Source: a plasmid
Strand: one strand, 5' to 3'
Sequence record: NZ_CP090789.1
Length of the DNA stretch: 64,000 nucleotides
The position numbers and the translations under genes were made by a program. Of this stretch, positions 1-64,000 are shown piece by piece. The notes under the pieces are model-generated. The model was not told where the DNA came from and made no database searches. It saw nothing but the letters and a program-made list of their open reading frames with translations. Numbering within the stretch: position 1 is the first letter of the stretch; every line of letters begins with the position of its first letter.

Positions 1-24
1 CCAGCGCTGGTCGAGCAGGTCCTG

Positions 25-1059
25 ATGGCCAACTACGACAAGCTTGGCAGCGCGGTCTCGCCGATCGCGGTCGGCTTGGCGTCCGGCTGGCTCGGAGTAA
101 AGGTAATCAGCACATGGATTGGTCGAGAGCCGGCCGACATCTGGCCGTGGGTTCGCGCAATGCTTCTCATAACGTTTGTCTTCGCCGCGCTGAGCTGGGG
201 AGGGGTGGCAGGAAAGGTCTACCACTCCTACAACGAACTCAGGTCAGATACGACACGAGCGCTGATGGGTGGGAAAGGATTGCTCGAGTACATGGGAGAC
301 GCAAATGATGTGTTCTCCAAGGCCAGCGACGACCTTATGAAGCACTCTTGGATGGACTTGGGAATCGTATTGATAGGCGCCGTTCTGATGGTCCTGAATT
401 CGATCTTGGCAGTCCTCGTCCTCGTTCTCGGGATTTCTTCTGACGTTGGCACGGGGATAACGATGTTGCTCTTTCCCCTCTTTGTCCCCGCATTGTTCTT
501 CAACAGCACGCGTGGTAGCGCAATGGCTTGGTTTGGCGCGATGTTGAAGTTCGCGCTGGTCGGCGTTGTACTGGTGGTTTCGGTGTTCTTTGCGACCGAG
601 CTGTCGAAGGTCGGCCTCGCGAGTGTTAAGACCGCTGAACTGCAGGTTGAAGATGCGCAGATTGTGCTGGGACTCGAGATCTTCATGATCGTCTTTATAG
701 CAATCGGAGTGTGGCCGCTGGCATCTGCGTTGGCGTCGAGCCACGCGGCAGGCTCTGGAGTCGCGAGTGCCGCGATGTCGTTTGCTGGAGGGAAGCTAGG
801 TCAGGCTCTAGGCTTTGGCAAAACGGCGGCAAGCGTCGCGAAAGCGCAAGACGCAGCGTCGCAGGCGCTGACTCAGCTCGCGCAAGGTCAGGGCGAATCG
901 ACACGTGTCCTTCAGCAGATCAATGAGCAGCTTCATCGTGGTGGATTGAACGGCACGACGAGCGCTCAAGCGCTTCAATCTGGTGCCGGACAACCAGGGG
1001 GAGCGGGCGGTCAAATGGCGAGCACCGGTTCGCGTGCTCCTGCTAAACCGAAGTGGTGA
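25..1059 (+). CDS. virB6: VirB6/TrbL-like conjugal transfer inner-membrane protein (possibly 5'-partial; frame open to window start)
   Basis: Multi-TM hydrophobic protein with Gly/Ala/Gln-rich C-tail, directly upstream of virB8-virB11 in operon order; no in-frame stop before position 25. Confidence 0.65.
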   Translation: MANYDKLGSAVSPIAVGLASGWLGVKVISTWIGREPADIWPWVRAMLLITFVFAALSWGGVAGKVYHSYNELRSDTTRALMGGKGLLEYMGDANDVFSKASDDLMKHSWMDLGIVLIGAVLMVLNSILAVLVLVLGISSDVGTGITMLLFPLFVPALFFNSTRGSAMAWFGAMLKFALVGVVLVVSVFFATELSKVGLASVKTAELQVEDAQIVLGLEIFMIVFIAIGVWPLASALASSHAAGSGVASAAMSFAGGKLGQALGFGKTAASVAKAQDAASQALTQLAQGQGESTRVLQQINEQLHRGGLNGTTSAQALQSGAGQPGGAGGQMASTGSRAPAKPKW

Positions 1060-1064
1060 TTCGA

Positions 1065-1754
1065 ATGAAATTCCTAAACGGTAACAAAAAGAGATCAGAA
1101 CCACGTGGTCGCCCAATCGAAAGCCACGAGGCAATCCGCGTCTCTCGCAACCGCGCGTGGATTCTGGCGCTCGTAGCCTGGCCGGTGATGGGACTTACCG
1201 TGATTGACAACATTGTCGAACGGGCGAACAGGGAGTACGACCCGCCGCTGGTTGTGACTGTTCAAGACCACCACGTTTCGAAGGTTGAAATCGGGACGCC
1301 AGAGGTATTGAGCGCGCAAGCATCGCTAGTCGAGAGCGAGGCCGCGCGATACATGCTCGAGCGTTACACCCTTGATCCAGCGTTCCGCGAGGATCGCATG
1401 AACTACGTCCGTTTGCACTCCGTAGGAGACGTTGCAGACGTGTACAACCAGTTGATGGATCCGGGAAACAAGAAGAACCCGTACTACTCGGTTCCGGATG
1501 GTGTCGCCCGCCGTGTCAAGGACATAAGGATTCGCATCATAGACCCGGCGGCAAAGCGGGGCGAGGCGACCTTCTCGACGCTCGTTGACGGTCAAGCGGA
1601 TTCGGCCGCGGTGTACTGGCATGTGATGTTTAGCTACGACTTCGTCAAGCAGGGACTTCAGCCGAAGAATCGCTACGTAAACGGTACCGGCTACGTAATT
1701 ACCGCACTTACCGACAACACCGAGCCGGGCTTTAAAGGGCCCGCAAGTGAGTAA
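1065..1754 (+). CDS. virB8: VirB8-like type IV secretion protein
   Basis: N-terminal TM then NTF2-like periplasmic region (RYMLERYTLD..., YWHVMFSYDF); position between virB6 and virB9. Confidence 0.75.
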   Translation: MKFLNGNKKRSEPRGRPIESHEAIRVSRNRAWILALVAWPVMGLTVIDNIVERANREYDPPLVVTVQDHHVSKVEIGTPEVLSAQASLVESEAARYMLERYTLDPAFREDRMNYVRLHSVGDVADVYNQLMDPGNKKNPYYSVPDGVARRVKDIRIRIIDPAAKRGEATFSTLVDGQADSAAVYWHVMFSYDFVKQGLQPKNRYVNGTGYVITALTDNTEPGFKGPASE

Positions 1755-1770
1755 CGAGAGAGTGAGCATG

Positions 1771-2541
1771 AAAATATCCTCATATCGCAATGCTGTTGTT
1801 ACCACGGTGTTGATGGTAACGAGCGCGTCTGTGTTTGCCGCGTCGTTTCCGCGCTCCTTGGCTACTGATCCGCGGATCAAACAGCTTCAGTTCGATCCGA
1901 ACCAAGTCGTGGAAGTTGTCGGCGTGTACGGGAACGTAACGACTATCCAGTTCGCGCCGGGCGAGCGAATTCTCAACAAGGCAATCGGCGATTCGATCGC
2001 ATGGCAGACCCGGAAGTTCAGGAATCAAATTGCTATCAAACCGGTTGAAGCGGATGCTCGAACGAATATGACTGTCACGACGGATCGGAACGTGTACTAC
2101 TTCAATCTGTCGAGCACGAAAGACGCGAGCAAGGCGACTTACGCGGTCCGATTCGTGTACCCGAAAGCGGAGGACGATGATGACGGCGATTCTGACGCTG
2201 CGGCCCCGTCTGGCTTTCAACAGCCGCGGTTTGTGAATTCCGACTACTTGGTCTCGGGCAGAGAGGACGCATTCGGCCTACAGCGGGTGGCGGACGATGG
2301 TCAGTTCACGTACTTCCTGTTTGCCGCGGATAAATCTAAGCCGGCAATCTATGTCGTTGAAGAGGACGGCACCGAGGTTCTTCCTGAGATTCGCCGAGAA
2401 GGACCATACCTCGTCGTTCCGCAAATGGCCAATCGGTTCACGATCCGAGACGGTGCGACTGTTCTTTGCGTGATTCGGCGGGCCGCGCTGGTTCGAAAAA
2501 GCCGCGCTAGCGGTGCCTCAGCGTCCGGGAGCGCGCTGTGA
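1771..2541 (+). CDS. virB9: VirB9/TrbG-like type IV secretion protein
   Basis: Signal peptide; DPRIKQLQFDPNQVVEV...TTIQF...GDSIAWQ motif block typical of VirB9/CagX; RBS-like GAGAGAG upstream of ATG 1771. Confidence 0.8.
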   Translation, partial: KISSYRNAVVTTVLMVTSASVFAASFPRSLATDPRIKQLQFDPNQVVEVVGVYGNVTTIQFAPGERILNKAIGDSIAWQTRKFRNQIAIKPVEADARTNMTVTTDRNVYYFNLSSTKDASKATYAVRFVYPKAEDDDDGDSDAAAPSGFQQPRFVNSDYLVSGREDAFGLQRVADDGQFTYFLFAADKSKPAIYVVEEDGTEVLPEIRREGPYLVVPQMANRFTIRDGATVLCVIRRAALVRKSRASGASASGSAL

Positions 2542-3779
2542 ACGACGAAAGTAAAGGGGCGGCGGACCTGCCGCCGGATGACAACTCTGTTCAGGACGAT
2601 CAGGTACGGGAACGCGCTCGTGCCGCAGCTGCGCTTCGGCGCGAGTCGCTTGCGGCGAACAAGTCCCAAGGGCAGGCGAAAGCGGCTATGACGGTTGGAA
2701 CGGTTGCCTTGTTCGGACTGGTAGCGGTGTTCGCGCTCAAACGGCTGCATTCGTCGGATACCTCTTCGCCGCAACCTGCTACCAGCGTGAAGATCGATGA
2801 GAGGCCCGCGCCGGCCGCGCCGCTGAGCGAGCCGAAGGCAGCAGCCGCGGCCCCGGCCTCTTCTGCCGCGTCTTCACCGGTGGTGGCCGACACGCAGTCG
2901 GATGACCAGCTCGCGGCGGAGCGTCGTCGGCGCGAGATCGCCGCTGCGGAGGCAGAGACCGCTCGCCTCAAGGCCGAGCAAGTTCGCCAGATTCGCTTGA
3001 AGTCCGACATTTTCGACTCGGAGGGGGCTTCGGGCGGGGACTCCGACCAGCCGACAGGCGGAGACGGCGCTGGTGCCGCGGGGAACGGCGGAGAGAGGGC
3101 GGTTAACGATCCGAACTCTGCATTCGCTCGGTCGGTTGGCTCCGAGGGCATTGCGGTTGCAAAGGTGCAGAAGTTCGATCGGACCGAGTGCAAGGTCATG
3201 CCTGGCCAGATCATTGAGGCGACGCTGAGGCCACGTGCGACGTCGGATCTGCCGGGGGCTGTGACGTTCCTGGTTACGCGAGACACTTTCGGGCATCAGG
3301 GGCGTATTCCCTTGATTCCATGGGGCACCGTTATCACCGGCCGTACCAATTCCGTGGTTCGGCCGGGCCAAGAGCGAACGTTCATGCCGACTGCAACGGC
3401 GCTGCTGCCGGACGGACAAACCGTTCAGCTCGGATCAAGCGTCAGCGACCAGCTGGGGACCTCCGGCATCGATGGCGACGTTGACCGCCACGTAGGGCAG
3501 ATCATCGGGATGAGCGCAGTTCTGTCCATCCTAGGCGCGGGTGCAGCGACGGCCGGGGTCTCGTCGGACGGCGGGAACAACTCCGCTGCGATGTATCGCC
3601 AAGGCGTTCAGCAGTCGTTCGCTCAGTCATCGCAGCAGCTGCTCGGTGGTTACGCGAATATCCCTCCAACTATCACCAATCGACAGGGAACGCGGGTCCG
3701 AATTCAGGTCGAGCAAGTGCTCGATTTTTCGGAATACTGCGGCTCACACCGTGTGGGGCGAACGAATGACACTGACTAG
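2538..3779 (+). CDS. virB10: VirB10/TrbI-like type IV secretion protein
   Basis: TM, Pro/Ala-rich linker, C-terminal beta-barrel region (VTFLVTRDTFGHQGRIPLIPWGTVITGR); ATGA overlap with virB9 stop. Confidence 0.85.
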   Translation: MNDESKGAADLPPDDNSVQDDQVRERARAAAALRRESLAANKSQGQAKAAMTVGTVALFGLVAVFALKRLHSSDTSSPQPATSVKIDERPAPAAPLSEPKAAAAAPASSAASSPVVADTQSDDQLAAERRRREIAAAEAETARLKAEQVRQIRLKSDIFDSEGASGGDSDQPTGGDGAGAAGNGGERAVNDPNSAFARSVGSEGIAVAKVQKFDRTECKVMPGQIIEATLRPRATSDLPGAVTFLVTRDTFGHQGRIPLIPWGTVITGRTNSVVRPGQERTFMPTATALLPDGQTVQLGSSVSDQLGTSGIDGDVDRHVGQIIGMSAVLSILGAGAATAGVSSDGGNNSAAMYRQGVQQSFAQSSQQLLGGYANIPPTITNRQGTRVRIQVEQVLDFSEYCGSHRVGRTNDTD

Positions 3780-4014
3780 TAAGTCTGAGTTTAATCGTCC
3801 GCTTCATGCTCAACTGGACAGCGCTGTTGGAGAAGCCTTGCATGCGCGGCTGTTGGTGATGGCGGGTGTGGCGTCTGCCATTGATATGTTGGTGAGTGAA
3901 GCTCGTGTCAAGGACATCGCGCGTCGATGCTGGGTCGCGAGCGAATGTCTCGATCGGCCGATCGTCATGTTTGCCGGGGCTGTTGCGCACGGCGAGCGTG
4001 TACGGAGGAAGTGA
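3766..4014 (+). CDS. small hypothetical protein (82 aa) wedged between virB10 and virB11
   Basis: ATG 3766 overlaps the virB10 stop codon; its own stop lies 2 nt before the virB11 ATG; no recognisable domain. Confidence 0.3.
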   Translation: MTLTSKSEFNRPLHAQLDSAVGEALHARLLVMAGVASAIDMLVSEARVKDIARRCWVASECLDRPIVMFAGAVAHGERVRRK

Positions 4015-4015
4015 C

Positions 4016-5026
4016 ATGTCGACTGCGCTCTTACCAGCATGGCATAACAGGACCGGGGCCATCGCGCCACTCCTTGCAGATCCGGATATTACGGAGATCG
4101 CGATCAACGGGCCGACTAGTGTATTCGCGCTCCGACGCGGCGCTCGCCATATGGAGTCGTGCGATGTCGGAAGGATCCCCGTGGACGTACTCGAAGACAT
4201 AGCGAGGTTGGTAGCTCACGAATCGCGCCAGGCCGTCAGCGAGAAGGCGCCGCTGCTGTCTGCTTCGATCTCGTCGGGCCTTACCGGCCACTCAGACTAT
4301 CGGTTTCAGTACGTTCAGGCGCCGGCGGTACCGCACGGGACGGTCTCGATCACGATCCGGAAGCCGTCACCCTTTGACATGGACATCGACTACTGGGCAG
4401 CCTCTGGTGCGTTCGACCGCATTAACACACCGCTTCCTGAGGAAGAAGATCTGGACGCAGGGATTGCACGAGCGTTCGATGAAAGGAAGTGGCCACAGTT
4501 TCTCCGCCTTGCCATACAGGCGAAGAAAAACATTCTGATCACCGCGCCGACGAACGTTGGGAAGACTTCGTTCATCAACATGCTGTGCCGCTTGATCGGT
4601 GAGCATGAACGCATCGTCACGATTCAGGACGCCCTTGAACTCCAGCTTCGCCAGCGCAACGTCGTCCACCTAATTTTCTCGCGGGGCAACCAAGGTGTCT
4701 CGAGAGTCAGTCCCTCGGAGCTGATGGAGGCCACGCTCCGCATGACACCGGATCGGGTGATTCCAGGCGAGTTGCGCGGTGCCGAAGCATTCGTCGCATT
4801 GGAGATGCTGAACACTGGGCATGGTGGCTGGATGACGACGATGCACTCGAACAGTCCGGAGCATATGTGGGGGCGGCTTGCAGATATGGTGATGCGAGCG
4901 GGCACAACGATGCTTCGCGCCGAGATCATCGATTACGCACGCGGTCTGATCGATATCGTTATCCAGATGCATCGCTTTACCGACGGTGTACGAGGAATTC
5001 GGGAAATCTATTATGCAAAAAGGTAA
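4016..5026 (+). CDS. virB11: VirB11-like secretion ATPase
   Basis: Walker A ILITAPTNVGKTSF, conserved GELRGAEA and His-box; strong RBS GGAGGAAG before ATG 4016 (the track ORF extends upstream to 3896). Confidence 0.85.
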   Translation: MSTALLPAWHNRTGAIAPLLADPDITEIAINGPTSVFALRRGARHMESCDVGRIPVDVLEDIARLVAHESRQAVSEKAPLLSASISSGLTGHSDYRFQYVQAPAVPHGTVSITIRKPSPFDMDIDYWAASGAFDRINTPLPEEEDLDAGIARAFDERKWPQFLRLAIQAKKNILITAPTNVGKTSFINMLCRLIGEHERIVTIQDALELQLRQRNVVHLIFSRGNQGVSRVSPSELMEATLRMTPDRVIPGELRGAEAFVALEMLNTGHGGWMTTMHSNSPEHMWGRLADMVMRAGTTMLRAEIIDYARGLIDIVIQMHRFTDGVRGIREIYYAKR

Positions 5027-5753
5027 GTGGATTCTTGCGGTCGCCTTCGCTACGGCCGCGATGGCGTCGGAATCGAGCTATGCAAACACCGATAGCGACT
5101 CGGCGACGAGGGCATTCGACGTGTTGGCAAAGGTCTGCGCTCCCGACGTCCATCCGAAGCTACTCGGGCGCATCGGAACGGTCGAAAGCGGCGGGAACCC
5201 CTATGCGATCGGCGTGGTGGGTGGGCACCTTCTACGACAGCCGAGAACCAAGGCGGAAGCGTTGGCGACTGTTGCAGCGCTCGAGGCGGGTGGTTGGAAC
5301 TACAGCATGGGCCTTGTCCAGGTCAACAAATTCAATCTTGCTCGGTACGGACGCACGCCTTCAGACATGTTTGACCCGTGCCGAAACTTGAGCACGGGGT
5401 CAGCGATCCTGAAGGAGTGCTATGTAAGGGCTTCGCAGAGGTATCCGGAAAACGACGCTGCAGTTCGTGCGGCTTTGTCCTGCTACTACTCAGGCGATTT
5501 CAATCGCGGCCGGTCGTATGCGCTCAAGGTGGCGGCGTCGGCGCCGCTGTCCGATCTAAAGGACGCGCATCCCATCGGGGTGGTGTCGGACGCGAGGGCC
5601 GCCTCAGAATCCCATTCCGCCGGCGGCAAGCGCACGACGGTTGAGGGGGCGGCCGAGCCGAGGCGAGACACGTGGTTCACGACGTACGGAGATGACGATG
5701 ACGACGGCGTTGCGCCAAGTGAGCGGCGGCGTACCGAACAAGGTCGCGAATAA
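5013..5753 (+). CDS. VirB1-like lytic transglycosylase (SLT domain)
   Basis: Signal peptide; GTVESGGNPYAIGV...SMGLVQVN...YYSG motifs of family-1 lytic transglycosylases; overlaps virB11 end. Confidence 0.75.
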   Translation: MQKGKWILAVAFATAAMASESSYANTDSDSATRAFDVLAKVCAPDVHPKLLGRIGTVESGGNPYAIGVVGGHLLRQPRTKAEALATVAALEAGGWNYSMGLVQVNKFNLARYGRTPSDMFDPCRNLSTGSAILKECYVRASQRYPENDAAVRAALSCYYSGDFNRGRSYALKVAASAPLSDLKDAHPIGVVSDARAASESHSAGGKRTTVEGAAEPRRDTWFTTYGDDDDDGVAPSERRRTEQGRE

Positions 5754-5765
5754 AGAGCAGGGGAA

Positions 5766-6398
5766 ATGATGAATCGAGCACTAAACCTAGTGGTTAACGG
5801 ACTCGTCGCCGCAGCGCTTGCGCTCTCGGCCGCGGATGCAGCTGCTGATGACGACTCGTACGGATGCAAAGTGCGCTTGTGCATCTTGAATCCGAATGGT
5901 CCGTGGAACGAGAAAACGCAGTGCGCGCCGGCTATGGACCGCCTCATGGATGATCTGAGCCATGGTCGTGGCTGGCCAGGATGCGCGGGAAGCGAGATGG
6001 AGCTTCACCAGGTTTTGAGTCCGTTCGACCCGTGTCCGGAGGGTACGCACGAAGCAGGCCGCGGCGAATGGGTTGTGGAGGGCGCGCGAAAGGCTGGCAG
6101 TAGGGGAGTCGTGTTCCCAGGGCAAGCTGACCGAAGCTTCATCCTCAAGGGCAAGCCGGAGCGCTCATATGGCGGAAGCGATGGCGTGCCAGGAGTTAGG
6201 CTCGCGTGTGTCGGAAATCGCGTCGGCAATTTCGCCACGTACCTACAAGGGAGTGGTGGGACCTTCGGAAGCGGATATCGCTATGACCAGGAGGTCCTGA
6301 ACGTATACGACCGAGTTATTTGGCAGGACCCTCAGGGTCCATGGGCTGTTGATGTGTACATCAAGGGCGAATTCTTTAAGCGCGTGCATCCTCGGTAA
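5766..6398 (+). CDS. secreted Cys-containing protein, possibly TrbM-like
   Basis: Signal peptide; CKVRLCILNPNGP...C motif reminiscent of TrbM family; Gly-rich. Confidence 0.4.
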   Translation: MMNRALNLVVNGLVAAALALSAADAAADDDSYGCKVRLCILNPNGPWNEKTQCAPAMDRLMDDLSHGRGWPGCAGSEMELHQVLSPFDPCPEGTHEAGRGEWVVEGARKAGSRGVVFPGQADRSFILKGKPERSYGGSDGVPGVRLACVGNRVGNFATYLQGSGGTFGSGYRYDQEVLNVYDRVIWQDPQGPWAVDVYIKGEFFKRVHPR

Positions 6399-6988
6399 TG
6401 GCCATGACGTTTCCTACCCGTGTACTCACTTATGTCGGCGGCGCTCGGATGGTCTGGCCGGTCACTACTTTGATCGCCTTGCTCGCGTTCGGGCCTGGGG
6501 CGTACGCCGATGCGCCGACCACCCAGCCCTCCGTACAGATCGGTTTTTCCCCGGAAGGCAGTGCCGCACGCCTGGTCTTGCAAGTGATTGAGCGTGCCGA
6601 ACGCGAGATCCGCGTCATGGCGTACTCGTTTACGTCGCCAGAAATCGCGCGCGCTTTGGTGGCAGCAAAGCGACGCGGGGTTGATGTTGAGATGGTCGTC
6701 GACGCGGCCGAGAGCCGAAGTCGAGCTGGGACCGCAGCGCTTAACGTGCTGGCAAACGCAGGGATCCCGGTGCGGCTGAATGATCGATACAAGATCCAAC
6801 ACGACAAGGTGATCATTACCGATGGCAAGCATCTGGAGACTGGGTCCCTGAACTACAGCTTGGCGGGGGAGAGGTTGAACAGCGAGAACGTCATTGTTCT
6901 CTGGAACCGGCCAGAGATCGCCGCGGCATATCTCGAGCACTGGCGCTCGCGATGGAGCTCGGGGATCCCCTATAAATCGACGTACTGA
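6398..6988 (+). CDS. nuc: phospholipase-D family endonuclease (Nuc-like, HKD motif)
   Basis: Signal peptide; single HKD motif IQHDKVIITDG ... GSLNYSL; size about 190 aa as in plasmid Nuc. Confidence 0.8.
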   Translation: MAMTFPTRVLTYVGGARMVWPVTTLIALLAFGPGAYADAPTTQPSVQIGFSPEGSAARLVLQVIERAEREIRVMAYSFTSPEIARALVAAKRRGVDVEMVVDAAESRSRAGTAALNVLANAGIPVRLNDRYKIQHDKVIITDGKHLETGSLNYSLAGERLNSENVIVLWNRPEIAAAYLEHWRSRWSSGIPYKSTY

Positions 6989-7092
6989 GGTAGAATCGCG
7001 GATATCCCCAACGGGGATATTTGGCAATCTTGCGCCTGAAGGTTTCGACGCTAGCGGTCAGGTGCATCCGGGGTCCTTTGACGGGGAACAAT

Positions 7093-8850
7093 ATGTCCAT
7101 TCTTGATTCACTCAAGCTGCGCTTCGCAAGCCCGGAGCGCCTACAGGAGCTCGCGCATCGCGAAGCCGCGCTGCAGGAGCGCGTGCAAGCGTTGGCTGCG
7201 CGTGCACAGAATGTCAGCTATCGCGAAGACAAGGCGAAGACGGATCCGGAATCTGTCTATGGCGCGATTCAAGCGGATCGCGAACGCAACGCCAAGGAAG
7301 CTGAACATGCGAAAGCGGCCGACAAGATCAAGCGTGCGTACGGCCTTCAATCCGGCGATTTGATCGATACGCCGGAAATGCGTGCCGCGCTTGAACGGGA
7401 GCTCGGGCGCCTCGAGGTCGAGCAGGACGAAAGGGCGCAGCGAATTGCCGATCGTGCCTCCCTGTTGGCCGGGCTTGAACAATTGGCGGCAATCGATGCC
7501 AGCCGAGCGCGCTCTATCCTGCACGAATACAAGGAAGCGGCCGCGCAGACGTCGTACTCACGAGAAGAGATCGGGTCGATGCTCGGGGCGGCGACGGGCC
7601 GACACGGGAGCCGCGAATACGCACGCGATCTTGACGGATGGGCGCGATCAATCGCCGATCGGGAGAGGGATTTACGGCGGGAAGAAGCCTTGCTGAGTCA
7701 TCGTGAAGACGCCCTAATTGCGAAGCTTGAGCGCGAACTCCACATCGAGCCTAAGTACGAGAAGAAACTCGTAGAAATGCTTGACCGCGCACACGGACTC
7801 TACGACGTCGCGGCGGGGGCCGCTGGCAATGTCGCCACGACGAACGTGCCGCTTGCCGGCGAGCTCGGGCAGCAGGTTCAGGAGGAGAAGACCGCCGAAG
7901 TCACGCAGACGGGCCCGACAGGCACAACGTCGGCTGTTCCCGGCGACGGGAAAGGTGGAATTGCCCAGCATGACGCGGCCGCGACGAGTGTCGGTGCGGA
8001 ACCTCCGCGCGCGGTGGCCGAATACACACTCAAGGAGCTGGAGGACCCCGCGAGGCTGAAAGTCGTCGCGGGCGAGATTGCGAGGAACACGGGAAAGTCG
8101 CTTTCTGATGTCGAAGGCGGATTGCGGGACATGATTGCGAGCGTCAGCAAAGACGTCAGTCCGGAAAAGGCGCGGCTTGATGAGGGGCGTCGAATGTTTT
8201 GGGCGGCCGGCGCTCAGAGCGCGCCGGACGCTAACGCCCACGCCAAATCACGAACTGCTTCGGGCTTGGTCACCGATGTCGGTGAGAACCCGACCAAGGG
8301 GCCCGCAGCAGCGGGAAAAGCGACCCTCGATGTTCTCCCGCGGCTCGACCCAACGGCGCTCGCCGCAATAGCCGATGCGCAAGCTGCCGCGCGATCGATA
8401 CCGTCTACCGAGGTAGCGGCCGAGGACGGTGGCAAGGCGAAGCGGTCGCGAGGTGTTTCTGGATTCAAGTCACTTGGCCGGAACAAGTCGGTCTCTGCTG
8501 TTGAAGTCCAGACGCCTACGGAACTCGGGGAACCTACCGCTGGCGAAGCCAATGCAAAGCCGGTGGCGGGCAAGAAGATGGCCACCGCCGAGACGGCAGC
8601 CGATTCGCATGGCGCGCGACGCGGTGACGCAAACACTGCGGAACAGAAGGCGAACAGCGATGCAACAACTCGGTCGCAAGCGAAATTCCGGGACCTCTCG
8701 CCTGACCAAAAGGCAGAGCGGCGGGCGGAGTACATGAGCGGGTTGAGAAGAGACGCAGGCTTGACGTCGGACGGTAAGGATGTCGCCAAGGAGAAGGGGA
8801 AGGAGGTGGGAAAGCGCAAGGGAAAACAAGTTGACGGCGTCGGGCTGTAA
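7093..8850 (+). CDS. large charged coiled-coil hypothetical protein (585 aa) with basic Lys-rich C-terminus
   Basis: Long ORF, heptad-like E/R/A-rich N-half, disordered G/A/T-rich C-half ending KEKGKEVGKRKGKQVDGVGL; immediately upstream of T4CP gene. Confidence 0.55.
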   Translation: MSILDSLKLRFASPERLQELAHREAALQERVQALAARAQNVSYREDKAKTDPESVYGAIQADRERNAKEAEHAKAADKIKRAYGLQSGDLIDTPEMRAALERELGRLEVEQDERAQRIADRASLLAGLEQLAAIDASRARSILHEYKEAAAQTSYSREEIGSMLGAATGRHGSREYARDLDGWARSIADRERDLRREEALLSHREDALIAKLERELHIEPKYEKKLVEMLDRAHGLYDVAAGAAGNVATTNVPLAGELGQQVQEEKTAEVTQTGPTGTTSAVPGDGKGGIAQHDAAATSVGAEPPRAVAEYTLKELEDPARLKVVAGEIARNTGKSLSDVEGGLRDMIASVSKDVSPEKARLDEGRRMFWAAGAQSAPDANAHAKSRTASGLVTDVGENPTKGPAAAGKATLDVLPRLDPTALAAIADAQAAARSIPSTEVAAEDGGKAKRSRGVSGFKSLGRNKSVSAVEVQTPTELGEPTAGEANAKPVAGKKMATAETAADSHGARRGDANTAEQKANSDATTRSQAKFRDLSPDQKAERRAEYMSGLRRDAGLTSDGKDVAKEKGKEVGKRKGKQVDGVGL

Positions 8851-8852
8851 GC

Positions 8853-10442
8853 ATGCAGAAGCACGAAGTCGTCCAAACGCAATCCATATGCGCCGCTGCC
8901 TCTGTGGCGGTCGGCGCGTGCGCATCTTTGGCGTTGAGCGGCCACGTGCCGCTGCCATTCCCTGCGGGTACGGTGAGGGCAATCCAAGCCGCATTCCATG
9001 AACCGCTTATGCTTTGGGGCGCGTTGCCTGGGACGTGCTTGGCCGCGTACGCTTGGCATGTTTGTCGCGAACAACTCTTCGACGGGTTCGAGGGCGCGCG
9101 ATATGCGAAGTTTATTCGTGGAACGCGTATGCTGAACCGACATCAGCTGGACGCTAAGATCCGCGCGCACAACAAGCGATATCAGAAGGTTGCGCGGAAG
9201 CGCGGCGACGAGCCTCGACCGCCTGTCAAGGTTTGCGGCGTCGAGATGCCGACGGACCTCGAGACGCAGAACATCATGATCGTCGGTGCGCCCGGGACCG
9301 GCAAGAGCCAAGCGATCCAAGGGCTAATCGCAAGCGCGCTAGACCGTGGCGATCGTATGGTCACCGTCGATCCAAACGGGAGCATGTGTTCGCGCTTTTT
9401 TCTCCCCGGCGACATCATCATCAACCCATACGATCGGCGGTGCGTGGGGTGGTCACTGTTCAACGAAGCCGGCCATGACTTTGACTTCGACCGCGTTTCG
9501 CATTCAGCGATTCCGCCGCAGGTAGGCGATCAGGCGGAGGAGTGGGCGGGATATGCTCGCTTTCTACTGTCCGACACGATGACTCGGCTGCATAACGACG
9601 ACATGCCCGACATGCGGGTCCTGGTCGACCTCACAACGCGCGAGCGCCGAGACGTGCTCGCGAAGTTCCACGAACAAACCGGGTCCGCCGGCTTCTTTGC
9701 AAAAGACGCTGAAAGGGCGACGGCGAGCATCATCTTCACGCTGAATAAGTACATCCGACCACTGATAAGGATCCCAGACGGTGATTTTTCGATCCGAAAA
9801 TGGATGCGAGATGAGAACGCTGGGAACATCTGGATCACCTGGCGCGAGGATCAGCGCACTGCTCTTGGGCCGACAATTCCGATTTGGCTGGATCTCGTAT
9901 TCGCGATGATTTTGAGTGATGCACCCAGCTTCTCTCGCCGACTGTGGGTCAACATGGACGAGCTGGCGTCGATCGGCCGACTGTACAGCTTTGAGCCGGC
10001 TGTTTCGAAGGGGCGAAAGCACGGGCTCTGCGTTGTGGGCGGCCTGCAAGATGTGGTGCAACTCAAGATGAACCTGGGGCAGGATCCGGCCGACGCGGCC
10101 CTTGCCTGTTTCCGCAGTCTGCTGGCCTTGGGTGGGGCGAATGCTCACACGACCAAGCGCCTCGCGACGATGTTGGGCAGCCATGACGTCGAGCGGCATC
10201 CGATCGGCGTGAATCCGCAGTGGTGGAATCTCAATACGCGCGAGCGGAAGATCGACCGCGACGAGCTACTGGTGACGCCGTCGGAATTGGCGAACCTTCC
10301 TGACTTACAGGGTTATCTCAAGTACGGGAAGGATTGGCCCCTCACGAAGGTGAAGTTCGGAGCTCGCGACTATCCGGTGCGGCATCCCGATTTCTTAGCC
10401 ATGGACCTGCCTGCGATCGCAAACCTGATCATGGCGACATGA
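8853..10442 (+). CDS. virD4: type IV coupling protein (VirD4/TraG/TraD family)
   Basis: N-terminal TM helices, Walker A IVGAPGTGKS, characteristic T4CP core (WITWREDQ...GGLQDVVQL). Confidence 0.85.
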   Translation: MQKHEVVQTQSICAAASVAVGACASLALSGHVPLPFPAGTVRAIQAAFHEPLMLWGALPGTCLAAYAWHVCREQLFDGFEGARYAKFIRGTRMLNRHQLDAKIRAHNKRYQKVARKRGDEPRPPVKVCGVEMPTDLETQNIMIVGAPGTGKSQAIQGLIASALDRGDRMVTVDPNGSMCSRFFLPGDIIINPYDRRCVGWSLFNEAGHDFDFDRVSHSAIPPQVGDQAEEWAGYARFLLSDTMTRLHNDDMPDMRVLVDLTTRERRDVLAKFHEQTGSAGFFAKDAERATASIIFTLNKYIRPLIRIPDGDFSIRKWMRDENAGNIWITWREDQRTALGPTIPIWLDLVFAMILSDAPSFSRRLWVNMDELASIGRLYSFEPAVSKGRKHGLCVVGGLQDVVQLKMNLGQDPADAALACFRSLLALGGANAHTTKRLATMLGSHDVERHPIGVNPQWWNLNTRERKIDRDELLVTPSELANLPDLQGYLKYGKDWPLTKVKFGARDYPVRHPDFLAMDLPAIANLIMAT

Positions 10443-10489
10443 CCGTGAATATTGAATCCACCAGCTACGGGCAACATCAAGGAGAAGCG

Positions 10490-11764
10490 ATGGCCGTAAC
10501 TCATGAGTATCGATTCGACGATGTGTTGGTTGCAGCCAACGCGCCGGATCTGCAGGACTATCTTCGAGACGCGCACGGCGGGAAGGAACGGCCACTATGC
10601 ATGTGCACGTCGGCCGGCGTTCCGATGTACATCGCTCGTGTCGGTGAGCATTTCGCGATCAAGCGGATGCCGAACACCGGCGCCATACATGCTCCCGAGT
10701 GTGCCTCGTACGAGCCGCCTGCCGAGCTGTCCGGCCTGGGCGAACTGAAGGGGCAAGCGATTAAGGAGAACGTCGAGGAGGGCGTCACCGAATTGCGTTT
10801 GGACTTCGCGCTTTCGAAATCCGGCACCCGGATGACGCCCGAGCCTTCCGGTGTGCAGGGGGATACCGTTCGTACGGACGGCGCGAAGCTGACGCTGCGC
10901 GGCATGCTGCACTACCTCTGGGATGAGGCGGGCCTCAACCGGTGGCATCCCGCGATGGACGGCAAGCGAAGTTGGTACGTCGTTCGGAGAGCGCTGCTGC
11001 AGGCGGCCTTCGATAAGGTATCGAAACGTGCGCCGCTTCAGCAAAATCTGTACATCCCCGAAACGTTCTCGCTCGATCGCGAGACCGAGATCGCGCAGCG
11101 TCGAATTGCGCACATGGCCGATCTTGTTGCACCGGGCAAGACCAAGAAAATGATGATCGTGATCGGGGAGGCGAAGGAGATCACGGCGTCCCGATATGGC
11201 TTCAAGATCGTAGCGAAGCATCTGCCGAAGTTCCCGTTCATGATGAACGAGGATCTGCACCGGCGATTGCAGAAGCGATTCGCAAACGAGCTGGCGCTCT
11301 GGGACAGCATGGAGGACACGCAACTGGTCTTTATTGGCACATTCTGGATGGGGCCGACCGGCGTTGCGACGCTCGAGGCGCTTTCCGTGATGGTCGTGTC
11401 CGCGAACTGGATCCCCTTCGAGCACACCTACGACAAGCTTGTTCTCGACGCGCTCACATCGGGCAGCCGTCGATTCGTGAAAGGGTTGCGATACAACCTT
11501 GCAGATGACAAGCCCCTGGCGACCGCGGTGCTGGTCGACGTCGACGGGCCGCCGACGGCCATGTACATCTGTCCTCCTGGCGACGATGAAGAAGCAGATC
11601 AGGCGCTTGACGAATTGATCGAATCGAGTGAAATGCCTGCGTGGATCTGGCGAGCGGGCGATGAGATGCCCGTCTTTCCGCCGGCGGGCGAAAATGCAGA
11701 TCGGATTGCGACGACCGCTGCCGAAGGCCGGCGCGCGGACAGCGAGACCGATTCGGCATGGTGA
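10490..11764 (+). CDS. DUF1173-like hypothetical protein
   Basis: RBS AAGGAGAAG before ATG 10490; conserved Cys cluster CMCTSAG...HAPEC; this family is commonly next to T4CP genes in ICEs/plasmids (from memory, unverified). Confidence 0.55.
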   Translation: MAVTHEYRFDDVLVAANAPDLQDYLRDAHGGKERPLCMCTSAGVPMYIARVGEHFAIKRMPNTGAIHAPECASYEPPAELSGLGELKGQAIKENVEEGVTELRLDFALSKSGTRMTPEPSGVQGDTVRTDGAKLTLRGMLHYLWDEAGLNRWHPAMDGKRSWYVVRRALLQAAFDKVSKRAPLQQNLYIPETFSLDRETEIAQRRIAHMADLVAPGKTKKMMIVIGEAKEITASRYGFKIVAKHLPKFPFMMNEDLHRRLQKRFANELALWDSMEDTQLVFIGTFWMGPTGVATLEALSVMVVSANWIPFEHTYDKLVLDALTSGSRRFVKGLRYNLADDKPLATAVLVDVDGPPTAMYICPPGDDEEADQALDELIESSEMPAWIWRAGDEMPVFPPAGENADRIATTAAEGRRADSETDSAW

Positions 11765-12200
11765 AGAAGCAAAAATACCGAAAGATCGATATTGCTGCTT
11801 TTAATAAAAGGGACAAGTCGTTACAATCTGAAAGATTATCGTCGCGTTTTTATTCTTATCGGAACTGCATAGCGCAAATCCTTATTAAAACGGACCTACA
11901 AAAGAAAAACCCCCGCCGGCAAGCGAGGGTTGTTCTTGGTGGCGCCCAACATGCTACAGCGAAAGAGAGCCAACCGGTCGAATGGATGGCCCGATTCTAT
12001 CGAATCTCCAAAGCGTGTCAAGCGTCGTCTGTAGCCGCTCCTTCTACCTAAAGAGTGCATAGATGACTCAAACCGCCCGCTGCGGGGCGATGCCCCTTTG
12101 TGCGCGGCCGCTTTGTCGTTTCCGACGGCCGCGCACCTTACATCTCGCAAGCACCCGCAAAGCGGGACTGGAACACTGCGCCCAATAACGGAATCGCGCA

Positions 12201-13070
12201 GTGACGCCCCCCCTCGAGCTCCCGGACGTGTTCCAGGCGACGCAATCGGCCATTGCGCCGGCGGCCGCCGCACGCGCTGACGATGCGACGCGGACGGTTG
12301 ATTCCGTTCGTCGGGAGCGCGCGTGGCCGACGGATCTGGCGGAGCCACTGAAAGCGAATTCTCCGCGGATACTGCGGACGCTGAATGTCCGGCTGCAGCG
12401 CTATATTGCGGCTCCCGCAAAGTGGTTGCCGTCTCTGAACGCAGCCAATGGAAGCCGTCGACAGCAACGCAGTGAGCGACGCGTCGCGTGCGTCCAACTT
12501 CTCCGTGCATTGATCAAATACTGCGACCTCGCTTCGCTGCGGGTCGGGGCGCCTGGTGCGCAGGGGTGGGTCGACTTGACGCTCCCATTCTTTGCCTGCC
12601 AAGCGGGACTGCAAATTCGGCGCGCGGAGCGGGCGCTACGTGATCTGCAGGCGGCCGGCCTGGCCAAGGTGCGCCGGCAATGTGAGCGGCAAGAAACCGA
12701 TCAAGGCGAGCGGTATAAGGGCCTCGCGGCGATCAAGTACCTTCCGCCGTCACTCTTCGAAGCGTTTGGCATGGGCGCGTGGCTTCGTCATGAGCGTGTC
12801 CGAGCGCATCTGCGCGCGCAGCGTCGATTGGCGGCCGCACGTAAGCGCGATCGTCGTGTCGCACTCGAGATGAACCAGTTGCGCGCTATCGGCGGGTCGG
12901 TCGGCCGCCGCAAACGCTCGTCGCAAGAGCGGATTGCGGTGCCGGATGCGGACTTCGAGCGGATGATCATGCTTCGTGCCGGTCAGATCAAGGCTCGTCA
13001 ACCCGACCTGGACCGTGAGGCGTGCTACGAGCAGGCACGTCGCGAATTGGCCTCTCCGTGCCGCACGTAG
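12201..13070 (+). CDS. hypothetical basic protein with winged-helix-like region (possible Rep/DNA-binding protein)
   Basis: Arg-rich, predicted HTH (VDLTLPFFACQAGLQIRRAERALRDLQAAGL); preceded by AT-rich intergenic region 11770-11900. Confidence 0.45.
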   Translation: MTPPLELPDVFQATQSAIAPAAAARADDATRTVDSVRRERAWPTDLAEPLKANSPRILRTLNVRLQRYIAAPAKWLPSLNAANGSRRQQRSERRVACVQLLRALIKYCDLASLRVGAPGAQGWVDLTLPFFACQAGLQIRRAERALRDLQAAGLAKVRRQCERQETDQGERYKGLAAIKYLPPSLFEAFGMGAWLRHERVRAHLRAQRRLAAARKRDRRVALEMNQLRAIGGSVGRRKRSSQERIAVPDADFERMIMLRAGQIKARQPDLDREACYEQARRELASPCRT

Positions 13071-14148
13071 CGGTCGCTGTTTCCACTCTTTCCTTCTTTC
13101 TCTAGCTGATCGCGCCCGCCGTGAGGGTAGTGAGCGGACGCGCACAGATTTTCGTGCCGCTTTGGGTGCGAGCTCGCGTCGCTTACACGTCGAATTTCGC
13201 GGTTTTGGAGATCCGATTCGCGTTGTGCCCCACTGGGGTGTGGATAAATTCCCTTAAATGTCGGGACGTGTGCTCCTTAATTGTCGGGTCTTAATCAGAT
13301 CCCATCTCTAACAAGAAGAGTGAAATCCAGCCCCGCGGCTTCGCCGCGAGGTATCACGCGGCGAAGCCGCTTGTCGAAATGGTGGTAGGCGAGCCCCAAA
13401 CTTCGGCGAGCACGGGCGCTGCGTCAGCCAAAGGCTGACGCACCACCACGTACGCGTAAATCGAGAGCGCCCGGCTCGCCGGCCGCTCTCTCAACGCGCG
13501 CGCGTGCGCGCCAACGCCTACCACGCAAACTGGACCCACCCGCCGAGCAGTCTGCAGAAGAGGGGGTAGACCTTGGGACGGGCGGGCCTCTGGTGAGACT
13601 TTCGAGGACGTTGCGGCGCTATCGCGTTGGTCCCGAGGCAGTCTCGACCCTATCGGGGACCGGCCGCTGGCAGTGGCTAGAACAGGTTCTATCCCGGCAG
13701 GATTGTCCAGATCTCGCTGGCCGACGACGAGGTGCACTCGCCGGCCGTGACCCTGGCATTCGGCGCCGGACGTGGTCACCTTGCGCGCGATCGGGCGCAA
13801 GCACGGGGTCAGCGCGGTCGACGCCATCCTCGGCGGACGTCGAGATAGACACGCAGAACTGACGAAGCGCGACCTACGACGCGTTGCATAGAGCTCGAGC
13901 TGGTCGACGTACGGTTCGGTTCTCAGCGGCGGTAACGCGGCCCACCTTGCGAGAAATTCGCGGGAGATTCGAGCCGGAATGGAAACCCTGGTAGGACGAG
14001 ATGGCGCGCGGAAGAATTGACGTGCCGCAGTATTGGCGCGGGCTTTCTACTCACAAATTCGGAACCGGCTAGTGTTGTTTCAAACTCAGGCCGGAAAATC
14101 CAAATCGGAGAATAAAGGTGCAAAGGCGTGAATGGTAAATCCCACCAT

Positions 14149-16971
14149 TTAATCACGCACGCCTCGGCCACCCCGTCGATTTTCATTGGACTGCTCGCGC
14201 TCGATTTCACCCACGCCGGCGGCCTTCCGCTGCCGCTGCAGATATTCGGCGCGGGCTGCTGCGCGTTCCGCCGCGCTCATGCCTGCGAACGGCTTCTTGT
14301 TGATTCGCACACGATCTGTCTCGGCGCGGTCGGCGCTCGAATGCCGCATATTTTCGACAATCGCTTCCGCTCGCGCTTGCCCGCTCAGCGCGACCAATGC
14401 CTTCCAGGCACGATCGTCCCGGCTTGCGAGGTAAGCGAGACGACCGCGGATTGCCGGATCGATATGCTCGAGCGCGGACCCTGACCGCTTAAGTTGAGCG
14501 CGCTCCTTCGCCTGCAGCGGCCGGTTATCCGCACGTGCGCGCTGCCGCTTGTCGAGCGCGTCGACGTATTGGTCCACGGCGTTATCGAGCGTCACTGGTT
14601 GTCGGCGAACCGGTGACGATGCGGCGCTCGCGGTCCGTCGAAGAGCGAGGGTATGTCGGTAGCCCCGCTCGGCGCCGAGTTCGGTTTCGGGTCGAACACC
14701 GTAATACGCGCTGAACGACTTTTCATCAACACGCGACAACGCGCGACTCAGCGCAGCGGCATCGGCAAACTCGTCCTTCCCGGACGCAAGTGTCAGCGAT
14801 GTCTTGTGCCGCGTCATTGCAACGTAGGCGAGCTCCGCATGCAGACTCTTGGTCGCCAGGATGTACGCACGATCGACAGTCATGCCCTGGCTCTTGTGGA
14901 TCGTCAGCGCGTAGCCGTAGTCGATTTCGCCATACGTCGCAGAGTCGATCGAAATGCTGCGACCGTTATCGAGGCGCACGTGTAGGATCGACCCGGGCTT
15001 CGAGCTTTGCTCTCGAGCCTCGATCCGCTCGATGGTTCCAAGCGAGCCGTTCTTTACGTCGATATCGTAGTCGTTCCGGAGGAACATGATCCGCTCGCCG
15101 GCCGCCAGCATCATGGTACGCGAGTGCTGGCTCTCAGCCTGGTCACTACCATCGACGCGCTCGACCAGCTGAACCGCGTGGTCGCTGCCAAGTTCCCCGC
15201 GCGCACGAAGGGCCGAGCGGATCGCGGTGTTGAGCCCGTCACGTTGAGCATTTGTGTGCGTCAACAAGATCTGCGAATCGCCACGGTATGCGTCCCGGTC
15301 TGCCATGAATTGTGCGACGAGCATGTCGCGCGCAGCAGCGAGCGATTCGAACAATTGGACCGATCCACGTTCCGCATAGGCCGACACCGCGGCCGGAATT
15401 TCATGCCTAGACAATGCCTCGGATGCCTGACGTTGCCAGTCTTCCTTCTGGCGCTTGATCTCGGTTAGGCTCGACAGCGCATTCACGGCTTCGGCCTTCT
15501 TGCTGACGGCGCGGAACGCGTCGCCGGCGTCAACCGCATGCAGCTGATATGCGTCGCCGACCATTCTAATGCGGGCATTGGCCCTTTCGATGTGACCGAG
15601 CAGCTTCTCCATTTGCCGAGAACCGACCATCCCGGCCTCATCGACGAAGACCACCGTTCGCTCGTCAAGTATTAAGCTCCCGCGATCCAGAGAGCCGAGC
15701 AGGCTGTGCAGCGTCCGACTTTGAATGCCGGCATCGCGCTCCATGTCGTCAGCGGTTTTCCCTTGGAGAGCCGCGCCGAGGACGCGGAAGCCATCGGATT
15801 CCAGCGCTTCTCGTGCGGCCTTGAGGACGTAGCTCTTCCCCGTCCCGGCCGCGCCGTTCACGACGACAAACTGCCGATCTGATACGAGAAGAGAAAACGC
15901 CGCATCTTGGCCGGCATTGAAGTTTCGCGAGATCCGCAGAACGTCGTGACGAGCCATGGTCCCGGATCGCGTCGGGACGTTGGAGAGACGCTCGGCGCGT
16001 GCAACGAGCCGATCCTCAAGTTCCTGAAGCTCGCCGGAAGTAAACCAGTCGCCTTCTTTGCCGGGGACGCTCAGCGCGATCAACTCTTTCGAGTTCATCA
16101 TGCGAGCATAAACTTGGCGGAATTGCTCTTCTCCGTCAGTGTTGCGGAAAACGAATTGCTCGACGTCGCGACGCGAGAATATCGACTTGGTCGCCGTTAA
16201 CGCGTGCACACCAATCGACGGATTGATCAGAAGACGTTTGCCGTTGCGTTCGGCCCGCGCGCGATTCTCGGCCAGCACGTTTTCCATTACGCCCCGTTCA
16301 CCGGCGTAGCGGGCGACACCAACCTTGAGCGAAGGCTCAAGTTCGATACCGAGCGTCTTGTAACTCCGATGGTCGATGCGAGCCTCGATGCCGTGTCGTG
16401 CCATGAAGTGATTTGCGGTCACCGCCCATTCCTCGCGGACGTCGACCACGAACTGTCTGCTGCTCAGATAGCGGTCTTTGCCAGCCCCGCCTTTCTCAGG
16501 ATGCTCGCGATTCCAGCGACGAAAGAACTGCTCGGGATCTCGTGGAATCCCGTCGTTCACGCGCTCCGTAAACATGATGTGGGCGTGAGGCTGTTCCAGA
16601 CCATCGCTCGCAGCGGGGTTGTGGATTGCCCAAGAATAGGCGTGGCGTTCACCGAGCGTGTTCTGGACAAACTCCCGAACCAATTCGACGCGCTGCTCAT
16701 CGTTCAATTCGCGCGGGATGGAAACCTCGATCTCGCGGTACGGACGACCGTTGACTCGCTCGTACTGATCGGCAGCTTGCCAGAAAGCGCTCGGATCATG
16801 CTCGGCCCATGCCGGCATGTTTCCGCTCTCAGACATCTTCAGATCGCCGCGTTCCTCGTATCGCCCACCACGCGAGATATAGGCGTAGTGATCCTCACGT
16901 GCGATGTACTTGGCATGCTCGCCTGCCTTGGCAGCTTTGCCTGGTTTGACGCTGAGGTGGTAGGTCGACAC
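14149..16971 (-). CDS. traA: MobQ-family relaxase fused to RecD-like helicase (Ti-plasmid TraA-like)
   Basis: N-terminus MSTYHLSVKPGK...HAKYIAREDHY matches the MobA/MobL relaxase signature (Tyr near N-terminus, HxH block HAHIMF); central Walker A GAAGTGKS helicase. Confidence 0.9.
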   Translation of the reverse strand: MSTYHLSVKPGKAAKAGEHAKYIAREDHYAYISRGGRYEERGDLKMSESGNMPAWAEHDPSAFWQAADQYERVNGRPYREIEVSIPRELNDEQRVELVREFVQNTLGERHAYSWAIHNPAASDGLEQPHAHIMFTERVNDGIPRDPEQFFRRWNREHPEKGGAGKDRYLSSRQFVVDVREEWAVTANHFMARHGIEARIDHRSYKTLGIELEPSLKVGVARYAGERGVMENVLAENRARAERNGKRLLINPSIGVHALTATKSIFSRRDVEQFVFRNTDGEEQFRQVYARMMNSKELIALSVPGKEGDWFTSGELQELEDRLVARAERLSNVPTRSGTMARHDVLRISRNFNAGQDAAFSLLVSDRQFVVVNGAAGTGKSYVLKAAREALESDGFRVLGAALQGKTADDMERDAGIQSRTLHSLLGSLDRGSLILDERTVVFVDEAGMVGSRQMEKLLGHIERANARIRMVGDAYQLHAVDAGDAFRAVSKKAEAVNALSSLTEIKRQKEDWQRQASEALSRHEIPAAVSAYAERGSVQLFESLAAARDMLVAQFMADRDAYRGDSQILLTHTNAQRDGLNTAIRSALRARGELGSDHAVQLVERVDGSDQAESQHSRTMMLAAGERIMFLRNDYDIDVKNGSLGTIERIEAREQSSKPGSILHVRLDNGRSISIDSATYGEIDYGYALTIHKSQGMTVDRAYILATKSLHAELAYVAMTRHKTSLTLASGKDEFADAAALSRALSRVDEKSFSAYYGVRPETELGAERGYRHTLALRRTASAASSPVRRQPVTLDNAVDQYVDALDKRQRARADNRPLQAKERAQLKRSGSALEHIDPAIRGRLAYLASRDDRAWKALVALSGQARAEAIVENMRHSSADRAETDRVRINKKPFAGMSAAERAAARAEYLQRQRKAAGVGEIEREQSNENRRGGRGVRD

Positions 16972-16994
16972 GGGAACCGGGTTGAGCGCTGTTT

Positions 16995-17040
16995 TCGGGT
17001 TGTTTCTATGCTAGCATAGAAACGCGTAAGCGCGCGTTGT
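16995..17040 (+). promoter_or_regulatory. oriT: origin of transfer (oriT), MobQ/RSF1010-like: 22-bp perfect inverted repeat plus nic-core
   Basis: GTTTCTATGCTAGCATAGAAAC followed by GCGTAAGCGCGCG; compare RSF1010 GTTTCTCGAAGAGAAACCGGTAAGTGCGCCCT; located directly upstream of the relaxase gene. Confidence 0.7.
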
Positions 17041-17286
17041 ACTTCCCTGTAGACACGGGTTTTTGCGAGCTCCCTAGAGACCTGCGGTTTTGGGGTTTCA
17101 GATCGTGAAATGGGGTTGGATCGCTGGCGCGACGTCGGTATCGTCGGGAGGTGTGTGGTCTCGACGGTGCTGCATCAGGTCCAGTCCTCCATACGGGAGG
17201 GCTGGACTGCGGGCAGTAGCACATCGGACGATTTAGGTGCGGCTGCTGCGGAGTCGAATTCGTTTTTTTTGGGTGAGGTAGAACCT

Positions 17287-17721
17287 ATGTCACGTCCCGA
17301 ATGGTTGGCGGTTCGGTTGCAGTTCATCAAGGGTCTGAATTCTCCGACCGAAGCACAGCGGCTGCTCGTTGAATTGGCTGAGCGGCCCGAACTCGACAAG
17401 TCTGACGCGCGGGTGCTCGACCAGTTGATGCGGATGGAACGTATCAACATGAAGGCCGATGAGGCGAAGGCGGAGACGGAAAAGCTTCTGCGCGCGCGCC
17501 GTCTTGAACAAGATAGGGCGCGCGCGAAGGCACACGCGGAGTTGGGTGCTGTGGTGGCGGGAGTCGGATTTCCGCTGGAGCGGGACTTGTTGGCGGGCGT
17601 GCTGCTCGAAGCGCTCGAACGCCTCAAGGCCGACCCGGCGTTGCGCACGGGTTGGAGTTCGCGCGGCGTGGCACAGGCGAAGCCAAGCGATGCGGAGGAG
17701 AAAAAGGCCGACGCGGCCTAA
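17287..17721 (+). CDS. traD: TraD-like conjugal transfer accessory protein
   Basis: Divergent from relaxase across oriT; C-terminal ELGAVVAGVGFPLERDLLAGVLLEAL resembles the rhizobial TraD motif ELGGLIVKAGL...ALLLGAL; RBS GAGGTAG. Confidence 0.5.
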   Translation: MSRPEWLAVRLQFIKGLNSPTEAQRLLVELAERPELDKSDARVLDQLMRMERINMKADEAKAETEKLLRARRLEQDRARAKAHAELGAVVAGVGFPLERDLLAGVLLEALERLKADPALRTGWSSRGVAQAKPSDAEEKKADAA

Positions 17722-17778
17722 GCCGGGTCGGCCCTGCATTGCTTCTTCGGTGGCCCGGTCTAACGGGCCACCGTGTCG

Positions 17779-19770
17779 TTACTGACCGTCCGGTGCGTCT
17801 GCTGCTTCCGCCTCACGCGTCGGGTGTTCGATCGGGAAAGTCGATTCCCGATTCGTCAGCACATCTGGAAGCCATCCCGATTCAACCAGTTGCATTTCGG
17901 CCGCTGCGGCGGCATCTCCCTTCTTCATCGAACCCAGCGGCATTGCGGCCGTCGCCGAAACCGCCTGTGCCATTACATCGACGATGCGCTGTTTCGACAC
18001 GTGGTTGAGGTAACTCGTCTGCGTCGGCTTCCAGTAGCGCACCATGTCCACGTCGAGCACGTCGGCCAGCGTGTTGACGGCGTGCGGCTTGTTCTCCCGC
18101 GCGATTCCGTTGACCATCGCCGCAACGCAGAAGGCAAACAGGCCCGACAGAGTGTCGTCTGTCGCTTCCAGCAGCCACGGCAGCAAGTGGCGCAGTTCGT
18201 TCGGCATCGTTGCCGCCCATTTCGTGCGCTCGGCGTCGATGATCCGCCATGCCGTACTGTCGGTCATGTCATCCGCAACGCTGGAGAGTTGGTCCAGACT
18301 CGGCCGGAAAGTCGCTTCGAGCGCGTGGTATTCGCGCCAATGATCGTCAAACTGTTCCTCGAACACGTCAGGAATCATCGTGTACAAGAGGTAGGCCATC
18401 GCCACGTCCGGGCGCTTCGCAAGCTCCGCCTGCACAGCAGCAGTGCGATGAGCAGTCAGCCGAACGCAGAGAGTTTCGCTGTGGACGGGGCGGGCTTTCG
18501 TCGTCCGCTCGGCCTGCTCGCCGTGCTGACCACCGGAAACAGCGGCGGCGACTTCCTGCGGTTTGACAACGCCGCGCCTGACTTCAAGTTCGCCATTTGC
18601 GTCGATCCAGACTTGCGCGCCAGCACCGGCTTTTTGCTCGTCGGTCCATACCTCACAACGTTCTTCGAACGCGTCCAGCGCTGCCTGAGCGTCGCGCACG
18701 GCTTGATGGAGCACGTCGCCGTCGGCGTCCGAATCTTCCGTATCGTAGTGCGCGTCGAGCGCAGCATCCGCACTCTGGCACGCCTGTTCCAGCTTGCGAT
18801 GTTCCGCTTTCTCCTTCTTCGTCAGTTCGCGGCGCTCCGGGTCCAACTGGCGCACACGCATCGCCATGAGCGCCTCTCGTCGTACTGCCGCGTCCACCCA
18901 CGCCCAACCCTCGGCGCGCACTTCCTCGGCGGCGGCCGTCAGCTTTTCCACGGCAAGGCGGTTTAGCAATTCGAGGTCGGCCACAAATCCGCCGTTTCCG
19001 TCGCCGCTGAACAGGTCGCGTCGCACATATCCGCCCGCGTCCTCGTAGGCGTCGAGGCCGATGAATCGCGCGAGGGAATTCGTGGCCGCATTCACTTCGG
19101 CTTTGGTGATGACCGCCCGAATCTCGCGGGGGCTGCGCTGCCACTCCTGAATCGATTCGAACCAAATCCGCTCTTGTTGTTCGGTGTCGTCGGACAGTGC
19201 GAGCGCGCACGCCTGCTCGTAATCCATCCCGTCATCACGAAACACTTCTAGCAGCTTCGGCGAAATGTTCGCCAGCTTCAATGCGCGACGGACAACCGTT
19301 TCTGACACGGAAAACCGAGCGGCAATGTCGGGAATTGATCGGCCCTCCGCAATGAGTTCGCGGAACGCGACGCACTGGTCGGCGATGTGCATCCCTTCGC
19401 GCTGGACGTTCTCCGCAAGCGAGATCGCCAGCGCTTCGCCGGCGGAGACGATCAGCACGGGCACGAGATCCGTATCCGACCAGCGGCCTCGGGATTTCAG
19501 GAGGTCCAGTCCGCCCAAGCGGCCTTGGCCGGCGCAGATTCCGAACGGACGAAGGCCGTTCCTTTGTCCATCTTCATCGATCGGATGCCCTACGAGGTTT
19601 TGCAGCAAGCCGTTAGCGTCGATGTCGTCAGCAAGCGCGGGGATGTTCTTGGCGGGCTTCTTCCGCACGTTGCGGGGTGACACGCACAGCTGGCCAAATG
19701 GGATGTAGTTGATTTTCCCGAACGTGTACGGGACGGGGTTGGCGAGGATCGTATCTGCTACTTGGTTCAC
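17779..19770 (-). CDS. ParB-like nuclease-domain protein (664 aa)
   Basis: ParB/Srx N-domain (IPALADDIDANGLLQNLVGHPIDEDG), HTH region, long acidic C-terminal extension; start at GTG 19770 preceded by GGAGAAAAACC. Confidence 0.8.
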   Translation of the reverse strand: MNQVADTILANPVPYTFGKINYIPFGQLCVSPRNVRKKPAKNIPALADDIDANGLLQNLVGHPIDEDGQRNGLRPFGICAGQGRLGGLDLLKSRGRWSDTDLVPVLIVSAGEALAISLAENVQREGMHIADQCVAFRELIAEGRSIPDIAARFSVSETVVRRALKLANISPKLLEVFRDDGMDYEQACALALSDDTEQQERIWFESIQEWQRSPREIRAVITKAEVNAATNSLARFIGLDAYEDAGGYVRRDLFSGDGNGGFVADLELLNRLAVEKLTAAAEEVRAEGWAWVDAAVRREALMAMRVRQLDPERRELTKKEKAEHRKLEQACQSADAALDAHYDTEDSDADGDVLHQAVRDAQAALDAFEERCEVWTDEQKAGAGAQVWIDANGELEVRRGVVKPQEVAAAVSGGQHGEQAERTTKARPVHSETLCVRLTAHRTAAVQAELAKRPDVAMAYLLYTMIPDVFEEQFDDHWREYHALEATFRPSLDQLSSVADDMTDSTAWRIIDAERTKWAATMPNELRHLLPWLLEATDDTLSGLFAFCVAAMVNGIARENKPHAVNTLADVLDVDMVRYWKPTQTSYLNHVSKQRIVDVMAQAVSATAAMPLGSMKKGDAAAAAEMQLVESGWLPDVLTNRESTFPIEHPTREAEAADAPDGQ

Positions 19771-19981
19771 GGTTTTTCTCCGGTTATCGCCTACAGCACA
19801 CCGCCGAGGCATAAAATAATTATAGGACGAAACGTCCTTATAGTGTCGGATTTAAATAAAACCCACAAACCTTTATCGGGTATTCATATTATTTTGCGTA
19901 TAGGGACGAAACGTCCTATAATTACAACCATGCCCTAGCGATTCCGCCGTGGGCGATAACCGGAGAAAAACCGTGAATCAA
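19762..19981. promoter_or_regulatory. divergent promoter/operator region: 30-nt inverted repeat arms (19762-19791 and 19952-19981) flanking two palindromic operators
   Basis: Arms GGCGATAACCGGAGAAAAACCGTGAA(C/T)CAAG carry the RBS and start codon of both divergent genes; operators GGACGAAACGTCC at 19822-19844 and 19900-19920, each overlapping a TATAAT -10. Confidence 0.6.
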
Positions 19982-20392
19982 GTTGAACTGGAAGTGAAGC
20001 GTTACGAGTGGCCCGATCATCAGCGCGCGGCCTTCTTCCCGCATTATCTGAAGCGTCGAGCGGCATGTGCGCAATTGGCCGTCGTGCGCTGGGCCAAAAT
20101 TCTGTTCCCGGCCTATACGACGTCCGGCTGGCACTTTTATGGGCTGGAATCCAAGGGCTTCTATGTCGCTCCGCTGCTGCTGAAGGACGAACAAATCGAA
20201 GTCGGTGGCCACCGCATGAGCGCCGATGCGTTCGGCGTACTGGTTACGCTGGCGGCTCTGGAGGAAATGGGGGAGTCGGAACTGTTCACCGCGTTGCATG
20301 GCTTTGCTTGCCTTCACGATGAGGCACGGGCAATTCTCGGCGGCGGTGAGATCGCCCGCGACGAGATGATTTCGGCAGAAATTCCGTTCTAA
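19973..20392 (+). CDS. ArdB/KlcA-like antirestriction protein candidate (140 aa)
   Basis: Size, and a GWHFYGLESKGFYVAP motif remembered as ArdB/KlcA-like (unverified); position in leading region; GTG start with RBS GGAGAAAAA. Confidence 0.4.
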   Translation: MNQVELEVKRYEWPDHQRAAFFPHYLKRRAACAQLAVVRWAKILFPAYTTSGWHFYGLESKGFYVAPLLLKDEQIEVGGHRMSADAFGVLVTLAALEEMGESELFTALHGFACLHDEARAILGGGEIARDEMISAEIPF

Positions 20393-20433
20393 CGACATGA
20401 GGCAACCCGGCGGAAACGCCGGGCTAAGGCACA

Positions 20434-20637
20434 ATGATCTATTCGATTAGCGAAGTAGAGGCCGCGATCAACATCTGGCGGAACCGGCTCGAATCTGGCG
20501 ACGATGCGGCGCTGTGCGCCCCGGCGCGTGCGCTGGCCGAGCCGTACGGGCTGATGGTGTATGAAGGTCGCGAAACGATCAGCGATCATGAGATGACGGC
20601 GAAGGCTCGCGAAGCAATGGCTGTGCTCGTTGCCTGA
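20434..20637 (+). CDS. small conserved hypothetical protein (DUF3717-like)
   Basis: 67-aa ORF with good codon bias; family call is from memory only. Confidence 0.4.
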   Translation: MIYSISEVEAAINIWRNRLESGDDAALCAPARALAEPYGLMVYEGRETISDHEMTAKAREAMAVLVA

Positions 20638-20955
20638 CGCCGCCTGCGCGACGAGTGCAGCGCGGATACCCGCGATAGACCCTGTGCTTGCCGCGGGCGA
20701 GGGGAGACCCTCCCTCCTGCAAGCCGGGGTTTTGTTGCTCGACCAGGTGTCGCGCGCGCCGCGCGCCCGGATCGAGGCGCACGGGTGCCCCGCGCCCGCG
20801 TAGGCGGGCGCAAGGGAGAGCGCCGGCCCGCCGCAACGCGGCGGGACGATCCGGCTCAGCCTTCGATTATCGGCATGGGGTAGTCAAGCGGCCGTGAGGC
20901 CGCGTGTTTCCTCCGCGGCGAAGCCGTGGGGGCTGGATATGGGATGGACTGAAAA

Positions 20956-21231
20956 ATGACGCAAGATCTACGGGCCACTGTGCGGCCCGAATGTTTGCAA
21001 CCGGCGCGACTGTGGATGGAACCGACGGCGGGTGAAATCCGCCTGGTGCTCGATCGCTGCGGATTCACGCGACGAAACGCAAGCATTTTCCTCGGCATCG
21101 AAGAGACCGGCCGAAGCGTGGGCCGCTGGCTCAGCGGGGAGCACTCGATTCCCTATTCGGCCTGGGCGCTGCTTTGCGCCCGGGCCGGTCTCGGAAACAT
21201 ATGGGAAGAGGGCGGCACCGACGCGTCGTAG
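20956..21231 (+). CDS. small HTH (XRE-like) regulator
   Basis: Predicted helix-turn-helix FTRRNASIFLGIEETGRSVGRWLSG. Confidence 0.4.
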   Translation: MTQDLRATVRPECLQPARLWMEPTAGEIRLVLDRCGFTRRNASIFLGIEETGRSVGRWLSGEHSIPYSAWALLCARAGLGNIWEEGGTDAS

Positions 21232-21366
21232 CGTCGGCTCCGCCCGCGGCTTCTATACCTTCATGTTCGCGTGAGAGGGTTTGTTTTCGATCGCGCCGGC
21301 GCCGATCAGGTCACCGGCCTGGTCGGCGCCGGCGCGATCGAATTACGAGGACGGTGATGCCGGCCT

Positions 21367-21543
21367 TCAAACGCGGCCGCGGAACATTTGGCCGGCGCGG
21401 AAGGCTGCACGCATCGCGTGTTCGATATCGGAAATGCGAACCTCCTCCGGCGTGTACTCCGGAATTTCGCGGTCAATGATCGGATGGCCAAAGGTTGATT
21501 CGGCGATTGCGTTCAACACAGCGTCAACAAGGTAGCGTTCCAT
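21367..21543 (-). CDS. small hypothetical protein (58 aa) downstream of the methyltransferase
   Basis: Manually translated MERYLVDAVLNAIAESTFGHPIIDREIPEYTPEEVRISDIEHAMRAAFRAGQMFRGRV; high GC3; below the 60-aa ORF-track cutoff. Confidence 0.3.
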   Translation of the reverse strand: MERYLVDAVLNAIAESTFGHPIIDREIPEYTPEEVRISDIEHAMRAAFRAGQMFRGRV

Positions 21544-21591
21544 GGTATGTCCAGTTCGGTGGCCCGCGGCGCTTGGCGCCGCAGGCAGTTT

Positions 21592-22236
21592 TTAGGCAGC
21601 GATGGCGAGGCGGTCGATCTCTAGCCGGTCGCAAGCAGCGGCGTAGTAGGTCGGATCGAGCTCGATGCCGATGTAGTAGCGGCCGAGCTCGCGCGCGGCA
21701 ACGCATGTCGAGCCCGACCCAGCGAACGGATCAAGGACGACGTCGCCAGGGGCCGTGTACGTCTCGATGAGTCGCTTGAGGCACGGAACCGGCTTCTGCG
21801 TGGGATGGTGCCGATTGCCGGAATATTCCCAGCGCATCACGTCAGGCAGCGGCGTAGCCGGCACAGCCGGCTGGCCCTTCGCGAGCACGTACGCGGATTC
21901 GTGGCGGTACGCGACAAAGCGCGATTTCGACGCATAGGACTTCGCGAAAACGATGTGGCCGACGACGCGCAGGCCCGCGCGCTTCCACGCGTCGAAAAAG
22001 CGGTCCGTTTTCGTCCAGCCGTAGAAGCTCACGCAAAGCGTGTTCGGCTTCATGACGCGGTACACCTCCGCGAATGCCGGCGCCAGCCAGTCCGATTTCA
22101 CATCGTTTGCGATCGAGCGCCCGGAGCGATCGTGATAGTTGACGAGATAGGGCGGGTCAGTCAGGACGAAGTCGACCACGCCGTCCGGAATGGACGGCAA
22201 CACTTCCAGGCAGTCGCCGTTATAGAGAAAGCTCAT
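21592..22236 (-). CDS. orphan DNA methyltransferase (N4-C/N6-A family, DPPY motif)
   Basis: VLTDPPYLVNY catalytic motif and FAGSGSTCVAA SAM-binding motif (PF01555-type); no adjacent restriction endonuclease. Confidence 0.85.
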   Translation of the reverse strand: MSFLYNGDCLEVLPSIPDGVVDFVLTDPPYLVNYHDRSGRSIANDVKSDWLAPAFAEVYRVMKPNTLCVSFYGWTKTDRFFDAWKRAGLRVVGHIVFAKSYASKSRFVAYRHESAYVLAKGQPAVPATPLPDVMRWEYSGNRHHPTQKPVPCLKRLIETYTAPGDVVLDPFAGSGSTCVAARELGRYYIGIELDPTYYAAACDRLEIDRLAIAA

Positions 22237-22707
22237 GTATGCGCTCCACAGTTGGGGGGCGGATAGCGCGTTTCCGTGTGCGGCTCCGAAATGTCGCTAC
22301 CCGGCGCTTGCGAGCGCCGCGCAGGGGTTGCCGGTCAAGGGACCGTGGAATAACGGGGAGGCAGTCCGTAGGAGGGCACCGTTTATGCCGCGAAAGCCCT
22401 TGAAAGAGTGGGCGCGCGCCGGAGCGTGCGGGCCCGTTCTGGCCGGCGAAACCAGCGCGGCGATCGTTTGCGACGGGTAGCGACATCCATTTAGAACCCC
22501 GGGCGCTTTATCTCCTTTCGGGCGTGGTTAGAGCCACTAGCCGAGGCCTGGAGGGGGAGGTTCGGCGTGCGGTTACTCATGAGGGCGGGCCTCGGTTTAT
22601 GGGCCGCCCGATCTGGAGTGCGCCGCGCGCCCGGAAGGGGATAGGCTGCGGGCTGTGACCATCGTCGATGCTCAGGAACAGGCCCCGGCATGGCCGGGGC
22701 TTCGAAA

Positions 22708-24682
22708 TTACGCCGTCAGGATCATCAGCGCGGTATTGACGGAGCTTGCAGACTCGGCGAACGTATCGGCCGGCAGGTCCACCCACTCTCCACCGTGGGC
22801 CGCCACGAGACGCTGAAGCGCTTCACGCCGGCGCGGACCATTCGCGCAGACCGCCACGAGTCGGCCACCTGGCTTGAGCATCTCGAGCGCATGCCGAATA
22901 TGCCGAATGTCATCGCCGTGCGAGAACGGTGGGTTCATGACGATCCGGTCGAATGGTGTCGGCGCCACGTACGTGAGGAAATCCGTGTTGATCACGTCGG
23001 CGCCGGCCTCGCTGACGCGCAGGTGATCGCACAGGCGGGCGCTGATCTCGACGGCGGTCCGCACCGCAGCGCCACCCGTCGCCTCGCGGATCGCGCGCAG
23101 GATCCGGCCGGTGCCGGCACTCGGTTCGAGAACGGTATGTCCCGGCTCGATCGCGGCCAGCTCGACCATGCGCGCAGCGAGTGATACGGGCGTGGGGAAC
23201 AGCTGCGAGGCGCTCACGACCTGCACCCCATGCTTCAGCTGCTCACGCATTGCATTGAACTGCGCGCCGTCGTCGCCGGCGGCCGCGTGCTCAGTCGTCG
23301 AGCCGTTCGTCGGAACGGTGGTCACATCGCTCGGGCGCTCGACGGATGCGGCTGCCGTGAGATCCGGCGCGGCGAGCTCATCCGTGTTTCCAGCCGGCGA
23401 GATTGCCGGCGGGTTGACGCGTTTAACGTCGGTCAGGTAGACCGCCACCAATGCACCGCGGTGGACCACCGAACGCACGCGGTGCCGGCCGACCGCGCTA
23501 GCGACGTCCGCTGCGCCCTTGATGTCCGGCCGATACCTGCCCGGTCGAACGGCGCCGGCGCCGAGCTCGCGCGAACCCTTGTAGTCGCGATGCGTGGCGT
23601 CCCATTCGGCCTTGGTCATTGCGTGAAAGCCGGTACCGGGGTAGTTGCAAAGGGGCGGCAGCTTGCTTGCTGCCTTCACCGTGGCCGCCACTTCGGCGGA
23701 CGGAGCGCGGTAGTCCTTGATTTCTTCGATGCCCCGTACCGGCACGAATCGCGCGTTGGTGGTCACGCTGCAGATTGCGCCGGCGGAGCGATTCACGCGC
23801 GTCACCACAAGCCACTCGCCGCGTACGAGTACCTGGCCCCCGGGCACGATGTCGAAACCATCGGCCTTGATGCCGCCTTGTTCCGCGAGCATCGCGCGCT
23901 CGTAGTTCAGTCGGCAATCGTAATGCGCAATCCAGCGTTCCCAATGTGCGCGATTACGTCCTTCACGCTCGAGGTACTGGTCACAGGTCGCGCGGAAGTT
24001 ATCGGGGTCCGCGTTGATTGCGCTCCAAAGGCCGTGCAGACTCGACGCCGAAGCCACCATGAGGGCACGCTCTGCGGTCAGCGTCGGCGATCGCAGCGCA
24101 TCAGCTGCAGCCTTCAGGAGATCGAGGCTACGCGTGCACTTGCGGCGGTCGGCCTCGATGCGCTTAATCCGACGATGGCGGACGTCCGCACGCTCCTTGT
24201 ATTTCGCGTGTTGCAGCGCCCCCGCTGCGCGGCGCTCCCAATATTCGTGGGTGTCCCACATCGAGACCGCTTTGCGCATGGCGTTGTCGATGCGCTCCGC
24301 ATCGCGTCGCGCGCGGGCTTCGCTGTGGTGACCGACCAGGATCGGCTGACCGAGTGGGATATGCTCGGTGATCGATGTGACGACGGCATGCGCGGCCTTC
24401 GCGTCCGCCGCGCGCCGTTCGCTATAACCATCGAATCGGTCGGCACGCTCTTCCGCGCGTTCGACGAGCGACGTGTCCTCGTCGTCGATTTCGCCGCACA
24501 GCTCGATGAGAAGATCTTCGCGGGCCGGCGTCCAGCTCGGCGCGACGAACAGATCCTGTTTCGGCGCGAACCGGAACCCGGCATCGTGAACACGTCGATA
24601 CAGGCCTTCCTCGAGGCGCGCGGTGCTGTACAGACGCAGCTTGTTGTCGTCGGGGGAATAGGTTGCCGTCAGGTGTTGCATG
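22708..24682 (-). CDS. DUF3560-domain protein fused to C-terminal N6-adenine DNA methyltransferase
   Basis: N-terminus ATYSPDDNKLRLYSTARL...FAPKQDLFVAPSWTPAREDLL typical of DUF3560; C-terminus VLEPSAGTGRIL...NPPF methyltransferase motifs; RBS GGAG before ATG 24682. Confidence 0.8.
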
Positions 24683-24702
24683 TGTGCTCCAGGTTGGTTT
24701 TT

Positions 24703-25190
24703 GCTGACCGGGACCCAAGATTCTGAGTCCCCGCGTATTGGGTTCTGTCGAGTCGGCGTGCTGCGCTTCGCAGCTGCCGCCGGTCCCCTTAGTTCGTCGT
24801 CCCGCGAACGGACGAGCGCCGGCCGGCGCCGGGTCAAGGGATCACGCGCGGGGTGGGGCGGGAGGGAGCGCAGCGCACGACACGGCCTCGCGCGCCTTGA
24901 CGCGGCAAAGGCCGGCGCTACGGTCGCGGAACTAGGACGACGAGCTCAGGGGACGGGAAGGTCGGTAGCGGCCGCATGCCGATGAGGCAGAACGCCGCGC
25001 GCGGCGAGCGCGCTATCTGAGGCGCGAAGCGGCTCAGGTGGACATGGGGTGGCCAGCGCCGGGGCGTGCTGCGGGACGCAGCTCGGCCCCTAGAGCGTGG
25101 TGGGGTATCCGGGCCGCGGAGAAAGCGGCTCGCGTGGCAAAGCGATCACGTCGGTTTGGTGCGCGAGCCGGCGCGGCTCGGCTCGATCCG
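24703..25190. repeat. about 488-bp direct repeat copy 1 (5' leader of the DUF3560-MTase gene)
   Basis: About 95% identical to 27985-28473; ends about 20 nt before the start codon of the minus-strand gene. Confidence 0.85.
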
Positions 25191-25208
25191 GTTGCTCCGG
25201 GCCATGAG

Positions 25209-25232
25209 AAAAGGGGCTTTCGCCCCTTCCCT
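25209..25232 (-). terminator. rho-independent terminator (GGGGCGAAAGCCCCTTTTCT on the minus strand)
   Basis: 7-bp GC stem, 4-nt loop, T-run on the minus strand; immediately after the 36-aa ORF. Confidence 0.6.
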
Positions 25233-25342
25233 TACCGCAGCACCACGCACATGCGCCGTGGTGTCCACCAGACCAGAAGCGCGTATTCATTGCTGAAAAA
25301 CTCCGCGTTGTCGTGGTCGATGTAGATCACTGGATCGATCAT
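25232..25342 (-). CDS. small 36-aa ORF with strong RBS (candidate leader or small peptide)
   Basis: AAAGGAGATGACC-ATG; MIDPVIYIDHDNAEFFSNEYALLVWWTPRRMCVVLR; preceded by hairpin 25362-25383 and followed by terminator. Confidence 0.3.
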   Translation of the reverse strand: MIDPVIYIDHDNAEFFSNEYALLVWWTPRRMCVVLR

Positions 25343-25552
25343 GGTCATCTCCTTTAAATGTGGGACCGCGAACATGCGGTCCCATCTTTATTTATGCGTG
25401 CACGCCGAATCGGCGCAAAAAATCCGGGCCGCCGACAACTACCCGAACTCGACCGGCCGCGCCGGTGCTGCGCAAGCCATGCCTCGGCAGTTCTTGCCGC
25501 CGCTAAGGCGACCGGTCTGTCTGCCCACCGGGGCACGTGTCCTCTGCCTCCA

Positions 25553-27382
25553 TCACGAGTCGAAGGCAAACTCGAAGGTGGTTTGCGCCCCAGCCGTCGT
25601 AGCCTTGTGCGCCCAGGCATGCCGCGCGTTGTCCGGCAGGTCACCAAAGCGCACCCCTTGCTGGACCAGCTGCTCGGCGTTGTGCCCGAGATTTAGGCCG
25701 AGCCGGTCCTTGAAGTCGGTGCGTCGCGCCACCTCATCGTGCTTGAGCTGCTGCTTGTGGGAAAGCGTCAGCGCGCCGTAGCTCAGATACCACCGATAGC
25801 CGGCCGTGATTCCGCCGGGATGAAAACCGCGATCGTGCATGTCGGCCAGTCGATCGGCCTCGAATTCCAGGATCATCTCGGCCGACTCGACATCGACGTC
25901 GAATCGCGTGCCCGTCCGAACCTCCCATGTGCTCTTGCCGTCACCGAGATCCATGACTGTCGGCGCGCAGGGCGAGCGCTCGGTCAATGCTTCGAACAGC
26001 GGGTCACGAAAGCCCGTCCACTGATCCGCTGTTTCGTCCCATTCAGTGCCGACCTTCAGGAAAAGTGGTTCCGGCAACGGTGCCGGCGCGACCGGCGTGA
26101 TTTCCGGAACGGAATAGCTCATGCCACGCTCGCAGATGTCGCGGTAGTCTGCCCAGATCGCGAAGGGCGCCGCGAGTCCCTGCAGGGACTGCATCGCGTC
26201 GACGGCGATCATCATCGGTAACGGTAACGTCTGGAATTTCGGGCGCGTCCCGGCGCGCCGCGCGCGGATCCTCTCCTCTCGATCGATTGTCAGCATGTAC
26301 CGGACGAGCTCGCGGACGGTCGCGGCGCCGAACGTATCGGGCTCGAGGCAGATGTACCCTTCTCGGATCGTGCGACCGACCCAGTTGCGGCGCGACCAGT
26401 CGTAGCGGATTGCGCGGATGAATCGATTCAGCTGCTGCAGACCGCGCGCATAGGCGTAACGATCTCCGTCGAATCGGATCATCTCGGCAAGCGACCGATC
26501 ATCGGCTTGCTGGCAGGTCCAGCAGCCGGTGCGTGCATCGCAATGTCCGCGGCGCACGCGCTTGCCGGCGGACGCCTCCTCGAAGGTGAGATCCGACACG
26601 ATCGCGCAGCTGCTGTTACCGGCATGCGCGTAGATCCGCTTCGTCTCATCGAAATCCGTGTAGCTGTCGCGCAGACCGGACGATACTTCGCCAATGAACT
26701 CCCAGACGTCTTCGGTCGACCAGCCCGCAATCGGGCAGAGCGTGAGCTCCCCGTCACTGTTGCGGACCGGCGTATCCGCGCGATCGCCGCGCGCGGTCAT
26801 CTTCGCTTTGCGCCGCTCGCTCTCTTCGAACCGTGTGCCGAGCAATACGACCGGCTCGGCATAACCGGCCTTCCGTGCCTCGCGGTACAGCTGGTTGCGG
26901 CCGACGCGGCTCGGCTCGATTTTCAACGAAACCGAGCAGTCGGAGTTCGTGCCAGCGTAGCTTGGCAGGGCGCGGCCGGTCAGCACAGCCAGCTGCCAAG
27001 ACGTCGCAAGCGACGGCGCCACAACCTGCACGCGGACGTCGAAGCCGTGCTCGCGACCGAACGCCCCCATCTTCTCGAGCTCACGCAGTGCATGCTCGAC
27101 CATTTCAGGCGACTCCACCAGGGTGTCAGCCGTGATCACGCAGACGAGCGGCCGGCCGCCGGCGGCCGCGTGCAGGCGGGCGGCATCAAGCGCGAGACTG
27201 GTCACGACTCCGCTATCCTTGCCCGCGCTGAATTGGCAAATCACCATTCGGTTGTCGGTGAAAAGCGCCCCCAGCGCTTCGATCGCGCGCGCAACGCGCT
27301 GGTCGAGAGAGGGGCGCATTTCGGCCTGCAGGAACATTTCGACCGTTTCCATCGAATTCAGCCGAAATACCAGACGTTGCAC
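25553..27382 (-). CDS. PP-loop PAPS-reductase-family protein (DndC/IbrA/BrxP-like) with Cys cluster
   Basis: ICQFSAGKDSGVV PP-loop ATP-pyrophosphatase motif; CDARTGCWTCQ Cys cluster; 609 aa; alternative start ATG 27352. Confidence 0.75.
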   Translation of the reverse strand: MQRLVFRLNSMETVEMFLQAEMRPSLDQRVARAIEALGALFTDNRMVICQFSAGKDSGVVTSLALDAARLHAAAGGRPLVCVITADTLVESPEMVEHALRELEKMGAFGREHGFDVRVQVVAPSLATSWQLAVLTGRALPSYAGTNSDCSVSLKIEPSRVGRNQLYREARKAGYAEPVVLLGTRFEESERRKAKMTARGDRADTPVRNSDGELTLCPIAGWSTEDVWEFIGEVSSGLRDSYTDFDETKRIYAHAGNSSCAIVSDLTFEEASAGKRVRRGHCDARTGCWTCQQADDRSLAEMIRFDGDRYAYARGLQQLNRFIRAIRYDWSRRNWVGRTIREGYICLEPDTFGAATVRELVRYMLTIDREERIRARRAGTRPKFQTLPLPMMIAVDAMQSLQGLAAPFAIWADYRDICERGMSYSVPEITPVAPAPLPEPLFLKVGTEWDETADQWTGFRDPLFEALTERSPCAPTVMDLGDGKSTWEVRTGTRFDVDVESAEMILEFEADRLADMHDRGFHPGGITAGYRWYLSYGALTLSHKQQLKHDEVARRTDFKDRLGLNLGHNAEQLVQQGVRFGDLPDNARHAWAHKATTAGAQTTFEFAFDS

Positions 27383-27948
27383 TGATGGACGGCATCACGC
27401 GTAAAGCTCTCGCGGAGTCCTGGTTCGAGCTCGCTGTTCGCAAGAATCCGTTCGAACAAGTTGAGGATACGGACGCATGCGTCGCCGACGTGCGAATTGG
27501 AATCGCACTCCAAGATCTCGGTGTCGAGCTCGGTCCACAGCGCCGCGTTGATCTTCTGCCGCACAGTGCCTTTCGTCGTCGGCTCGTCTCGTTCCTCTTC
27601 TGGTGGGACCGGGAAACCCGCAGCCGCGAGCTCGCGACGCGCCTGGTCGTCCCATCGAGTCGGCGCTTCGGCGTCGCATCGGAATGCATACCGGATCGCG
27701 GCCTCGCATTCCGGTGTTCCTTCCTCGGTCTCAACCTTCACGGCAACCTCAAAGTAGTTGCCGAAGCCATGCGTGCAGGCCCGGACAATGAATCGTGCTC
27801 CCTGCGGTGGCTCACCCAGCGCCCGCGTAATCACTTTGATGAAGGCGCGACACTCCGCGCGGCTGCGATCTTGATAGTTCTCGTTTCCCAGCTGAACGCA
27901 CGGCTCGTTGGCCGGCGAAGGCCCACAATCAATAATCAGTTTGTACAT
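27358..27948 (-). CDS. hypothetical Cys-containing protein (196 aa), first gene of the operon with the DndC-like gene
   Basis: RBS GAGAGGAAGAGC before ATG; overlaps or abuts the downstream PAPS-reductase-like gene. Confidence 0.55.
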   Translation of the reverse strand: MYKLIIDCGPSPANEPCVQLGNENYQDRSRAECRAFIKVITRALGEPPQGARFIVRACTHGFGNYFEVAVKVETEEGTPECEAAIRYAFRCDAEAPTRWDDQARRELAAAGFPVPPEEERDEPTTKGTVRQKINAALWTELDTEILECDSNSHVGDACVRILNLFERILANSELEPGLRESFTRDAVHQCNVWYFG

Positions 27949-27984
27949 GCTCTTCCTCTCTGGCGTACCGCGCGACGCGGTGTT

Positions 27985-28473
27985 AGCTGCCCGGGCTCCA
28001 AGATTCGGAGTCCCGACGTATTGGGTTCTGTTGAGTCGGCGTGCTGCGCTTCGCAGCTGCCGCCGGTCCCCTTAGTTCGTCGTCCCGCGAACGGACCAGC
28101 GCCGGCCGGCGCCGGGTCAAGGGAACACGCGCGGGGTGGGGCGGGAGGGAGCGCAGCGCACGACACGGCCCCGCGCGCCTTGACGCGGCAAAGGCCGGCG
28201 CTACGGTCGCGGAACTAGGACGACGAGCTCAGGGGACGAGAAGGTCGGTAGCGGCCGCATGCCGATGAGGCAGAACGCCGCGCGCGGCGAGCGCGCTATC
28301 TGAGGCGCGGAGCGGCTCAGGTGGACATGGGGTGGCCAGCGCCGGGGCGGGCTGCGGAACGCAGCGCGGCCCCTAGAGCGTGGTGGGACATCCGGGCCGC
28401 GGAGAAAGCGGCTCGCGTGGCAAATCGATTACGTCGGTTTGGTGCGCGAGCCGTCGCGGTCCGGCTGGATCCA
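27985..28473. repeat. about 488-bp direct repeat copy 2 (5' leader of the 196-aa/DndC-like operon)
   Basis: About 95% identical to 24703-25190; begins about 37 nt upstream of the start codon. Confidence 0.85.
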
Positions 28474-28555
28474 GCTGCGAAAAGAAACTCGCCCCGGTTT
28501 CAGTGCCTAGCTATTTGAGTAAGCGAACCTGATCTGATAGCTTCTTACTCGAGAA

Positions 28556-29002
28556 TTGACCTTCGGCAAATACAAGGGCACGGAAGCTCGAAAACTTCTG
28601 TTCGACGATCCAGCCTACGTCCGCTGGCTTCTAGGAGAATCCGGCGCCTCGGGAGGCATGCTGGCAGCGCAGAAGGAGTTCACGCGACTCATCGCGGCAC
28701 TCGATAAGAAACCGTTTGCCGGCGACTGCGCCGGCGGCTGCAAACAGCCAGCGACCAGGGCGAGTGCGTATGCAAACAGCCCGACACTCTTCTCGTGGTG
28801 CGACGATTGCGATCCGTATTCGAAGGGGGCGCTGGCGGGCAAGTTGCGCATCGTCAGAACGTATGCGGACGCAGAGCGCCACGTCAATTTGACCGCCGAA
28901 GGCCATAGGGCCACGCTCAAAGCAATCATCCGCGAACTGGCAATGGAAAAAGGCATGGCGAAGCGGTTTACGGCATCGGCCCTTGCGGCATTCCTTCCAT
29001 GA
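28556..29002 (+). CDS. hypothetical protein with N-terminal FGKYKG...Y.RWLL motif (DUF3820-like)
   Basis: TTG start; MTFGKYKGTEARKLLFDDPAYVRWLL resembles the 'putative quorum-sensing-regulated virulence factor' family N-terminus (memory-based). Confidence 0.35.
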   Translation: MTFGKYKGTEARKLLFDDPAYVRWLLGESGASGGMLAAQKEFTRLIAALDKKPFAGDCAGGCKQPATRASAYANSPTLFSWCDDCDPYSKGALAGKLRIVRTYADAERHVNLTAEGHRATLKAIIRELAMEKGMAKRFTASALAAFLP

Positions 29003-29204
29003 GACAAGCATAGCGACTAAGCGCTGCTCGCCAGTTTTCTGGCGACCTGAAAACGATTGATGAATACAATTATGTAAAATTATGGATACCTAATCGATTT
29101 GAGTCCCGCCAGCGCCAATGAAATATCGATTCCGCGACACCGCATCGACCGATCGGGTATCCACCTGCGTCGACCGGCCAACGCGACCGTACTAGATTCC
29201 CGTG

Positions 29205-29390
29205 TCAGAGGACCGTCATGCGCCGAGCTTCAAATTGCAGCTTGCTACCGTCCGCAAACACACAGATGTCCACGCACAGTTGCGGAGCCTCTATCGCTAC
29301 AGCGAGGTCACACGCGGTGTCAAATGCTCTGCACACGTCGGCGTCCATGCTGATGCACTCGGCGGTGGTGTATTGCGGTCGGTCCATCAT
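29205..29390 (-). CDS. small Cys-rich hypothetical protein (61 aa)
   Basis: Strong RBS AGGGAAAGG before ATGATG. Confidence 0.3.
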   Translation of the reverse strand: MMDRPQYTTAECISMDADVCRAFDTACDLAVAIEAPQLCVDICVFADGSKLQFEARRMTVL

Positions 29391-29528
29391 CCTTTCCCTG
29401 TTTTCCGGTATCCGTGCGCTTTAGCGGCGGTTGTCGCCTTCGATGATCAGAAGCCTCGCGTTTTCCTTCCAAATTGCATTAACGGCCTCAGCGACTGCTT
29501 CTGACAAAATAATAGTACCGCTGCGGTA

Positions 29529-29831
29529 CTATGTCAAAGCTTTTATCAGTTGCTCAACAATCTGGGGAGCAAGCGTCACGCCGCGGGCGCTCAACTCTGC
29601 CGGTAGTACGGTGCGCATCATGTGACGGCGCACTGCCAAGGGGATACGCTCCAGTGCATAACCGGCTTCTGCCATTTTGGCGGGCCAATTATGTCGGTAT
29701 GCCGTGCCGCACGCAGCATTGATCTCGTCAAGGGTTTGCTTGAGCGGTTTGCCAGCGGCCGCCTCAATTTCCAGCCAGCGCTCGAAGAGGCCTTTAGAGA
29801 GTTTATCTAGTACCATAGCGGTACTGTATAC
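29529..29831 (-). CDS. hypothetical protein (about 100 aa) flanked by AGTACC-N5-GGTACT palindromes
   Basis: ORF with plausible composition; palindromes at 29509-29525 and 29806-29822. Confidence 0.35.
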   Translation of the reverse strand, partial: VYSTAMVLDKLSKGLFERWLEIEAAAGKPLKQTLDEINAACGTAYRHNWPAKMAEAGYALERIPLAVRRHMMRTVLPAELSARGVTLAPQIVEQLIKALT

Positions 29832-29958
29832 CATACGCGCCGTCAAATAGTCTCCTCGAAGATTCGGGACAGAATGGCGCGGCCCAGAAAAGCAACCATC
29901 GGATAATTCGGCGCCGCGCCGATCCGGTACCCTTCCACCGTATCGCAATATCTCGGCG

Positions 29959-30291
29959 ATGATCGTGCTCACTGAACTACAAAACCTACAGGCTCAACTT
30001 CGCGAATTGAATGCTCGGCTCGCGGACGTGAAGAACGACGAAAGGCAGGCGTATTTAGCCCGAGTCCAGGAACACGTTGCCCTCTACGGCATTACCGAAG
30101 ATGAACTGCTCTGCGCAGCTGGCTTCCGGAAAGCGCGCAGATCGCGGGCGCAAGCGAAGTACTACGACCCCTCGTCGGGTAAGCAATGGTCTGGATTCGG
30201 CCCGCGACCGAAATGGCTGGAAGGCAAGAATCTCGACGACTACCTGATTGAGCGTGCTGCGAAACCGTGGTGGCCCGGAGAAGACGCCTGA
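29959..30291 (+). CDS. hns: H-NS/MvaT-like nucleoid-associated protein
   Basis: N-terminal coiled-coil; C-terminal YYDPSSGKQWSGFGPRPKWL matching the H-NS DNA-binding motif (TWSGRGRxPxW). Confidence 0.7.
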   Translation: MIVLTELQNLQAQLRELNARLADVKNDERQAYLARVQEHVALYGITEDELLCAAGFRKARRSRAQAKYYDPSSGKQWSGFGPRPKWLEGKNLDDYLIERAAKPWWPGEDA

Positions 30292-30421
30292 CGACGCGCG
30301 CAAGTGAATTTCGCACCGATAGAGTGCTCCACGGTCGGGGCTTACCTGACGACAGCGATCGCCACCGGCAACCCGATACTTGCGTTACCCTGTTTCGGTA
30401 CGGTTGCCCTGGGAGTCGGCG

Positions 30422-31333
30422 ATGTGCTATTCGGCAAAGATCCAAACCAACTATCGTGAGTACGCGCGACGTTACGGTGCCGACATGGACATCGAGACAT
30501 TCCGCCATCTGTTCTTCGCGCGCGCGGCCGGAAGCGACATCAGAATTCCGAAGGCGGTCGACGCGGCGCTCGTAGGTGTCGACGAAGAAATCTCGGCGGC
30601 GATCGCTGCGTATCGAAGCCAGCGAACACGGAAGCTGGAGACCGATCTGTTCGAGCAGCGAGCGCGCCTCGCCGCGGCCGAGAAGAAGCTCGCCGTGAAG
30701 ACCACGAAGAAGGCGACCGAGGACGTCCGGATCGCCACGGACAAGATCGATGCGGCAACGCGCGGGCTCGACGATCTTCGCCGGCAGGACCTGCAGGAGC
30801 GTGATTCGCGGATCTTCCCCGGCTGGTATGCGCCCGTGCTGATCGAGCTCGAAGGCAAACGCCTAGTCGTGCCGATGCGGTATCGGTGCCGCATACCGGG
30901 CTGGACCGAGGCGGACGAAAAACAGAAGCCGGCAACCTATAATGCCCGCTCGGATTCGCTCGCCACGGCCTGGCGCAAGGTCTTCGGCTTCACGCATGGG
31001 CTCCTGCTCGTCGACGCTTTCTTCGAAAACGTGCGGCGCGACGGCCAGAACGTCGTGCTTCGCTTCGACCCGACGCCCCCGCAACACATGCAAGTCGCCT
31101 GCCTGTGGACCCGCACCGAGATCCCTGGCGCCGACGATTTGTGGTCGTTCGCGGCGATTACCGACGACCCACCGCCGGAAGTGGCGGCAGCGGGCCACGA
31201 CCGATGTATCGTCCCCATTAAATCCTCGAATGTTGACGCGTGGCTCGCACCACATCCAAGCCGGCGCGCGCAGCTGCGCGAGATCCTGGCCGACCGCGAG
31301 CGGCCCTACTACGAGCACCAGCTCGCAGCGTAA
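30422..31333 (+). CDS. SOS response-associated peptidase (SRAP/YedK/HMCES family)
   Basis: Starts MC (Cys2); conserved blocks YNARSDSL...WRKVF...HGLLLVDAFFE, ACLW, AITDDPPPEVAAAGHDRCIVPI...VDAWL; RBS GGAGTCGGCG. Confidence 0.7.
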   Translation: MCYSAKIQTNYREYARRYGADMDIETFRHLFFARAAGSDIRIPKAVDAALVGVDEEISAAIAAYRSQRTRKLETDLFEQRARLAAAEKKLAVKTTKKATEDVRIATDKIDAATRGLDDLRRQDLQERDSRIFPGWYAPVLIELEGKRLVVPMRYRCRIPGWTEADEKQKPATYNARSDSLATAWRKVFGFTHGLLLVDAFFENVRRDGQNVVLRFDPTPPQHMQVACLWTRTEIPGADDLWSFAAITDDPPPEVAAAGHDRCIVPIKSSNVDAWLAPHPSRRAQLREILADRERPYYEHQLAA

Positions 31334-31370
31334 ACGCGGGGGTTGGTGGGGCGGTTATCTCTGTCATATA

Positions 31371-31386
31371 CTGTACAAACATACAG
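31371..31386 (+). promoter_or_regulatory. LexA SOS box CTGT-N8-ACAG
   Basis: CTGTACAAACATACAG 21 nt upstream of the imuA ATG, embedded in an AT-rich -10-like region. Confidence 0.6.
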
Positions 31387-31406
31387 TATTTTGCGTAACC
31401 GACCCC

Positions 31407-32123
31407 ATGCACCCCGCCCTCGCCCATCCTGAAGTCATCCACCCGGCCCTCTGGCGCGCCAGTCAGCTGGCGCGCTCGAGCGTGCGCGGCGTCGACACGG
31501 GCCATCCGGAACTGACGGCCGAACTGCCCGGCGGCGGCTGGCCGGCCGGCGCGCTGATCGAGCTGCTCGCGCCGCAGCCGGGCATCGGCGAGCTTCGGCT
31601 GCTGGCGCCGGTGCTCGCGCGCGCGGCCGGCAAGCCGGTCGTGCTGATCCAGCCGCCGCATGCACTGCAACCGCTGGCGCTCGCGTACTGGGGCATCGAC
31701 CCGTCCGGGTTCGTGACGCTGCCGGCGCCGCGAACGGCCGACGCGCTGTGGGCCGCCGAACAGGCGCTGCGTGCCAGCACGTGCGCTGCCGTGCTGCTCT
31801 GGCAGCCGCATGTCCGTGCGGACGCATTGCGGCGACTCAACCTGGCCGCGCAGAGCGGCCAGGCGCTGTTCTACCTCTTCCGGCCGGCGGCCGCCGCGCG
31901 CGATGCGTCGCCGGCGCCGCTGCGGCTCGCGCTGGCGCCGAAGCGTGACGGCATCGATGTCACGTTCGTGAAGCGCCGCGGGCCTGCACGCGATGCGCCG
32001 CTGTTCGTTCCCTTGTCACCCTCGCCGATTTTGTTGAACCGCCATGCAAGTCTGGATCGGCGTGCATCTGCCGCACCTCAACCTCGAAGTGTTCCGGCCG
32101 CGATCGCCGGCGCCGTCGCCTGA
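31407..32123 (+). CDS. imuA: ImuA (SulA/RecA-fold) mutagenesis protein
   Basis: LWRASQLARS...VDTGHPELTAELPGGGWPAGALIELL...GELRLLAPVLAR...ALWAAEQALRASTCAAVLLW typical ImuA blocks. Confidence 0.7.
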   Translation: MHPALAHPEVIHPALWRASQLARSSVRGVDTGHPELTAELPGGGWPAGALIELLAPQPGIGELRLLAPVLARAAGKPVVLIQPPHALQPLALAYWGIDPSGFVTLPAPRTADALWAAEQALRASTCAAVLLWQPHVRADALRRLNLAAQSGQALFYLFRPAAAARDASPAPLRLALAPKRDGIDVTFVKRRGPARDAPLFVPLSPSPILLNRHASLDRRASAAPQPRSVPAAIAGAVA

Positions 32124-33522
32124 CGATGCGCGCGGGCTCGTCGTGCTCGAGGGCGGCCGCGTCGTGGCGCTCGATCGCGCCGCGCGTGCGCTCGGCGTGG
32201 TCGCCGGCATGCGCCGCGGTGGCGTGCTCTCTCTCGCACCGGACGCGCAGATCCGCGAGCGTGACGCCGCGCGCGAGCGCGAGCTCGTGCTCGGGGTTGC
32301 TTATGCGCTCCTGCAGTTCACACCGAGCGTCGTCGACGCCGAGGAAGCCGTGGTTGTGCTCGACGTGACCGCGAGCCTGCGCCTGTTCCACGGCATCCGC
32401 GCGCTGCGCCAGCGTGTGCGCGATGTCGTCGCGTCGTTCGGCGTCACCGCGGCGATATCCGTCGCGTCCTCGGGTCCGGCCGCGTGGATGGTCGCCCGCG
32501 GCCTGCGCGGCGGCCTCGCGCTGTCCGCGCGATCGCTGCGCCGCGCGCTCGCGCGCGTGCCTCTCGTCGTTGCGCCGGACGCCCGGCGCTACGCGAACTG
32601 GTTCGAGGATCTCGGCTGCGAAACGCTCGCCGATCTGCAGCGCTTGCCGCGCGCCGGGTTGAAGAAGCGATGCGGCACGCAACTGCTCGACTGGCTCGAC
32701 CAGGTCGCCGGCACCGCGCCGGCCGCCTACGACTGGCTCGAAATGCCGCCGTCGTTTGACACGCGCGTCGAACTGATGGACCGCGTCGAGCACGCCGAGG
32801 CGCTGCTGTTCGTCGCGCGCCGGCTGATCCTGCAGCTGACCGGCTGGCTCACCGCTAAGCAGCTGGACGTCGCCGCGTTTGCACTCCTGCTCGAGCACGA
32901 GCGCGGGCGGGACGCGATCGCGCCGACCGAGATCGAAATCGCGTTGGGCGCCCCTACCCGCTTCGAGGAGCACCTCACCCGGCTCGTCAAGGAGCGGCTC
33001 GGCCACGTCGAGCTCGCCGGGCCCGTGATTGCCGTGCGCCTAGTCGCCCACAGCGTGCAGGAAGCTGCCGCGCCGAGCGACTCCCTGTTTCCCGAGCCCG
33101 GTGGCACGCCGCAGGATCACGCACGGCTGCTGGAACTGCTGACGGCGCGGCTCGGCTCCGAGAACGTACTCGTCGCAGCTCCCATGGCCGACTACCGTCC
33201 CGAGCCGGCCGCCCGATGGGTGCCGATGCGTGACGCGCCGAAGCCGTCGCCGCTGCCGTCGGACCTGCCGCGTCCGGCCTGGCTGCTTGGCAGGCCTGTG
33301 CCGTTGCTCACACGCGAGCATCGCCCGTTTTACGGCACGCCGCTGCGCATGGTGTCGCCTGGCGAGCGCATTGAAGGTGGCTGGCAGGATGGGCAGACCG
33401 TGACGCGCGACTACTTCGTCGCCGAGGACGACAACGGCATCTGCTACTGGATCTACAAGGAGCGGCCGACGGCCAGCGACGAAAGCGACGCGCGCTTCTT
33501 CCTGCACGGCCTGTTCGGCTGA
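32044..33522 (+). CDS. imuB: ImuB (Y-family polymerase-like) mutagenesis protein
   Basis: N-terminus MQVWIGVHLPHLNLEVF typical of ImuB; followed by dnaE2. Confidence 0.8.
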   Translation: MQVWIGVHLPHLNLEVFRPRSPAPSPDDARGLVVLEGGRVVALDRAARALGVVAGMRRGGVLSLAPDAQIRERDAARERELVLGVAYALLQFTPSVVDAEEAVVVLDVTASLRLFHGIRALRQRVRDVVASFGVTAAISVASSGPAAWMVARGLRGGLALSARSLRRALARVPLVVAPDARRYANWFEDLGCETLADLQRLPRAGLKKRCGTQLLDWLDQVAGTAPAAYDWLEMPPSFDTRVELMDRVEHAEALLFVARRLILQLTGWLTAKQLDVAAFALLLEHERGRDAIAPTEIEIALGAPTRFEEHLTRLVKERLGHVELAGPVIAVRLVAHSVQEAAAPSDSLFPEPGGTPQDHARLLELLTARLGSENVLVAAPMADYRPEPAARWVPMRDAPKPSPLPSDLPRPAWLLGRPVPLLTREHRPFYGTPLRMVSPGERIEGGWQDGQTVTRDYFVAEDDNGICYWIYKERPTASDESDARFFLHGLFG

Positions 33523-33528
33523 TCCGGC

Positions 33529-36500
33529 ATGGACGCCGGCAGCTTCGGCGCCCTGCCCGCGTACGCGGAACTTCAGGTCGCCTCCGATTTTTCGTTCCTG
33601 CAGGGCGCGTCACGCGCGGAGGAATACGTCGCGCGCGCGGCGCAGCTCGGCTACAGCGCGATCGCGATCACCGACGAGTGCTCGCTCGCCGGCGTCGTGC
33701 GCGCGCACGTCGAAGCGAAGGCAGCGAACATGCCGCTGATCGTCGGCTCGCACTTCCGGCTGACGGCCGCGGACGGCGCGCCCGCGCTCGCCTTCACTGC
33801 GCTGGCGATGAATCGCGACGGTTACGGCAACCTCTGCGAATTCATTTCGCTCGGTCGCATGCGCGGCAAGAAAGGCACGTACCGGCTGGCGCCACTCGAT
33901 CTCGAACACCCGGAAGCGCCGTACACGCACCTGCGCGGCCTGCCCGACTGCGTCGCGATCCTGTCGCCCGACTTCCCAGCCAACGAGCAACGCCTTGACG
34001 CGCAGGTCGAATGGTTCGCGCGCGTGTTCGGCAATCGCGCATGGGTCGCGCTGACGCTGCACGCACGCGCGATGGACGACATCCACCGCGGCGTGGTCGA
34101 GCGCGTCGCCGCGCGGCACGGCGTGCCCGTGGTGGCCACCAGCTGGCCCCTCATGCACGTGCGATCGCGCAAACCGCTGCAGGACGTGCTGACGGGGATC
34201 CGGGTCGGCCGGCCGGTATCGGAGTGCGGGTACGAGCTCGCGCCGAACGCGGAGCGTCACCTGCGGTCGCGTCTGCGGCTCGCCAACCTCTATCCCGCCG
34301 GCGCGCTCGAGGAAACCGTACGCGTCGCGCGGCGTTGCACGTTTTCGCTCGACGACCTGAAGTACGAGTATCCGGATGAACTGGTACCGGCCGGCACCGA
34401 TCCGGCGACGTACCTGCGCGAGCAGACCTACATCGGCGCGCGCCGGCGCTTTCCGGCCGGCATCCCGATCGACGTCCAGGCGCAGATCGAACACGAGCTG
34501 CAGCTGATCGCCGACCTGAAATACGAGGCGTATTTCCTGACCGTCTACGACATCGTGCAATTTGCGCGCGAGCAAGGCATCTTGTGCCAGGGACGCGGCT
34601 CGGCTGCGAACTCGTCCGTTTGCTACTGCCTCGGCGTGACCGAGGTCGACCCGTCGCGGCAATCGATGCTGTTCGAACGGTTCATCAGCAAGGAGCGCAA
34701 CGAGCCGCCGGACATCGACGTCGATTTCGAGCATCAGCGTCGCGAAGAGGTCATGCAGTACATCTACCGCAAGTACGGCCGCGATCGCGCAGCGCTCACG
34801 GCCGCCGTCACGACATACCGGCCACGCAGCGCACTACGCGAAGCCGGCAAGGCGCTCGGCGTGGATCCGGCGATCGTCGATCGCGTCGCGAAGCAGCACC
34901 ACTGGTTCGATTCGCGCGCGGATCTGCTGCAGCGTTTTTCCGAGGCTGGCCTCGACCCCGACGCGCCGCTGAATCAGCAGTGGGCCGCATTTGCCGCGCA
35001 GCTGCTCGGCTATCCACGGCACCTGTCGCAGCATTCGGGCGGCTTCGTGATCAGCCGCGGCAAGCTCACGCGGCTCGTACCGGTTGAAAACGCAGCGATG
35101 GAGGATCGCTCGATCATCCAGTGGGACAAGGACGACATCGAGGCGCTCGGGATTCTGAAGATCGACGTCCTGGCCCTCGGGATGCTGTCGATGGTACGCC
35201 GCGCGCTCGACATGATCTCGGAGAAACGCGGCGAGACATTCGAGCTGCAGGACATTCCAGCCGAGGACAAGGCGACCTACGACATGCTGTGCGATGGCGA
35301 CAGCATGGGCGTGTTCCAGGTGGAATCGCGCGCGCAGATGTCGATGCTGCCGCGCCTGCGGCCGCAGTGCTTCTACGACTTGGTGATCGAAGTCGCGATC
35401 GTGCGGCCGGGCCCGGTGCAAGGCGGGATGGTGCATCCGTTTCTGCGCCGGCGCCAGGGGCTGGAGCCCGTCACGTTTCCGTCGGAAGGCATGGAGAAGG
35501 CGCTGGCTCGCACGCTCGGCGTGCCGATCTTCCAGGAGCAGGTGATGCAGGTCGCGATGCTGGCGGCCGGCTTCTCCGCCGGCGAGGCCGACCAGCTGCG
35601 CCGCGCGATGGCGGCATGGAAGCGCAAGGGGGGCCTCGAGCCGTACCACGAACGCCTGGTGAGCGGCATGCTCGAGCGCGGCTACGATCGCGAGTTCGCG
35701 GAATCCATCTTCGCGCAGATCAAGGGCTTCGGCGAGTACGGCTTTCCGGAGAGCCACGCGGCCAGCTTCGCGCTGCTCGTCTACGCGAGCGCCTGGCTGC
35801 GCCGACACGAGCCGGCCGTGTTCCTGGCCGCGCTGCTCAACAGCCAGCCGATGGGCTTTTACACGCCGTCGCAGCTCCTGCAGGACGCGCGGCGTCGCGG
35901 CGTTGAGGTGCTGCCCGTCGACGTCAACGTGAGCACATGGGATTCGGCGATCGAAGGCCCGACAACGTCGGCGCCCGTGCGTCTCGGCTTCTCGCTATTG
36001 CGCGGCATGCGCGAGGACGTCGCCGGCCGCATCGAGCTCGCACGCGCTGCGCGGTCATTCGTCGACGTCGCGGATCTCGCGCGCCGCGCGCGGCTTGATC
36101 GGCACGACCTGCAGGTGCTCGCGCGCGCGAACGCCCTCCGCTCACTCGCCGGCGGCAATCGACGCGCCGCGCTCTGGCTGGCCGCCGCCGCGGTCCCCGA
36201 TCGGGATCTGCTGCGCGGCACCGAGCGCGACGACGCGGTGCCGGCACTGCCGCAAGCATCGGAAGGCGCGGAAATCGTGACGGACTATCGTTCGATGGGC
36301 TTCACGCTCGGCCGGCATCCGCTGGCGCTGCTGCGCGAACGCCTGGCGCTCGATCGCCTGCAGTCGGCCGAACAGCTGCAGACGTTGCGCAGTGGCCAGC
36401 TCGCGCGCGCGTGCGGACTGGTTACGGTACGGCAGCGGCCGGGCACGGCGAACGGCGTACTGTTCATGACGCTCGAGGACGAGACCGGCCAGGTGAATGT

Positions 36501-36678
36501 GATCCTCTGGCCCGGCCTGCTGGAAAAGTTTCGGAAGGAAGCGCTCGGCGCCGCGCTGCTTGCCGTCTATGGTGTATGGCAGGCCGAAGGGAAGGTGCGG
36601 CATCTGATTGCGAGCAAGCTCGTCGACAGAACTGAACTACTCGGTGCACTGCCGACGACGTCGAGGGAGTTTTGTTAA
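33529..36678 (+). CDS. dnaE2: error-prone DNA polymerase DnaE2 (ImuC)
   Basis: PHP domain N-terminus ([15 protein letters not shown]), Pol III alpha core motifs, 1049 aa. Confidence 0.9.
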
Positions 36679-37253
36679 ATTTGCGCCGGCGCGGCGGAGG
36701 CCCGAATTGCTGCCAGTTCTTCGTCACCAAGCGCGGGGAGTTCAACGGCCGTCACGATCTCTGGGAGAGCAGCCATGATCGCTGTCCATTCGTTCACCGC
36801 GCTTTCGTGATATGCCCTCCTTTGCTCATGGCCATTGCCCTCGTTCGTCGCTTCCGCGATGCAATGTGCGCGCACCTCGGCGTGACCGATCGCTTGCCAT
36901 ACTGCCTGGCGCGCTCCTAGGGCGAGATAGAGGCAGTAATCGTCCATCCATGCCTTGCAATCATCGATCACAGATTGATTGTCGCGAGCCGACAGAAGCC
37001 CCTTTACCTTCTTGAATGCTTGTTGATGTGCATCCATGCGCTTGTCTGCAACAAGCGTCCGAAGCGAATGACGCTGTTTGGATACCTCAATTATTTCGGC
37101 AAATTGATGTTTGATTTCCTCCTGCCGTCTGGTGATCTCGGCAATGTCCTCCTTTGTCGCCAGATTTTCCCCCTTCTTACGGAAGTATCCTGGCAGAAAT
37201 TCCTGTGCGAGCAGAATGATCCCTGCACCAGCGAGCACCCCAATCAAGCTCAT
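36675..37253 (-). CDS. hypothetical membrane-anchored protein (192 aa) in a lower-GC segment
   Basis: N-terminal TM helix; last gene of the PAAR cassette; could be a second immunity protein. Confidence 0.4.
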   Translation of the reverse strand: MSLIGVLAGAGIILLAQEFLPGYFRKKGENLATKEDIAEITRRQEEIKHQFAEIIEVSKQRHSLRTLVADKRMDAHQQAFKKVKGLLSARDNQSVIDDCKAWMDDYCLYLALGARQAVWQAIGHAEVRAHCIAEATNEGNGHEQRRAYHESAVNEWTAIMAALPEIVTAVELPALGDEELAAIRASAAPAQI

Positions 37254-37268
37254 TGTCTTTCCTCGAGT

Positions 37269-38363
37269 TTAAAGACGTTGATCGTCAAGCGTTGATTCGG
37301 ACGTGAGGCGCGGCATCTTCAACAACTTCGCCTTGTAGCTAAACACGTCGCTCTCATCGATGTCGAATCGGCGCAGCCAATCATCGCTTTCGGCAGTCGT
37401 ATCAAAGTATGGTGCGGCGGCCCCCATCAATCCGCGCTGCAAGCGCCACACAGTCTTCGCTCGAATAGCCTTCAACGCATTGTTGAGGACCACGTAGTTC
37501 GCAGGTGCGACGGGCGGCCCCTTCCCTGACTCATCGGCTGCGCCACCGGGCTCGGGTTCGGGGCCGGCCTGAATCACGACCCCACCGTTCATGTCGTACA
37601 GCGCGAACCAGTCCGGCGGCAGTTCGCTTCGTAGCGCTGCGATCCCGCCCGCCTGCTCCAACAGCGACTTGTCCAGGCACGTGAGCCAAGAAACCGTTTT
37701 CAGTTTCGATCGCAGGTGCGTCGCGTTGAGCAGCGGATTGCCGACGTCGAGCGCCAGGTAGCGCCGGGCCAACCAGTATTCCGTCGGTGTGTTGGCCTCA
37801 GCTTCCGTCAGGCTCAGATTCACCGCGAATCCGGCATAGCCGTTGTAGGCGTTCAGCCGTTTCGCGAAGTCGACGAACAGCTGCTGGAACGCGCGAGGAT
37901 GGGCGACCAGAAATGGCACAGGCACCGAGAAGGTCAGTGCGCTGGCGCCCCCTTCGGCCATCGCTTCCTCGTACTCCAGGATCCCGAACACGCGGAACTC
38001 CCACAGCCCTGCATCCTCAGCCTTTTCGCCGGAGGACAGGTAGGCCGTAACGCCCGCGTCGCCGCGCGCGCGGAACGCCTTCGGGTCCACCTGCCCATCC
38101 TTCAGCTGCACGGGCATCCGGCCGTCCTGCGTGAGCCAGCGAAGGCGCGGTCCCGCGTAGGCCGCATACGCCGCGAAGCAGTTTGCAATCTCGCCCTGCA
38201 CGGCTTCCTGATACGCGTTCGGAAAGAACAGCGCCGCGCGCACGACCATCGCTGCGCCGACGTAGTCGTGACGCTGCTTCGGCAGAAGCATGCCCCCTTT
38301 CAATAGGGCGTCAGTTTGGGCATTCTTCGCCCACTCGATCAGTGCTTGTTCGTCCATGGTCAT
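37269..38363 (-). CDS. putative immunity protein (364 aa) of the PAAR-effector cassette
   Basis: Start ATG overlaps the upstream gene stop by 1 nt (TGATG); function inferred from position only. Confidence 0.4.
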   Translation of the reverse strand: MTMDEQALIEWAKNAQTDALLKGGMLLPKQRHDYVGAAMVVRAALFFPNAYQEAVQGEIANCFAAYAAYAGPRLRWLTQDGRMPVQLKDGQVDPKAFRARGDAGVTAYLSSGEKAEDAGLWEFRVFGILEYEEAMAEGGASALTFSVPVPFLVAHPRAFQQLFVDFAKRLNAYNGYAGFAVNLSLTEAEANTPTEYWLARRYLALDVGNPLLNATHLRSKLKTVSWLTCLDKSLLEQAGGIAALRSELPPDWFALYDMNGGVVIQAGPEPEPGGAADESGKGPPVAPANYVVLNNALKAIRAKTVWRLQRGLMGAAAPYFDTTAESDDWLRRFDIDESDVFSYKAKLLKMPRLTSESTLDDQRL

Positions 38364-39127
38364 CAGAATAGCGGAATCGGGCTCGGCGATGGGGCAGGCG
38401 CAGCTCCGTCGGGCGGCCGTGGGCCGAAGACGCTGCGTGAACGTTTCGTCGCGCCCTCGAGCTCGTCGAACGGGCTCCACGGGGCCGGCTTCGACGCGCC
38501 GTCTGTGGCATCTCTCGGCGCGGGCCCGAGTACCGGAAATTCGCTGGTCTTCTCCTGCTTTTTCCCGTCGTCGTCAGGGCACCCGCAATCCTCCGGCGTC
38601 AAAAGGACGGCAGCTGCATTGGGGCCGGCGATAAGTTCGTCTTGCCTTTGATGCCGCGTTGAATACGAATCGCCCTTGAACTTCATTTCGACGACGGCGT
38701 CCAGATTGTCCTGGGTCGGCTCCTTCGCCGGATCCTTGACGATCACCACATCGGGGATCCGCACGTTGCCGACGCCGCGCTCGTACTTTCCGACCCAGTT
38801 GTCCTCGATCCATTGAGGGAGCCAACCGTGCGTCTTGTTCGGCGTGCGCGGGCTCATGATCGGTGTGGGTGGACGAACCGTCATGAGGTACTTCACCTCG
38901 GGTTTGTAGATGCTGGTCTTAAAGTCCGGGTCGTCCTGCTTGAGCTTTGAGGCGACGCAGATCTGTCGAAGATCTTTGCCGTCCACCGACTGCGGCGGAT
39001 TGTTCTTGCACGAGCACATCAGGCTGCACAGCTTCGCCTGATCTTTGGGCCGCAGCTTCGAAGTCAGGTAGACCCGACTGGTTTCGCCGTCGCCGGGCGC
39101 CGTTCCTCCGATCGACCACTTGCTCAC
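38363..39127 (-). CDS. putative effector with PD-(D/E)xK-like nuclease motifs
   Basis: GTG start overlapping the PAAR stop (GTGA); IPDVVIVKD...VVEMKF resembles a restriction-endonuclease-fold core. Confidence 0.4.
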   Translation of the reverse strand: MSKWSIGGTAPGDGETSRVYLTSKLRPKDQAKLCSLMCSCKNNPPQSVDGKDLRQICVASKLKQDDPDFKTSIYKPEVKYLMTVRPPTPIMSPRTPNKTHGWLPQWIEDNWVGKYERGVGNVRIPDVVIVKDPAKEPTQDNLDAVVEMKFKGDSYSTRHQRQDELIAGPNAAAVLLTPEDCGCPDDDGKKQEKTSEFPVLGPAPRDATDGASKPAPWSPFDELEGATKRSRSVFGPRPPDGAAPAPSPSPIPLF

Positions 39128-39654
39128 GCTTCGGCACTCCCGTCGCCGTGAAACGTAATCGACGCGGGCTCGGCAGACTCGTGCCACTGCGTGAAGCCTT
39201 GGGCGTCGGTCTGGCCGGAGATCATGGAGCCATCCGGCGCCTGGAACGAGTACGGGTGGTTGGGAACGGGGCTTCCCGTTTCGCTATTCAGGACTTGGAA
39301 CCGGCCGCGGTACCTATCGGTCGCGCTCGGATCCTGTTGCGGGACAACGTTCTTTCCGCCGCCAATGCCGCCCGCAGCACCGGACACCTGCTCGACATGC
39401 GCAGAGCCTTGCGATGCGATCAGCGAGGCGCCGCACGCCGTCTTGTCCCCTTCGGTCGCCACCGGGCGGCCGCCGAAGGTCATGCTTCTCACCTTCACGT
39501 CGACGATCGGATAGACGCCACCGCATTTCGGACATGCCACCATGTCGCCGAGTAGTGCGACGGGTTTGCCGAACATCATGTTCGTTGATGTGCAGGCGAG
39601 TACACGTCCACCATGCGACGTCGTATCGCCTTCGCGAATAAACGCGTAGGTCAT
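39124..39654 (-). CDS. PAAR-domain protein (T6SS spike tip) with C-terminal extension
   Basis: REGDTTSHGGRVLACTSTNMMFGKPVALLGDMVACPKCGG matches the PAAR motif pattern; RBS GAGGG. Confidence 0.75.
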   Translation of the reverse strand: MTYAFIREGDTTSHGGRVLACTSTNMMFGKPVALLGDMVACPKCGGVYPIVDVKVRSMTFGGRPVATEGDKTACGASLIASQGSAHVEQVSGAAGGIGGGKNVVPQQDPSATDRYRGRFQVLNSETGSPVPNHPYSFQAPDGSMISGQTDAQGFTQWHESAEPASITFHGDGSAEA

Positions 39655-40123
39655 AGCCAGCCCTCGGATTGTTATGTCGGACGAATTTAGCACCAATTCG
39701 CTACCGCACATCACCCTCGCCGGCTCGATCAACCGTCAAAGTTTGTTAGCTGCGCTCGAAAATTCGGTGCGGCGTCAAAACAATGAGAGCTGGCGTGGGT
39801 CGCGCTCTGGCACCGCCGGCGGACGCGTACCGCCCCCAACTTTGCGCATACGCACGATCAGCGGCACGACTTTGTTGCTCACCGTGAGGGTGACCTCGAA
39901 TGCAGTCAAATTTGGCGTATCGAACGTCGGCATCCGCTTCCAGATCGGTCGCCATTCTAGTTTTCGCATACGCGAGTGCAGCTGCTCCTTGCTCGGTCCC
40001 GGGACAGATGCCGCGACGAATTGCGCGAGCGGCGCTGGTACCCGCTCGGGAGGAAACGACTCCGGAAGTCCGAATGAAACAAGTTCAAGCGTCGCTGCCA
40101 CGGTGCTCTCTCCCGATCGAAAG

Positions 40124-40558
40124 TCAAGAAATCAGTTCAAGATGCTTCGCGCCATTCGGCACGGCGTCGACAACCAAGCGCCTGTCAAAGGTCGCCAACT
40201 TGCCTTTGTGTGCGCGCGCGAGCGCGAGGAGGTAAGTGTCGGTCAGCTGAGCCGATGACAGCAAGCGCGTAGCATCGACGTGCTTTTCGTCGAGCAGGCT
40301 CACATCGTCCGACCAGAACGTGTGCCCGGTATGAGACCGTAGTTGTGCAACAAGCGGCGCAACGGATGCCGGAGATCCCATCGTGTTCGGGTATTTCGGA
40401 TTGCCGATAATTCGAAGCACGCCGTTTTCGGTGAGCGGGCACGTCGCCCACGCGGAATGGCCTACCCGGCCAAACCACGCATGCGCCGGCTCGTGTTGAA
40501 CGTGTGCCGGGTCGAGCAAAGCAATGAGTACGTTGACGTCGAGAAGGTAGGCCATCAA
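40124..40558 (-). CDS. vapC: VapC PIN-domain toxin
   Basis: MAYLLDVNVLIAL...FDRRLV PIN signature; overlaps the vapB stop. Confidence 0.8.
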   Translation of the reverse strand: MMAYLLDVNVLIALLDPAHVQHEPAHAWFGRVGHSAWATCPLTENGVLRIIGNPKYPNTMGSPASVAPLVAQLRSHTGHTFWSDDVSLLDEKHVDATRLLSSAQLTDTYLLALARAHKGKLATFDRRLVVDAVPNGAKHLELIS

Positions 40559-40782
40559 AGCGAGTCGTCGCGAAGTTGATTAACGGTATCAAGGGTGACC
40601 GGACGGGCCGTCGCGGAAACCGGCATCAACGGCAAGCCGTTTCGGCTCGACTGGTTCGTTGTCCCGCGCTGCAGGGCCGCACGGGCGAGATCGGAAATGA
40701 CCTTCCCGATACTCGTGCCGGGCTTTGCACGCTCCCGCGCGAAGGCAAGGACGTCGTCGTCGATATCAATAGTGGTACGCAT
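40555..40782 (-). CDS. vapB: VapB antitoxin
   Basis: MRTTIDIDDDVLAFARE...: small DNA-binding antitoxin N-terminus; ATGA coupling with vapC. Confidence 0.65.
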   Translation of the reverse strand: MRTTIDIDDDVLAFARERAKPGTSIGKVISDLARAALQRGTTNQSSRNGLPLMPVSATARPVTLDTVNQLRDDSL

Positions 40783-40866
40783 ATGGCGCTCCTTATAAGC
40801 ATCAAACATCACGCATCATCATTATAGCGACGCATCATCAAACATCAAGCATCAAGCATCAAATGT

Positions 40867-40980
40867 GTTGTAAACGCTGCTGCCGGACGCTATACTGGCC
40901 GCGCACCTGAAACAACAGGCGCCGGGTTTGGCGACCCGAACGGTTAATGCGCACAGCCGCGTTCTGCGGCTTTTTTGTGC
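40867..40980 (+). ncRNA. candidate small RNA or leader: promoter (TTGTAA-17-TATACT) plus intrinsic terminator
   Basis: -35/-10 at 40867-40894; hairpin AGCCGC-GTTCT-GCGGCT then TTTTTTG at about 40953-40980; no ORF between. Confidence 0.25.
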
Positions 40981-41126
40981 GGTATGCCTTTGCACGTCGG
41001 TTTCTATGGGCGGGCCTGGGTGGGGAGACCTTCGGGTCTGCCGGTGTTCATTAGCCGCCGGTTCGCCAACCCCGCTCTGCGCCCGCTCACCCCGTTTGGC
41101 GACGGGAGCGGGTTGAAACCCTGCTA

Positions 41127-42341
41127 ATGAGGCCGCCCATGCACAGCCATCCTTCCGTTGCGCGTATCGCGCCGCGCCTTACCCTCCCCCGCCTAATCGC
41201 ATTGGCCCTCGCTCTAGGTGCCACTAGCACGTCCGCGTGGATCTCGATCGTCGCCGGTATTGAACGCGGCGGCACATCCGCCGAACGGATCGCGTGGGCC
41301 GCTGTTGCCCTCGTCGTCCTACTTGCCGCCCACCTTCTACCCGCCTTGACGCGGGGCGAGCCGCTGCAGCTCAAATTGCCTGCGATGGCGCTCTGGTTGG
41401 TGTGCCTCGTTGGCACTGGCTACGGCCACGCGACGTTCTTCTTGTCGGCCCAGCAACACGCTGGTGCGCGGCGAGCAAGCGCAATCGAGACTGTCGAACC
41501 GAATGCGCCGACCCAAGCCGAGCTGGGCCGGCCGCGCGATGTCGTCGCACGCGACCAAGCCCGAGTGACGCAATTACTCGCCAACGCGCGCGCCGAAAGC
41601 TGCGTGACCCGCTGCGCACAGCTGCGCGCTCGGCGGGAAGCGCTCGCGGCCCAGCTAACCGCGCTTGGCGTCGAGGCAGAAATGGCGCAGCGGCGCGAAC
41701 AAGCAGCCGATCGCGTGGAAGCCGAGCGCCAGCTGACACGCGCCCGCAAGGATAAGGCTCGCATCGACCCGGTTACCTCACGGGTTGCCCAGCTTTTCGC
41801 CCTCTCCCGCGATGGTGTCGATCTCGCGATCGCGCTGCTGTTCGGGCTGCTGCTCGAGTGCGTCGCGTGCCTTGGCTGGCTGCAAGGCTTGCCTCGGCGC
41901 GTGGACGCTCCGGTGGGCGGCCTTGATCCTGCAGGTCGAGATGAGCCGCGGAGCGGCCCTCGTCACGGCTCTTCCCACGACTACCGGCCCACCGAGCAAC
42001 CAGTCACCGACGTCGCGGCTGTAGAGAGCACGCCTGTCATGCAGACGCAGGAGGCGCTCGCCCCACTCGAATCGACGGTCGATCGCTTGGCGGCACTACC
42101 CGCGATCGACGCTGACGTGCTCAGGCTCGCAAACGCGATAGCCGCCGGCCACGTCCGGGCGACGGTGGCCGACATTCGTCGCTACATGCGCTGTTCTCAG
42201 GCCCGAGCGTCGCACCTGCGTCGCCGCGTGCTGTCGCTGGCCGACATCGACACGCCGGCCGTCATCGACCGCGAAGCCGTCGACACGGTCACACCGTCAA
42301 GGCCGCGTCTGGTGCATTCGCTGCCGGCGCGCGTCGCATAG
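41127..42341 (+). CDS. hypothetical membrane protein (404 aa)
   Basis: Several TM helices in N-half, coiled-coil middle. Confidence 0.5.
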   Translation: MRPPMHSHPSVARIAPRLTLPRLIALALALGATSTSAWISIVAGIERGGTSAERIAWAAVALVVLLAAHLLPALTRGEPLQLKLPAMALWLVCLVGTGYGHATFFLSAQQHAGARRASAIETVEPNAPTQAELGRPRDVVARDQARVTQLLANARAESCVTRCAQLRARREALAAQLTALGVEAEMAQRREQAADRVEAERQLTRARKDKARIDPVTSRVAQLFALSRDGVDLAIALLFGLLLECVACLGWLQGLPRRVDAPVGGLDPAGRDEPRSGPRHGSSHDYRPTEQPVTDVAAVESTPVMQTQEALAPLESTVDRLAALPAIDADVLRLANAIAAGHVRATVADIRRYMRCSQARASHLRRRVLSLADIDTPAVIDREAVDTVTPSRPRLVHSLPARVA

Positions 42342-42440
42342 ACCGCCCGAACCACCCGGCTCGGTACCGGCACGCCTCAAGTTTTCTCGAAGGCGTGCCG
42401 ATGAACAGTTTCTACACACAAATACAGAGGAAACGCCAAA

Positions 42441-42992
42441 ATGCGGAAAACCTTGCTCGTCGCGGCCGCCATCGGCTCGTTCAGTTCCTTCGCACTCGCG
42501 AGCTCGCCTGCCGCGGCCCCGGACACCGTTCATGTGAAGCTCGAAGTGAAGTCCAACCTCTACGGCTCATTCACTGAGGAGCGCGACGTCCCGGTCGGCC
42601 AGCCGAGCGTGTTTGAGCGCACCAGCGGCGAGCATAAGCGCGTTGACTACAGCGGCCCGTGCAAAGTCGATCTGCCGGTCGGCATGCCTGCGACGATTCT
42701 CGATCGCACCCGGATCGTAGTCGCGCCGTTCGGTGGTCCCGACGACGGCAAGATTTTCGCGCAAACCAGCATAGAGGCATCGAAGTTCACGGGCCGGCGC
42801 GAAACCGAAGTCAAGAATTGCGGTACCGTCGCGTTCGGTAACAGCACCCATGCAGAGTTCGGCAACACCTGGCGCTATCGACTCGGCCACGCCGAAACGG
42901 TCTACCAGGCTGACGAGTCACCGATGACCGCCGCGGCACACAACCTGATCGTCAAGCTGACCTTCACGCCGGCGGCGTCTAAGGCCGACTGA
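42441..42992 (+). CDS. hypothetical secreted protein (183 aa)
   Basis: Signal peptide MRKTLLVAAAIGSFSSFALASSPAAA. Confidence 0.5.
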   Translation: MRKTLLVAAAIGSFSSFALASSPAAAPDTVHVKLEVKSNLYGSFTEERDVPVGQPSVFERTSGEHKRVDYSGPCKVDLPVGMPATILDRTRIVVAPFGGPDDGKIFAQTSIEASKFTGRRETEVKNCGTVAFGNSTHAEFGNTWRYRLGHAETVYQADESPMTAAAHNLIVKLTFTPAASKAD

Positions 42993-43299
42993 CGCGAACC
43001 GCGCGATCGCTAGCGATGCCCGCCGCTCTCCGGCGGGCATCGCAGCTAACGGAAAGCACTTTGAACGTGATGCTAGCAGCACGAAGACCGGTGCGTTCAG
43101 CCACTCGCGGCCACGTGTATTCGGCGGGTTATCCGCCTTGGTGATCAGGGGTCCGCCACGCTCACGGGCTGCCACACGAGGCGTCGACCGCTCGACACGG
43201 CCCCGCGCGGAACGGCGCAGGACGGACACTGAATCGTCGTCACCCCGATAACGACCCAGCGAAATTGGCGGGTGTCGGCATCCGGCAGATGAGCGGGTG

Positions 43300-44009
43300 C
43301 TAGGAGCGCTCCAACGCATCTGCAAATTCGTCCCAAAACCTGATCGTCGACGCACCGTATGCCTTGATGTCCCCCACGGTTAGATACAGGTCTTCACCCG
43401 ACATGGGCCGGTATACGCTCGGGGTGACACGGAACGGCATCGCAGCAAGCTGTCCATTCATTCGGGTGGGGTCGAAAAAATCGGGCCGTTGCGCCTTCAG
43501 GATATCGGCCGACTCGCCATCGGCATGCTTCACGGTGTTCGCGACTACACGCAATTGGTCGATGTCCGACCAGGTCGAAAGTTGGGAAAGGTCGATCCCT
43601 GTTGCAGCAAGCCGCTTTCTCAGCACGGACAGCTTCAAGAGCGCATTGCTGTGCTCTTCGGTCGGATCCAGCATTTCCTTCCGGTGAAACGCCAGCAGTT
43701 GCTGCTCCCACGTGTGGTAGAGCATTGGGGCAAACGAATTGACGAGTGCCTGCCGGATCGCATCCATGCCGGCATAGTAGTCAAAGCCCGCTTCGAACGC
43801 CGCTTGTGCAAGCATCGATTCGTCGGCAGCATCGTGCTCGATTGGCATCGATACCAGGTCTTGGTAGGTCTGCTCTCGAAGCGCCGTCGCTTCAGCCTCG
43901 ATACCGTCGAAGGACGGGAGCAGGCGCTCCTCGAGCACCTGCAAGGTTCGCTCGAGATGTGGTTTGAAGCTCGTCCTGAAGTATCCGCGCCAAAAATTCG
44001 CGTTGTGCA
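43300..44009 (-). CDS. hypothetical protein (236 aa)
   Basis: ORF upstream-adjacent to the integrase gene; no clear domain. Confidence 0.45.
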
Positions 44010-44056
44010 TATCACCGTTCTCTTCTTGCTTCGCAACGTGTCGCCCAGGATTGCTA

Positions 44057-45889
44057 CTACGACTGCATGAGGCGTGCATGGTATTTCGCGATTTCTGCGC
44101 GGCGGCGCTTTTCCTCTGCGGTCACGTAGACCGACGTCGTCTGCAGTGACGCGTGGCCGAGCAACTGCTGGACGACGTCGAGCGGCACATCGGTGGCCAC
44201 CGACTGCGTGCCGAACGTATGGCGGAACGCGTGCGGCGACAAGCCCGCCAGCCGCCGGCGTTCCGGCTCGGTCAGATCCGGCACCGTCTCGAGCAGCTGC
44301 TCGACCGCCCATTGCACCAACCCGCGCGCGCCCCGCACTGAGTACCCGACCGTCGCCTTTATCGCTGTGCCGTCGCCGTCCTCGCGCGCGAACTTCTCGT
44401 ACGCCCGCGGCGTGCGCGGAATCACCAGTGGCGCGACCAGGGCCAAGGCCGGCTCCGCCGCGTCGTCCGGCGCGTCGAAATCCAGTCCACGATCCTGCCA
44501 GTGCGCCCGGAGCGCGTCGACGCACGAGCGGCTGATCGGCACGACCCGCTCCTTTTTCCGCTTGCCGATCACGCGCAACTCCCAGGTTGCCGGAATCTCG
44601 CCGTCGGCCGGATGCCACTCCAGCGCATCACGGGCGGCACTCACCGCCTCGGCGATGCGCAGGCCCGCGTCCCCCATCAGCAGCAGCAGCGCGCGCGCTG
44701 CACGCCAGCGGGACGCGTTCGGTCCCGATCCTTCGCTCCTGTCGGCCAGCACGGCACGCGCCCGCGTCCACAAGTCGAACGGTAAGGCGCGACCGACCTG
44801 CAGGCGCTTCGCGCGCTGGATCGGCTTCGGATCGACCACGGCCGACCACGGATTACCCGCGAGGTAGCGCACCTGCACCAGCCATTCGAACGCCGCGCGG
44901 ATTGCCCGGATCGCGTACCGCTGGCTGTCGAGTGACAGGCCAGCCGGTGTGAACGGGCGCCAGCGACCTGAGGCCCGCGACACGGCGGGACCGGTGAATG
45001 CCGCCGACGGCGCGGCGAGAAACGCCTTGTACGCCTCGCAATCGTCGACCAGCAGCGCCGACAACGCGACGCCGCGCTCGACGACGGCCCACAGCACCAA
45101 CCGCTCAAGCTCCCGCCGGTACGCGCGCTGCGTCGCTTCCTGGCCAGCGTAGCGGCTCAGGTAGGCGCGCACTGCCGCGAGATCGTGCGACGCCTTGATA
45201 TAGGGAAACAGCGGTGAGCGGTTGGCACCGCTTGCCCCCGACAACGGGTGCGGCACCGCCATCCGCTCCAGCGGCACCAACTGGCCGCGCACCGGCTCGA
45301 TCGCCTGGCCGACGTCGGCCAGCGGTTCGGCCGTGTCGACATCGACGTCGACCGACAGACCGATCGTCACGGCGTGTCGGCGCAACCACGCGACCACCAC
45401 GCGCGCCCGGCCAGCGCCCACGCGCGGCACCGAGCGCCACCAGCTGCCGCCGCGTCGATTGCAGAGTGCGACGAGCTCGCCGATCGTCACAACGCCCTCG
45501 CCGGCCAGGCGCTGCGCTACCAACGGGCGAAGCCAGCGGCTCACCGGGTGATCGGCTGCCGGCGCCGCAGTCGCCCACGCGCCGGCCACCTGCTCGATCA
45601 TCTGCAGGGACACGGGCGTCAGGCGCGGCTCGCCGTACTTCGTGATCGCCGCCTGCAGATGCGCGACGAGCACCGACGAGCCCTGCTGAAGCGCGTGTGC
45701 GATCAGGTCGTCACGCATCGTGCGCAGCAGCCGTTCGACCTCGAGCGGTTCGGTGGTGTCGGTGTCGAAGTAGAGCCGCGCGATCGTCGCGATCGGCAAG
45801 CCTTTCACGCGTGCGCGTAGCGCCGTGAATTCGGTGCGGCTATAGGTGCGCAGCGGGGGCAGCGTCAGCTGCTGAGGTCGGTTTGCCAT
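44057..45889 (-). CDS. int: large tyrosine site-specific integrase (ICE-type, 610 aa)
   Basis: C-terminal catalytic region HAFRHTFG...LLGHASLQTTSVYV with the Tyr; size typical of the ICEclc/PAPI-family integrases. Confidence 0.85.
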   Translation of the reverse strand: MANRPQQLTLPPLRTYSRTEFTALRARVKGLPIATIARLYFDTDTTEPLEVERLLRTMRDDLIAHALQQGSSVLVAHLQAAITKYGEPRLTPVSLQMIEQVAGAWATAAPAADHPVSRWLRPLVAQRLAGEGVVTIGELVALCNRRGGSWWRSVPRVGAGRARVVVAWLRRHAVTIGLSVDVDVDTAEPLADVGQAIEPVRGQLVPLERMAVPHPLSGASGANRSPLFPYIKASHDLAAVRAYLSRYAGQEATQRAYRRELERLVLWAVVERGVALSALLVDDCEAYKAFLAAPSAAFTGPAVSRASGRWRPFTPAGLSLDSQRYAIRAIRAAFEWLVQVRYLAGNPWSAVVDPKPIQRAKRLQVGRALPFDLWTRARAVLADRSEGSGPNASRWRAARALLLLMGDAGLRIAEAVSAARDALEWHPADGEIPATWELRVIGKRKKERVVPISRSCVDALRAHWQDRGLDFDAPDDAAEPALALVAPLVIPRTPRAYEKFAREDGDGTAIKATVGYSVRGARGLVQWAVEQLLETVPDLTEPERRRLAGLSPHAFRHTFGTQSVATDVPLDVVQQLLGHASLQTTSVYVTAEEKRRRAEIAKYHARLMQS

Positions 45890-45921
45890 CGATCAGGCAG
45901 CAAGGCCGGGGTGACGTTCCG

Positions 45922-46215
45922 TCATTGGAGCACTCCTTTTTCGATCAACCAGTTCCATTGCGCATGCAGGAGATCTCGAAGTTCGTCGTCATGCAGCTCG
46001 ATGTATGTGCGAACGATGAACGACTGAAGGTGTTGAAGCGGCGTCAAGCCATTAGCATCGCCTACCGCCGTCTCGCCATTTCGAACGGCACTGAGGACCA
46101 TGTCCACACCATCGCGAAACGAGTCGATGGTGACCCGATCGTGCGCGTCCAGCGGCATCAACCGGCTGCAGCTGACGATGTACTCGCGAACGTGTCGGAT
46201 CTCTGGAAAGGTCAT
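45922..46215 (-). CDS. hypothetical protein (97 aa), last gene of the Abi-like operon
   Basis: Overlaps the upstream gene stop. Confidence 0.4.
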   Translation of the reverse strand: MTFPEIRHVREYIVSCSRLMPLDAHDRVTIDSFRDGVDMVLSAVRNGETAVGDANGLTPLQHLQSFIVRTYIELHDDELRDLLHAQWNWLIEKGVLQ

Positions 46216-47150
46216 TGCACGGCCTTCGGCGACACTTGGCCGTCACCGTTCTTGTGCCGATCGATCAGGAAAATTGCGGCGGCCGCGCAGGTGTTCTTTG
46301 CCAACATGCCGAACGCCGCATCGAGGGGGGCGAAGTGGCTGGTCGCGCCGTGCGCGGTGCCGAAGTGCGTGCGCAGTGCAGCCGCCCCGCCACAAATGGA
46401 CGCGACGCCTCCGAGCAGCTGCTTCAGATCCGGCTGCAATTCCGGTAGAGCCGGCAAGCCTAGGTTGCTCAGGCACTCCTTGAGCAGCGGCGATAGCGAC
46501 TTATCCTTGGGAAGTGCAACGCCGCGCTCCCTCAGGATCGCGGCGCACACCGACTCCAGCATTCGCGTTGAACGCGTGAGCGCGTCCGCCGTTTCCACAT
46601 GCGTGGCGTCGAGCGCGTCTTGCCAGTTCTTCGCCACGGCATCGCTGTTCAGCGCCGCCAGGCTTGCCGTCATCTGGTCGTTGATTTCGCTCGAATCGGC
46701 CGAGAGTATGCTGTCGAGTGCCGCATGTGACTGATCGGCATACCCCTTCCGCTTATTCAATTCGGCACCGAGATTGGCGAGTAGCGATTGCAGCGGCTCT
46801 ATCGCCAGCACGCGGTCGAGCCACAACTGCGAACAGTTGGCGATCGGCTTCCGATGGTAGGAGCGCTCCTCTTCGGCAAGACCCATCGCGTCGTCCGACA
46901 TGTCCTCATCCGAATGGCGGTAGAGCACAAGGAGCTCTTCGCCGTTGTAGCACAGTCGGCCATAAACACCTTCGCCTGGCGCGTCGTACTTGAGCATCGT
47001 GTCATTGCCGGTGACGTAAATCTGTCCGTCACCGAACGCGGCGTTCAGGTCGGCCTCCAACTGCTTGGCCTTCGTGAAGAGCCCGGCTCGGCTCGCCTGA
47101 GTCTCTTGGTGCAGGGCGGCCAGCGCCTTGATCGAATTTTCGGACGTCAT
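46212..47150 (-). CDS. abortive-infection-like protein (Abi_C-like C-terminus)
   Basis: C-terminal LRTHFGTAHG resembles the Abi_C R..G.AHG motif (memory-based); start MTSENSIKAL. Confidence 0.45.
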   Translation of the reverse strand: MTSENSIKALAALHQETQASRAGLFTKAKQLEADLNAAFGDGQIYVTGNDTMLKYDAPGEGVYGRLCYNGEELLVLYRHSDEDMSDDAMGLAEEERSYHRKPIANCSQLWLDRVLAIEPLQSLLANLGAELNKRKGYADQSHAALDSILSADSSEINDQMTASLAALNSDAVAKNWQDALDATHVETADALTRSTRMLESVCAAILRERGVALPKDKSLSPLLKECLSNLGLPALPELQPDLKQLLGGVASICGGAAALRTHFGTAHGATSHFAPLDAAFGMLAKNTCAAAAIFLIDRHKNGDGQVSPKAVQ

Positions 47151-47401
47151 CAGGCGGTCACCGTCCGTTTCGCATAGGCCAGCGCCTCGAATCGGGCGCG
47201 GTCGCCACGCACGCGGGTCGGATCGACTGCGTCGATCGTCGTGACGAGCGCATCCCACAGCGCCAGTGCGCCGCGTGCTTCGCCCATTGCAAGTCCGAGG
47301 CCGTAGGTTCCGATCTCGCACGCAGCCGCGCGTTGCGTCGCGTCGCGGATCTCGCGCTCGGCGCGGTTCGTGAGGGTTTCGTAAATCAAGGTCATCTTCA
47401 A
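47150..47401 (-). CDS. small hypothetical protein (83 aa)
   Basis: Start-stop overlap with the downstream gene. Confidence 0.35.
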   Translation of the reverse strand: MKMTLIYETLTNRAEREIRDATQRAAACEIGTYGLGLAMGEARGALALWDALVTTIDAVDPTRVRGDRARFEALAYAKRTVTA

Positions 47402-47425
47402 GGGTTCTTGTGAATGGGAATGCGG

Positions 47426-47833
47426 TCAACCCGCGACGAAGGCACCGGCATAACCAAGCGCGATCGCGCGACGGTACGCTTCTTGGACGGCGGCCGGCTG
47501 CTCGGTCAACGGTTGGTCGTTTGCCGACCCGGGATGGTAAGCGCTGAAGCCGTCAACTTCCGTGACCCGGCGTGCCATCAGGGTTGCCGGCAAGTCGTCG
47601 CCCAGGCACAGCGTCAGCTCGTGATCGTCGAAGTAACCCAACGGCACAATGTCATCGGACGCGACAGTCGGCGCCGGTGAAGCGGCCCACGCGGTCGACC
47701 AGCGAACCTGTTCGGCGGGCGTGCCTTCATTCACGAGCTTCGAGCCAGTCAGGACGATGCCCCACTCGCCAAATTCGATCAGTGGGCCGGGAATCGTGAT
47801 GCGCTCGACGGTACTGCGAGGGTGATAAGTCAT
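47426..47833 (-). CDS. hypothetical protein (135 aa), first gene of the operon
   Basis: RBS AGGAGA before ATG. Confidence 0.5.
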   Translation of the reverse strand: MTYHPRSTVERITIPGPLIEFGEWGIVLTGSKLVNEGTPAEQVRWSTAWAASPAPTVASDDIVPLGYFDDHELTLCLGDDLPATLMARRVTEVDGFSAYHPGSANDQPLTEQPAAVQEAYRRAIALGYAGAFVAG

Positions 47834-47875
47834 GGTGGTGTGGTCTCCTGCAGGTTGATCAGTAGATTCGGCTGT

Positions 47876-47982
47876 TCAGTTGAACAGCGTCGATAGCGTA
47901 CTAAGCAAGACGGCCAGGGCCGTCAGGCCGGCGGCGATCATGTTCAAGGTCGCCAGCCCTTGCGACCGGGACGGCGAGCTCA
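47876..47982 (-). CDS. 35-aa hydrophobic peptide translationally coupled to the upstream gene
   Basis: ATGA overlap; MSSPSRSQGLATLNMIAAGLTALAVLLSTLSTLFN (single TM). Confidence 0.25.
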
Positions 47983-48789
47983 TGGCCGACGCTCCATGGG
48001 TTCCGCCGCGCACTCGGGGACAGTCGCAGCAGCCGCGCTAGGTGTCGCGGAAGGGAGCGCGCCGGTTCTGAGCAGTGCAGCCGAGCGTCGATCGAACTCG
48101 TTAGGCCGAAGCGCCATCCGGACCCGGTGGCACCATCGTGGCCAGCGCGAAAACACGAAGCGATCGAGGAAGTAGTTCGCCAGCGTCGCGTGCTCGACGC
48201 ACAGCCGCCAGTCCGCGTAGCGCTGCGCGTCGGAGGTCGGGATGGAAACGAACCGTGCCCGGCCCTCGACCCCTGCTCCTGGGGCTGCCTCGTACGCGAC
48301 GCGACGTGCGCCCATGCTGTCCTCGAAGGCGCGGTGAATCATCTGGCACTGGGACAGGTGGCTGTACAGGCGGGGGTCGATGTCGGACAGCTGGCCGATC
48401 GCCGGCGTGTGCAGCGCGAACAGGCTCGGCCGCCGATCGGCGAGCTTCCCGACCACGAACATGACCCGGCCCTTGGCCCGAAGCGGTGGGTCGACGCCCG
48501 CCACCTGCTGCGACGCCTCGGCGGCTCGCGCCAGGCTCATGCCGGCCGCGGTCAGCTGTTGCAGGTCGGGCAAGATCATGCCGGCCGCGATGCGGCGTTC
48601 GCGACTGCGGGCGGCGCCGGCCACGATCCATGCGCCGGCCACGCCGAGCAGACCGCCGGTCGTCGCACCGATCAGGGTCTGCCAGCGGTCGAGCTGGTCC
48701 CAAAAGCCGTCCGGCGCGGCGGCCGGGACCGACACCGGCTGGCACATCTGCGCGGCCGTGGCGGTCAGTTGATAGAGCATGGCGGTCAT
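47980..48789 (-). CDS. hypothetical membrane protein (269 aa)
   Basis: N-terminal TM segment; good coding statistics. Confidence 0.5.
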   Translation of the reverse strand: MTAMLYQLTATAAQMCQPVSVPAAAPDGFWDQLDRWQTLIGATTGGLLGVAGAWIVAGAARSRERRIAAGMILPDLQQLTAAGMSLARAAEASQQVAGVDPPLRAKGRVMFVVGKLADRRPSLFALHTPAIGQLSDIDPRLYSHLSQCQMIHRAFEDSMGARRVAYEAAPGAGVEGRARFVSIPTSDAQRYADWRLCVEHATLANYFLDRFVFSRWPRWCHRVRMALRPNEFDRRSAALLRTGALPSATPSAAAATVPECAAEPMERRP

Positions 48790-48836
48790 CTCAGGTGTTG
48801 TTCTCAGACAAGGTCGTGTCGATCAGCGAGTGCGCT

Positions 48837-49275
48837 TCAGGTCGCGAGGCCGTGGTCGGCCAGGAATCGCTCGAGGCGCTGCAGGATGTTTTTGCCGAAT
48901 GCAACCATCTCCAATCGCGTGCCGTCCGGCCAGCTCACCCACCGCTCCCCGTCGTCGTTGATGGCGACCGCGTTGATGGCTGCCCCGCCTATGGCACCGC
49001 TGTTGTGGTCGGTTGCCGGGTCCGGCCGCTTGAACTCCAGTTTCATGTGCTTCGCCTTGTTGGCGACGTCCGCGCAGAGCAGCAGGTCCGGCTCCTGCCG
49101 CAACGCGTGACGGTCGGCTTCAGCGATTTCCCCTTTGAGGTAGTCGGTGACGTGGTACGCAGTGACGAAGAAATTGAACACGTGGTCGATCGACGGCTCG
49201 CGGGCCAGGCGGGCGAGCTCGCGCCGAGCCTTGCGCAGCATCGCCGCGGCGTCCGTCAGTTCGAAAAAGCCCATG
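48837..49275 (-). CDS. hypothetical protein (146 aa)
   Basis: Start MGFFELTDAAAML; no domain call. Confidence 0.4.
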
Positions 49276-49775
49276 CGTGACCTCTCGGGGGCCGCCCGCC
49301 CCTCGCGGGGCGGCCCAAGGTTGAACAACCTGCAGCCCGCAAGGTATCCGACTCGGAGACGGCGCACCACAGGGACACGGGTCGCGGCCGCTACGCCGCG
49401 GGACTCACAGGGGCTGCAGCCGCGCAGTTGCGCGAACAGCAGCCCGAGCATCAGGACGGACACCGCCCAACCCCGCCAATCATCTGGCATGGGACACCTC
49501 GCTACCGGATAGCCGACCGGGTCGCCCGCCGGCGGTCTCGGGGCAGGTCGCGCATCGGCCTGCGCTTCGTATAGCTCGGCCGAGCCGCGTGTTCGACGCC
49601 AAACCGCCGAAACTGCGCGAACCTAGGGAAACTACCTACTTTCCGCCCCTCCCCGCTCAGGGCCAAAGCGCACTCTCGGGATTCTATGGGATTAAATGCA
49701 ATGCCGCTAATAAGAATTAGCGGCATTGAGTGGCTTAAAAGAAAAACCCGACCGCGGCCGGGTTCTTGCTGCATC

Positions 49776-49976
49776 TTACTGCTCGACGTTGCTTTGCGTG
49801 ACCGATTTCGGCAGTGGAACACCCCATTCCGTCATCAGTTTCGCTGCTCCGTCCCAGATGAGATCGAGAACGTGGCCGTCCTCGTCATCTGGATCCAAGT
49901 GTTGGTCCTTGGCGGATTCCCGCCAAGCTTCATGCCAAGCTTCTTCGCGCTTGGCTTCTTCAAGGTCGATCGACAT
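49776..49976 (-). CDS. small acidic hypothetical protein (66 aa)
   Basis: RBS AGGGAG; followed by hairpin terminator 49745-49768. Confidence 0.45.
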   Translation of the reverse strand: MSIDLEEAKREEAWHEAWRESAKDQHLDPDDEDGHVLDLIWDGAAKLMTEWGVPLPKSVTQSNVEQ

Positions 49977-50380
49977 TGGATCGGCTCCCTACTGGTTTGC
50001 CGCCAGGTCTGCTCACTGCCACGGCCGCCGGGCGCTTCACGCCACGATAGCGATCTCGCGGGTTCCGGCGCCGCAATTTTACAGAACCAGGAGCCATTCG
50101 TCACTCCCGGACCGGCTGCGGTCCTCAGGGCGTCGCCCCAAGCGGCTTGGCGGGCCTTTCTCGGTCCACGGTTCTCGCCGGCTTCTGCGTCCACGCAGCG
50201 CATGAAAATACGGTTCGCGCAGCTGGCCTGTCTGGCTTAAACCTCCATCGCGCCCCGCTCGAGTTCTTTGAGCGCGATCGCATCTGTCTCCGCCTCGCCC
50301 ATCGCTAGCTTTGCCTCACTTCGGGAATCCGCCGCGTCGTTGCGCGGCAAATTAGCTGCGTAGTTTCGTATCAGCTCATA

Positions 50381-51115
50381 CGATAGCTATCCGATAGCTT
50401 ATGCCGCAATAGCCGGAGCCCACGACAAGCCCGAACGCTCGCGTCTCAGCGAGATTGATAGACGATATCGGATAGCTATCTGATAGCATCGTCGCGCCAT
50501 TAAGGACCGGTTCCGTTGAAGCAGTCACCGGCGGGTCACCGCCCTGTCATGGCGACCTCAGTAGTTGTGCAAGGGCATTCCGCCGCTTTAGGCGGTATCG
50601 GATAGCTAGCTAGTAGCCACCTGATAGCGCAGGTCAGATCTCTGCGTCTTTACGATGCGCCGAAGCGGGCTTACCCGTACCGCCCCAATAAAAGCTATCG
50701 GATAGCTATCTGATAGTAGCGGTAGCGTACCCCGTGACTGCGTCCGGTCCCGTAGTCACGGCAGAGTCACGGTCTCCGTGACTCCATTGTCACGCGTAAG
50801 GCAAACGACGTGACTGGGCCGTAGCGTCAAAGGACGGGTCTCCGCTTACCTTGATATCCGCTAGCTATCTGATAGCCGAGATCTCCAAACAAGATAGCTG
50901 ATAGCTATCCGATAGCATCAGCGCTTGAAAAACAATCATCGGTCACCGCTCGGCCAGCTTGCGGCTATCCGATAGCTACCTGATATCATTCCGATACATG
51001 GCCCGCGCGGTATTGGAAGCTATTCAATGCAGGCTCGGTTCGAAGTATGCGCCATGGTATCCGATAGCTATCGGATACCTATTGTCTCCCTTTATCGGGT
51101 AGCTATCCGATAGCT
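50381..51115. repeat. parS: centromere-like array: at least 9 copies of the GATAGCTATC(C/T)GATAGC-type palindromic repeat upstream of parA
   Basis: Copies at about 50381, 50467, 50597, 50694, 50853, 50893, 50963, 51057 (perfect 24-bp palindrome GGTATCCGATAGCTATCGGATACC) and 51095. Confidence 0.7.
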
Positions 51116-51142
51116 TACGTTTGATGCACGGAGGTACAACTG

Positions 51143-51829
51143 ATGCCAGTTATCGTATTCGTTAGCCCTAAGGGTGGGGTCGGAAAGACGACCTCCGCCT
51201 TGGTCTTGGCGGACCAACTCGCTCGCCAAACAGAAGTTACCGTCATTGATGCAGATCCGAACAAGCCGGTCGCGATGTGGGCCGCAGGGGGCGCTAAGCC
51301 GGAAAAGCTGCATGTTGTCTCTGACGCGGACGAAGAAAACATCATCGACAAGATCGAAGAAGCTGCAGCGAAGACGCCTTTTGTGATCGTCGACCTCGAA
51401 GGCACTGCTGCAAAGATCGTCATTCTTGCGGTAAGCCAGGCGGACCTGATTGTGATCCCAATGCAGGGATCGCAGCTCGATGCCTCTCAAGCATCTCGTG
51501 CTCTCAAGGTCGTGCAACAACAGGAAAAAATGTCCCGTCGGAAGGTTCCATATGGCGTGCTCCTGACGCGGACAAGTCCCATCATCAGGACCAAAACGAT
51601 GAAGCATCTGACGGGCTCTTTTGAATCAGCTGGGATTGATCTCTTCTCCACGGAGTTGAACGAGCGTGAAGCATTCAAGGCGATGTTTTCGTTCGCCGTT
51701 CCGCTCGACAAGCTTGATCCAAAAGAAGTATCGAACCTCGACAAAGCCGTCGCCAACGCCGAAGAGTTCGCGAGCGAAGTTATCGCGAAGCTGCGGAAAG
51801 AAATGGCTCAATCGCAACAGGTGGCATAA
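51143..51829 (+). CDS. parA: ParA partition ATPase (small type Ib)
   Basis: Deviant Walker A SPKGGVGKTT; 228 aa. Confidence 0.9.
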   Translation: MPVIVFVSPKGGVGKTTSALVLADQLARQTEVTVIDADPNKPVAMWAAGGAKPEKLHVVSDADEENIIDKIEEAAAKTPFVIVDLEGTAAKIVILAVSQADLIVIPMQGSQLDASQASRALKVVQQQEKMSRRKVPYGVLLTRTSPIIRTKTMKHLTGSFESAGIDLFSTELNEREAFKAMFSFAVPLDKLDPKEVSNLDKAVANAEEFASEVIAKLRKEMAQSQQVA

Positions 51830-52270
51830 ATGGAGCGCAAAAGTCCATTTGACTTGGCTGGCTTTGAGCCGCGCCAACCTAGTCGACAAGAAACTCGGCC
51901 TTCTCCCGAGGTAGTGGACCGGATCGCGGCAGAGACGGGCTTCCCGAGCAGATCCCCAGCGCTCGATTCCAAAAGCGGCGGTGGTGGAGTAGCGGAGACG
52001 GAGCCCACCTTCGCACCGGTCAGTGCGCGAACAGTTGCGACGGTGAGCTCGCAAGCAGCCGCGAGATTCGAATCAGGACCGACGGACCTCCCCGCAGATA
52101 ATCGTCGGAGAACCGGCCGGAACATTCAAAAGAACTTCAAACTGACCGCTCAGAACATCGTCGACCTCGAGTTCGAAGCTTCTCATGCGCGGATCACGTT
52201 CGGCGAGGTCGTCGAGCGAGGGATCGCTGCAATTCGGAAACTCCGTGAAATGGGGATAGACGATTACTGA
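51830..52270 (+). CDS. ParG/ParB-like small partition protein (ribbon-helix-helix type)
   Basis: Directly coupled downstream of parA; disordered N-terminus and structured C-terminus. Confidence 0.5.
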   Translation: MERKSPFDLAGFEPRQPSRQETRPSPEVVDRIAAETGFPSRSPALDSKSGGGGVAETEPTFAPVSARTVATVSSQAAARFESGPTDLPADNRRRTGRNIQKNFKLTAQNIVDLEFEASHARITFGEVVERGIAAIRKLREMGIDDY

Positions 52271-52276
52271 TTCCCC

Positions 52277-52330
52277 TCTGATAGCTAGCTGATAGCTAGC
52301 TGATAGCTATCCGATAGCCATCGGATACTA
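52277..52330. repeat. second cluster of GATAGC-type centromere repeats downstream of parG
   Basis: CTGATAGCTAGCTGATAGCTAGCTGATAGCTATCCGATAGCCATCGGATAC. Confidence 0.6.
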
Positions 52331-52452
52331 GCTAGGGCAAAAGAAGGGGTAGCGGCGCGACTCGAGAGATCGGTTAAGGACTTTCTATCTCTACTTAGAG
52401 CAAGCCCCGTAGGGGCGCGCAGGCCCGTAAGGGCGTGGCCGCGGGGAGGCGG

Positions 52453-52620
52453 TGGGCAACTTGGGGACCCCGGAGCGAAGCTTCCGGGGCTGTGCACAAC
52501 CCTGTGTTGTGCGCAGCCAAGTTGTCCACGGACGGGCGCGATACAACCGCTTGCCCTTGATAGCTCACTGGTGTTGTTATTTAAGAAACAACAACCTTTT
52601 AAAACCTTTAGGACGCTGAG
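52453..52620. promoter_or_regulatory. oriV: oriV-associated structure: nested inverted repeats, DnaA-box-like TTGTCCACG and an AT-rich stretch
   Basis: GTGGGCAACTTGG...CCAAGTTGTCCAC (13-bp arms) enclosing GCACAACCCTGTGTTGTGC; AT-rich GTTGTTATTTAAGAAACAACAACCTTTTAAAACC. Confidence 0.45.
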
Positions 52621-52811
52621 ATGCCCACGGGACGTGCCTTTGCGGGCATATAGGTCGTACTTTGTGGGTCGTACGGTCGGAGTCTATGGGGCCGTATCGG
52701 ACTGAATGGTCGGGCTTTATGGGAAAGGTCAGGGTTCATGGGGTGAATTAGAAGGTTCAAATGTACGTCATAACCCCCTGAATCTATGAAGTTTTCAATG
52801 CCGTCCTCTCA

Positions 52812-53410
52812 GAGGTCATGGTTTGTGGGGCGATGGGTCGGCGTTTGTGGGGCATGGCTTCGCAAACTTGGTGAAACTCGGTGCGCATGGTCGAAAAGTC
52901 GTTCTTTATGGGGCGGACATGCGCGGAGAGTGACCGCTAACACACGCGTAAGCCATTGATTCACAACAAGCTAGCAAGAGGTCATGGTTTGTGGGGCGGC
53001 TGGCCGATGTATCGGCCGGCAGTTCTTGCGCTGCAGAAAGGTCATAGTCTGTGGGGCGGAGGCCGCGCCTCGACTGCTCTACGCCTCCGGCTAACCTCTC
53101 CCCCCGGGATCGGCGAAAAGTCATGGTTTGTGGGGCAACCCGACAAAGTAGACGAGGTGCCACGCGAGTTTAGAAGTCGTGGTTTGTGGGGCGCGTAAAA
53201 GGTCGTGGTTTGTGGGGAGTCGAAAGGTAATGGTTTGTGGGGGGGCGGGCGAAAGGTCGGTGTTTATGGGGAATTCAGTGCGCCCGTCCATGAGCTGGAT
53301 ACGCGGCTGACCGTGACGTTCGAGACGCCGCACTAATAGGTCATGGTTTATGGGCAGCCGAAAGGTCGGGATTTGTGGGGATGACATCAAAGGTCATGTT
53401 GTTTGGCTTG
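52812..53410. repeat. iteron array: at least 13 copies of A(A/G)GTC(A/G)TGGTTTGTGGGG upstream of repA
   Basis: Copies at 52812, 52896, 52979, 53039, 53118, 53174, 53199, 53225, 53254, 53339, 53363, 53391 and more; degenerate copies also at 52640-52790. Confidence 0.8.
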
Positions 53411-53459
53411 AAGGCATTACCTTTCGCGTCTAGAATGAAGCGCAAAACGCGAGGTAATA

Positions 53460-54680
53460 ATGGGATCACCAAAAGCAGCTTCGACCGCGAGCTCAAACGC
53501 GGTATCCACTGAGCTTCGCAAGCATGTCGCGACGGTCCACGTAGGGGGTGACCTCGGGCTCCTTGATCGCAAGCTGGTGAACGTCTTGGCCTTGAACGCT
53601 TACGACGAACTACTTACCAAGAAGACACATTCAATCCCAGTCAGAATCATGAGCGAAATGCTCGGATTCGATAGCAAAAATACCGACGCGCTGAAGAAGG
53701 CGCTCAAGAAGATCACGACTACGCCGATCGAGTTTGACTTGCTGCACGCGAGTGGCGAGAGTGACTGGGACGTGTCGACGTTGCTAAGCCACGCAGGTAT
53801 TAAGAACGGGGTTTGTACCTACGAGTACAGCAATTGGCTGGCAAACAAGCTAGCCAATCCGGACATCTACTTGCTGATCAACATCAACGTGCAGAAGCAG
53901 TTCAACGGTGCATATGCCCTCGCGCTGTATGAGAATTGTCTGCGCTTCAAGCGCACCGGATCTACGGGTTGGATTTCCGTGGAAATGTGGCGGAAGCTGC
54001 TTGGCGCAGAGGCAAGCACCTACGACGAGTTCAAGCATTTCAATGGCGAAGTGATCAAGAAGGCGGTGAAGGAGGTCAATACCGTTTCCAATATCATTGT
54101 GACGCCTGAATATAGGCGCGCCAACCGACGCGTAACAGACATCAGATTTCTGATAGAGGAGAACCCTCAAGCGTCCGTCTACGACGGGAACGATGACACT
54201 GAGCACGCGGCGATCCGGTCTTCGGAGACATACCGGCGCCTTCGCGATCTCGGCATCGCGGATCGCCTCGCGACGCTATGGATCCAGCAAGAGCCAGACC
54301 GAGCCGCAAGGGCTGTTGACTACGTCGAGGACAAACGCCGCCGTAACCAGATTAAGGGCAACGCTGCGGGCTATCTACGAACTGTTTTCGAAGGCGGTAG
54401 TAGCCTAGAGGTTGATTCGGCGCCGCCACGCGAAAAGGCAGGGCAGCCCGCCGTCGCCAGTAAAGAGCGTGAGACTGAAGCGGAGCAACGGGCGGCAGCA
54501 ATCTCCGCCGCGATCAGAGCCCTTACGACAGAGGAGCGGCATGCATACGTGATGCAGTACGTTGCTGATGGTGGGAAGGCAACGTCCTACTTGGAAGCGA
54601 ACGCCACGTTTCGGAATGTGCTGGAGCGCACCGCGTACACATCGTGGTTGCGAGCGAAGATCGGGGCGACCCTCGGGTGA
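53460..54680 (+). CDS. repA: iteron-type plasmid replication initiator RepA
   Basis: 406 aa; located directly downstream of the iteron array; winged-helix Rep-like composition. Confidence 0.75.
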   Translation: MGSPKAASTASSNAVSTELRKHVATVHVGGDLGLLDRKLVNVLALNAYDELLTKKTHSIPVRIMSEMLGFDSKNTDALKKALKKITTTPIEFDLLHASGESDWDVSTLLSHAGIKNGVCTYEYSNWLANKLANPDIYLLININVQKQFNGAYALALYENCLRFKRTGSTGWISVEMWRKLLGAEASTYDEFKHFNGEVIKKAVKEVNTVSNIIVTPEYRRANRRVTDIRFLIEENPQASVYDGNDDTEHAAIRSSETYRRLRDLGIADRLATLWIQQEPDRAARAVDYVEDKRRRNQIKGNAAGYLRTVFEGGSSLEVDSAPPREKAGQPAVASKERETEAEQRAAAISAAIRALTTEERHAYVMQYVADGGKATSYLEANATFRNVLERTAYTSWLRAKIGATLG

Positions 54681-54761
54681 ACGGCTGATAACCAAACGAA
54701 TGGTTGCAATGGCTCGGAGTGGGCCACCGTCTCGGTCCGCATCCGATAAAGCTGTAAGCGG

Positions 54762-55013
54762 CTATTCGTCGGACTCGTTCGGTTCAACGCCGCGTTGATG
54801 CCATTCGAGAATTTCTCGAACATACGCCCGGCCCATTGCGGGAAGTGCCCGAAAGTCTGATGATTCGGAGGGAAGTAACCACTTATCCAGGGTGCGGATT
54901 GGAACGCTGATGCGCGCGGCAAACTCGGCGCGCGTCATACCGAGCACCTCCATTGCATGGCGGAGCTCATCTTGCTGCGATACGTCGACGGACTTCTTCT
55001 TTCTCGTGGCCAT
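54762..55013 (-). CDS. small HTH (XRE-family) regulator
   Basis: LGMTRAEFAARISVPIRTLDKW helix-turn-helix; start MATRKKK. Confidence 0.5.
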   Translation of the reverse strand: MATRKKKSVDVSQQDELRHAMEVLGMTRAEFAARISVPIRTLDKWLLPSESSDFRALPAMGRAYVREILEWHQRGVEPNESDE

Positions 55014-55335
55014 GTGTTGGCTGAGTGGCCTGGATACCAGGCAAATTGTTATCTCAACTGGCGTGCCTCGACCCATCGCGCAGTAGTGCTCGATGCGTTT
55101 GTGAAGATGTTCGGAGCACGCCGCGTTCCCCCTTCCTGCTTGCCATATCCCCGGTGGGGATATAACATGGAGCGGTGGCGATAGTGTATCTGAACAGTGT
55201 AGCAGCGGATAGTTCGCGCTCACCCGCACTCCCGCTGACCACGGTTACGTATGAAAAATCTGAGGTATTTGGTCGCATCCGCAGTGCGTTGCTCCGGAGC
55301 GGCCCCGTTTATCGCCGTTCCTGCTACCCACCGAC

Positions 55336-55698
55336 ATGAGATCTATCAGCGTTGAAAAGATCCTCGTTGCGAAGCGACACGCGATGGGCTTGTACTTCCA
55401 TGTCGTCTGTCCGTTTGATGACGACGATGGGTATGACAGGTTCTTGTCGTTCCGATCGAGTGAAGAGATGGTTGCGAGTGAAGAGTGGGGCGACATCACT
55501 CTTCAGGCCGCGTCCAGGCTATACGCGCTCGAGCAGCTGCAGAAAATTGTCAGAAGCGAAGCCATACGTACCTTGTGCGTTTTCCTCGACGTCAGCCCGG
55601 ACATCGCCGCGACGGCGCTAGCCCGCGTCAAGACCTCAGGCTCTGGCGAGACGGGCATTTATACCCGCTGCCGATACGATGGCGTAATTTTCGAATAA
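55336..55698 (+). CDS. hypothetical protein (120 aa)
   Basis: ORF with typical codon bias. Confidence 0.4.
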   Translation: MRSISVEKILVAKRHAMGLYFHVVCPFDDDDGYDRFLSFRSSEEMVASEEWGDITLQAASRLYALEQLQKIVRSEAIRTLCVFLDVSPDIAATALARVKTSGSGETGIYTRCRYDGVIFE

Positions 55699-55717
55699 CG
55701 GTAGAGAAGAGGGCACA

Positions 55718-56326
55718 ATGTCACGATCCGGTTACAGAGAAAGAACGGCGACAGCGGCGCTGCACGGCGGTCAGGTTTCCCGCTCAGTCCGCGATGACTG
55801 GGCGGGCGTCGAGCCCGCGCATACATACAAAGAATGCGCGCCCCAGCTTGTGCTTCGACCCGACGGGGCACAGCTCGTGCCGACAGTCTCGCGACTGCTT
55901 ATTGAGCTCGTTGCTCTGATATCGATCGCAAGGTACGCTCATTTGCACCATTGGAACTTTCCTTGGTGGCTCCCTCTTGGAGCAGCGACAATTCTCTTTG
56001 CCCGCGCCGGCTGGATTTGGTTGGGGCTGAAGACTGACAGCGCCGTAGTTGACCGGGCCAGGATCACCTTCCATCGCGGCGTGCTAAATCGGGCCTCTTC
56101 GAGTGTGGAGTTCGCGAGAATTCAGAACGTTCTGGCGTATCAAGCCTGGTGGCAGCGGCCGTTCCGAATCGGCACGGTGCTGATTCAGACCACCGACAGG
56201 TCGTCGAAGAATTGGGCGATCGCAGGCGTGTCGCGCCCGCATGAGATGCGCGAGCGCATCCTCCGTGCCGCACTGGCGACACGCCACTATCACGGCACTT
56301 CTGAAGCCCTTATTGGGGCGTTGTGA
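55718..56326 (+). CDS. bacterial PH-domain (YdbS/YdbT-like) membrane protein
   Basis: Two TM helices followed by a PH-like region (RITFHRGVLNRASSSVEFARIQNV). Confidence 0.45.
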   Translation: MSRSGYRERTATAALHGGQVSRSVRDDWAGVEPAHTYKECAPQLVLRPDGAQLVPTVSRLLIELVALISIARYAHLHHWNFPWWLPLGAATILFARAGWIWLGLKTDSAVVDRARITFHRGVLNRASSSVEFARIQNVLAYQAWWQRPFRIGTVLIQTTDRSSKNWAIAGVSRPHEMRERILRAALATRHYHGTSEALIGAL

Positions 56327-56746
56327 CAGAACCGCTAAAGTTCTGGCTGCTACTGCCGTAATCCGAAGAAGACCCCGACTGGGGGGCGTCGGAGCCACTC
56401 CGGTCGCCCCCAGTTCACATTCCCGCCCCTCCTGTTTCTCCTCGAGCGCCAGCCGCCGGCGGCCGATTCAATCCGGCCGCGAAACGTCAAATTGTAACAA
56501 ACCCACCGCTGTCCCCAATGGGGATATATAATAGCGTCGCTCTGGTGCGGCCCAGCTTCCCGGCGCCGACGCCTCCCGCGTGATTTGAATCATTCGCGTT
56601 GACGTTTGATGCTATTCATCGTATTGTTTGATGCGATCCGTTGTCACGAATCGTATCAAACGTGAAAAAAACCGATGAAGCGTGGAAGGCTGCCGGCCGA
56701 CGTGGCATTACTCGTCCTTTCTTTGATTACGAGGAAAGGGTCAGAT

Positions 56747-57025
56747 ATGCCCGCGGTAACGAGAAAGGAGCTGCTGCAACTTGGGCAGGTTTTCGCGAGC
56801 TACGAAAAGTCCCCGTTGGCGATTTCGTTGAAAGAAGTGTCGATCGATGGGAATCGCTGGTGGCGAATGGTCGTGACTTTGCCGGACGGCCGAGAGTTTG
56901 ACGTTCAGACTGCGCTGGCGAAAACGAAGTTGTTCCGCAGGGCGGATATCGCCCTCGACTTCGTGAAAGACACCCTGCCCAGCGTGGCCGACGTACGATT
57001 CGAGTTTTCGAAGCAGGAACAGTGA
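56747..57025 (+). CDS. hypothetical small protein preceding the pilus cluster
   Basis: RBS AAAGGG before ATG 56747. Confidence 0.35.
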   Translation: MPAVTRKELLQLGQVFASYEKSPLAISLKEVSIDGNRWWRMVVTLPDGREFDVQTALAKTKLFRRADIALDFVKDTLPSVADVRFEFSKQEQ

Positions 57026-57117
57026 TGTAGGGAATTTACAGCCTGAACAGGTGTTGGCGCACCTGGAAAGGAAGTGGCCGCATCAGGTGTTGGCGCACCC
57101 GATACGGCCTGACCAGT

Positions 57118-57735
57118 GTGAAATTTGCGAGCTCACCCATGGCTGCCCGTATTCTACGGCAACAATGGCGCTGCGGCGCGTCCTTACGCGTCGCGGTCGC
57201 GTCCGTTTTGTTACAAGTTGTACCCGCGCACGCTGATTGTCTAGACGACGCGGCGGCGTACCACCGCGTCAATCCATTGCTGCTCCGGTCAATCGCGGCG
57301 GTTGAGTCCGGCTTCAACCCATCGGCATTGAACGTCAACAGCAACGGGTCGACGGACCTCGGTCTGATGCAGGTCAATTCGTGGTGGTTGCCGAAACTCG
57401 CACCGTATGGAATTACGCGGAACGATCTGCTCGACGCGTGCAAATCCGCCTACATCGGGGCGTGGATTCTCTCCCAAAACATCGCAAAGCTGGGTCTGAC
57501 ATGGACGGCCGTTGGCGCGTATAACGCCGTCACGCCCGCAAAACGGATGCGCTATGCGCGTCGCGTGTACGACAAGCTCACTCAACTTTCTCAAGACACT
57601 GCCAGCCCTGGCCGTGTCCCGCCTGTAACGCAACAAACTCGTGCCCGGATTCAGGCGGCTTCGCCGCGCGCGTGCTCAACGCGCGCGGCATTTTCTATTC
57701 CAGAGTGCAACCAGCAAAGTGAGGTCATGCAATGA
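57118..57735 (+). CDS. lytic transglycosylase (SLT domain; PilT-like of type IVb pilus clusters)
   Basis: Signal peptide; AAVESGFNP...GLMQVN...AYNAV motifs. Confidence 0.75.
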   Translation: MKFASSPMAARILRQQWRCGASLRVAVASVLLQVVPAHADCLDDAAAYHRVNPLLLRSIAAVESGFNPSALNVNSNGSTDLGLMQVNSWWLPKLAPYGITRNDLLDACKSAYIGAWILSQNIAKLGLTWTAVGAYNAVTPAKRMRYARRVYDKLTQLSQDTASPGRVPPVTQQTRARIQAASPRACSTRAAFSIPECNQQSEVMQ

Positions 57736-58241
57736 CTAGAGGTGCGATGGCCGGGCGCGCCGTGTTGCTTTCGCTATCGACGCTCGCGCTGAGTGCATGC
57801 GGCGCGCCAGCTTATCACTCGATCGGCCTGCAGGATGCGTCGATCCCAGCAACAGAAGTTGTCGTGGTCGACGATGCCTATTTCAAGCCTCTGAAGAATA
57901 AGCGACGTGCTGCGACGTCCGTTGAAGTGAACTCCGGCGTAGCCGTGGCCGCGGCAGGGAGCCCGCAAGGTTTCGAGCTCAAGGCAACGGACCGAACCCT
58001 CGCTGTTGCACTTAAGCGGTGGGTGGAAGGCGAAGGCGGGACGCTGCGCTGGGAGAGCCCGATCGAAGTGCCGATTACGGCCGATAGCCGTGTGCCCGGT
58101 GACTTGCCGAACGCATTGTCTACGGTACTGCACGCAATGACGGACGCCGGATATCCGTTGACCGTTGCACAAGTCTCCGGACGAAAGGTTTGGATAGTCC
58201 TTGACGCGCCGAGCGACGAACCGAAGAAGGAGAAGAAATGA
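57732..58241 (+). CDS. lipoprotein (PilL-like)
   Basis: Lipobox LALSAC; overlapping gene junctions in the operon. Confidence 0.5.
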   Translation: MTRGAMAGRAVLLSLSTLALSACGAPAYHSIGLQDASIPATEVVVVDDAYFKPLKNKRRAATSVEVNSGVAVAAAGSPQGFELKATDRTLAVALKRWVEGEGGTLRWESPIEVPITADSRVPGDLPNALSTVLHAMTDAGYPLTVAQVSGRKVWIVLDAPSDEPKKEKK

Positions 58242-58726
58242 ATTCAGCCAGTAAAAGCCTCACAGTTTTCTTCGGAGTCCTTTCTTGGTCTGCGGCCGTT
58301 GCTGCGGTTGAAGTCGGTGGTGCAGGCCCGAGCAGCGTTGTGCATATCGCGCCGTATAGGGGCGCTGTGGTGCGCGGTGCTGAGCTAAGCGCTCAGACCC
58401 ATGGCGTTTCGACGACGACATCGACCGCGCCTATTGAGGAACCGACCGTTGTTGCGACACCCGACAAAGGCATCGAAGCGTTTGCCCTGGTGGCTGGGAA
58501 GTCGATTCAATCCCAGCTTCAATCGTGGGCTGTGCGTGCGGGATGGACGGTTGTTTGGGATGTACAGCAAGACTGGATCGTACCGAACGCCGCGACTTTT
58601 GCCGGCGATTTTGTTTCGGCTGCACAACAGGTCGTCGAAGCCCTCGCGTCGAACGGTGCAGATGTCCGTGCTGATCTCTACACCGGAAATCGGTCGATGG
58701 TGGTTCATCAAGCGGGGAATGAATAA
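58238..58726 (+). CDS. TcpQ/PilM-like pilus biogenesis protein
   Basis: Signal peptide; size and position upstream of the secretin. Confidence 0.4.
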   Translation: MNSASKSLTVFFGVLSWSAAVAAVEVGGAGPSSVVHIAPYRGAVVRGAELSAQTHGVSTTTSTAPIEEPTVVATPDKGIEAFALVAGKSIQSQLQSWAVRAGWTVVWDVQQDWIVPNAATFAGDFVSAAQQVVEALASNGADVRADLYTGNRSMVVHQAGNE

Positions 58727-60369
58727 TGGGCGCAAGCACTTTGTCACGAGTAACGGTCGCAGTGACGGTCCTATCGACCGTCCTTTCTGGCTGCGGCTTG
58801 CAGCAGATCACACATTTACAGGAATCGATCGCCGACGAAGCGAAGGATCAGGCGGCGTCCAAACCGGCAGCGCGCACGGTCGTGCGGGTTCACGGTTCTT
58901 CGTGGTTGATGGGGGAAGAGATCCGCGCAAGCAAGCCGCAGCCAGCGATCTACGAGACCGACATCGTCTTTAATCGTCCCGTTAGATCGCTTCAGGACGT
59001 CGCTGATTGGATCAGCAGCCGCGTTGGCGTGCGAGCGGTTGTCGACCAGTCCGCGCTTACTGTGACGCCGGCGGTTCCTATATCGACTAGCCCAGCGAAC
59101 TCTGCTGCGTCGGGCATTATGCCGCCGCTGCCCCCTGGCATGCCGATTGGTGGGGCGCCTATTACGCCGATGACCGGTACGGCAACCGGCCCGCTGGATG
59201 GAGGGCGCGAGTTCCGATACAGGGGCCCTTTGAAAGGTCTGTTGGACCGGGTCGCAACTGCATACGGAGTGTGGTTCAACTACCGCGATGGCGTCGTGAC
59301 GTTCTATCGAACCGAGACCCGGACTTTCGACGTGTCGAGCCTCAATGAGGGTTCGACTATGAATGGCTCGATAACGACACAGGATTCCTCTGCCGTCGGT
59401 GGATCCAACACCCTCGCGACGTCGAGCGTGGGAGGTTCAAGTAGCGGCCAGACGATGACGCTGTCGGCGTCCGTGAAGCCGTGGGATACCATCGAAGCGA
59501 CCGCGAAATCGATCGCGGGTCCGGGCGCAGAGGTTCACTCTGACCGAGAACTCGGCGTTATCACCGTAACCGGAACGCCACCGCAATGTGATCGGCTCGA
59601 TCGCTGGATCAAAGACCTCAACGCTCGATTCTCAAAGCAGATCGCGATCGACGTCCACGTATACGAAGTGCATCGCGCCGAGAACGAGAACTACGGCGCC
59701 AATCTTGCACTCGCTTACAAGCCAGGCAGCGGGCACACTGGTATCAGCTTTACTGGCGCGTCGGTTCCGAAGGTATCTGGCGCTGCATCGGCCATGTCCC
59801 TCGGCGCTACGATTCTCAGTGGGCCGCTCGCTGGGTCAAACGCAGCGATCCAAGCGCTCTCTTCCCTGGGCAATGTATCTCAGGTTGTGCAGCGGTCTGG
59901 TGTCACGCTGAATGGTAAGACGTTGAATCTTCAGGCCTCGACCAATCAAGACTACGTCAATCAAACACAGAGCACCCTAGCAGCGAACGTCGGAGCGACG
60001 AGCGGCACTCAAACTGCAACAGTGACGCCTGGATTCACGGGCGCGTTTCTGCCGAGTTTTAAGGACGGAAAAATCTACGTGGTATTCGACATGACGATGT
60101 CGAACCTCACAGCACTCGAGCCATATCCACCGAACCCGAAAGAGAACCAGGCAGCCGTGCAGCTGCGCACGCTACAACAGTCTCGATTCCAGCAATCCAT
60201 CTCGTTGAAATCGGGCGAGTCGCTCGTGATCACCGGGATGTACCAACAAACCGCCAGCGTCAACAAGAACGGCGTCGGGGCGCCCTCGTTTCCGTTGCTA
60301 GGAGGGGGCGTCGACGCGCAAAAGAAGGACACGATTCTCGCGATCGTTATCTCCGCACGACTCCTGTGA
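58726..60369 (+). CDS. pilN: PilN-family lipoprotein secretin (type IVb pilus outer-membrane channel)
   Basis: Lipobox LSGCG; C-terminal secretin domain (...SGESLVITGMYQQ...GVGAPSFPLLGG...ILAIVISARL). Confidence 0.8.
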   Translation: MGASTLSRVTVAVTVLSTVLSGCGLQQITHLQESIADEAKDQAASKPAARTVVRVHGSSWLMGEEIRASKPQPAIYETDIVFNRPVRSLQDVADWISSRVGVRAVVDQSALTVTPAVPISTSPANSAASGIMPPLPPGMPIGGAPITPMTGTATGPLDGGREFRYRGPLKGLLDRVATAYGVWFNYRDGVVTFYRTETRTFDVSSLNEGSTMNGSITTQDSSAVGGSNTLATSSVGGSSSGQTMTLSASVKPWDTIEATAKSIAGPGAEVHSDRELGVITVTGTPPQCDRLDRWIKDLNARFSKQIAIDVHVYEVHRAENENYGANLALAYKPGSGHTGISFTGASVPKVSGAASAMSLGATILSGPLAGSNAAIQALSSLGNVSQVVQRSGVTLNGKTLNLQASTNQDYVNQTQSTLAANVGATSGTQTATVTPGFTGAFLPSFKDGKIYVVFDMTMSNLTALEPYPPNPKENQAAVQLRTLQQSRFQQSISLKSGESLVITGMYQQTASVNKNGVGAPSFPLLGGGVDAQKKDTILAIVISARLL

Positions 60370-60953
60370 GGCCGACGATGAAATTCGCTCAAAGCTTTGC
60401 CATGCCAATCTTCGCAATCGTCGCGAGCCTTTCAGCTCATGCCGGCCCCGCTGCGGCCCCTATCGCGCCGTCGACAGTTGTGAAGCCTGCAGCGCAACCA
60501 GATGCGCAAATGCCAGGCGCGATCAAGGGTGGACAACCGCTAGATGTAGCCGAGTCAGATGGGGCGCGACTTGCGTCGATCCAGAGGCGGATTCCGATCC
60601 TTGAAGCCGAGAAGCGCATCGCCGAGCTCGAGAAAGCTATACGCGACGCCAACGCCTCTACTGGACTCACCGCTATCCCGGCCGGCGTGCCGGCGCCTGT
60701 GGGCGGGCCTCCTGGCTTCAATCGTGTTCCATCGAATCCGCCTATGGAACTCGATAGTGGCTTTGTGGAAGTCAAAGGCATCGACTCATACAACGGGAAG
60801 TTTTGCGCCACGCTGGCGGCCGCAGGCCGCGTCGACGATGTGCATGTGGGAGACACGTTCGCCGGATGGCGTGTGGTGAAAATCACGGCCGCGGACGTCA
60901 CGGTTACTCGGCGACGAGCTGGGAAAACCGAAACTCGCGTGGTGAGGCTTTAA
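60366..60953 (+). CDS. pilus assembly protein, PilO-like N-terminal part
   Basis: Signal peptide, coiled-coil; the next ORF starts 1 nt after its stop in the +1 frame. Confidence 0.4.
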   Translation: MRPTMKFAQSFAMPIFAIVASLSAHAGPAAAPIAPSTVVKPAAQPDAQMPGAIKGGQPLDVAESDGARLASIQRRIPILEAEKRIAELEKAIRDANASTGLTAIPAGVPAPVGGPPGFNRVPSNPPMELDSGFVEVKGIDSYNGKFCATLAAAGRVDDVHVGDTFAGWRVVKITAADVTVTRRRAGKTETRVVRL

Positions 60954-60954
60954 C

Positions 60955-61671
60955 GTGCTCGAGATAATCTCGCTTCCGGAGGTCCGGAAACCTTTCGTGA
61001 TCGGTCTAATTTGGCGCTATGAAGAGCATGCGCCTTCGCTGGGTGTGCTCCGAAAACTCGCCGAATCTGACGGCGCTTGGGGGATCGTACGCAAAAGCGC
61101 ACATGGCGTTGTGCAGGTCGGACAGGGGGAGCCAATCCCAGGGTGTAAGGCGGGCGAGTTTCGTTCGCTCGCCGCGACGATTGCCGACGCACATCCCCAG
61201 CCATGGGTCGGGCGCTATGCGCTCGGCGATGGCCGCGAGTGGCTCGTGGCAGTTCATGATGAGCACGGAATCTTGCCTGACGGCGACCGAGTCGGTACGC
61301 CGGAGGAGATTGACGAGGCAATCCACGGGTTCGGTTCCGAAAGCGAATGGAATCAGGTTAGTGGGGGAATCGACGATCTCGTTGATCTGGTCCGGGGCGC
61401 TCGCAAAACGCCTGCTCTGCAGGATCTTACGGTAGGGCCGTGGCGTCGCTGGGGTGTCCCGGCGGCCTGCCTTTCATTAGTTGCGGTAGTAGGAGCGGTA
61501 GGCGCGATCGTGCACGCCCGTCAGGTAAGGCTCGACGAGCAGGAGCGAACTGCAAGCATCCGGGCGTTCAACCAGAGGCAAGCGGTGGCCGCACAAGCTG
61601 CTCGTGCTGCATCACCGTGGGCACACGACGCAGGTGCGAATACGGTGATCCGTACGTGCGGCGATCGATAG
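60955..61671 (+). CDS. pilus assembly protein, PilO-like C-terminal part (possible frameshift split)
   Basis: GTG start; TM segment near the C-terminus; combined length with the previous ORF is about 433 aa. Confidence 0.4.
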   Translation: MLEIISLPEVRKPFVIGLIWRYEEHAPSLGVLRKLAESDGAWGIVRKSAHGVVQVGQGEPIPGCKAGEFRSLAATIADAHPQPWVGRYALGDGREWLVAVHDEHGILPDGDRVGTPEEIDEAIHGFGSESEWNQVSGGIDDLVDLVRGARKTPALQDLTVGPWRRWGVPAACLSLVAVVGAVGAIVHARQVRLDEQERTASIRAFNQRQAVAAQAARAASPWAHDAGANTVIRTCGDR

Positions 61672-61701
61672 GACAGTCAACGCTTCGAACGTGATGGCTG
61701 G

Positions 61702-62193
61702 TTGATATCGAGTTGGAGCTGTGAAGTGCATGCCAGGAAAGTGAGCGTGAACGTTGGCTGGAATAGGGCCGGCGGCCTCGCTGCCGATGCGCCTGGATCG
61801 CTCGAAGCTGGTGGCGAGCGCTCGGTCGAGACCATCGATGGCCCTTCATTGCCGGCCGCCGCCGCTGGGAATGCACTAATTGAATCCGAAGCCCGCCGCG
61901 CAATCTGGACCTTCGCGCAAAAGTACGGTCTGAAGCTGGTATTGACTGGCGGTGGGATGCCGAAACTTCCAGGTTCGTCCGTAGCAGACGATGCCGCTCC
62001 GATGTGGGGAGTTACTACCGTTACTTTCCAGACATCAGCTCCGCCATGGATGCTCGGAGCGGACTTCGACGAAGTTCCGGCACTTCGTGTGCAATCGATA
62101 TCGTTCGATTTCCAAAAACAAATGTGGCACATCGAGGCTGATATGTACCACTCGATCCACGCAGTAACAGCCGGCACAAGGGCGAGAAAATGA
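61702..62193 (+). CDS. PilP-like pilus biogenesis protein
   Basis: Position and size; ATGA overlap with the downstream ATPase gene. Confidence 0.4.
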   Translation: MISSWSCEVHARKVSVNVGWNRAGGLAADAPGSLEAGGERSVETIDGPSLPAAAAGNALIESEARRAIWTFAQKYGLKLVLTGGGMPKLPGSSVADDAAPMWGVTTVTFQTSAPPWMLGADFDEVPALRVQSISFDFQKQMWHIEADMYHSIHAVTAGTRARK

Positions 62194-64000
62194 GCGAGGG
62201 AATTGTACGTGCCGCCGTTGCGTTGGGAGAGAGCGCACGCCAGATTGAGCCATTGCGTCGCGACGGGGAATCCAGGGTCCACTCAGCGCTGCGTGCGCGG
62301 CAACAATCCACCGATTCGGGTGACGACAGGGCGAGTCTTGGGATGGTCGAATTTCCGGAGCCGCCGACGCCGATTAAGCCCCAGGTTTTGTACTCGCGGC
62401 ATATCGGAAAGGGATTTGCCGACGCCGTTGTTGCGCTCGGAATGATGCCTGCAAAACAGTTGGTTCAAGGGGAAACGCGCGCAGCAGAGACAGGTCGAAC
62501 GTTGGAGGAGGTGCTTGTCGAGTCAGGACGGTTGACGGTGGAGCAGGTCCGTGACGTTCATCAGGCAATCTCGCGCGACCTGTTCGTGGACCAACGGCTC
62601 AAGTTCAACCCGGCATTCCTCACATGGACGCGAGACCTGAAGCGCGCGGGCATTGACGCTCGCGTTGAGTATGTTTCGGCCGAACGGCTTGCCGCACTCC
62701 GCGATGCAAACGGGGGCGAGGTAGCAGGACCAGTGGCGAACGATCAGCGGACGTTGCAACGGACTCGGCAACTCTTTGCATCGCTCGCTGCCATGGGCAT
62801 CAACGACCTCGCGATCACTACTAGGAAGCAACATACCGAGATCCAAGTTCGGTATAGAGGCGACATTATGGATGTCGTCGATTCCCACCTAAGTATGGAT
62901 CGCGCCAGCGGCGAAGAAATGATTCGGTGCATTTGCACCGGGTTGTCGACGTCATTCGATTCCTACTACAAGCCGACCGAGTTTCAGAACGGACAGATCG
63001 ACGGAGCAGTGTTCGGCGACGTCGGGATGGACAGCGTGCGCTTTATTCGAGGCCCGGCCTGGCCCGACGGCGTGGGTGGCTTCCTTAGAGCGCGCCTTCA
63101 GTATTCCGAGCATGAGTCCACGCGGCGAGCGGGAAGGGTCGACACTCGCCCGTTGAAGCTCCGTGTTCCTGCAAAGCCGGACGGCGAGCCGCAGTTTGCG
63201 AAGATGGGGTTCACGGCGCGCCAGATTAGCTTGATCGACGAGATCCTCTGGAAGCCAATGGGGCTGTTTATCGTGCTCGGTCCCACGAACAGCGGCAAGA
63301 CGACGACGATCCACGAGCTGCTTAAGCATCAGAAGCGGCTATTCCCGGCAACCAGTCAGATCGCGATTGAGAACCCGACGGAACTGCCGATGCCCTGGGC
63401 GCTACAGCTAACCACCGACGACTTTGTTGAGTACGTGGCGCACGCCCTCCGCATGGATCCGGACACGATCGTGGTTGGTGAGATTAGACGGTCCCCTGAG
63501 GCGCTTGCCGCGATGCATGCTGGGCGAACCGGCCACTTCGTCGTCTCGACGCTGCACGAGAACGATCCATTCGGTCTGATCGATCGACTTGAGGGGCTTG
63601 ATGTCGAGGAGTTGCCGCGACGGGTAACGTGTGCGCCGGGCCTGCTCGCTGGCTTCATGGGCCAACGTGTCGTGCCGATCTTGTGCCCGACGTGCCGGCG
63701 CCCGCTCAATCCCAGTCATGACCTGCCGCCTCATATTGCGAAGGCGTTGCCGAGCTGGGGCGATACCTCATTAATGAACGTTCGGGGGCCGGGTTGCGAG
63801 ACGTGCGACGGCAGTGGCGTCATCGACCGGCGCGCCGTTGCGGAAATAGTAGTCGCCACCCCTCAGTTGCTCGACGATCTGCGCGTGCACGGGTCCGCAA
63901 TTGCCGCTAAGAATCATCGCGCCCGGCCGGGTTCCGATCTGTCCATGCTCGAGAACGCGATGAAGCTGGTCACCGACGGAGTTGTGAGCCCGATCGACGT
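62190..64000 (+). CDS. pilQ: PilQ/GspE-family pilus assembly ATPase (3'-truncated by the window end)
   Basis: Manual translation with no stop to the window end: Walker A LGPTNSGKTTT, Walker B DTIVVGEIR, His box, tetracysteine CPTC...CETC; absent from the ORF track because it has no stop in the window. Confidence 0.8.
   Translation, partial: MSEGIVRAAVALGESARQIEPLRRDGESRVHSALRARQQSTDSGDDRASLGMVEFPEPPTPIKPQVLYSRHIGKGFADAVVALGMMPAKQLVQGETRAAETGRTLEEVLVESGRLTVEQVRDVHQAISRDLFVDQRLKFNPAFLTWTRDLKRAGIDARVEYVSAERLAALRDANGGEVAGPVANDQRTLQRTRQLFASLAAMGINDLAITTRKQHTEIQVRYRGDIMDVVDSHLSMDRASGEEMIRCICTGLSTSFDSYYKPTEFQNGQIDGAVFGDVGMDSVRFIRGPAWPDGVGGFLRARLQYSEHESTRRAGRVDTRPLKLRVPAKPDGEPQFAKMGFTARQISLIDEILWKPMGLFIVLGPTNSGKTTTIHELLKHQKRLFPATSQIAIENPTELPMPWALQLTTDDFVEYVAHALRMDPDTIVVGEIRRSPEALAAMHAGRTGHFVVSTLHENDPFGLIDRLEGLDVEELPRRVTCAPGLLAGFMGQRVVPILCPTCRRPLNPSHDLPPHIAKALPSWGDTSLMNVRGPGCETCDGSGVIDRRAVAEIVVATPQLLDDLRVHGSAIAAKNHRARPGSDLSMLENAMKLVTDGVVSPID

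Follow-up and report, generated by a model that had tools for sequence, protein, structure and literature searches.

A plasmid-borne imuA-imuB-dnaE2 cassette with a long-form SRAP gene in the Burkholderia cepacia complex

Gene content and plasmid context

The window analyzed here is a stretch of 64,000 nt from record NZ_CP090789.1. It is a conjugative plasmid: a MobA/MobL-helicase relaxase, a type IV coupling protein and a Rep3 initiator were found in it, and homology to Burkholderia cepacia complex plasmids bears out the plasmid location proposed by an earlier sequence-only reading. The module of interest spans 29959-36678, with five open reading frames exactly at the limits claimed in that reading. 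Their identification as hns, SRAP, imuA, imuB and dnaE2 was upheld by profile matches, above the curated cutoffs where these are quoted. The features are:

29959-30291, + strand: H-NS family gene (110 aa); C-terminal domain PF00816 at 38.7 bits (cutoff 25.6)
30422-31333, + strand: long-form SRAP gene (303 aa); PF02586 at 63.4 bits (cutoff 27.1)
30584-30781, + strand: codons of the SRAP helical hairpin (residues 55-120); AF2 model and conservation
31343-31372, + strand: putative sigma-70 promoter of imuA, read from the sequence
31371-31386, no strand assigned: LexA operator CTGTACAAACATACAG; weight matrix and conservation in related loci
31407-32123, + strand: imuA, RecA/SulA-like accessory factor; NF033429 equivalog at 225 bits (cutoff 150)
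32044-33522, + strand: imuB, Y-family-like subunit; PF00817 IMS domain, 39.8 bits
33529-36678, + strand: dnaE2 (imuC), error-prone Pol III alpha paralogue; NF004225 'error-prone DNA polymerase' at 1519 bits (cutoff 939)

PHP, DNA_pol3_alpha, finger, HHH_6 and OB domains were found in DnaE2. The imuA and imuB frames overlap by 80 nt, and PGAP gives the identical overlap in a related locus (L001). ImuB is probably non-catalytic: read by eye, its N-terminus has GVHLPHL in place of the DxDxF of catalytic Y-family polymerases. It also contains a DSLF motif resembling a clamp-binding motif. The GC content of the cassette, 66-70%, is the highest in the window, compared with roughly 57-64% for most flanks.

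LexA operator and putative imuA promoter

The LexA box claimed between SRAP and imuA proved to be a near-consensus site at 31371-31386, ending 20 nt 5' of the imuA ATG and overlapping the putative -10 element. The extended palindrome TACTGTACAAACATACAGTA (31369-31388) agrees at 17 of 20 positions with the E. coli LexA consensus. The bare pattern CTGT-N8-ACAG occurs twice in the window, compared with 0.41 occurrences expected. When scored with a weight matrix of 36 distinct boxes from related loci, 31371-31386 reached 37.8 bits and the runner-up anywhere in the 64 kb reached 2.2 bits, making it the only strong LexA site in the window. Moreover, a LexA box lies 11-27 nt 5' of the imuA start in over 40 distinct homologues of this locus, which come from Burkholderia, Paraburkholderia and Caballeronia. 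CTGTN8ACAG is a beta/gamma-proteobacterial motif, and LexA-dependence has been demonstrated for the related pRalta cassette (PMC4151985).

The putative imuA promoter consists of a -35 hexamer, TTGGTG (31343-31348), an 18-nt spacer and a -10 hexamer, TATACT (31367-31372). Both hexamers are kept in the Burkholderia cepacia complex plasmid homologues. A consensus promoter scanner made no call at this position because the -35 hexamer is weak, agreeing at only 3 of 6 positions.

Upstream of hns and SRAP (29400-30430) no LexA site was found, the best weight-matrix score being -5.9. As the box lies 3' of SRAP with none 5' of it, SRAP is not visibly part of an SOS-controlled unit here, and the lack of a LexA box in front of it weakens its presumed co-regulation with the cassette in this gene arrangement.

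SRAP catalytic residues and fold

The SRAP frame begins with Met-Cys, and its ATG is preceded at 6 nt by GGGAG as ribosome-binding site. The PF02586 match covers only residues 120-292, corresponding to profile positions 24-197. In an hhalign alignment with YedK, N75, E105 and H160 pair with N174, E202 and H259 of the plasmid SRAP, while the N-terminal MCYSA does not vary among close homologues and reaches at least 90% conservation across a diverse set. Cys2, Asn174, Glu202 and His259 are thus all conserved. The sequence-only reading had named lack of the Cys2/Glu/His triad on proper alignment as a refutation of its proposal; these residues survive such an alignment.

The AF2 model (mean pLDDT 81) matched YedK, HMCES and 1zn6 with a Foldseek probability of 1.0. 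The fold and the residues Cys2/Asn75/Glu105/His160 are therefore common to E. coli YedK, the SRAP domain of human HMCES and the plasmid protein, although sequence identity is only about 19-22% and a single-sequence phmmer search with the plasmid SRAP matched no PDB chain. It is conservation and not geometry that puts Cys2 in the active site, because the Pfam SRAP model does not include the N-terminus and AF2 confidence is below 50 at residues 1-4.

In YedK and HMCES these residues form, and also reverse, a thiazolidine linkage between the protein and AP-site DNA (PMC6821365, PMC9436759). The family was proposed in 2013 to be an autoproteolytic or DNA-damage-sensing switch that controls polymerase activation, the gene neighborhood and the conserved Cys, Glu and His originally being read as signs of a thiol autopeptidase (PMC3765255). 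As a substitute for shielding of AP sites, such a switch is highly improbable here: structures and biochemistry of YedK and HMCES give the crosslink chemistry, and the residues conserved in the plasmid SRAP are exactly their crosslinking set.

A helical arm inserted in SRAP

The plasmid SRAP had been credited with an atypical N-terminal extension after Cys2. The extra residues, about 94, are real. Nevertheless, they form an internal insertion, after strand 1 and before the RIFPGWYAPV strand, and are not peculiar to this plasmid. From strand 1 to the R-Y-N-V-A-P strand the plasmid protein has about 122 residues compared with about 28 in YedK. The insertion region covers residues 7-129 approximately (nt 30440-30808), and its core, at 55-120, is predicted by AF2 to be a long antiparallel hairpin of about 65 residues with helices at 55-92 and 96-120 and pLDDT in the 90s. 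K93, T95, K96, A98, R103 and K108 of the hairpin likewise do not vary among close homologues, and their conservation in the diverse set is 90% or more. Used as a query on its own, the insert returned 384 clusters; in 142 of the 150 listed it lay near the N-terminus of the hit. At least 581 loci encode the long form, so that the insertion defines a large SRAP subfamily. No description of it was found in the literature searched, and the helical arm is the only undescribed feature of the module.

Of 80 sampled loci with long-form SRAP, 46 showed linkage to imuABC, the genes being arranged in three different ways. Preservation of the linkage through rearrangement argues for a functional tie between the two. 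In one of these arrangements SRAP closes the operon under LexA control, and a gap of only 50-136 nt precedes it in most loci of this kind; in addition, each of four copies that stand alone is preceded, at about 55 nt, by a LexA box of its own.

A possible though doubtful extension of this tie is that the long form is a physical partner of the mutasome, the hairpin docking on ImuA, ImuB or the beta clamp and thereby passing an AP site captured in ssDNA directly to DnaE2, or else keeping it from the polymerase. The linkage kept across genera would fit this proposal, as would confinement of the insert to the long-form subfamily and the hairpin itself, which is confidently predicted to be rigid and has conserved basic residues at its tip; moreover, a 2026 survey named SRAP-like proteins as putative PolY-binding subunits (PMC12926913). 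On the other hand, 28 of the 80 loci have no imu gene in the available flanks, several Xanthomonas plasmids and others likewise encode the long form with no imu genes beside it, and the hairpin gave only generic coiled-coil matches, none of them significant. Furthermore, the pRalta cassette with 500 bp of upstream DNA sufficed to restore the mutator phenotype (PMC4151985), showing that SRAP is not required for it.

Distribution, selection and integrity of the module

The block from SRAP through the LexA box to imuA, imuB and dnaE2 is about 91% identical and annotated alike on dozens of Burkholderia cepacia complex plasmids, including pBCJ2315; 38 plasmids cover at least 80% of it. The order is identical in NZ_CP126319.1, NZ_CP015038.1 and pBCJ2315 (NC_011003.1), and across plasmids of the complex nucleotide identity is 85-93% with equal PGAP product names. 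Sister plasmids differ from the window in their backbone and in hns, which only some of them carry.

The cassette is not always kept intact. In pBCJ2315 and a B. anthina plasmid the operator is the site of a group II intron, IS110 separates imuA from imuB in B. vietnamiensis, and truncated remnants of the module were seen at three loci (L003, L007 and L009). These interruptions would be expected if the module were hitch-hiking cargo with little function in its current host and heading to decay. Nevertheless, that account is very unlikely given that all five frames are intact in the window and the operator and promoter region is conserved. In comparisons with several relatives, dN/dS was 0.12-0.14 for hns, 0.10-0.25 for SRAP, about 0.10-0.14 for imuA and about 0.05-0.08 for dnaE2; all five genes are under purifying selection (0.05-0.25). 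Synonymous divergence (dS) is about twofold higher for SRAP and hns than for imuABC, as would fit a mosaic history.

The neighboring hns gene

The sequence-only reading also described a mutasome with its own silencer. The hns gene lies 130 nt from SRAP on the same strand, with no terminator-like site predicted between them, and the two may be co-transcribed. From this arrangement it could be proposed that the five genes are one unit in which the plasmid H-NS specifically silences SRAP-imuABC as a second layer over LexA, keeping the mutator quiet in an adapted host. In B. aenigmatica (L081), too, an orthologous hns (80% identical) precedes a long-form SRAP (52% identical), and H-NS-like genes occur 1-6 kb from SRAP in several Paraburkholderia and Caballeronia loci. 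About 44 bp around the LexA box are locally AT-rich, and silencing of plasmid imuABC mutagenesis in the native host was a speculation of Remigi et al. (PMC4151985).

A dedicated silencer is nevertheless unlikely, and the earlier description did not hold up. Only 11 of the 25 best plasmid matches contain hns; in the other 14 the matching sequence sets in just 12 nt 5' of the SRAP start codon. It is also missing from most sampled genomic loci with SRAP 5' of imuA. H-NS proteins favor AT-rich DNA, and at 66-70% GC the cassette is not a typical target. The plasmid H-NS matches Bv3F chain 2L92, but its DNA-binding loop, WSGFGPRPKWL, conserved in orthologues, has GFGPRP where typical Burkholderia paralogues have the canonical RGR motif (WSGRGRxPxW). 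Burkholderia plasmids and islands carry many H-NS paralogues (L001, for example, has another 2.4 kb beyond dnaE2), and proximity may simply mirror island content.

Within the explanation judged likely as a whole, hns is instead a facultative, variable neighbor encoding a plasmid nucleoid-associated protein. Sfh of R27 and Pmr of pCAR1 are likewise small H-NS family proteins of large conjugative plasmids, and act plasmid-wide or genome-wide as 'stealth' factors. The protein described here departs from the canonical loop motif, and nothing ties it to the cassette.

Proposed working of the module

Taken together, the locus is likely to be a standard LexA-repressed imuA-imuB-dnaE2 translesion and mutagenesis operon with a functionally linked accessory SRAP. 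Host LexA would bind the palindrome over the -10 of the imuA promoter. DNA damage would lead to RecA-stimulated self-cleavage of LexA and derepression of imuA, imuB and dnaE2, whose products are predicted to form a complex for error-prone gap filling and lesion bypass. After removal of the initiator Met, Cys2 of SRAP, with Asn174, Glu202 and His259, would form a thiazolidine crosslink to abasic sites in single-stranded DNA, shielding them from cleavage until handled. The hairpin is most likely a subfamily-specific arm that docks or contacts DNA junctions. SRAP, lying outside the LexA operator, is probably transcribed from the hns side and would then not be SOS-gated here, unlike relatives in other genera.

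Comparison with known systems

Adjacency of SRAP/DUF159 to ImuA-ImuB-DnaE2 genes, as seen here, was reported by Aravind, Anand and Iyer in 2013. The family owes its name to three SOS contexts, one of them SRAP next to at least two of imuA, imuB and dnaE2, the others UmuDC and DinB (PMC3765255). Insertion, coiled coil and plasmids have no occurrence in that paper, which proposed an autopeptidase function. Given this neighborhood, the hypermutagenesis published for a plasmid cassette in 2014 (PMC4151985) and the presence of the same block on dozens of plasmids, the module, put forward as noteworthy by the sequence-only reading, is ordinary, already annotated and widespread on Burkholderia plasmids, and not new.

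In beta-proteobacteria, Burkholderia among them, imuA-imuB-dnaE2 belongs to the SOS core according to comparative genomics (PMC3323433). Chromosomal cassettes of Caulobacter, Pseudomonas putida and Mycobacterium have the same three-gene order, LexA operator and role in damage-induced mutagenesis (PMC3323433, PMC3765255). The present cassette differs in being on a plasmid and attached to SRAP and, unlike the P. putida type, is without lexA2.

The imuA2B2C2 operon of pRalta from Cupriavidus taiwanensis (Remigi et al. 2014) is likewise plasmid-borne and preceded by CTGTN8ACAG, with LexA-dependent expression. It was shown experimentally to confer transient hypermutagenesis on a new host, and its authors placed it phylogenetically closest to Burkholderia cassettes (PMC4151985). 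A pRalta-like plasmid also encodes a long-form SRAP, about 1.2 kb from dnaE2. There the SRAP gene runs convergently to the cassette, with ligD and a zinc-finger gene as neighbors and no adjacent hns, whereas SRAP in the window is on the same strand and directly 5' of the operator. That plasmid is a 0.5-Mb symbiotic plasmid, not one of the Burkholderia cepacia complex.

Gene content and plasmid setting

The sequence-only reading had placed five genes between 29959 and 36678, and the ORF list together with the family scans returned all of them in one direction with exactly these limits:

29959-30291, + strand, H-NS family gene (hns; PF00816, 38.7 bits against a cutoff of 25.6)
30422-31333, + strand, SRAP (PF02586, 63.4 bits against a cutoff of 27.1)
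31407-32123, + strand, imuA (NCBIfam equivalog NF033429, 225.1 bits against a cutoff of 150)
32044-33522, + strand, imuB, Y-family-like (IMS domain, 39.8 bits)
33529-36678, + strand, dnaE2 (NF004225 'error-prone DNA polymerase', 1518.9 bits against a cutoff of 939)

On dnaE2 the model for replicative DnaE, NF004226, scored 611, under its cutoff of 1002. The imuA and imuB frames share 80 nt, and a gap of 6 nt separates imuB from dnaE2; PGAP annotates the same layout of this cassette (imuABC) in the related locus L001. At the N-terminus of ImuB, GVHLPHL stands where DxDxF is expected, so that, on this by-eye reading, the catalytic acidic residues may be lost. A phmmer search of PDB sequences returned no relative of ImuB.

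Directly after dnaE2, a type VI secretion effector/immunity set lies on the opposite strand within 36675-39732. The same stretch holds an unassigned 192-aa ORF (36675-37253, - strand), with a 4-nt overlap between its 3' end and the dnaE2 stop codon. The members of the set are:

37269-38480, - strand, TsiV immunity protein
38363-39187, - strand, VRR-NUC nuclease (weak match)
39124-39732, - strand, PAAR protein

The description of the module as plasmid-borne was supported and the plasmid classed as conjugative, as a relaxase, a type IV coupling protein and a replication initiator are all encoded in the window:

8853-10442, TrwB-type coupling protein
14149-16971, - strand, relaxase (MobA/MobL with AAA_30 helicase)
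21592-22236, DNA methylase, between the relaxase gene and the module
22708-24837, DUF3560-methyltransferase fusion, between the relaxase gene and the module
25553-27382, PAPS-reductase family protein, between the relaxase gene and the module
53460-54680, Rep3 initiator

The plasmid functions include orphan DNA methyltransferases and an integrase, and the flanks of the module are 78-91% identical to Burkholderia cepacia complex plasmids. The content of 14149-29000 resembles plasmid leading regions, so that by analogy the hns-SRAP-imuABC block may reach a recipient early in transfer.

The catalytic set of SRAP

The start of SRAP was taken as the ATG at 30422 rather than the alternative TTG at 30380, because a GGGAG ribosome-binding site lies 6 nt upstream, PGAP starts the orthologues there and the resulting MCYSA is invariant. 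The N-terminus is thus Met-Cys, with cysteine at position 2, which would be the N-terminal nucleophile once Met is removed. Many database entries for this protein are 253-265 aa long, and their alignments span just 87% of the query; these may be start mis-annotations that drop Cys2, or C-terminally shorter forms.

The PF02586 match covers only residues 120-292, equivalent to profile positions 24-197. With the single sequence as query, phmmer found no PDB chain for SRAP, and a profile of 15 homologues compared with PDB sequences recovered only 1zn6, over residues 169-280. Since these searches gave little, the catalytic alignment was based on hhalign and a fold search. The 15-sequence family alignment was compared by hhalign with YedK, whose reference sequence had been checked against PDB chains (513 bits). 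The YedK motifs INAR (Asn75), WFEW (Glu105) and IHDRRP (His160) were paired with YNAR (Asn174), FFEN (Glu202) and GHDRCI (His259), respectively. M1-C2-Y3-S4-A5 and Glu202 never vary among the 15 homologues (53-91% identity), and conservation of Asn174 and His259 is at least 90%. The same catalytic pattern was seen in 20 diverse sequences (38-53% identity), with MCYSA in at least 90%; the exceptions are evident frameshifted metagenomic entries. On proper alignment, therefore, the Cys2/Asn/Glu/His set expected of an abasic-site crosslinking protein is present as Cys2, Asn174, Glu202 and His259. In YedK, Cys2 forms a thiazolidine crosslink to AP sites in ssDNA, while Glu105 and His160 take part in ring opening and reversal (PMC6821365, PMC9436759).

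The AF2 model (mean pLDDT 81, pTM 0.79) has a SRAP core. Foldseek matched it with probability 1.00 to 1zn6, HMCES (6oeb) and YedK (6nua), at target-normalised TM scores of about 0.5-0.6.

A helical insertion defines a long form of SRAP

With 303 residues, SRAP exceeds the compact single-domain form (about 220). It had been read as carrying an N-terminal extension after Cys2. The extra residues are real; their position is internal, as an insertion of about 94 residues after strand 1, which makes the protein a variant within the SRAP family and does not exclude it from that family. Strand 1 (residues 6-9) is separated from the RIFPGWYAPV strand (about 130-143) by about 122 residues, against about 28 in YedK. 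In the model, these residues make up a long antiparallel hairpin (helices 55-92 and 96-120, with pLDDT in the 90s) and three short helices. K93, T95, K96, A98, R103 and K108 do not vary among close homologues, and in the diverse set their conservation is at least 90%. Fold matches of the hairpin to GreA/B, the seryl-tRNA synthetase arm and the Topo I linker were non-significant generic coiled-coil hits and were set aside.

When one genome per species was scanned with a pattern, at least 581 loci encoding relatives with the insert were found, and by tblastn 120 plasmids carry this long form (Burkholderia 59, Paraburkholderia 19, Cupriavidus 11, Ralstonia 10, Xanthomonas 8, Pandoraea 5, and others). 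It spans Burkholderiaceae, Comamonadaceae and Xanthomonadales. When the insert alone was searched against 1.84 billion cluster representatives, 384 clusters were recovered; in nearly all (142 of the 150 clusters listed) it starts near the N-terminus of the hit, usually at residue 10-11, as it does in the SRAP of the window. No free-standing copy and no other host protein appeared in this search, so it does not explain the origin of the insert. Most distant long-form members have another insertion, 12-14 residues or so in length (consensus RHxxExRxLxxGExxxN; alignment columns ~232-246) just past the catalytic FYENV, which is missing from the form on Burkholderia cepacia complex plasmids.

Literature searches for Burkholderia SRAP, or for YedK with imuA, yielded the 2013 neighborhood paper and unrelated genome reports, none describing the long form. 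In the text of that paper (Aravind et al. 2013, PMC3765255) the terms 'insert', 'coiled' and 'plasmid' do not occur. The long-form subfamily with its helical arm is the one feature of the module not found in the literature searched. Knowledge of SRAP biology in bacteria comes almost entirely from YedK, and the long form offers a testable handle on the link between AP-site crosslinking and translesion synthesis.

The LexA operator lies between SRAP and imuA

The LexA box CTGTACAAACATACAG occupies 31371-31386, 38 nt past the SRAP stop codon and 20 nt ahead of the imuA ATG. At the composition of the window, 0.41 occurrences of a bare CTGT-N8-ACAG pattern are expected and two were found, so the pattern by itself is weak evidence. 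A weight matrix was built from 36 distinct boxes gathered in related loci. It scored the imuA site at 37.8 bits, compared with 2.2 bits for the second-ranked site of the whole window. The second CTGT-N8-ACAG, CTGTTCAGTTGAACAG at 47872-47887, received 2.0 bits and is probably a chance match. A box 11-27 nt before the imuA start is kept in more than 40 distinct homologous loci of Burkholderia, Paraburkholderia and Caballeronia. Score and conserved position together bear out the earlier placement of the box between the two genes.

A promoter can be proposed by hand at this site:

31343-31348, + strand, putative -35 element TTGGTG
31367-31372, + strand, putative -10 element TATACT, after an 18-nt spacer

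It is plausible that this promoter drives imuA, with the operator overlapping the -10 element. The consensus scan within the module called no promoter and no terminator. Control of hns and SRAP by a hidden SOS box was also considered, and was rejected because the weight matrix found nothing above -5.9 bits upstream of the two genes (29400-30430).

In two related loci a group II intron, whose ltrA gene runs on the other strand, is inserted at the exact 5' edge of the LexA box (window equivalent 31369/31370): pBCJ2315 (L002 6925-8912) and a B. anthina plasmid (L084 2891-4976). In J2315 the junctions read ...TCTGTCATAT up to the left boundary and ACTGTACAAACATACAG from the right boundary onward; the right junction is the same in the B. 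anthina plasmid. The intron separates the putative -10 element from the operator. On the intron's strand the palindromic operator forms the 5' exon, which recalls introns that home behind stem-loops.

SRAP is linked to imuABC in several arrangements

The order of genes was counted in 80 fetched genomic loci encoding the long form.

Arrangement of SRAP and imu genes in 80 genomic long-form loci
SRAP, box, imuABC (the window order): 8 of 80
Box, imuA-imuB-dnaE2, SRAP last (gap of 50-136 nt in most): 25 of 80
Divergent, imuA and box on one side, SRAP on the other: 13 of 80
imu genes, or remnants of them, at another place in the flank: 6 of 80
No imu gene within the available flank: 28 of 80

Linkage that persists through three rearrangements is good evidence that SRAP is functionally tied to imuABC. 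In four of the 28 loci with no imu gene, SRAP has a LexA box of its own about 55 nt upstream. Gene order thus shows SRAP under predicted LexA control in many relatives and not visibly so in the window arrangement, where it lies outside the operator.

hns as a facultative neighbor

The sequence-only reading had seen a mobile, SOS-inducible mutasome with its own H-NS silencer. Comparison of related plasmids and genomes corrects the second part of this picture. hns is covered in 11 of the 25 best plasmid matches, while homology in the other 14 begins at query position 504-522, a few nucleotides from the SRAP start codon. Among the sampled genomic loci with SRAP before imuA, an orthologous hns lies directly upstream only in L003, L005 and L006. 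Since hns is mostly missing at this position, the conserved unit appears to be SRAP-operator-imuABC, with hns as a facultative neighbor, and the comparative data argue against an obligate link between hns and the cassette.

The H-NS-like protein matches Burkholderia H-NS Bv3F (2L92) with E = 6.5e-4. Its DNA-binding loop, WSGFGPRPKWL (window 30160-30230, residues ~68-90), is conserved in the orthologues adjoining SRAP and lacks the canonical Q/RGR minor-groove motif; in Bv3F and in most Burkholderia paralogues of the fetched loci the loop reads WSGRGRxPxW. The cassette has the highest GC content in the window (66-70%), compared with roughly 57-64% for most flanks. A GC-rich stretch is not a typical target of H-NS. 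A role of hns as dedicated silencer of the cassette is therefore left unsupported, though not disproved.

Some observations count the other way. In B. aenigmatica (L081) an hns orthologue with 80% identity likewise stands ahead of a divergent long-form SRAP, several Paraburkholderia loci have H-NS-like genes within a few kb of SRAP, and a scan predicted no terminator in the hns-SRAP interval. These make it likely that hns and SRAP share one transcript in the window, and a looser association of hns with the module may exist. The protein is most simply regarded as a plasmid nucleoid protein.

Distribution and history of the module

A megablast search with 29900-36700 as query against 72,556 plasmids matched 375 records, and in 38 of these the match extends over at least 80% of the query. 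Highest in the ranking (85-93% identity) are plasmids of B. anthina, B. cenocepacia, B. vietnamiensis, B. ambifaria, B. pseudomallei and B. multivorans, and pBCJ2315 of the reference strain J2315 is included. PGAP names the products in these plasmids as H-NS, SRAP family, ImuA, Y-family polymerase and error-prone polymerase. Annotation of this exact block thus already exists for many plasmids of the Burkholderia cepacia complex, some of them from cystic fibrosis isolates.

Comparison with six related loci gave dN/dS of 0.05-0.25 for all five genes, which indicates purifying selection on each of them. With all frames intact and dN/dS low, the possibility that the module is decaying cargo in the window was dismissed. 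In the same pairs, dS was 0.4-0.5 for hns and SRAP and 0.2-0.3, about half, for imuA, imuB and dnaE2; relative to the related locus L024 it was 1.5 for SRAP versus 0.46-0.50 for the three cassette genes. This roughly twofold gap implies two halves of different history joined near the operator, and suggests recombination there and a mosaic origin of the module.

Separately, an IS110 family element between imuA and imuB interrupts the cassette in B. vietnamiensis plasmids (NZ_CP020393, NZ_CP009629 and NZ_CP083657; L083 3733-5039), and truncated remnants of imuA or imuB occur in L003, L007 and L009.

Proposed mechanism and comparison with known systems

By analogy with the cassette of pRalta, host LexA would repress the imuA promoter through the single operator, and damage-induced LexA cleavage would release imuA-imuB-dnaE2. 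LexA binding and damage induction in the window are what we infer from that system. ImuA-ImuB-DnaE2 would then carry out error-prone gap filling. SRAP is probably expressed from the hns side, independently of SOS, and should crosslink AP sites in ssDNA so that strands do not break at gaps that the mutasome later fills. Its hairpin may touch a DNA junction or a partner protein.

A bolder reading, which we consider unlikely, is that the hairpin insertion marks an undescribed, mutasome-dedicated SRAP subfamily, in which a docking arm couples AP-site capture to ImuA-ImuB-DnaE2 or the beta clamp. If it were true, lesion shielding and error-prone bypass would form one hand-off pathway, and a kit of this kind on conjugative plasmids could work on the entering single strand while the plasmid becomes established in its new host.

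Other elements of the module have precedents. DUF159 genes were reported next to at least two of the genes for ImuB, ImuA and DnaE2, which is partly why SRAP was so named (PMC3765255). The cassette belongs to the predicted SOS core of beta-proteobacteria including Burkholderia, and SOS additions tend toward small replicons and plasmids (Sanchez-Alberola et al. 2012, PMC3323433). On pRalta of Cupriavidus taiwanensis, imuA2B2C2 forms an operon behind CTGTN8ACAG with LexA-dependent expression; it gives a new host transient hypermutagenesis, is phylogenetically closest to Burkholderia cassettes, and together with 500 bp of upstream DNA is sufficient to restore the mutator phenotype (Remigi et al. 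2014, PMC4151985).

In the pRalta-like C. taiwanensis plasmid NZ_CP016951.1, the long form lies about 1.2 kb beyond dnaE2, in convergent orientation and beside ligD. The damage-tolerance cluster there (L085 4024-14435) reads ligD, DUF2188, SRAP, zinc-finger protein, hypothetical, and then dnaE2-imuB-imuA (convergent), with a LexA box upstream of imuA only. Given the published SRAP linkage and the work on plasmid cassettes, a mobile SOS-inducible mutasome with a SRAP neighbor was already known. Plasmid LexA-gated imuABC cassettes are likewise known to raise mutation supply after transfer, and to this the module as a whole adds little.
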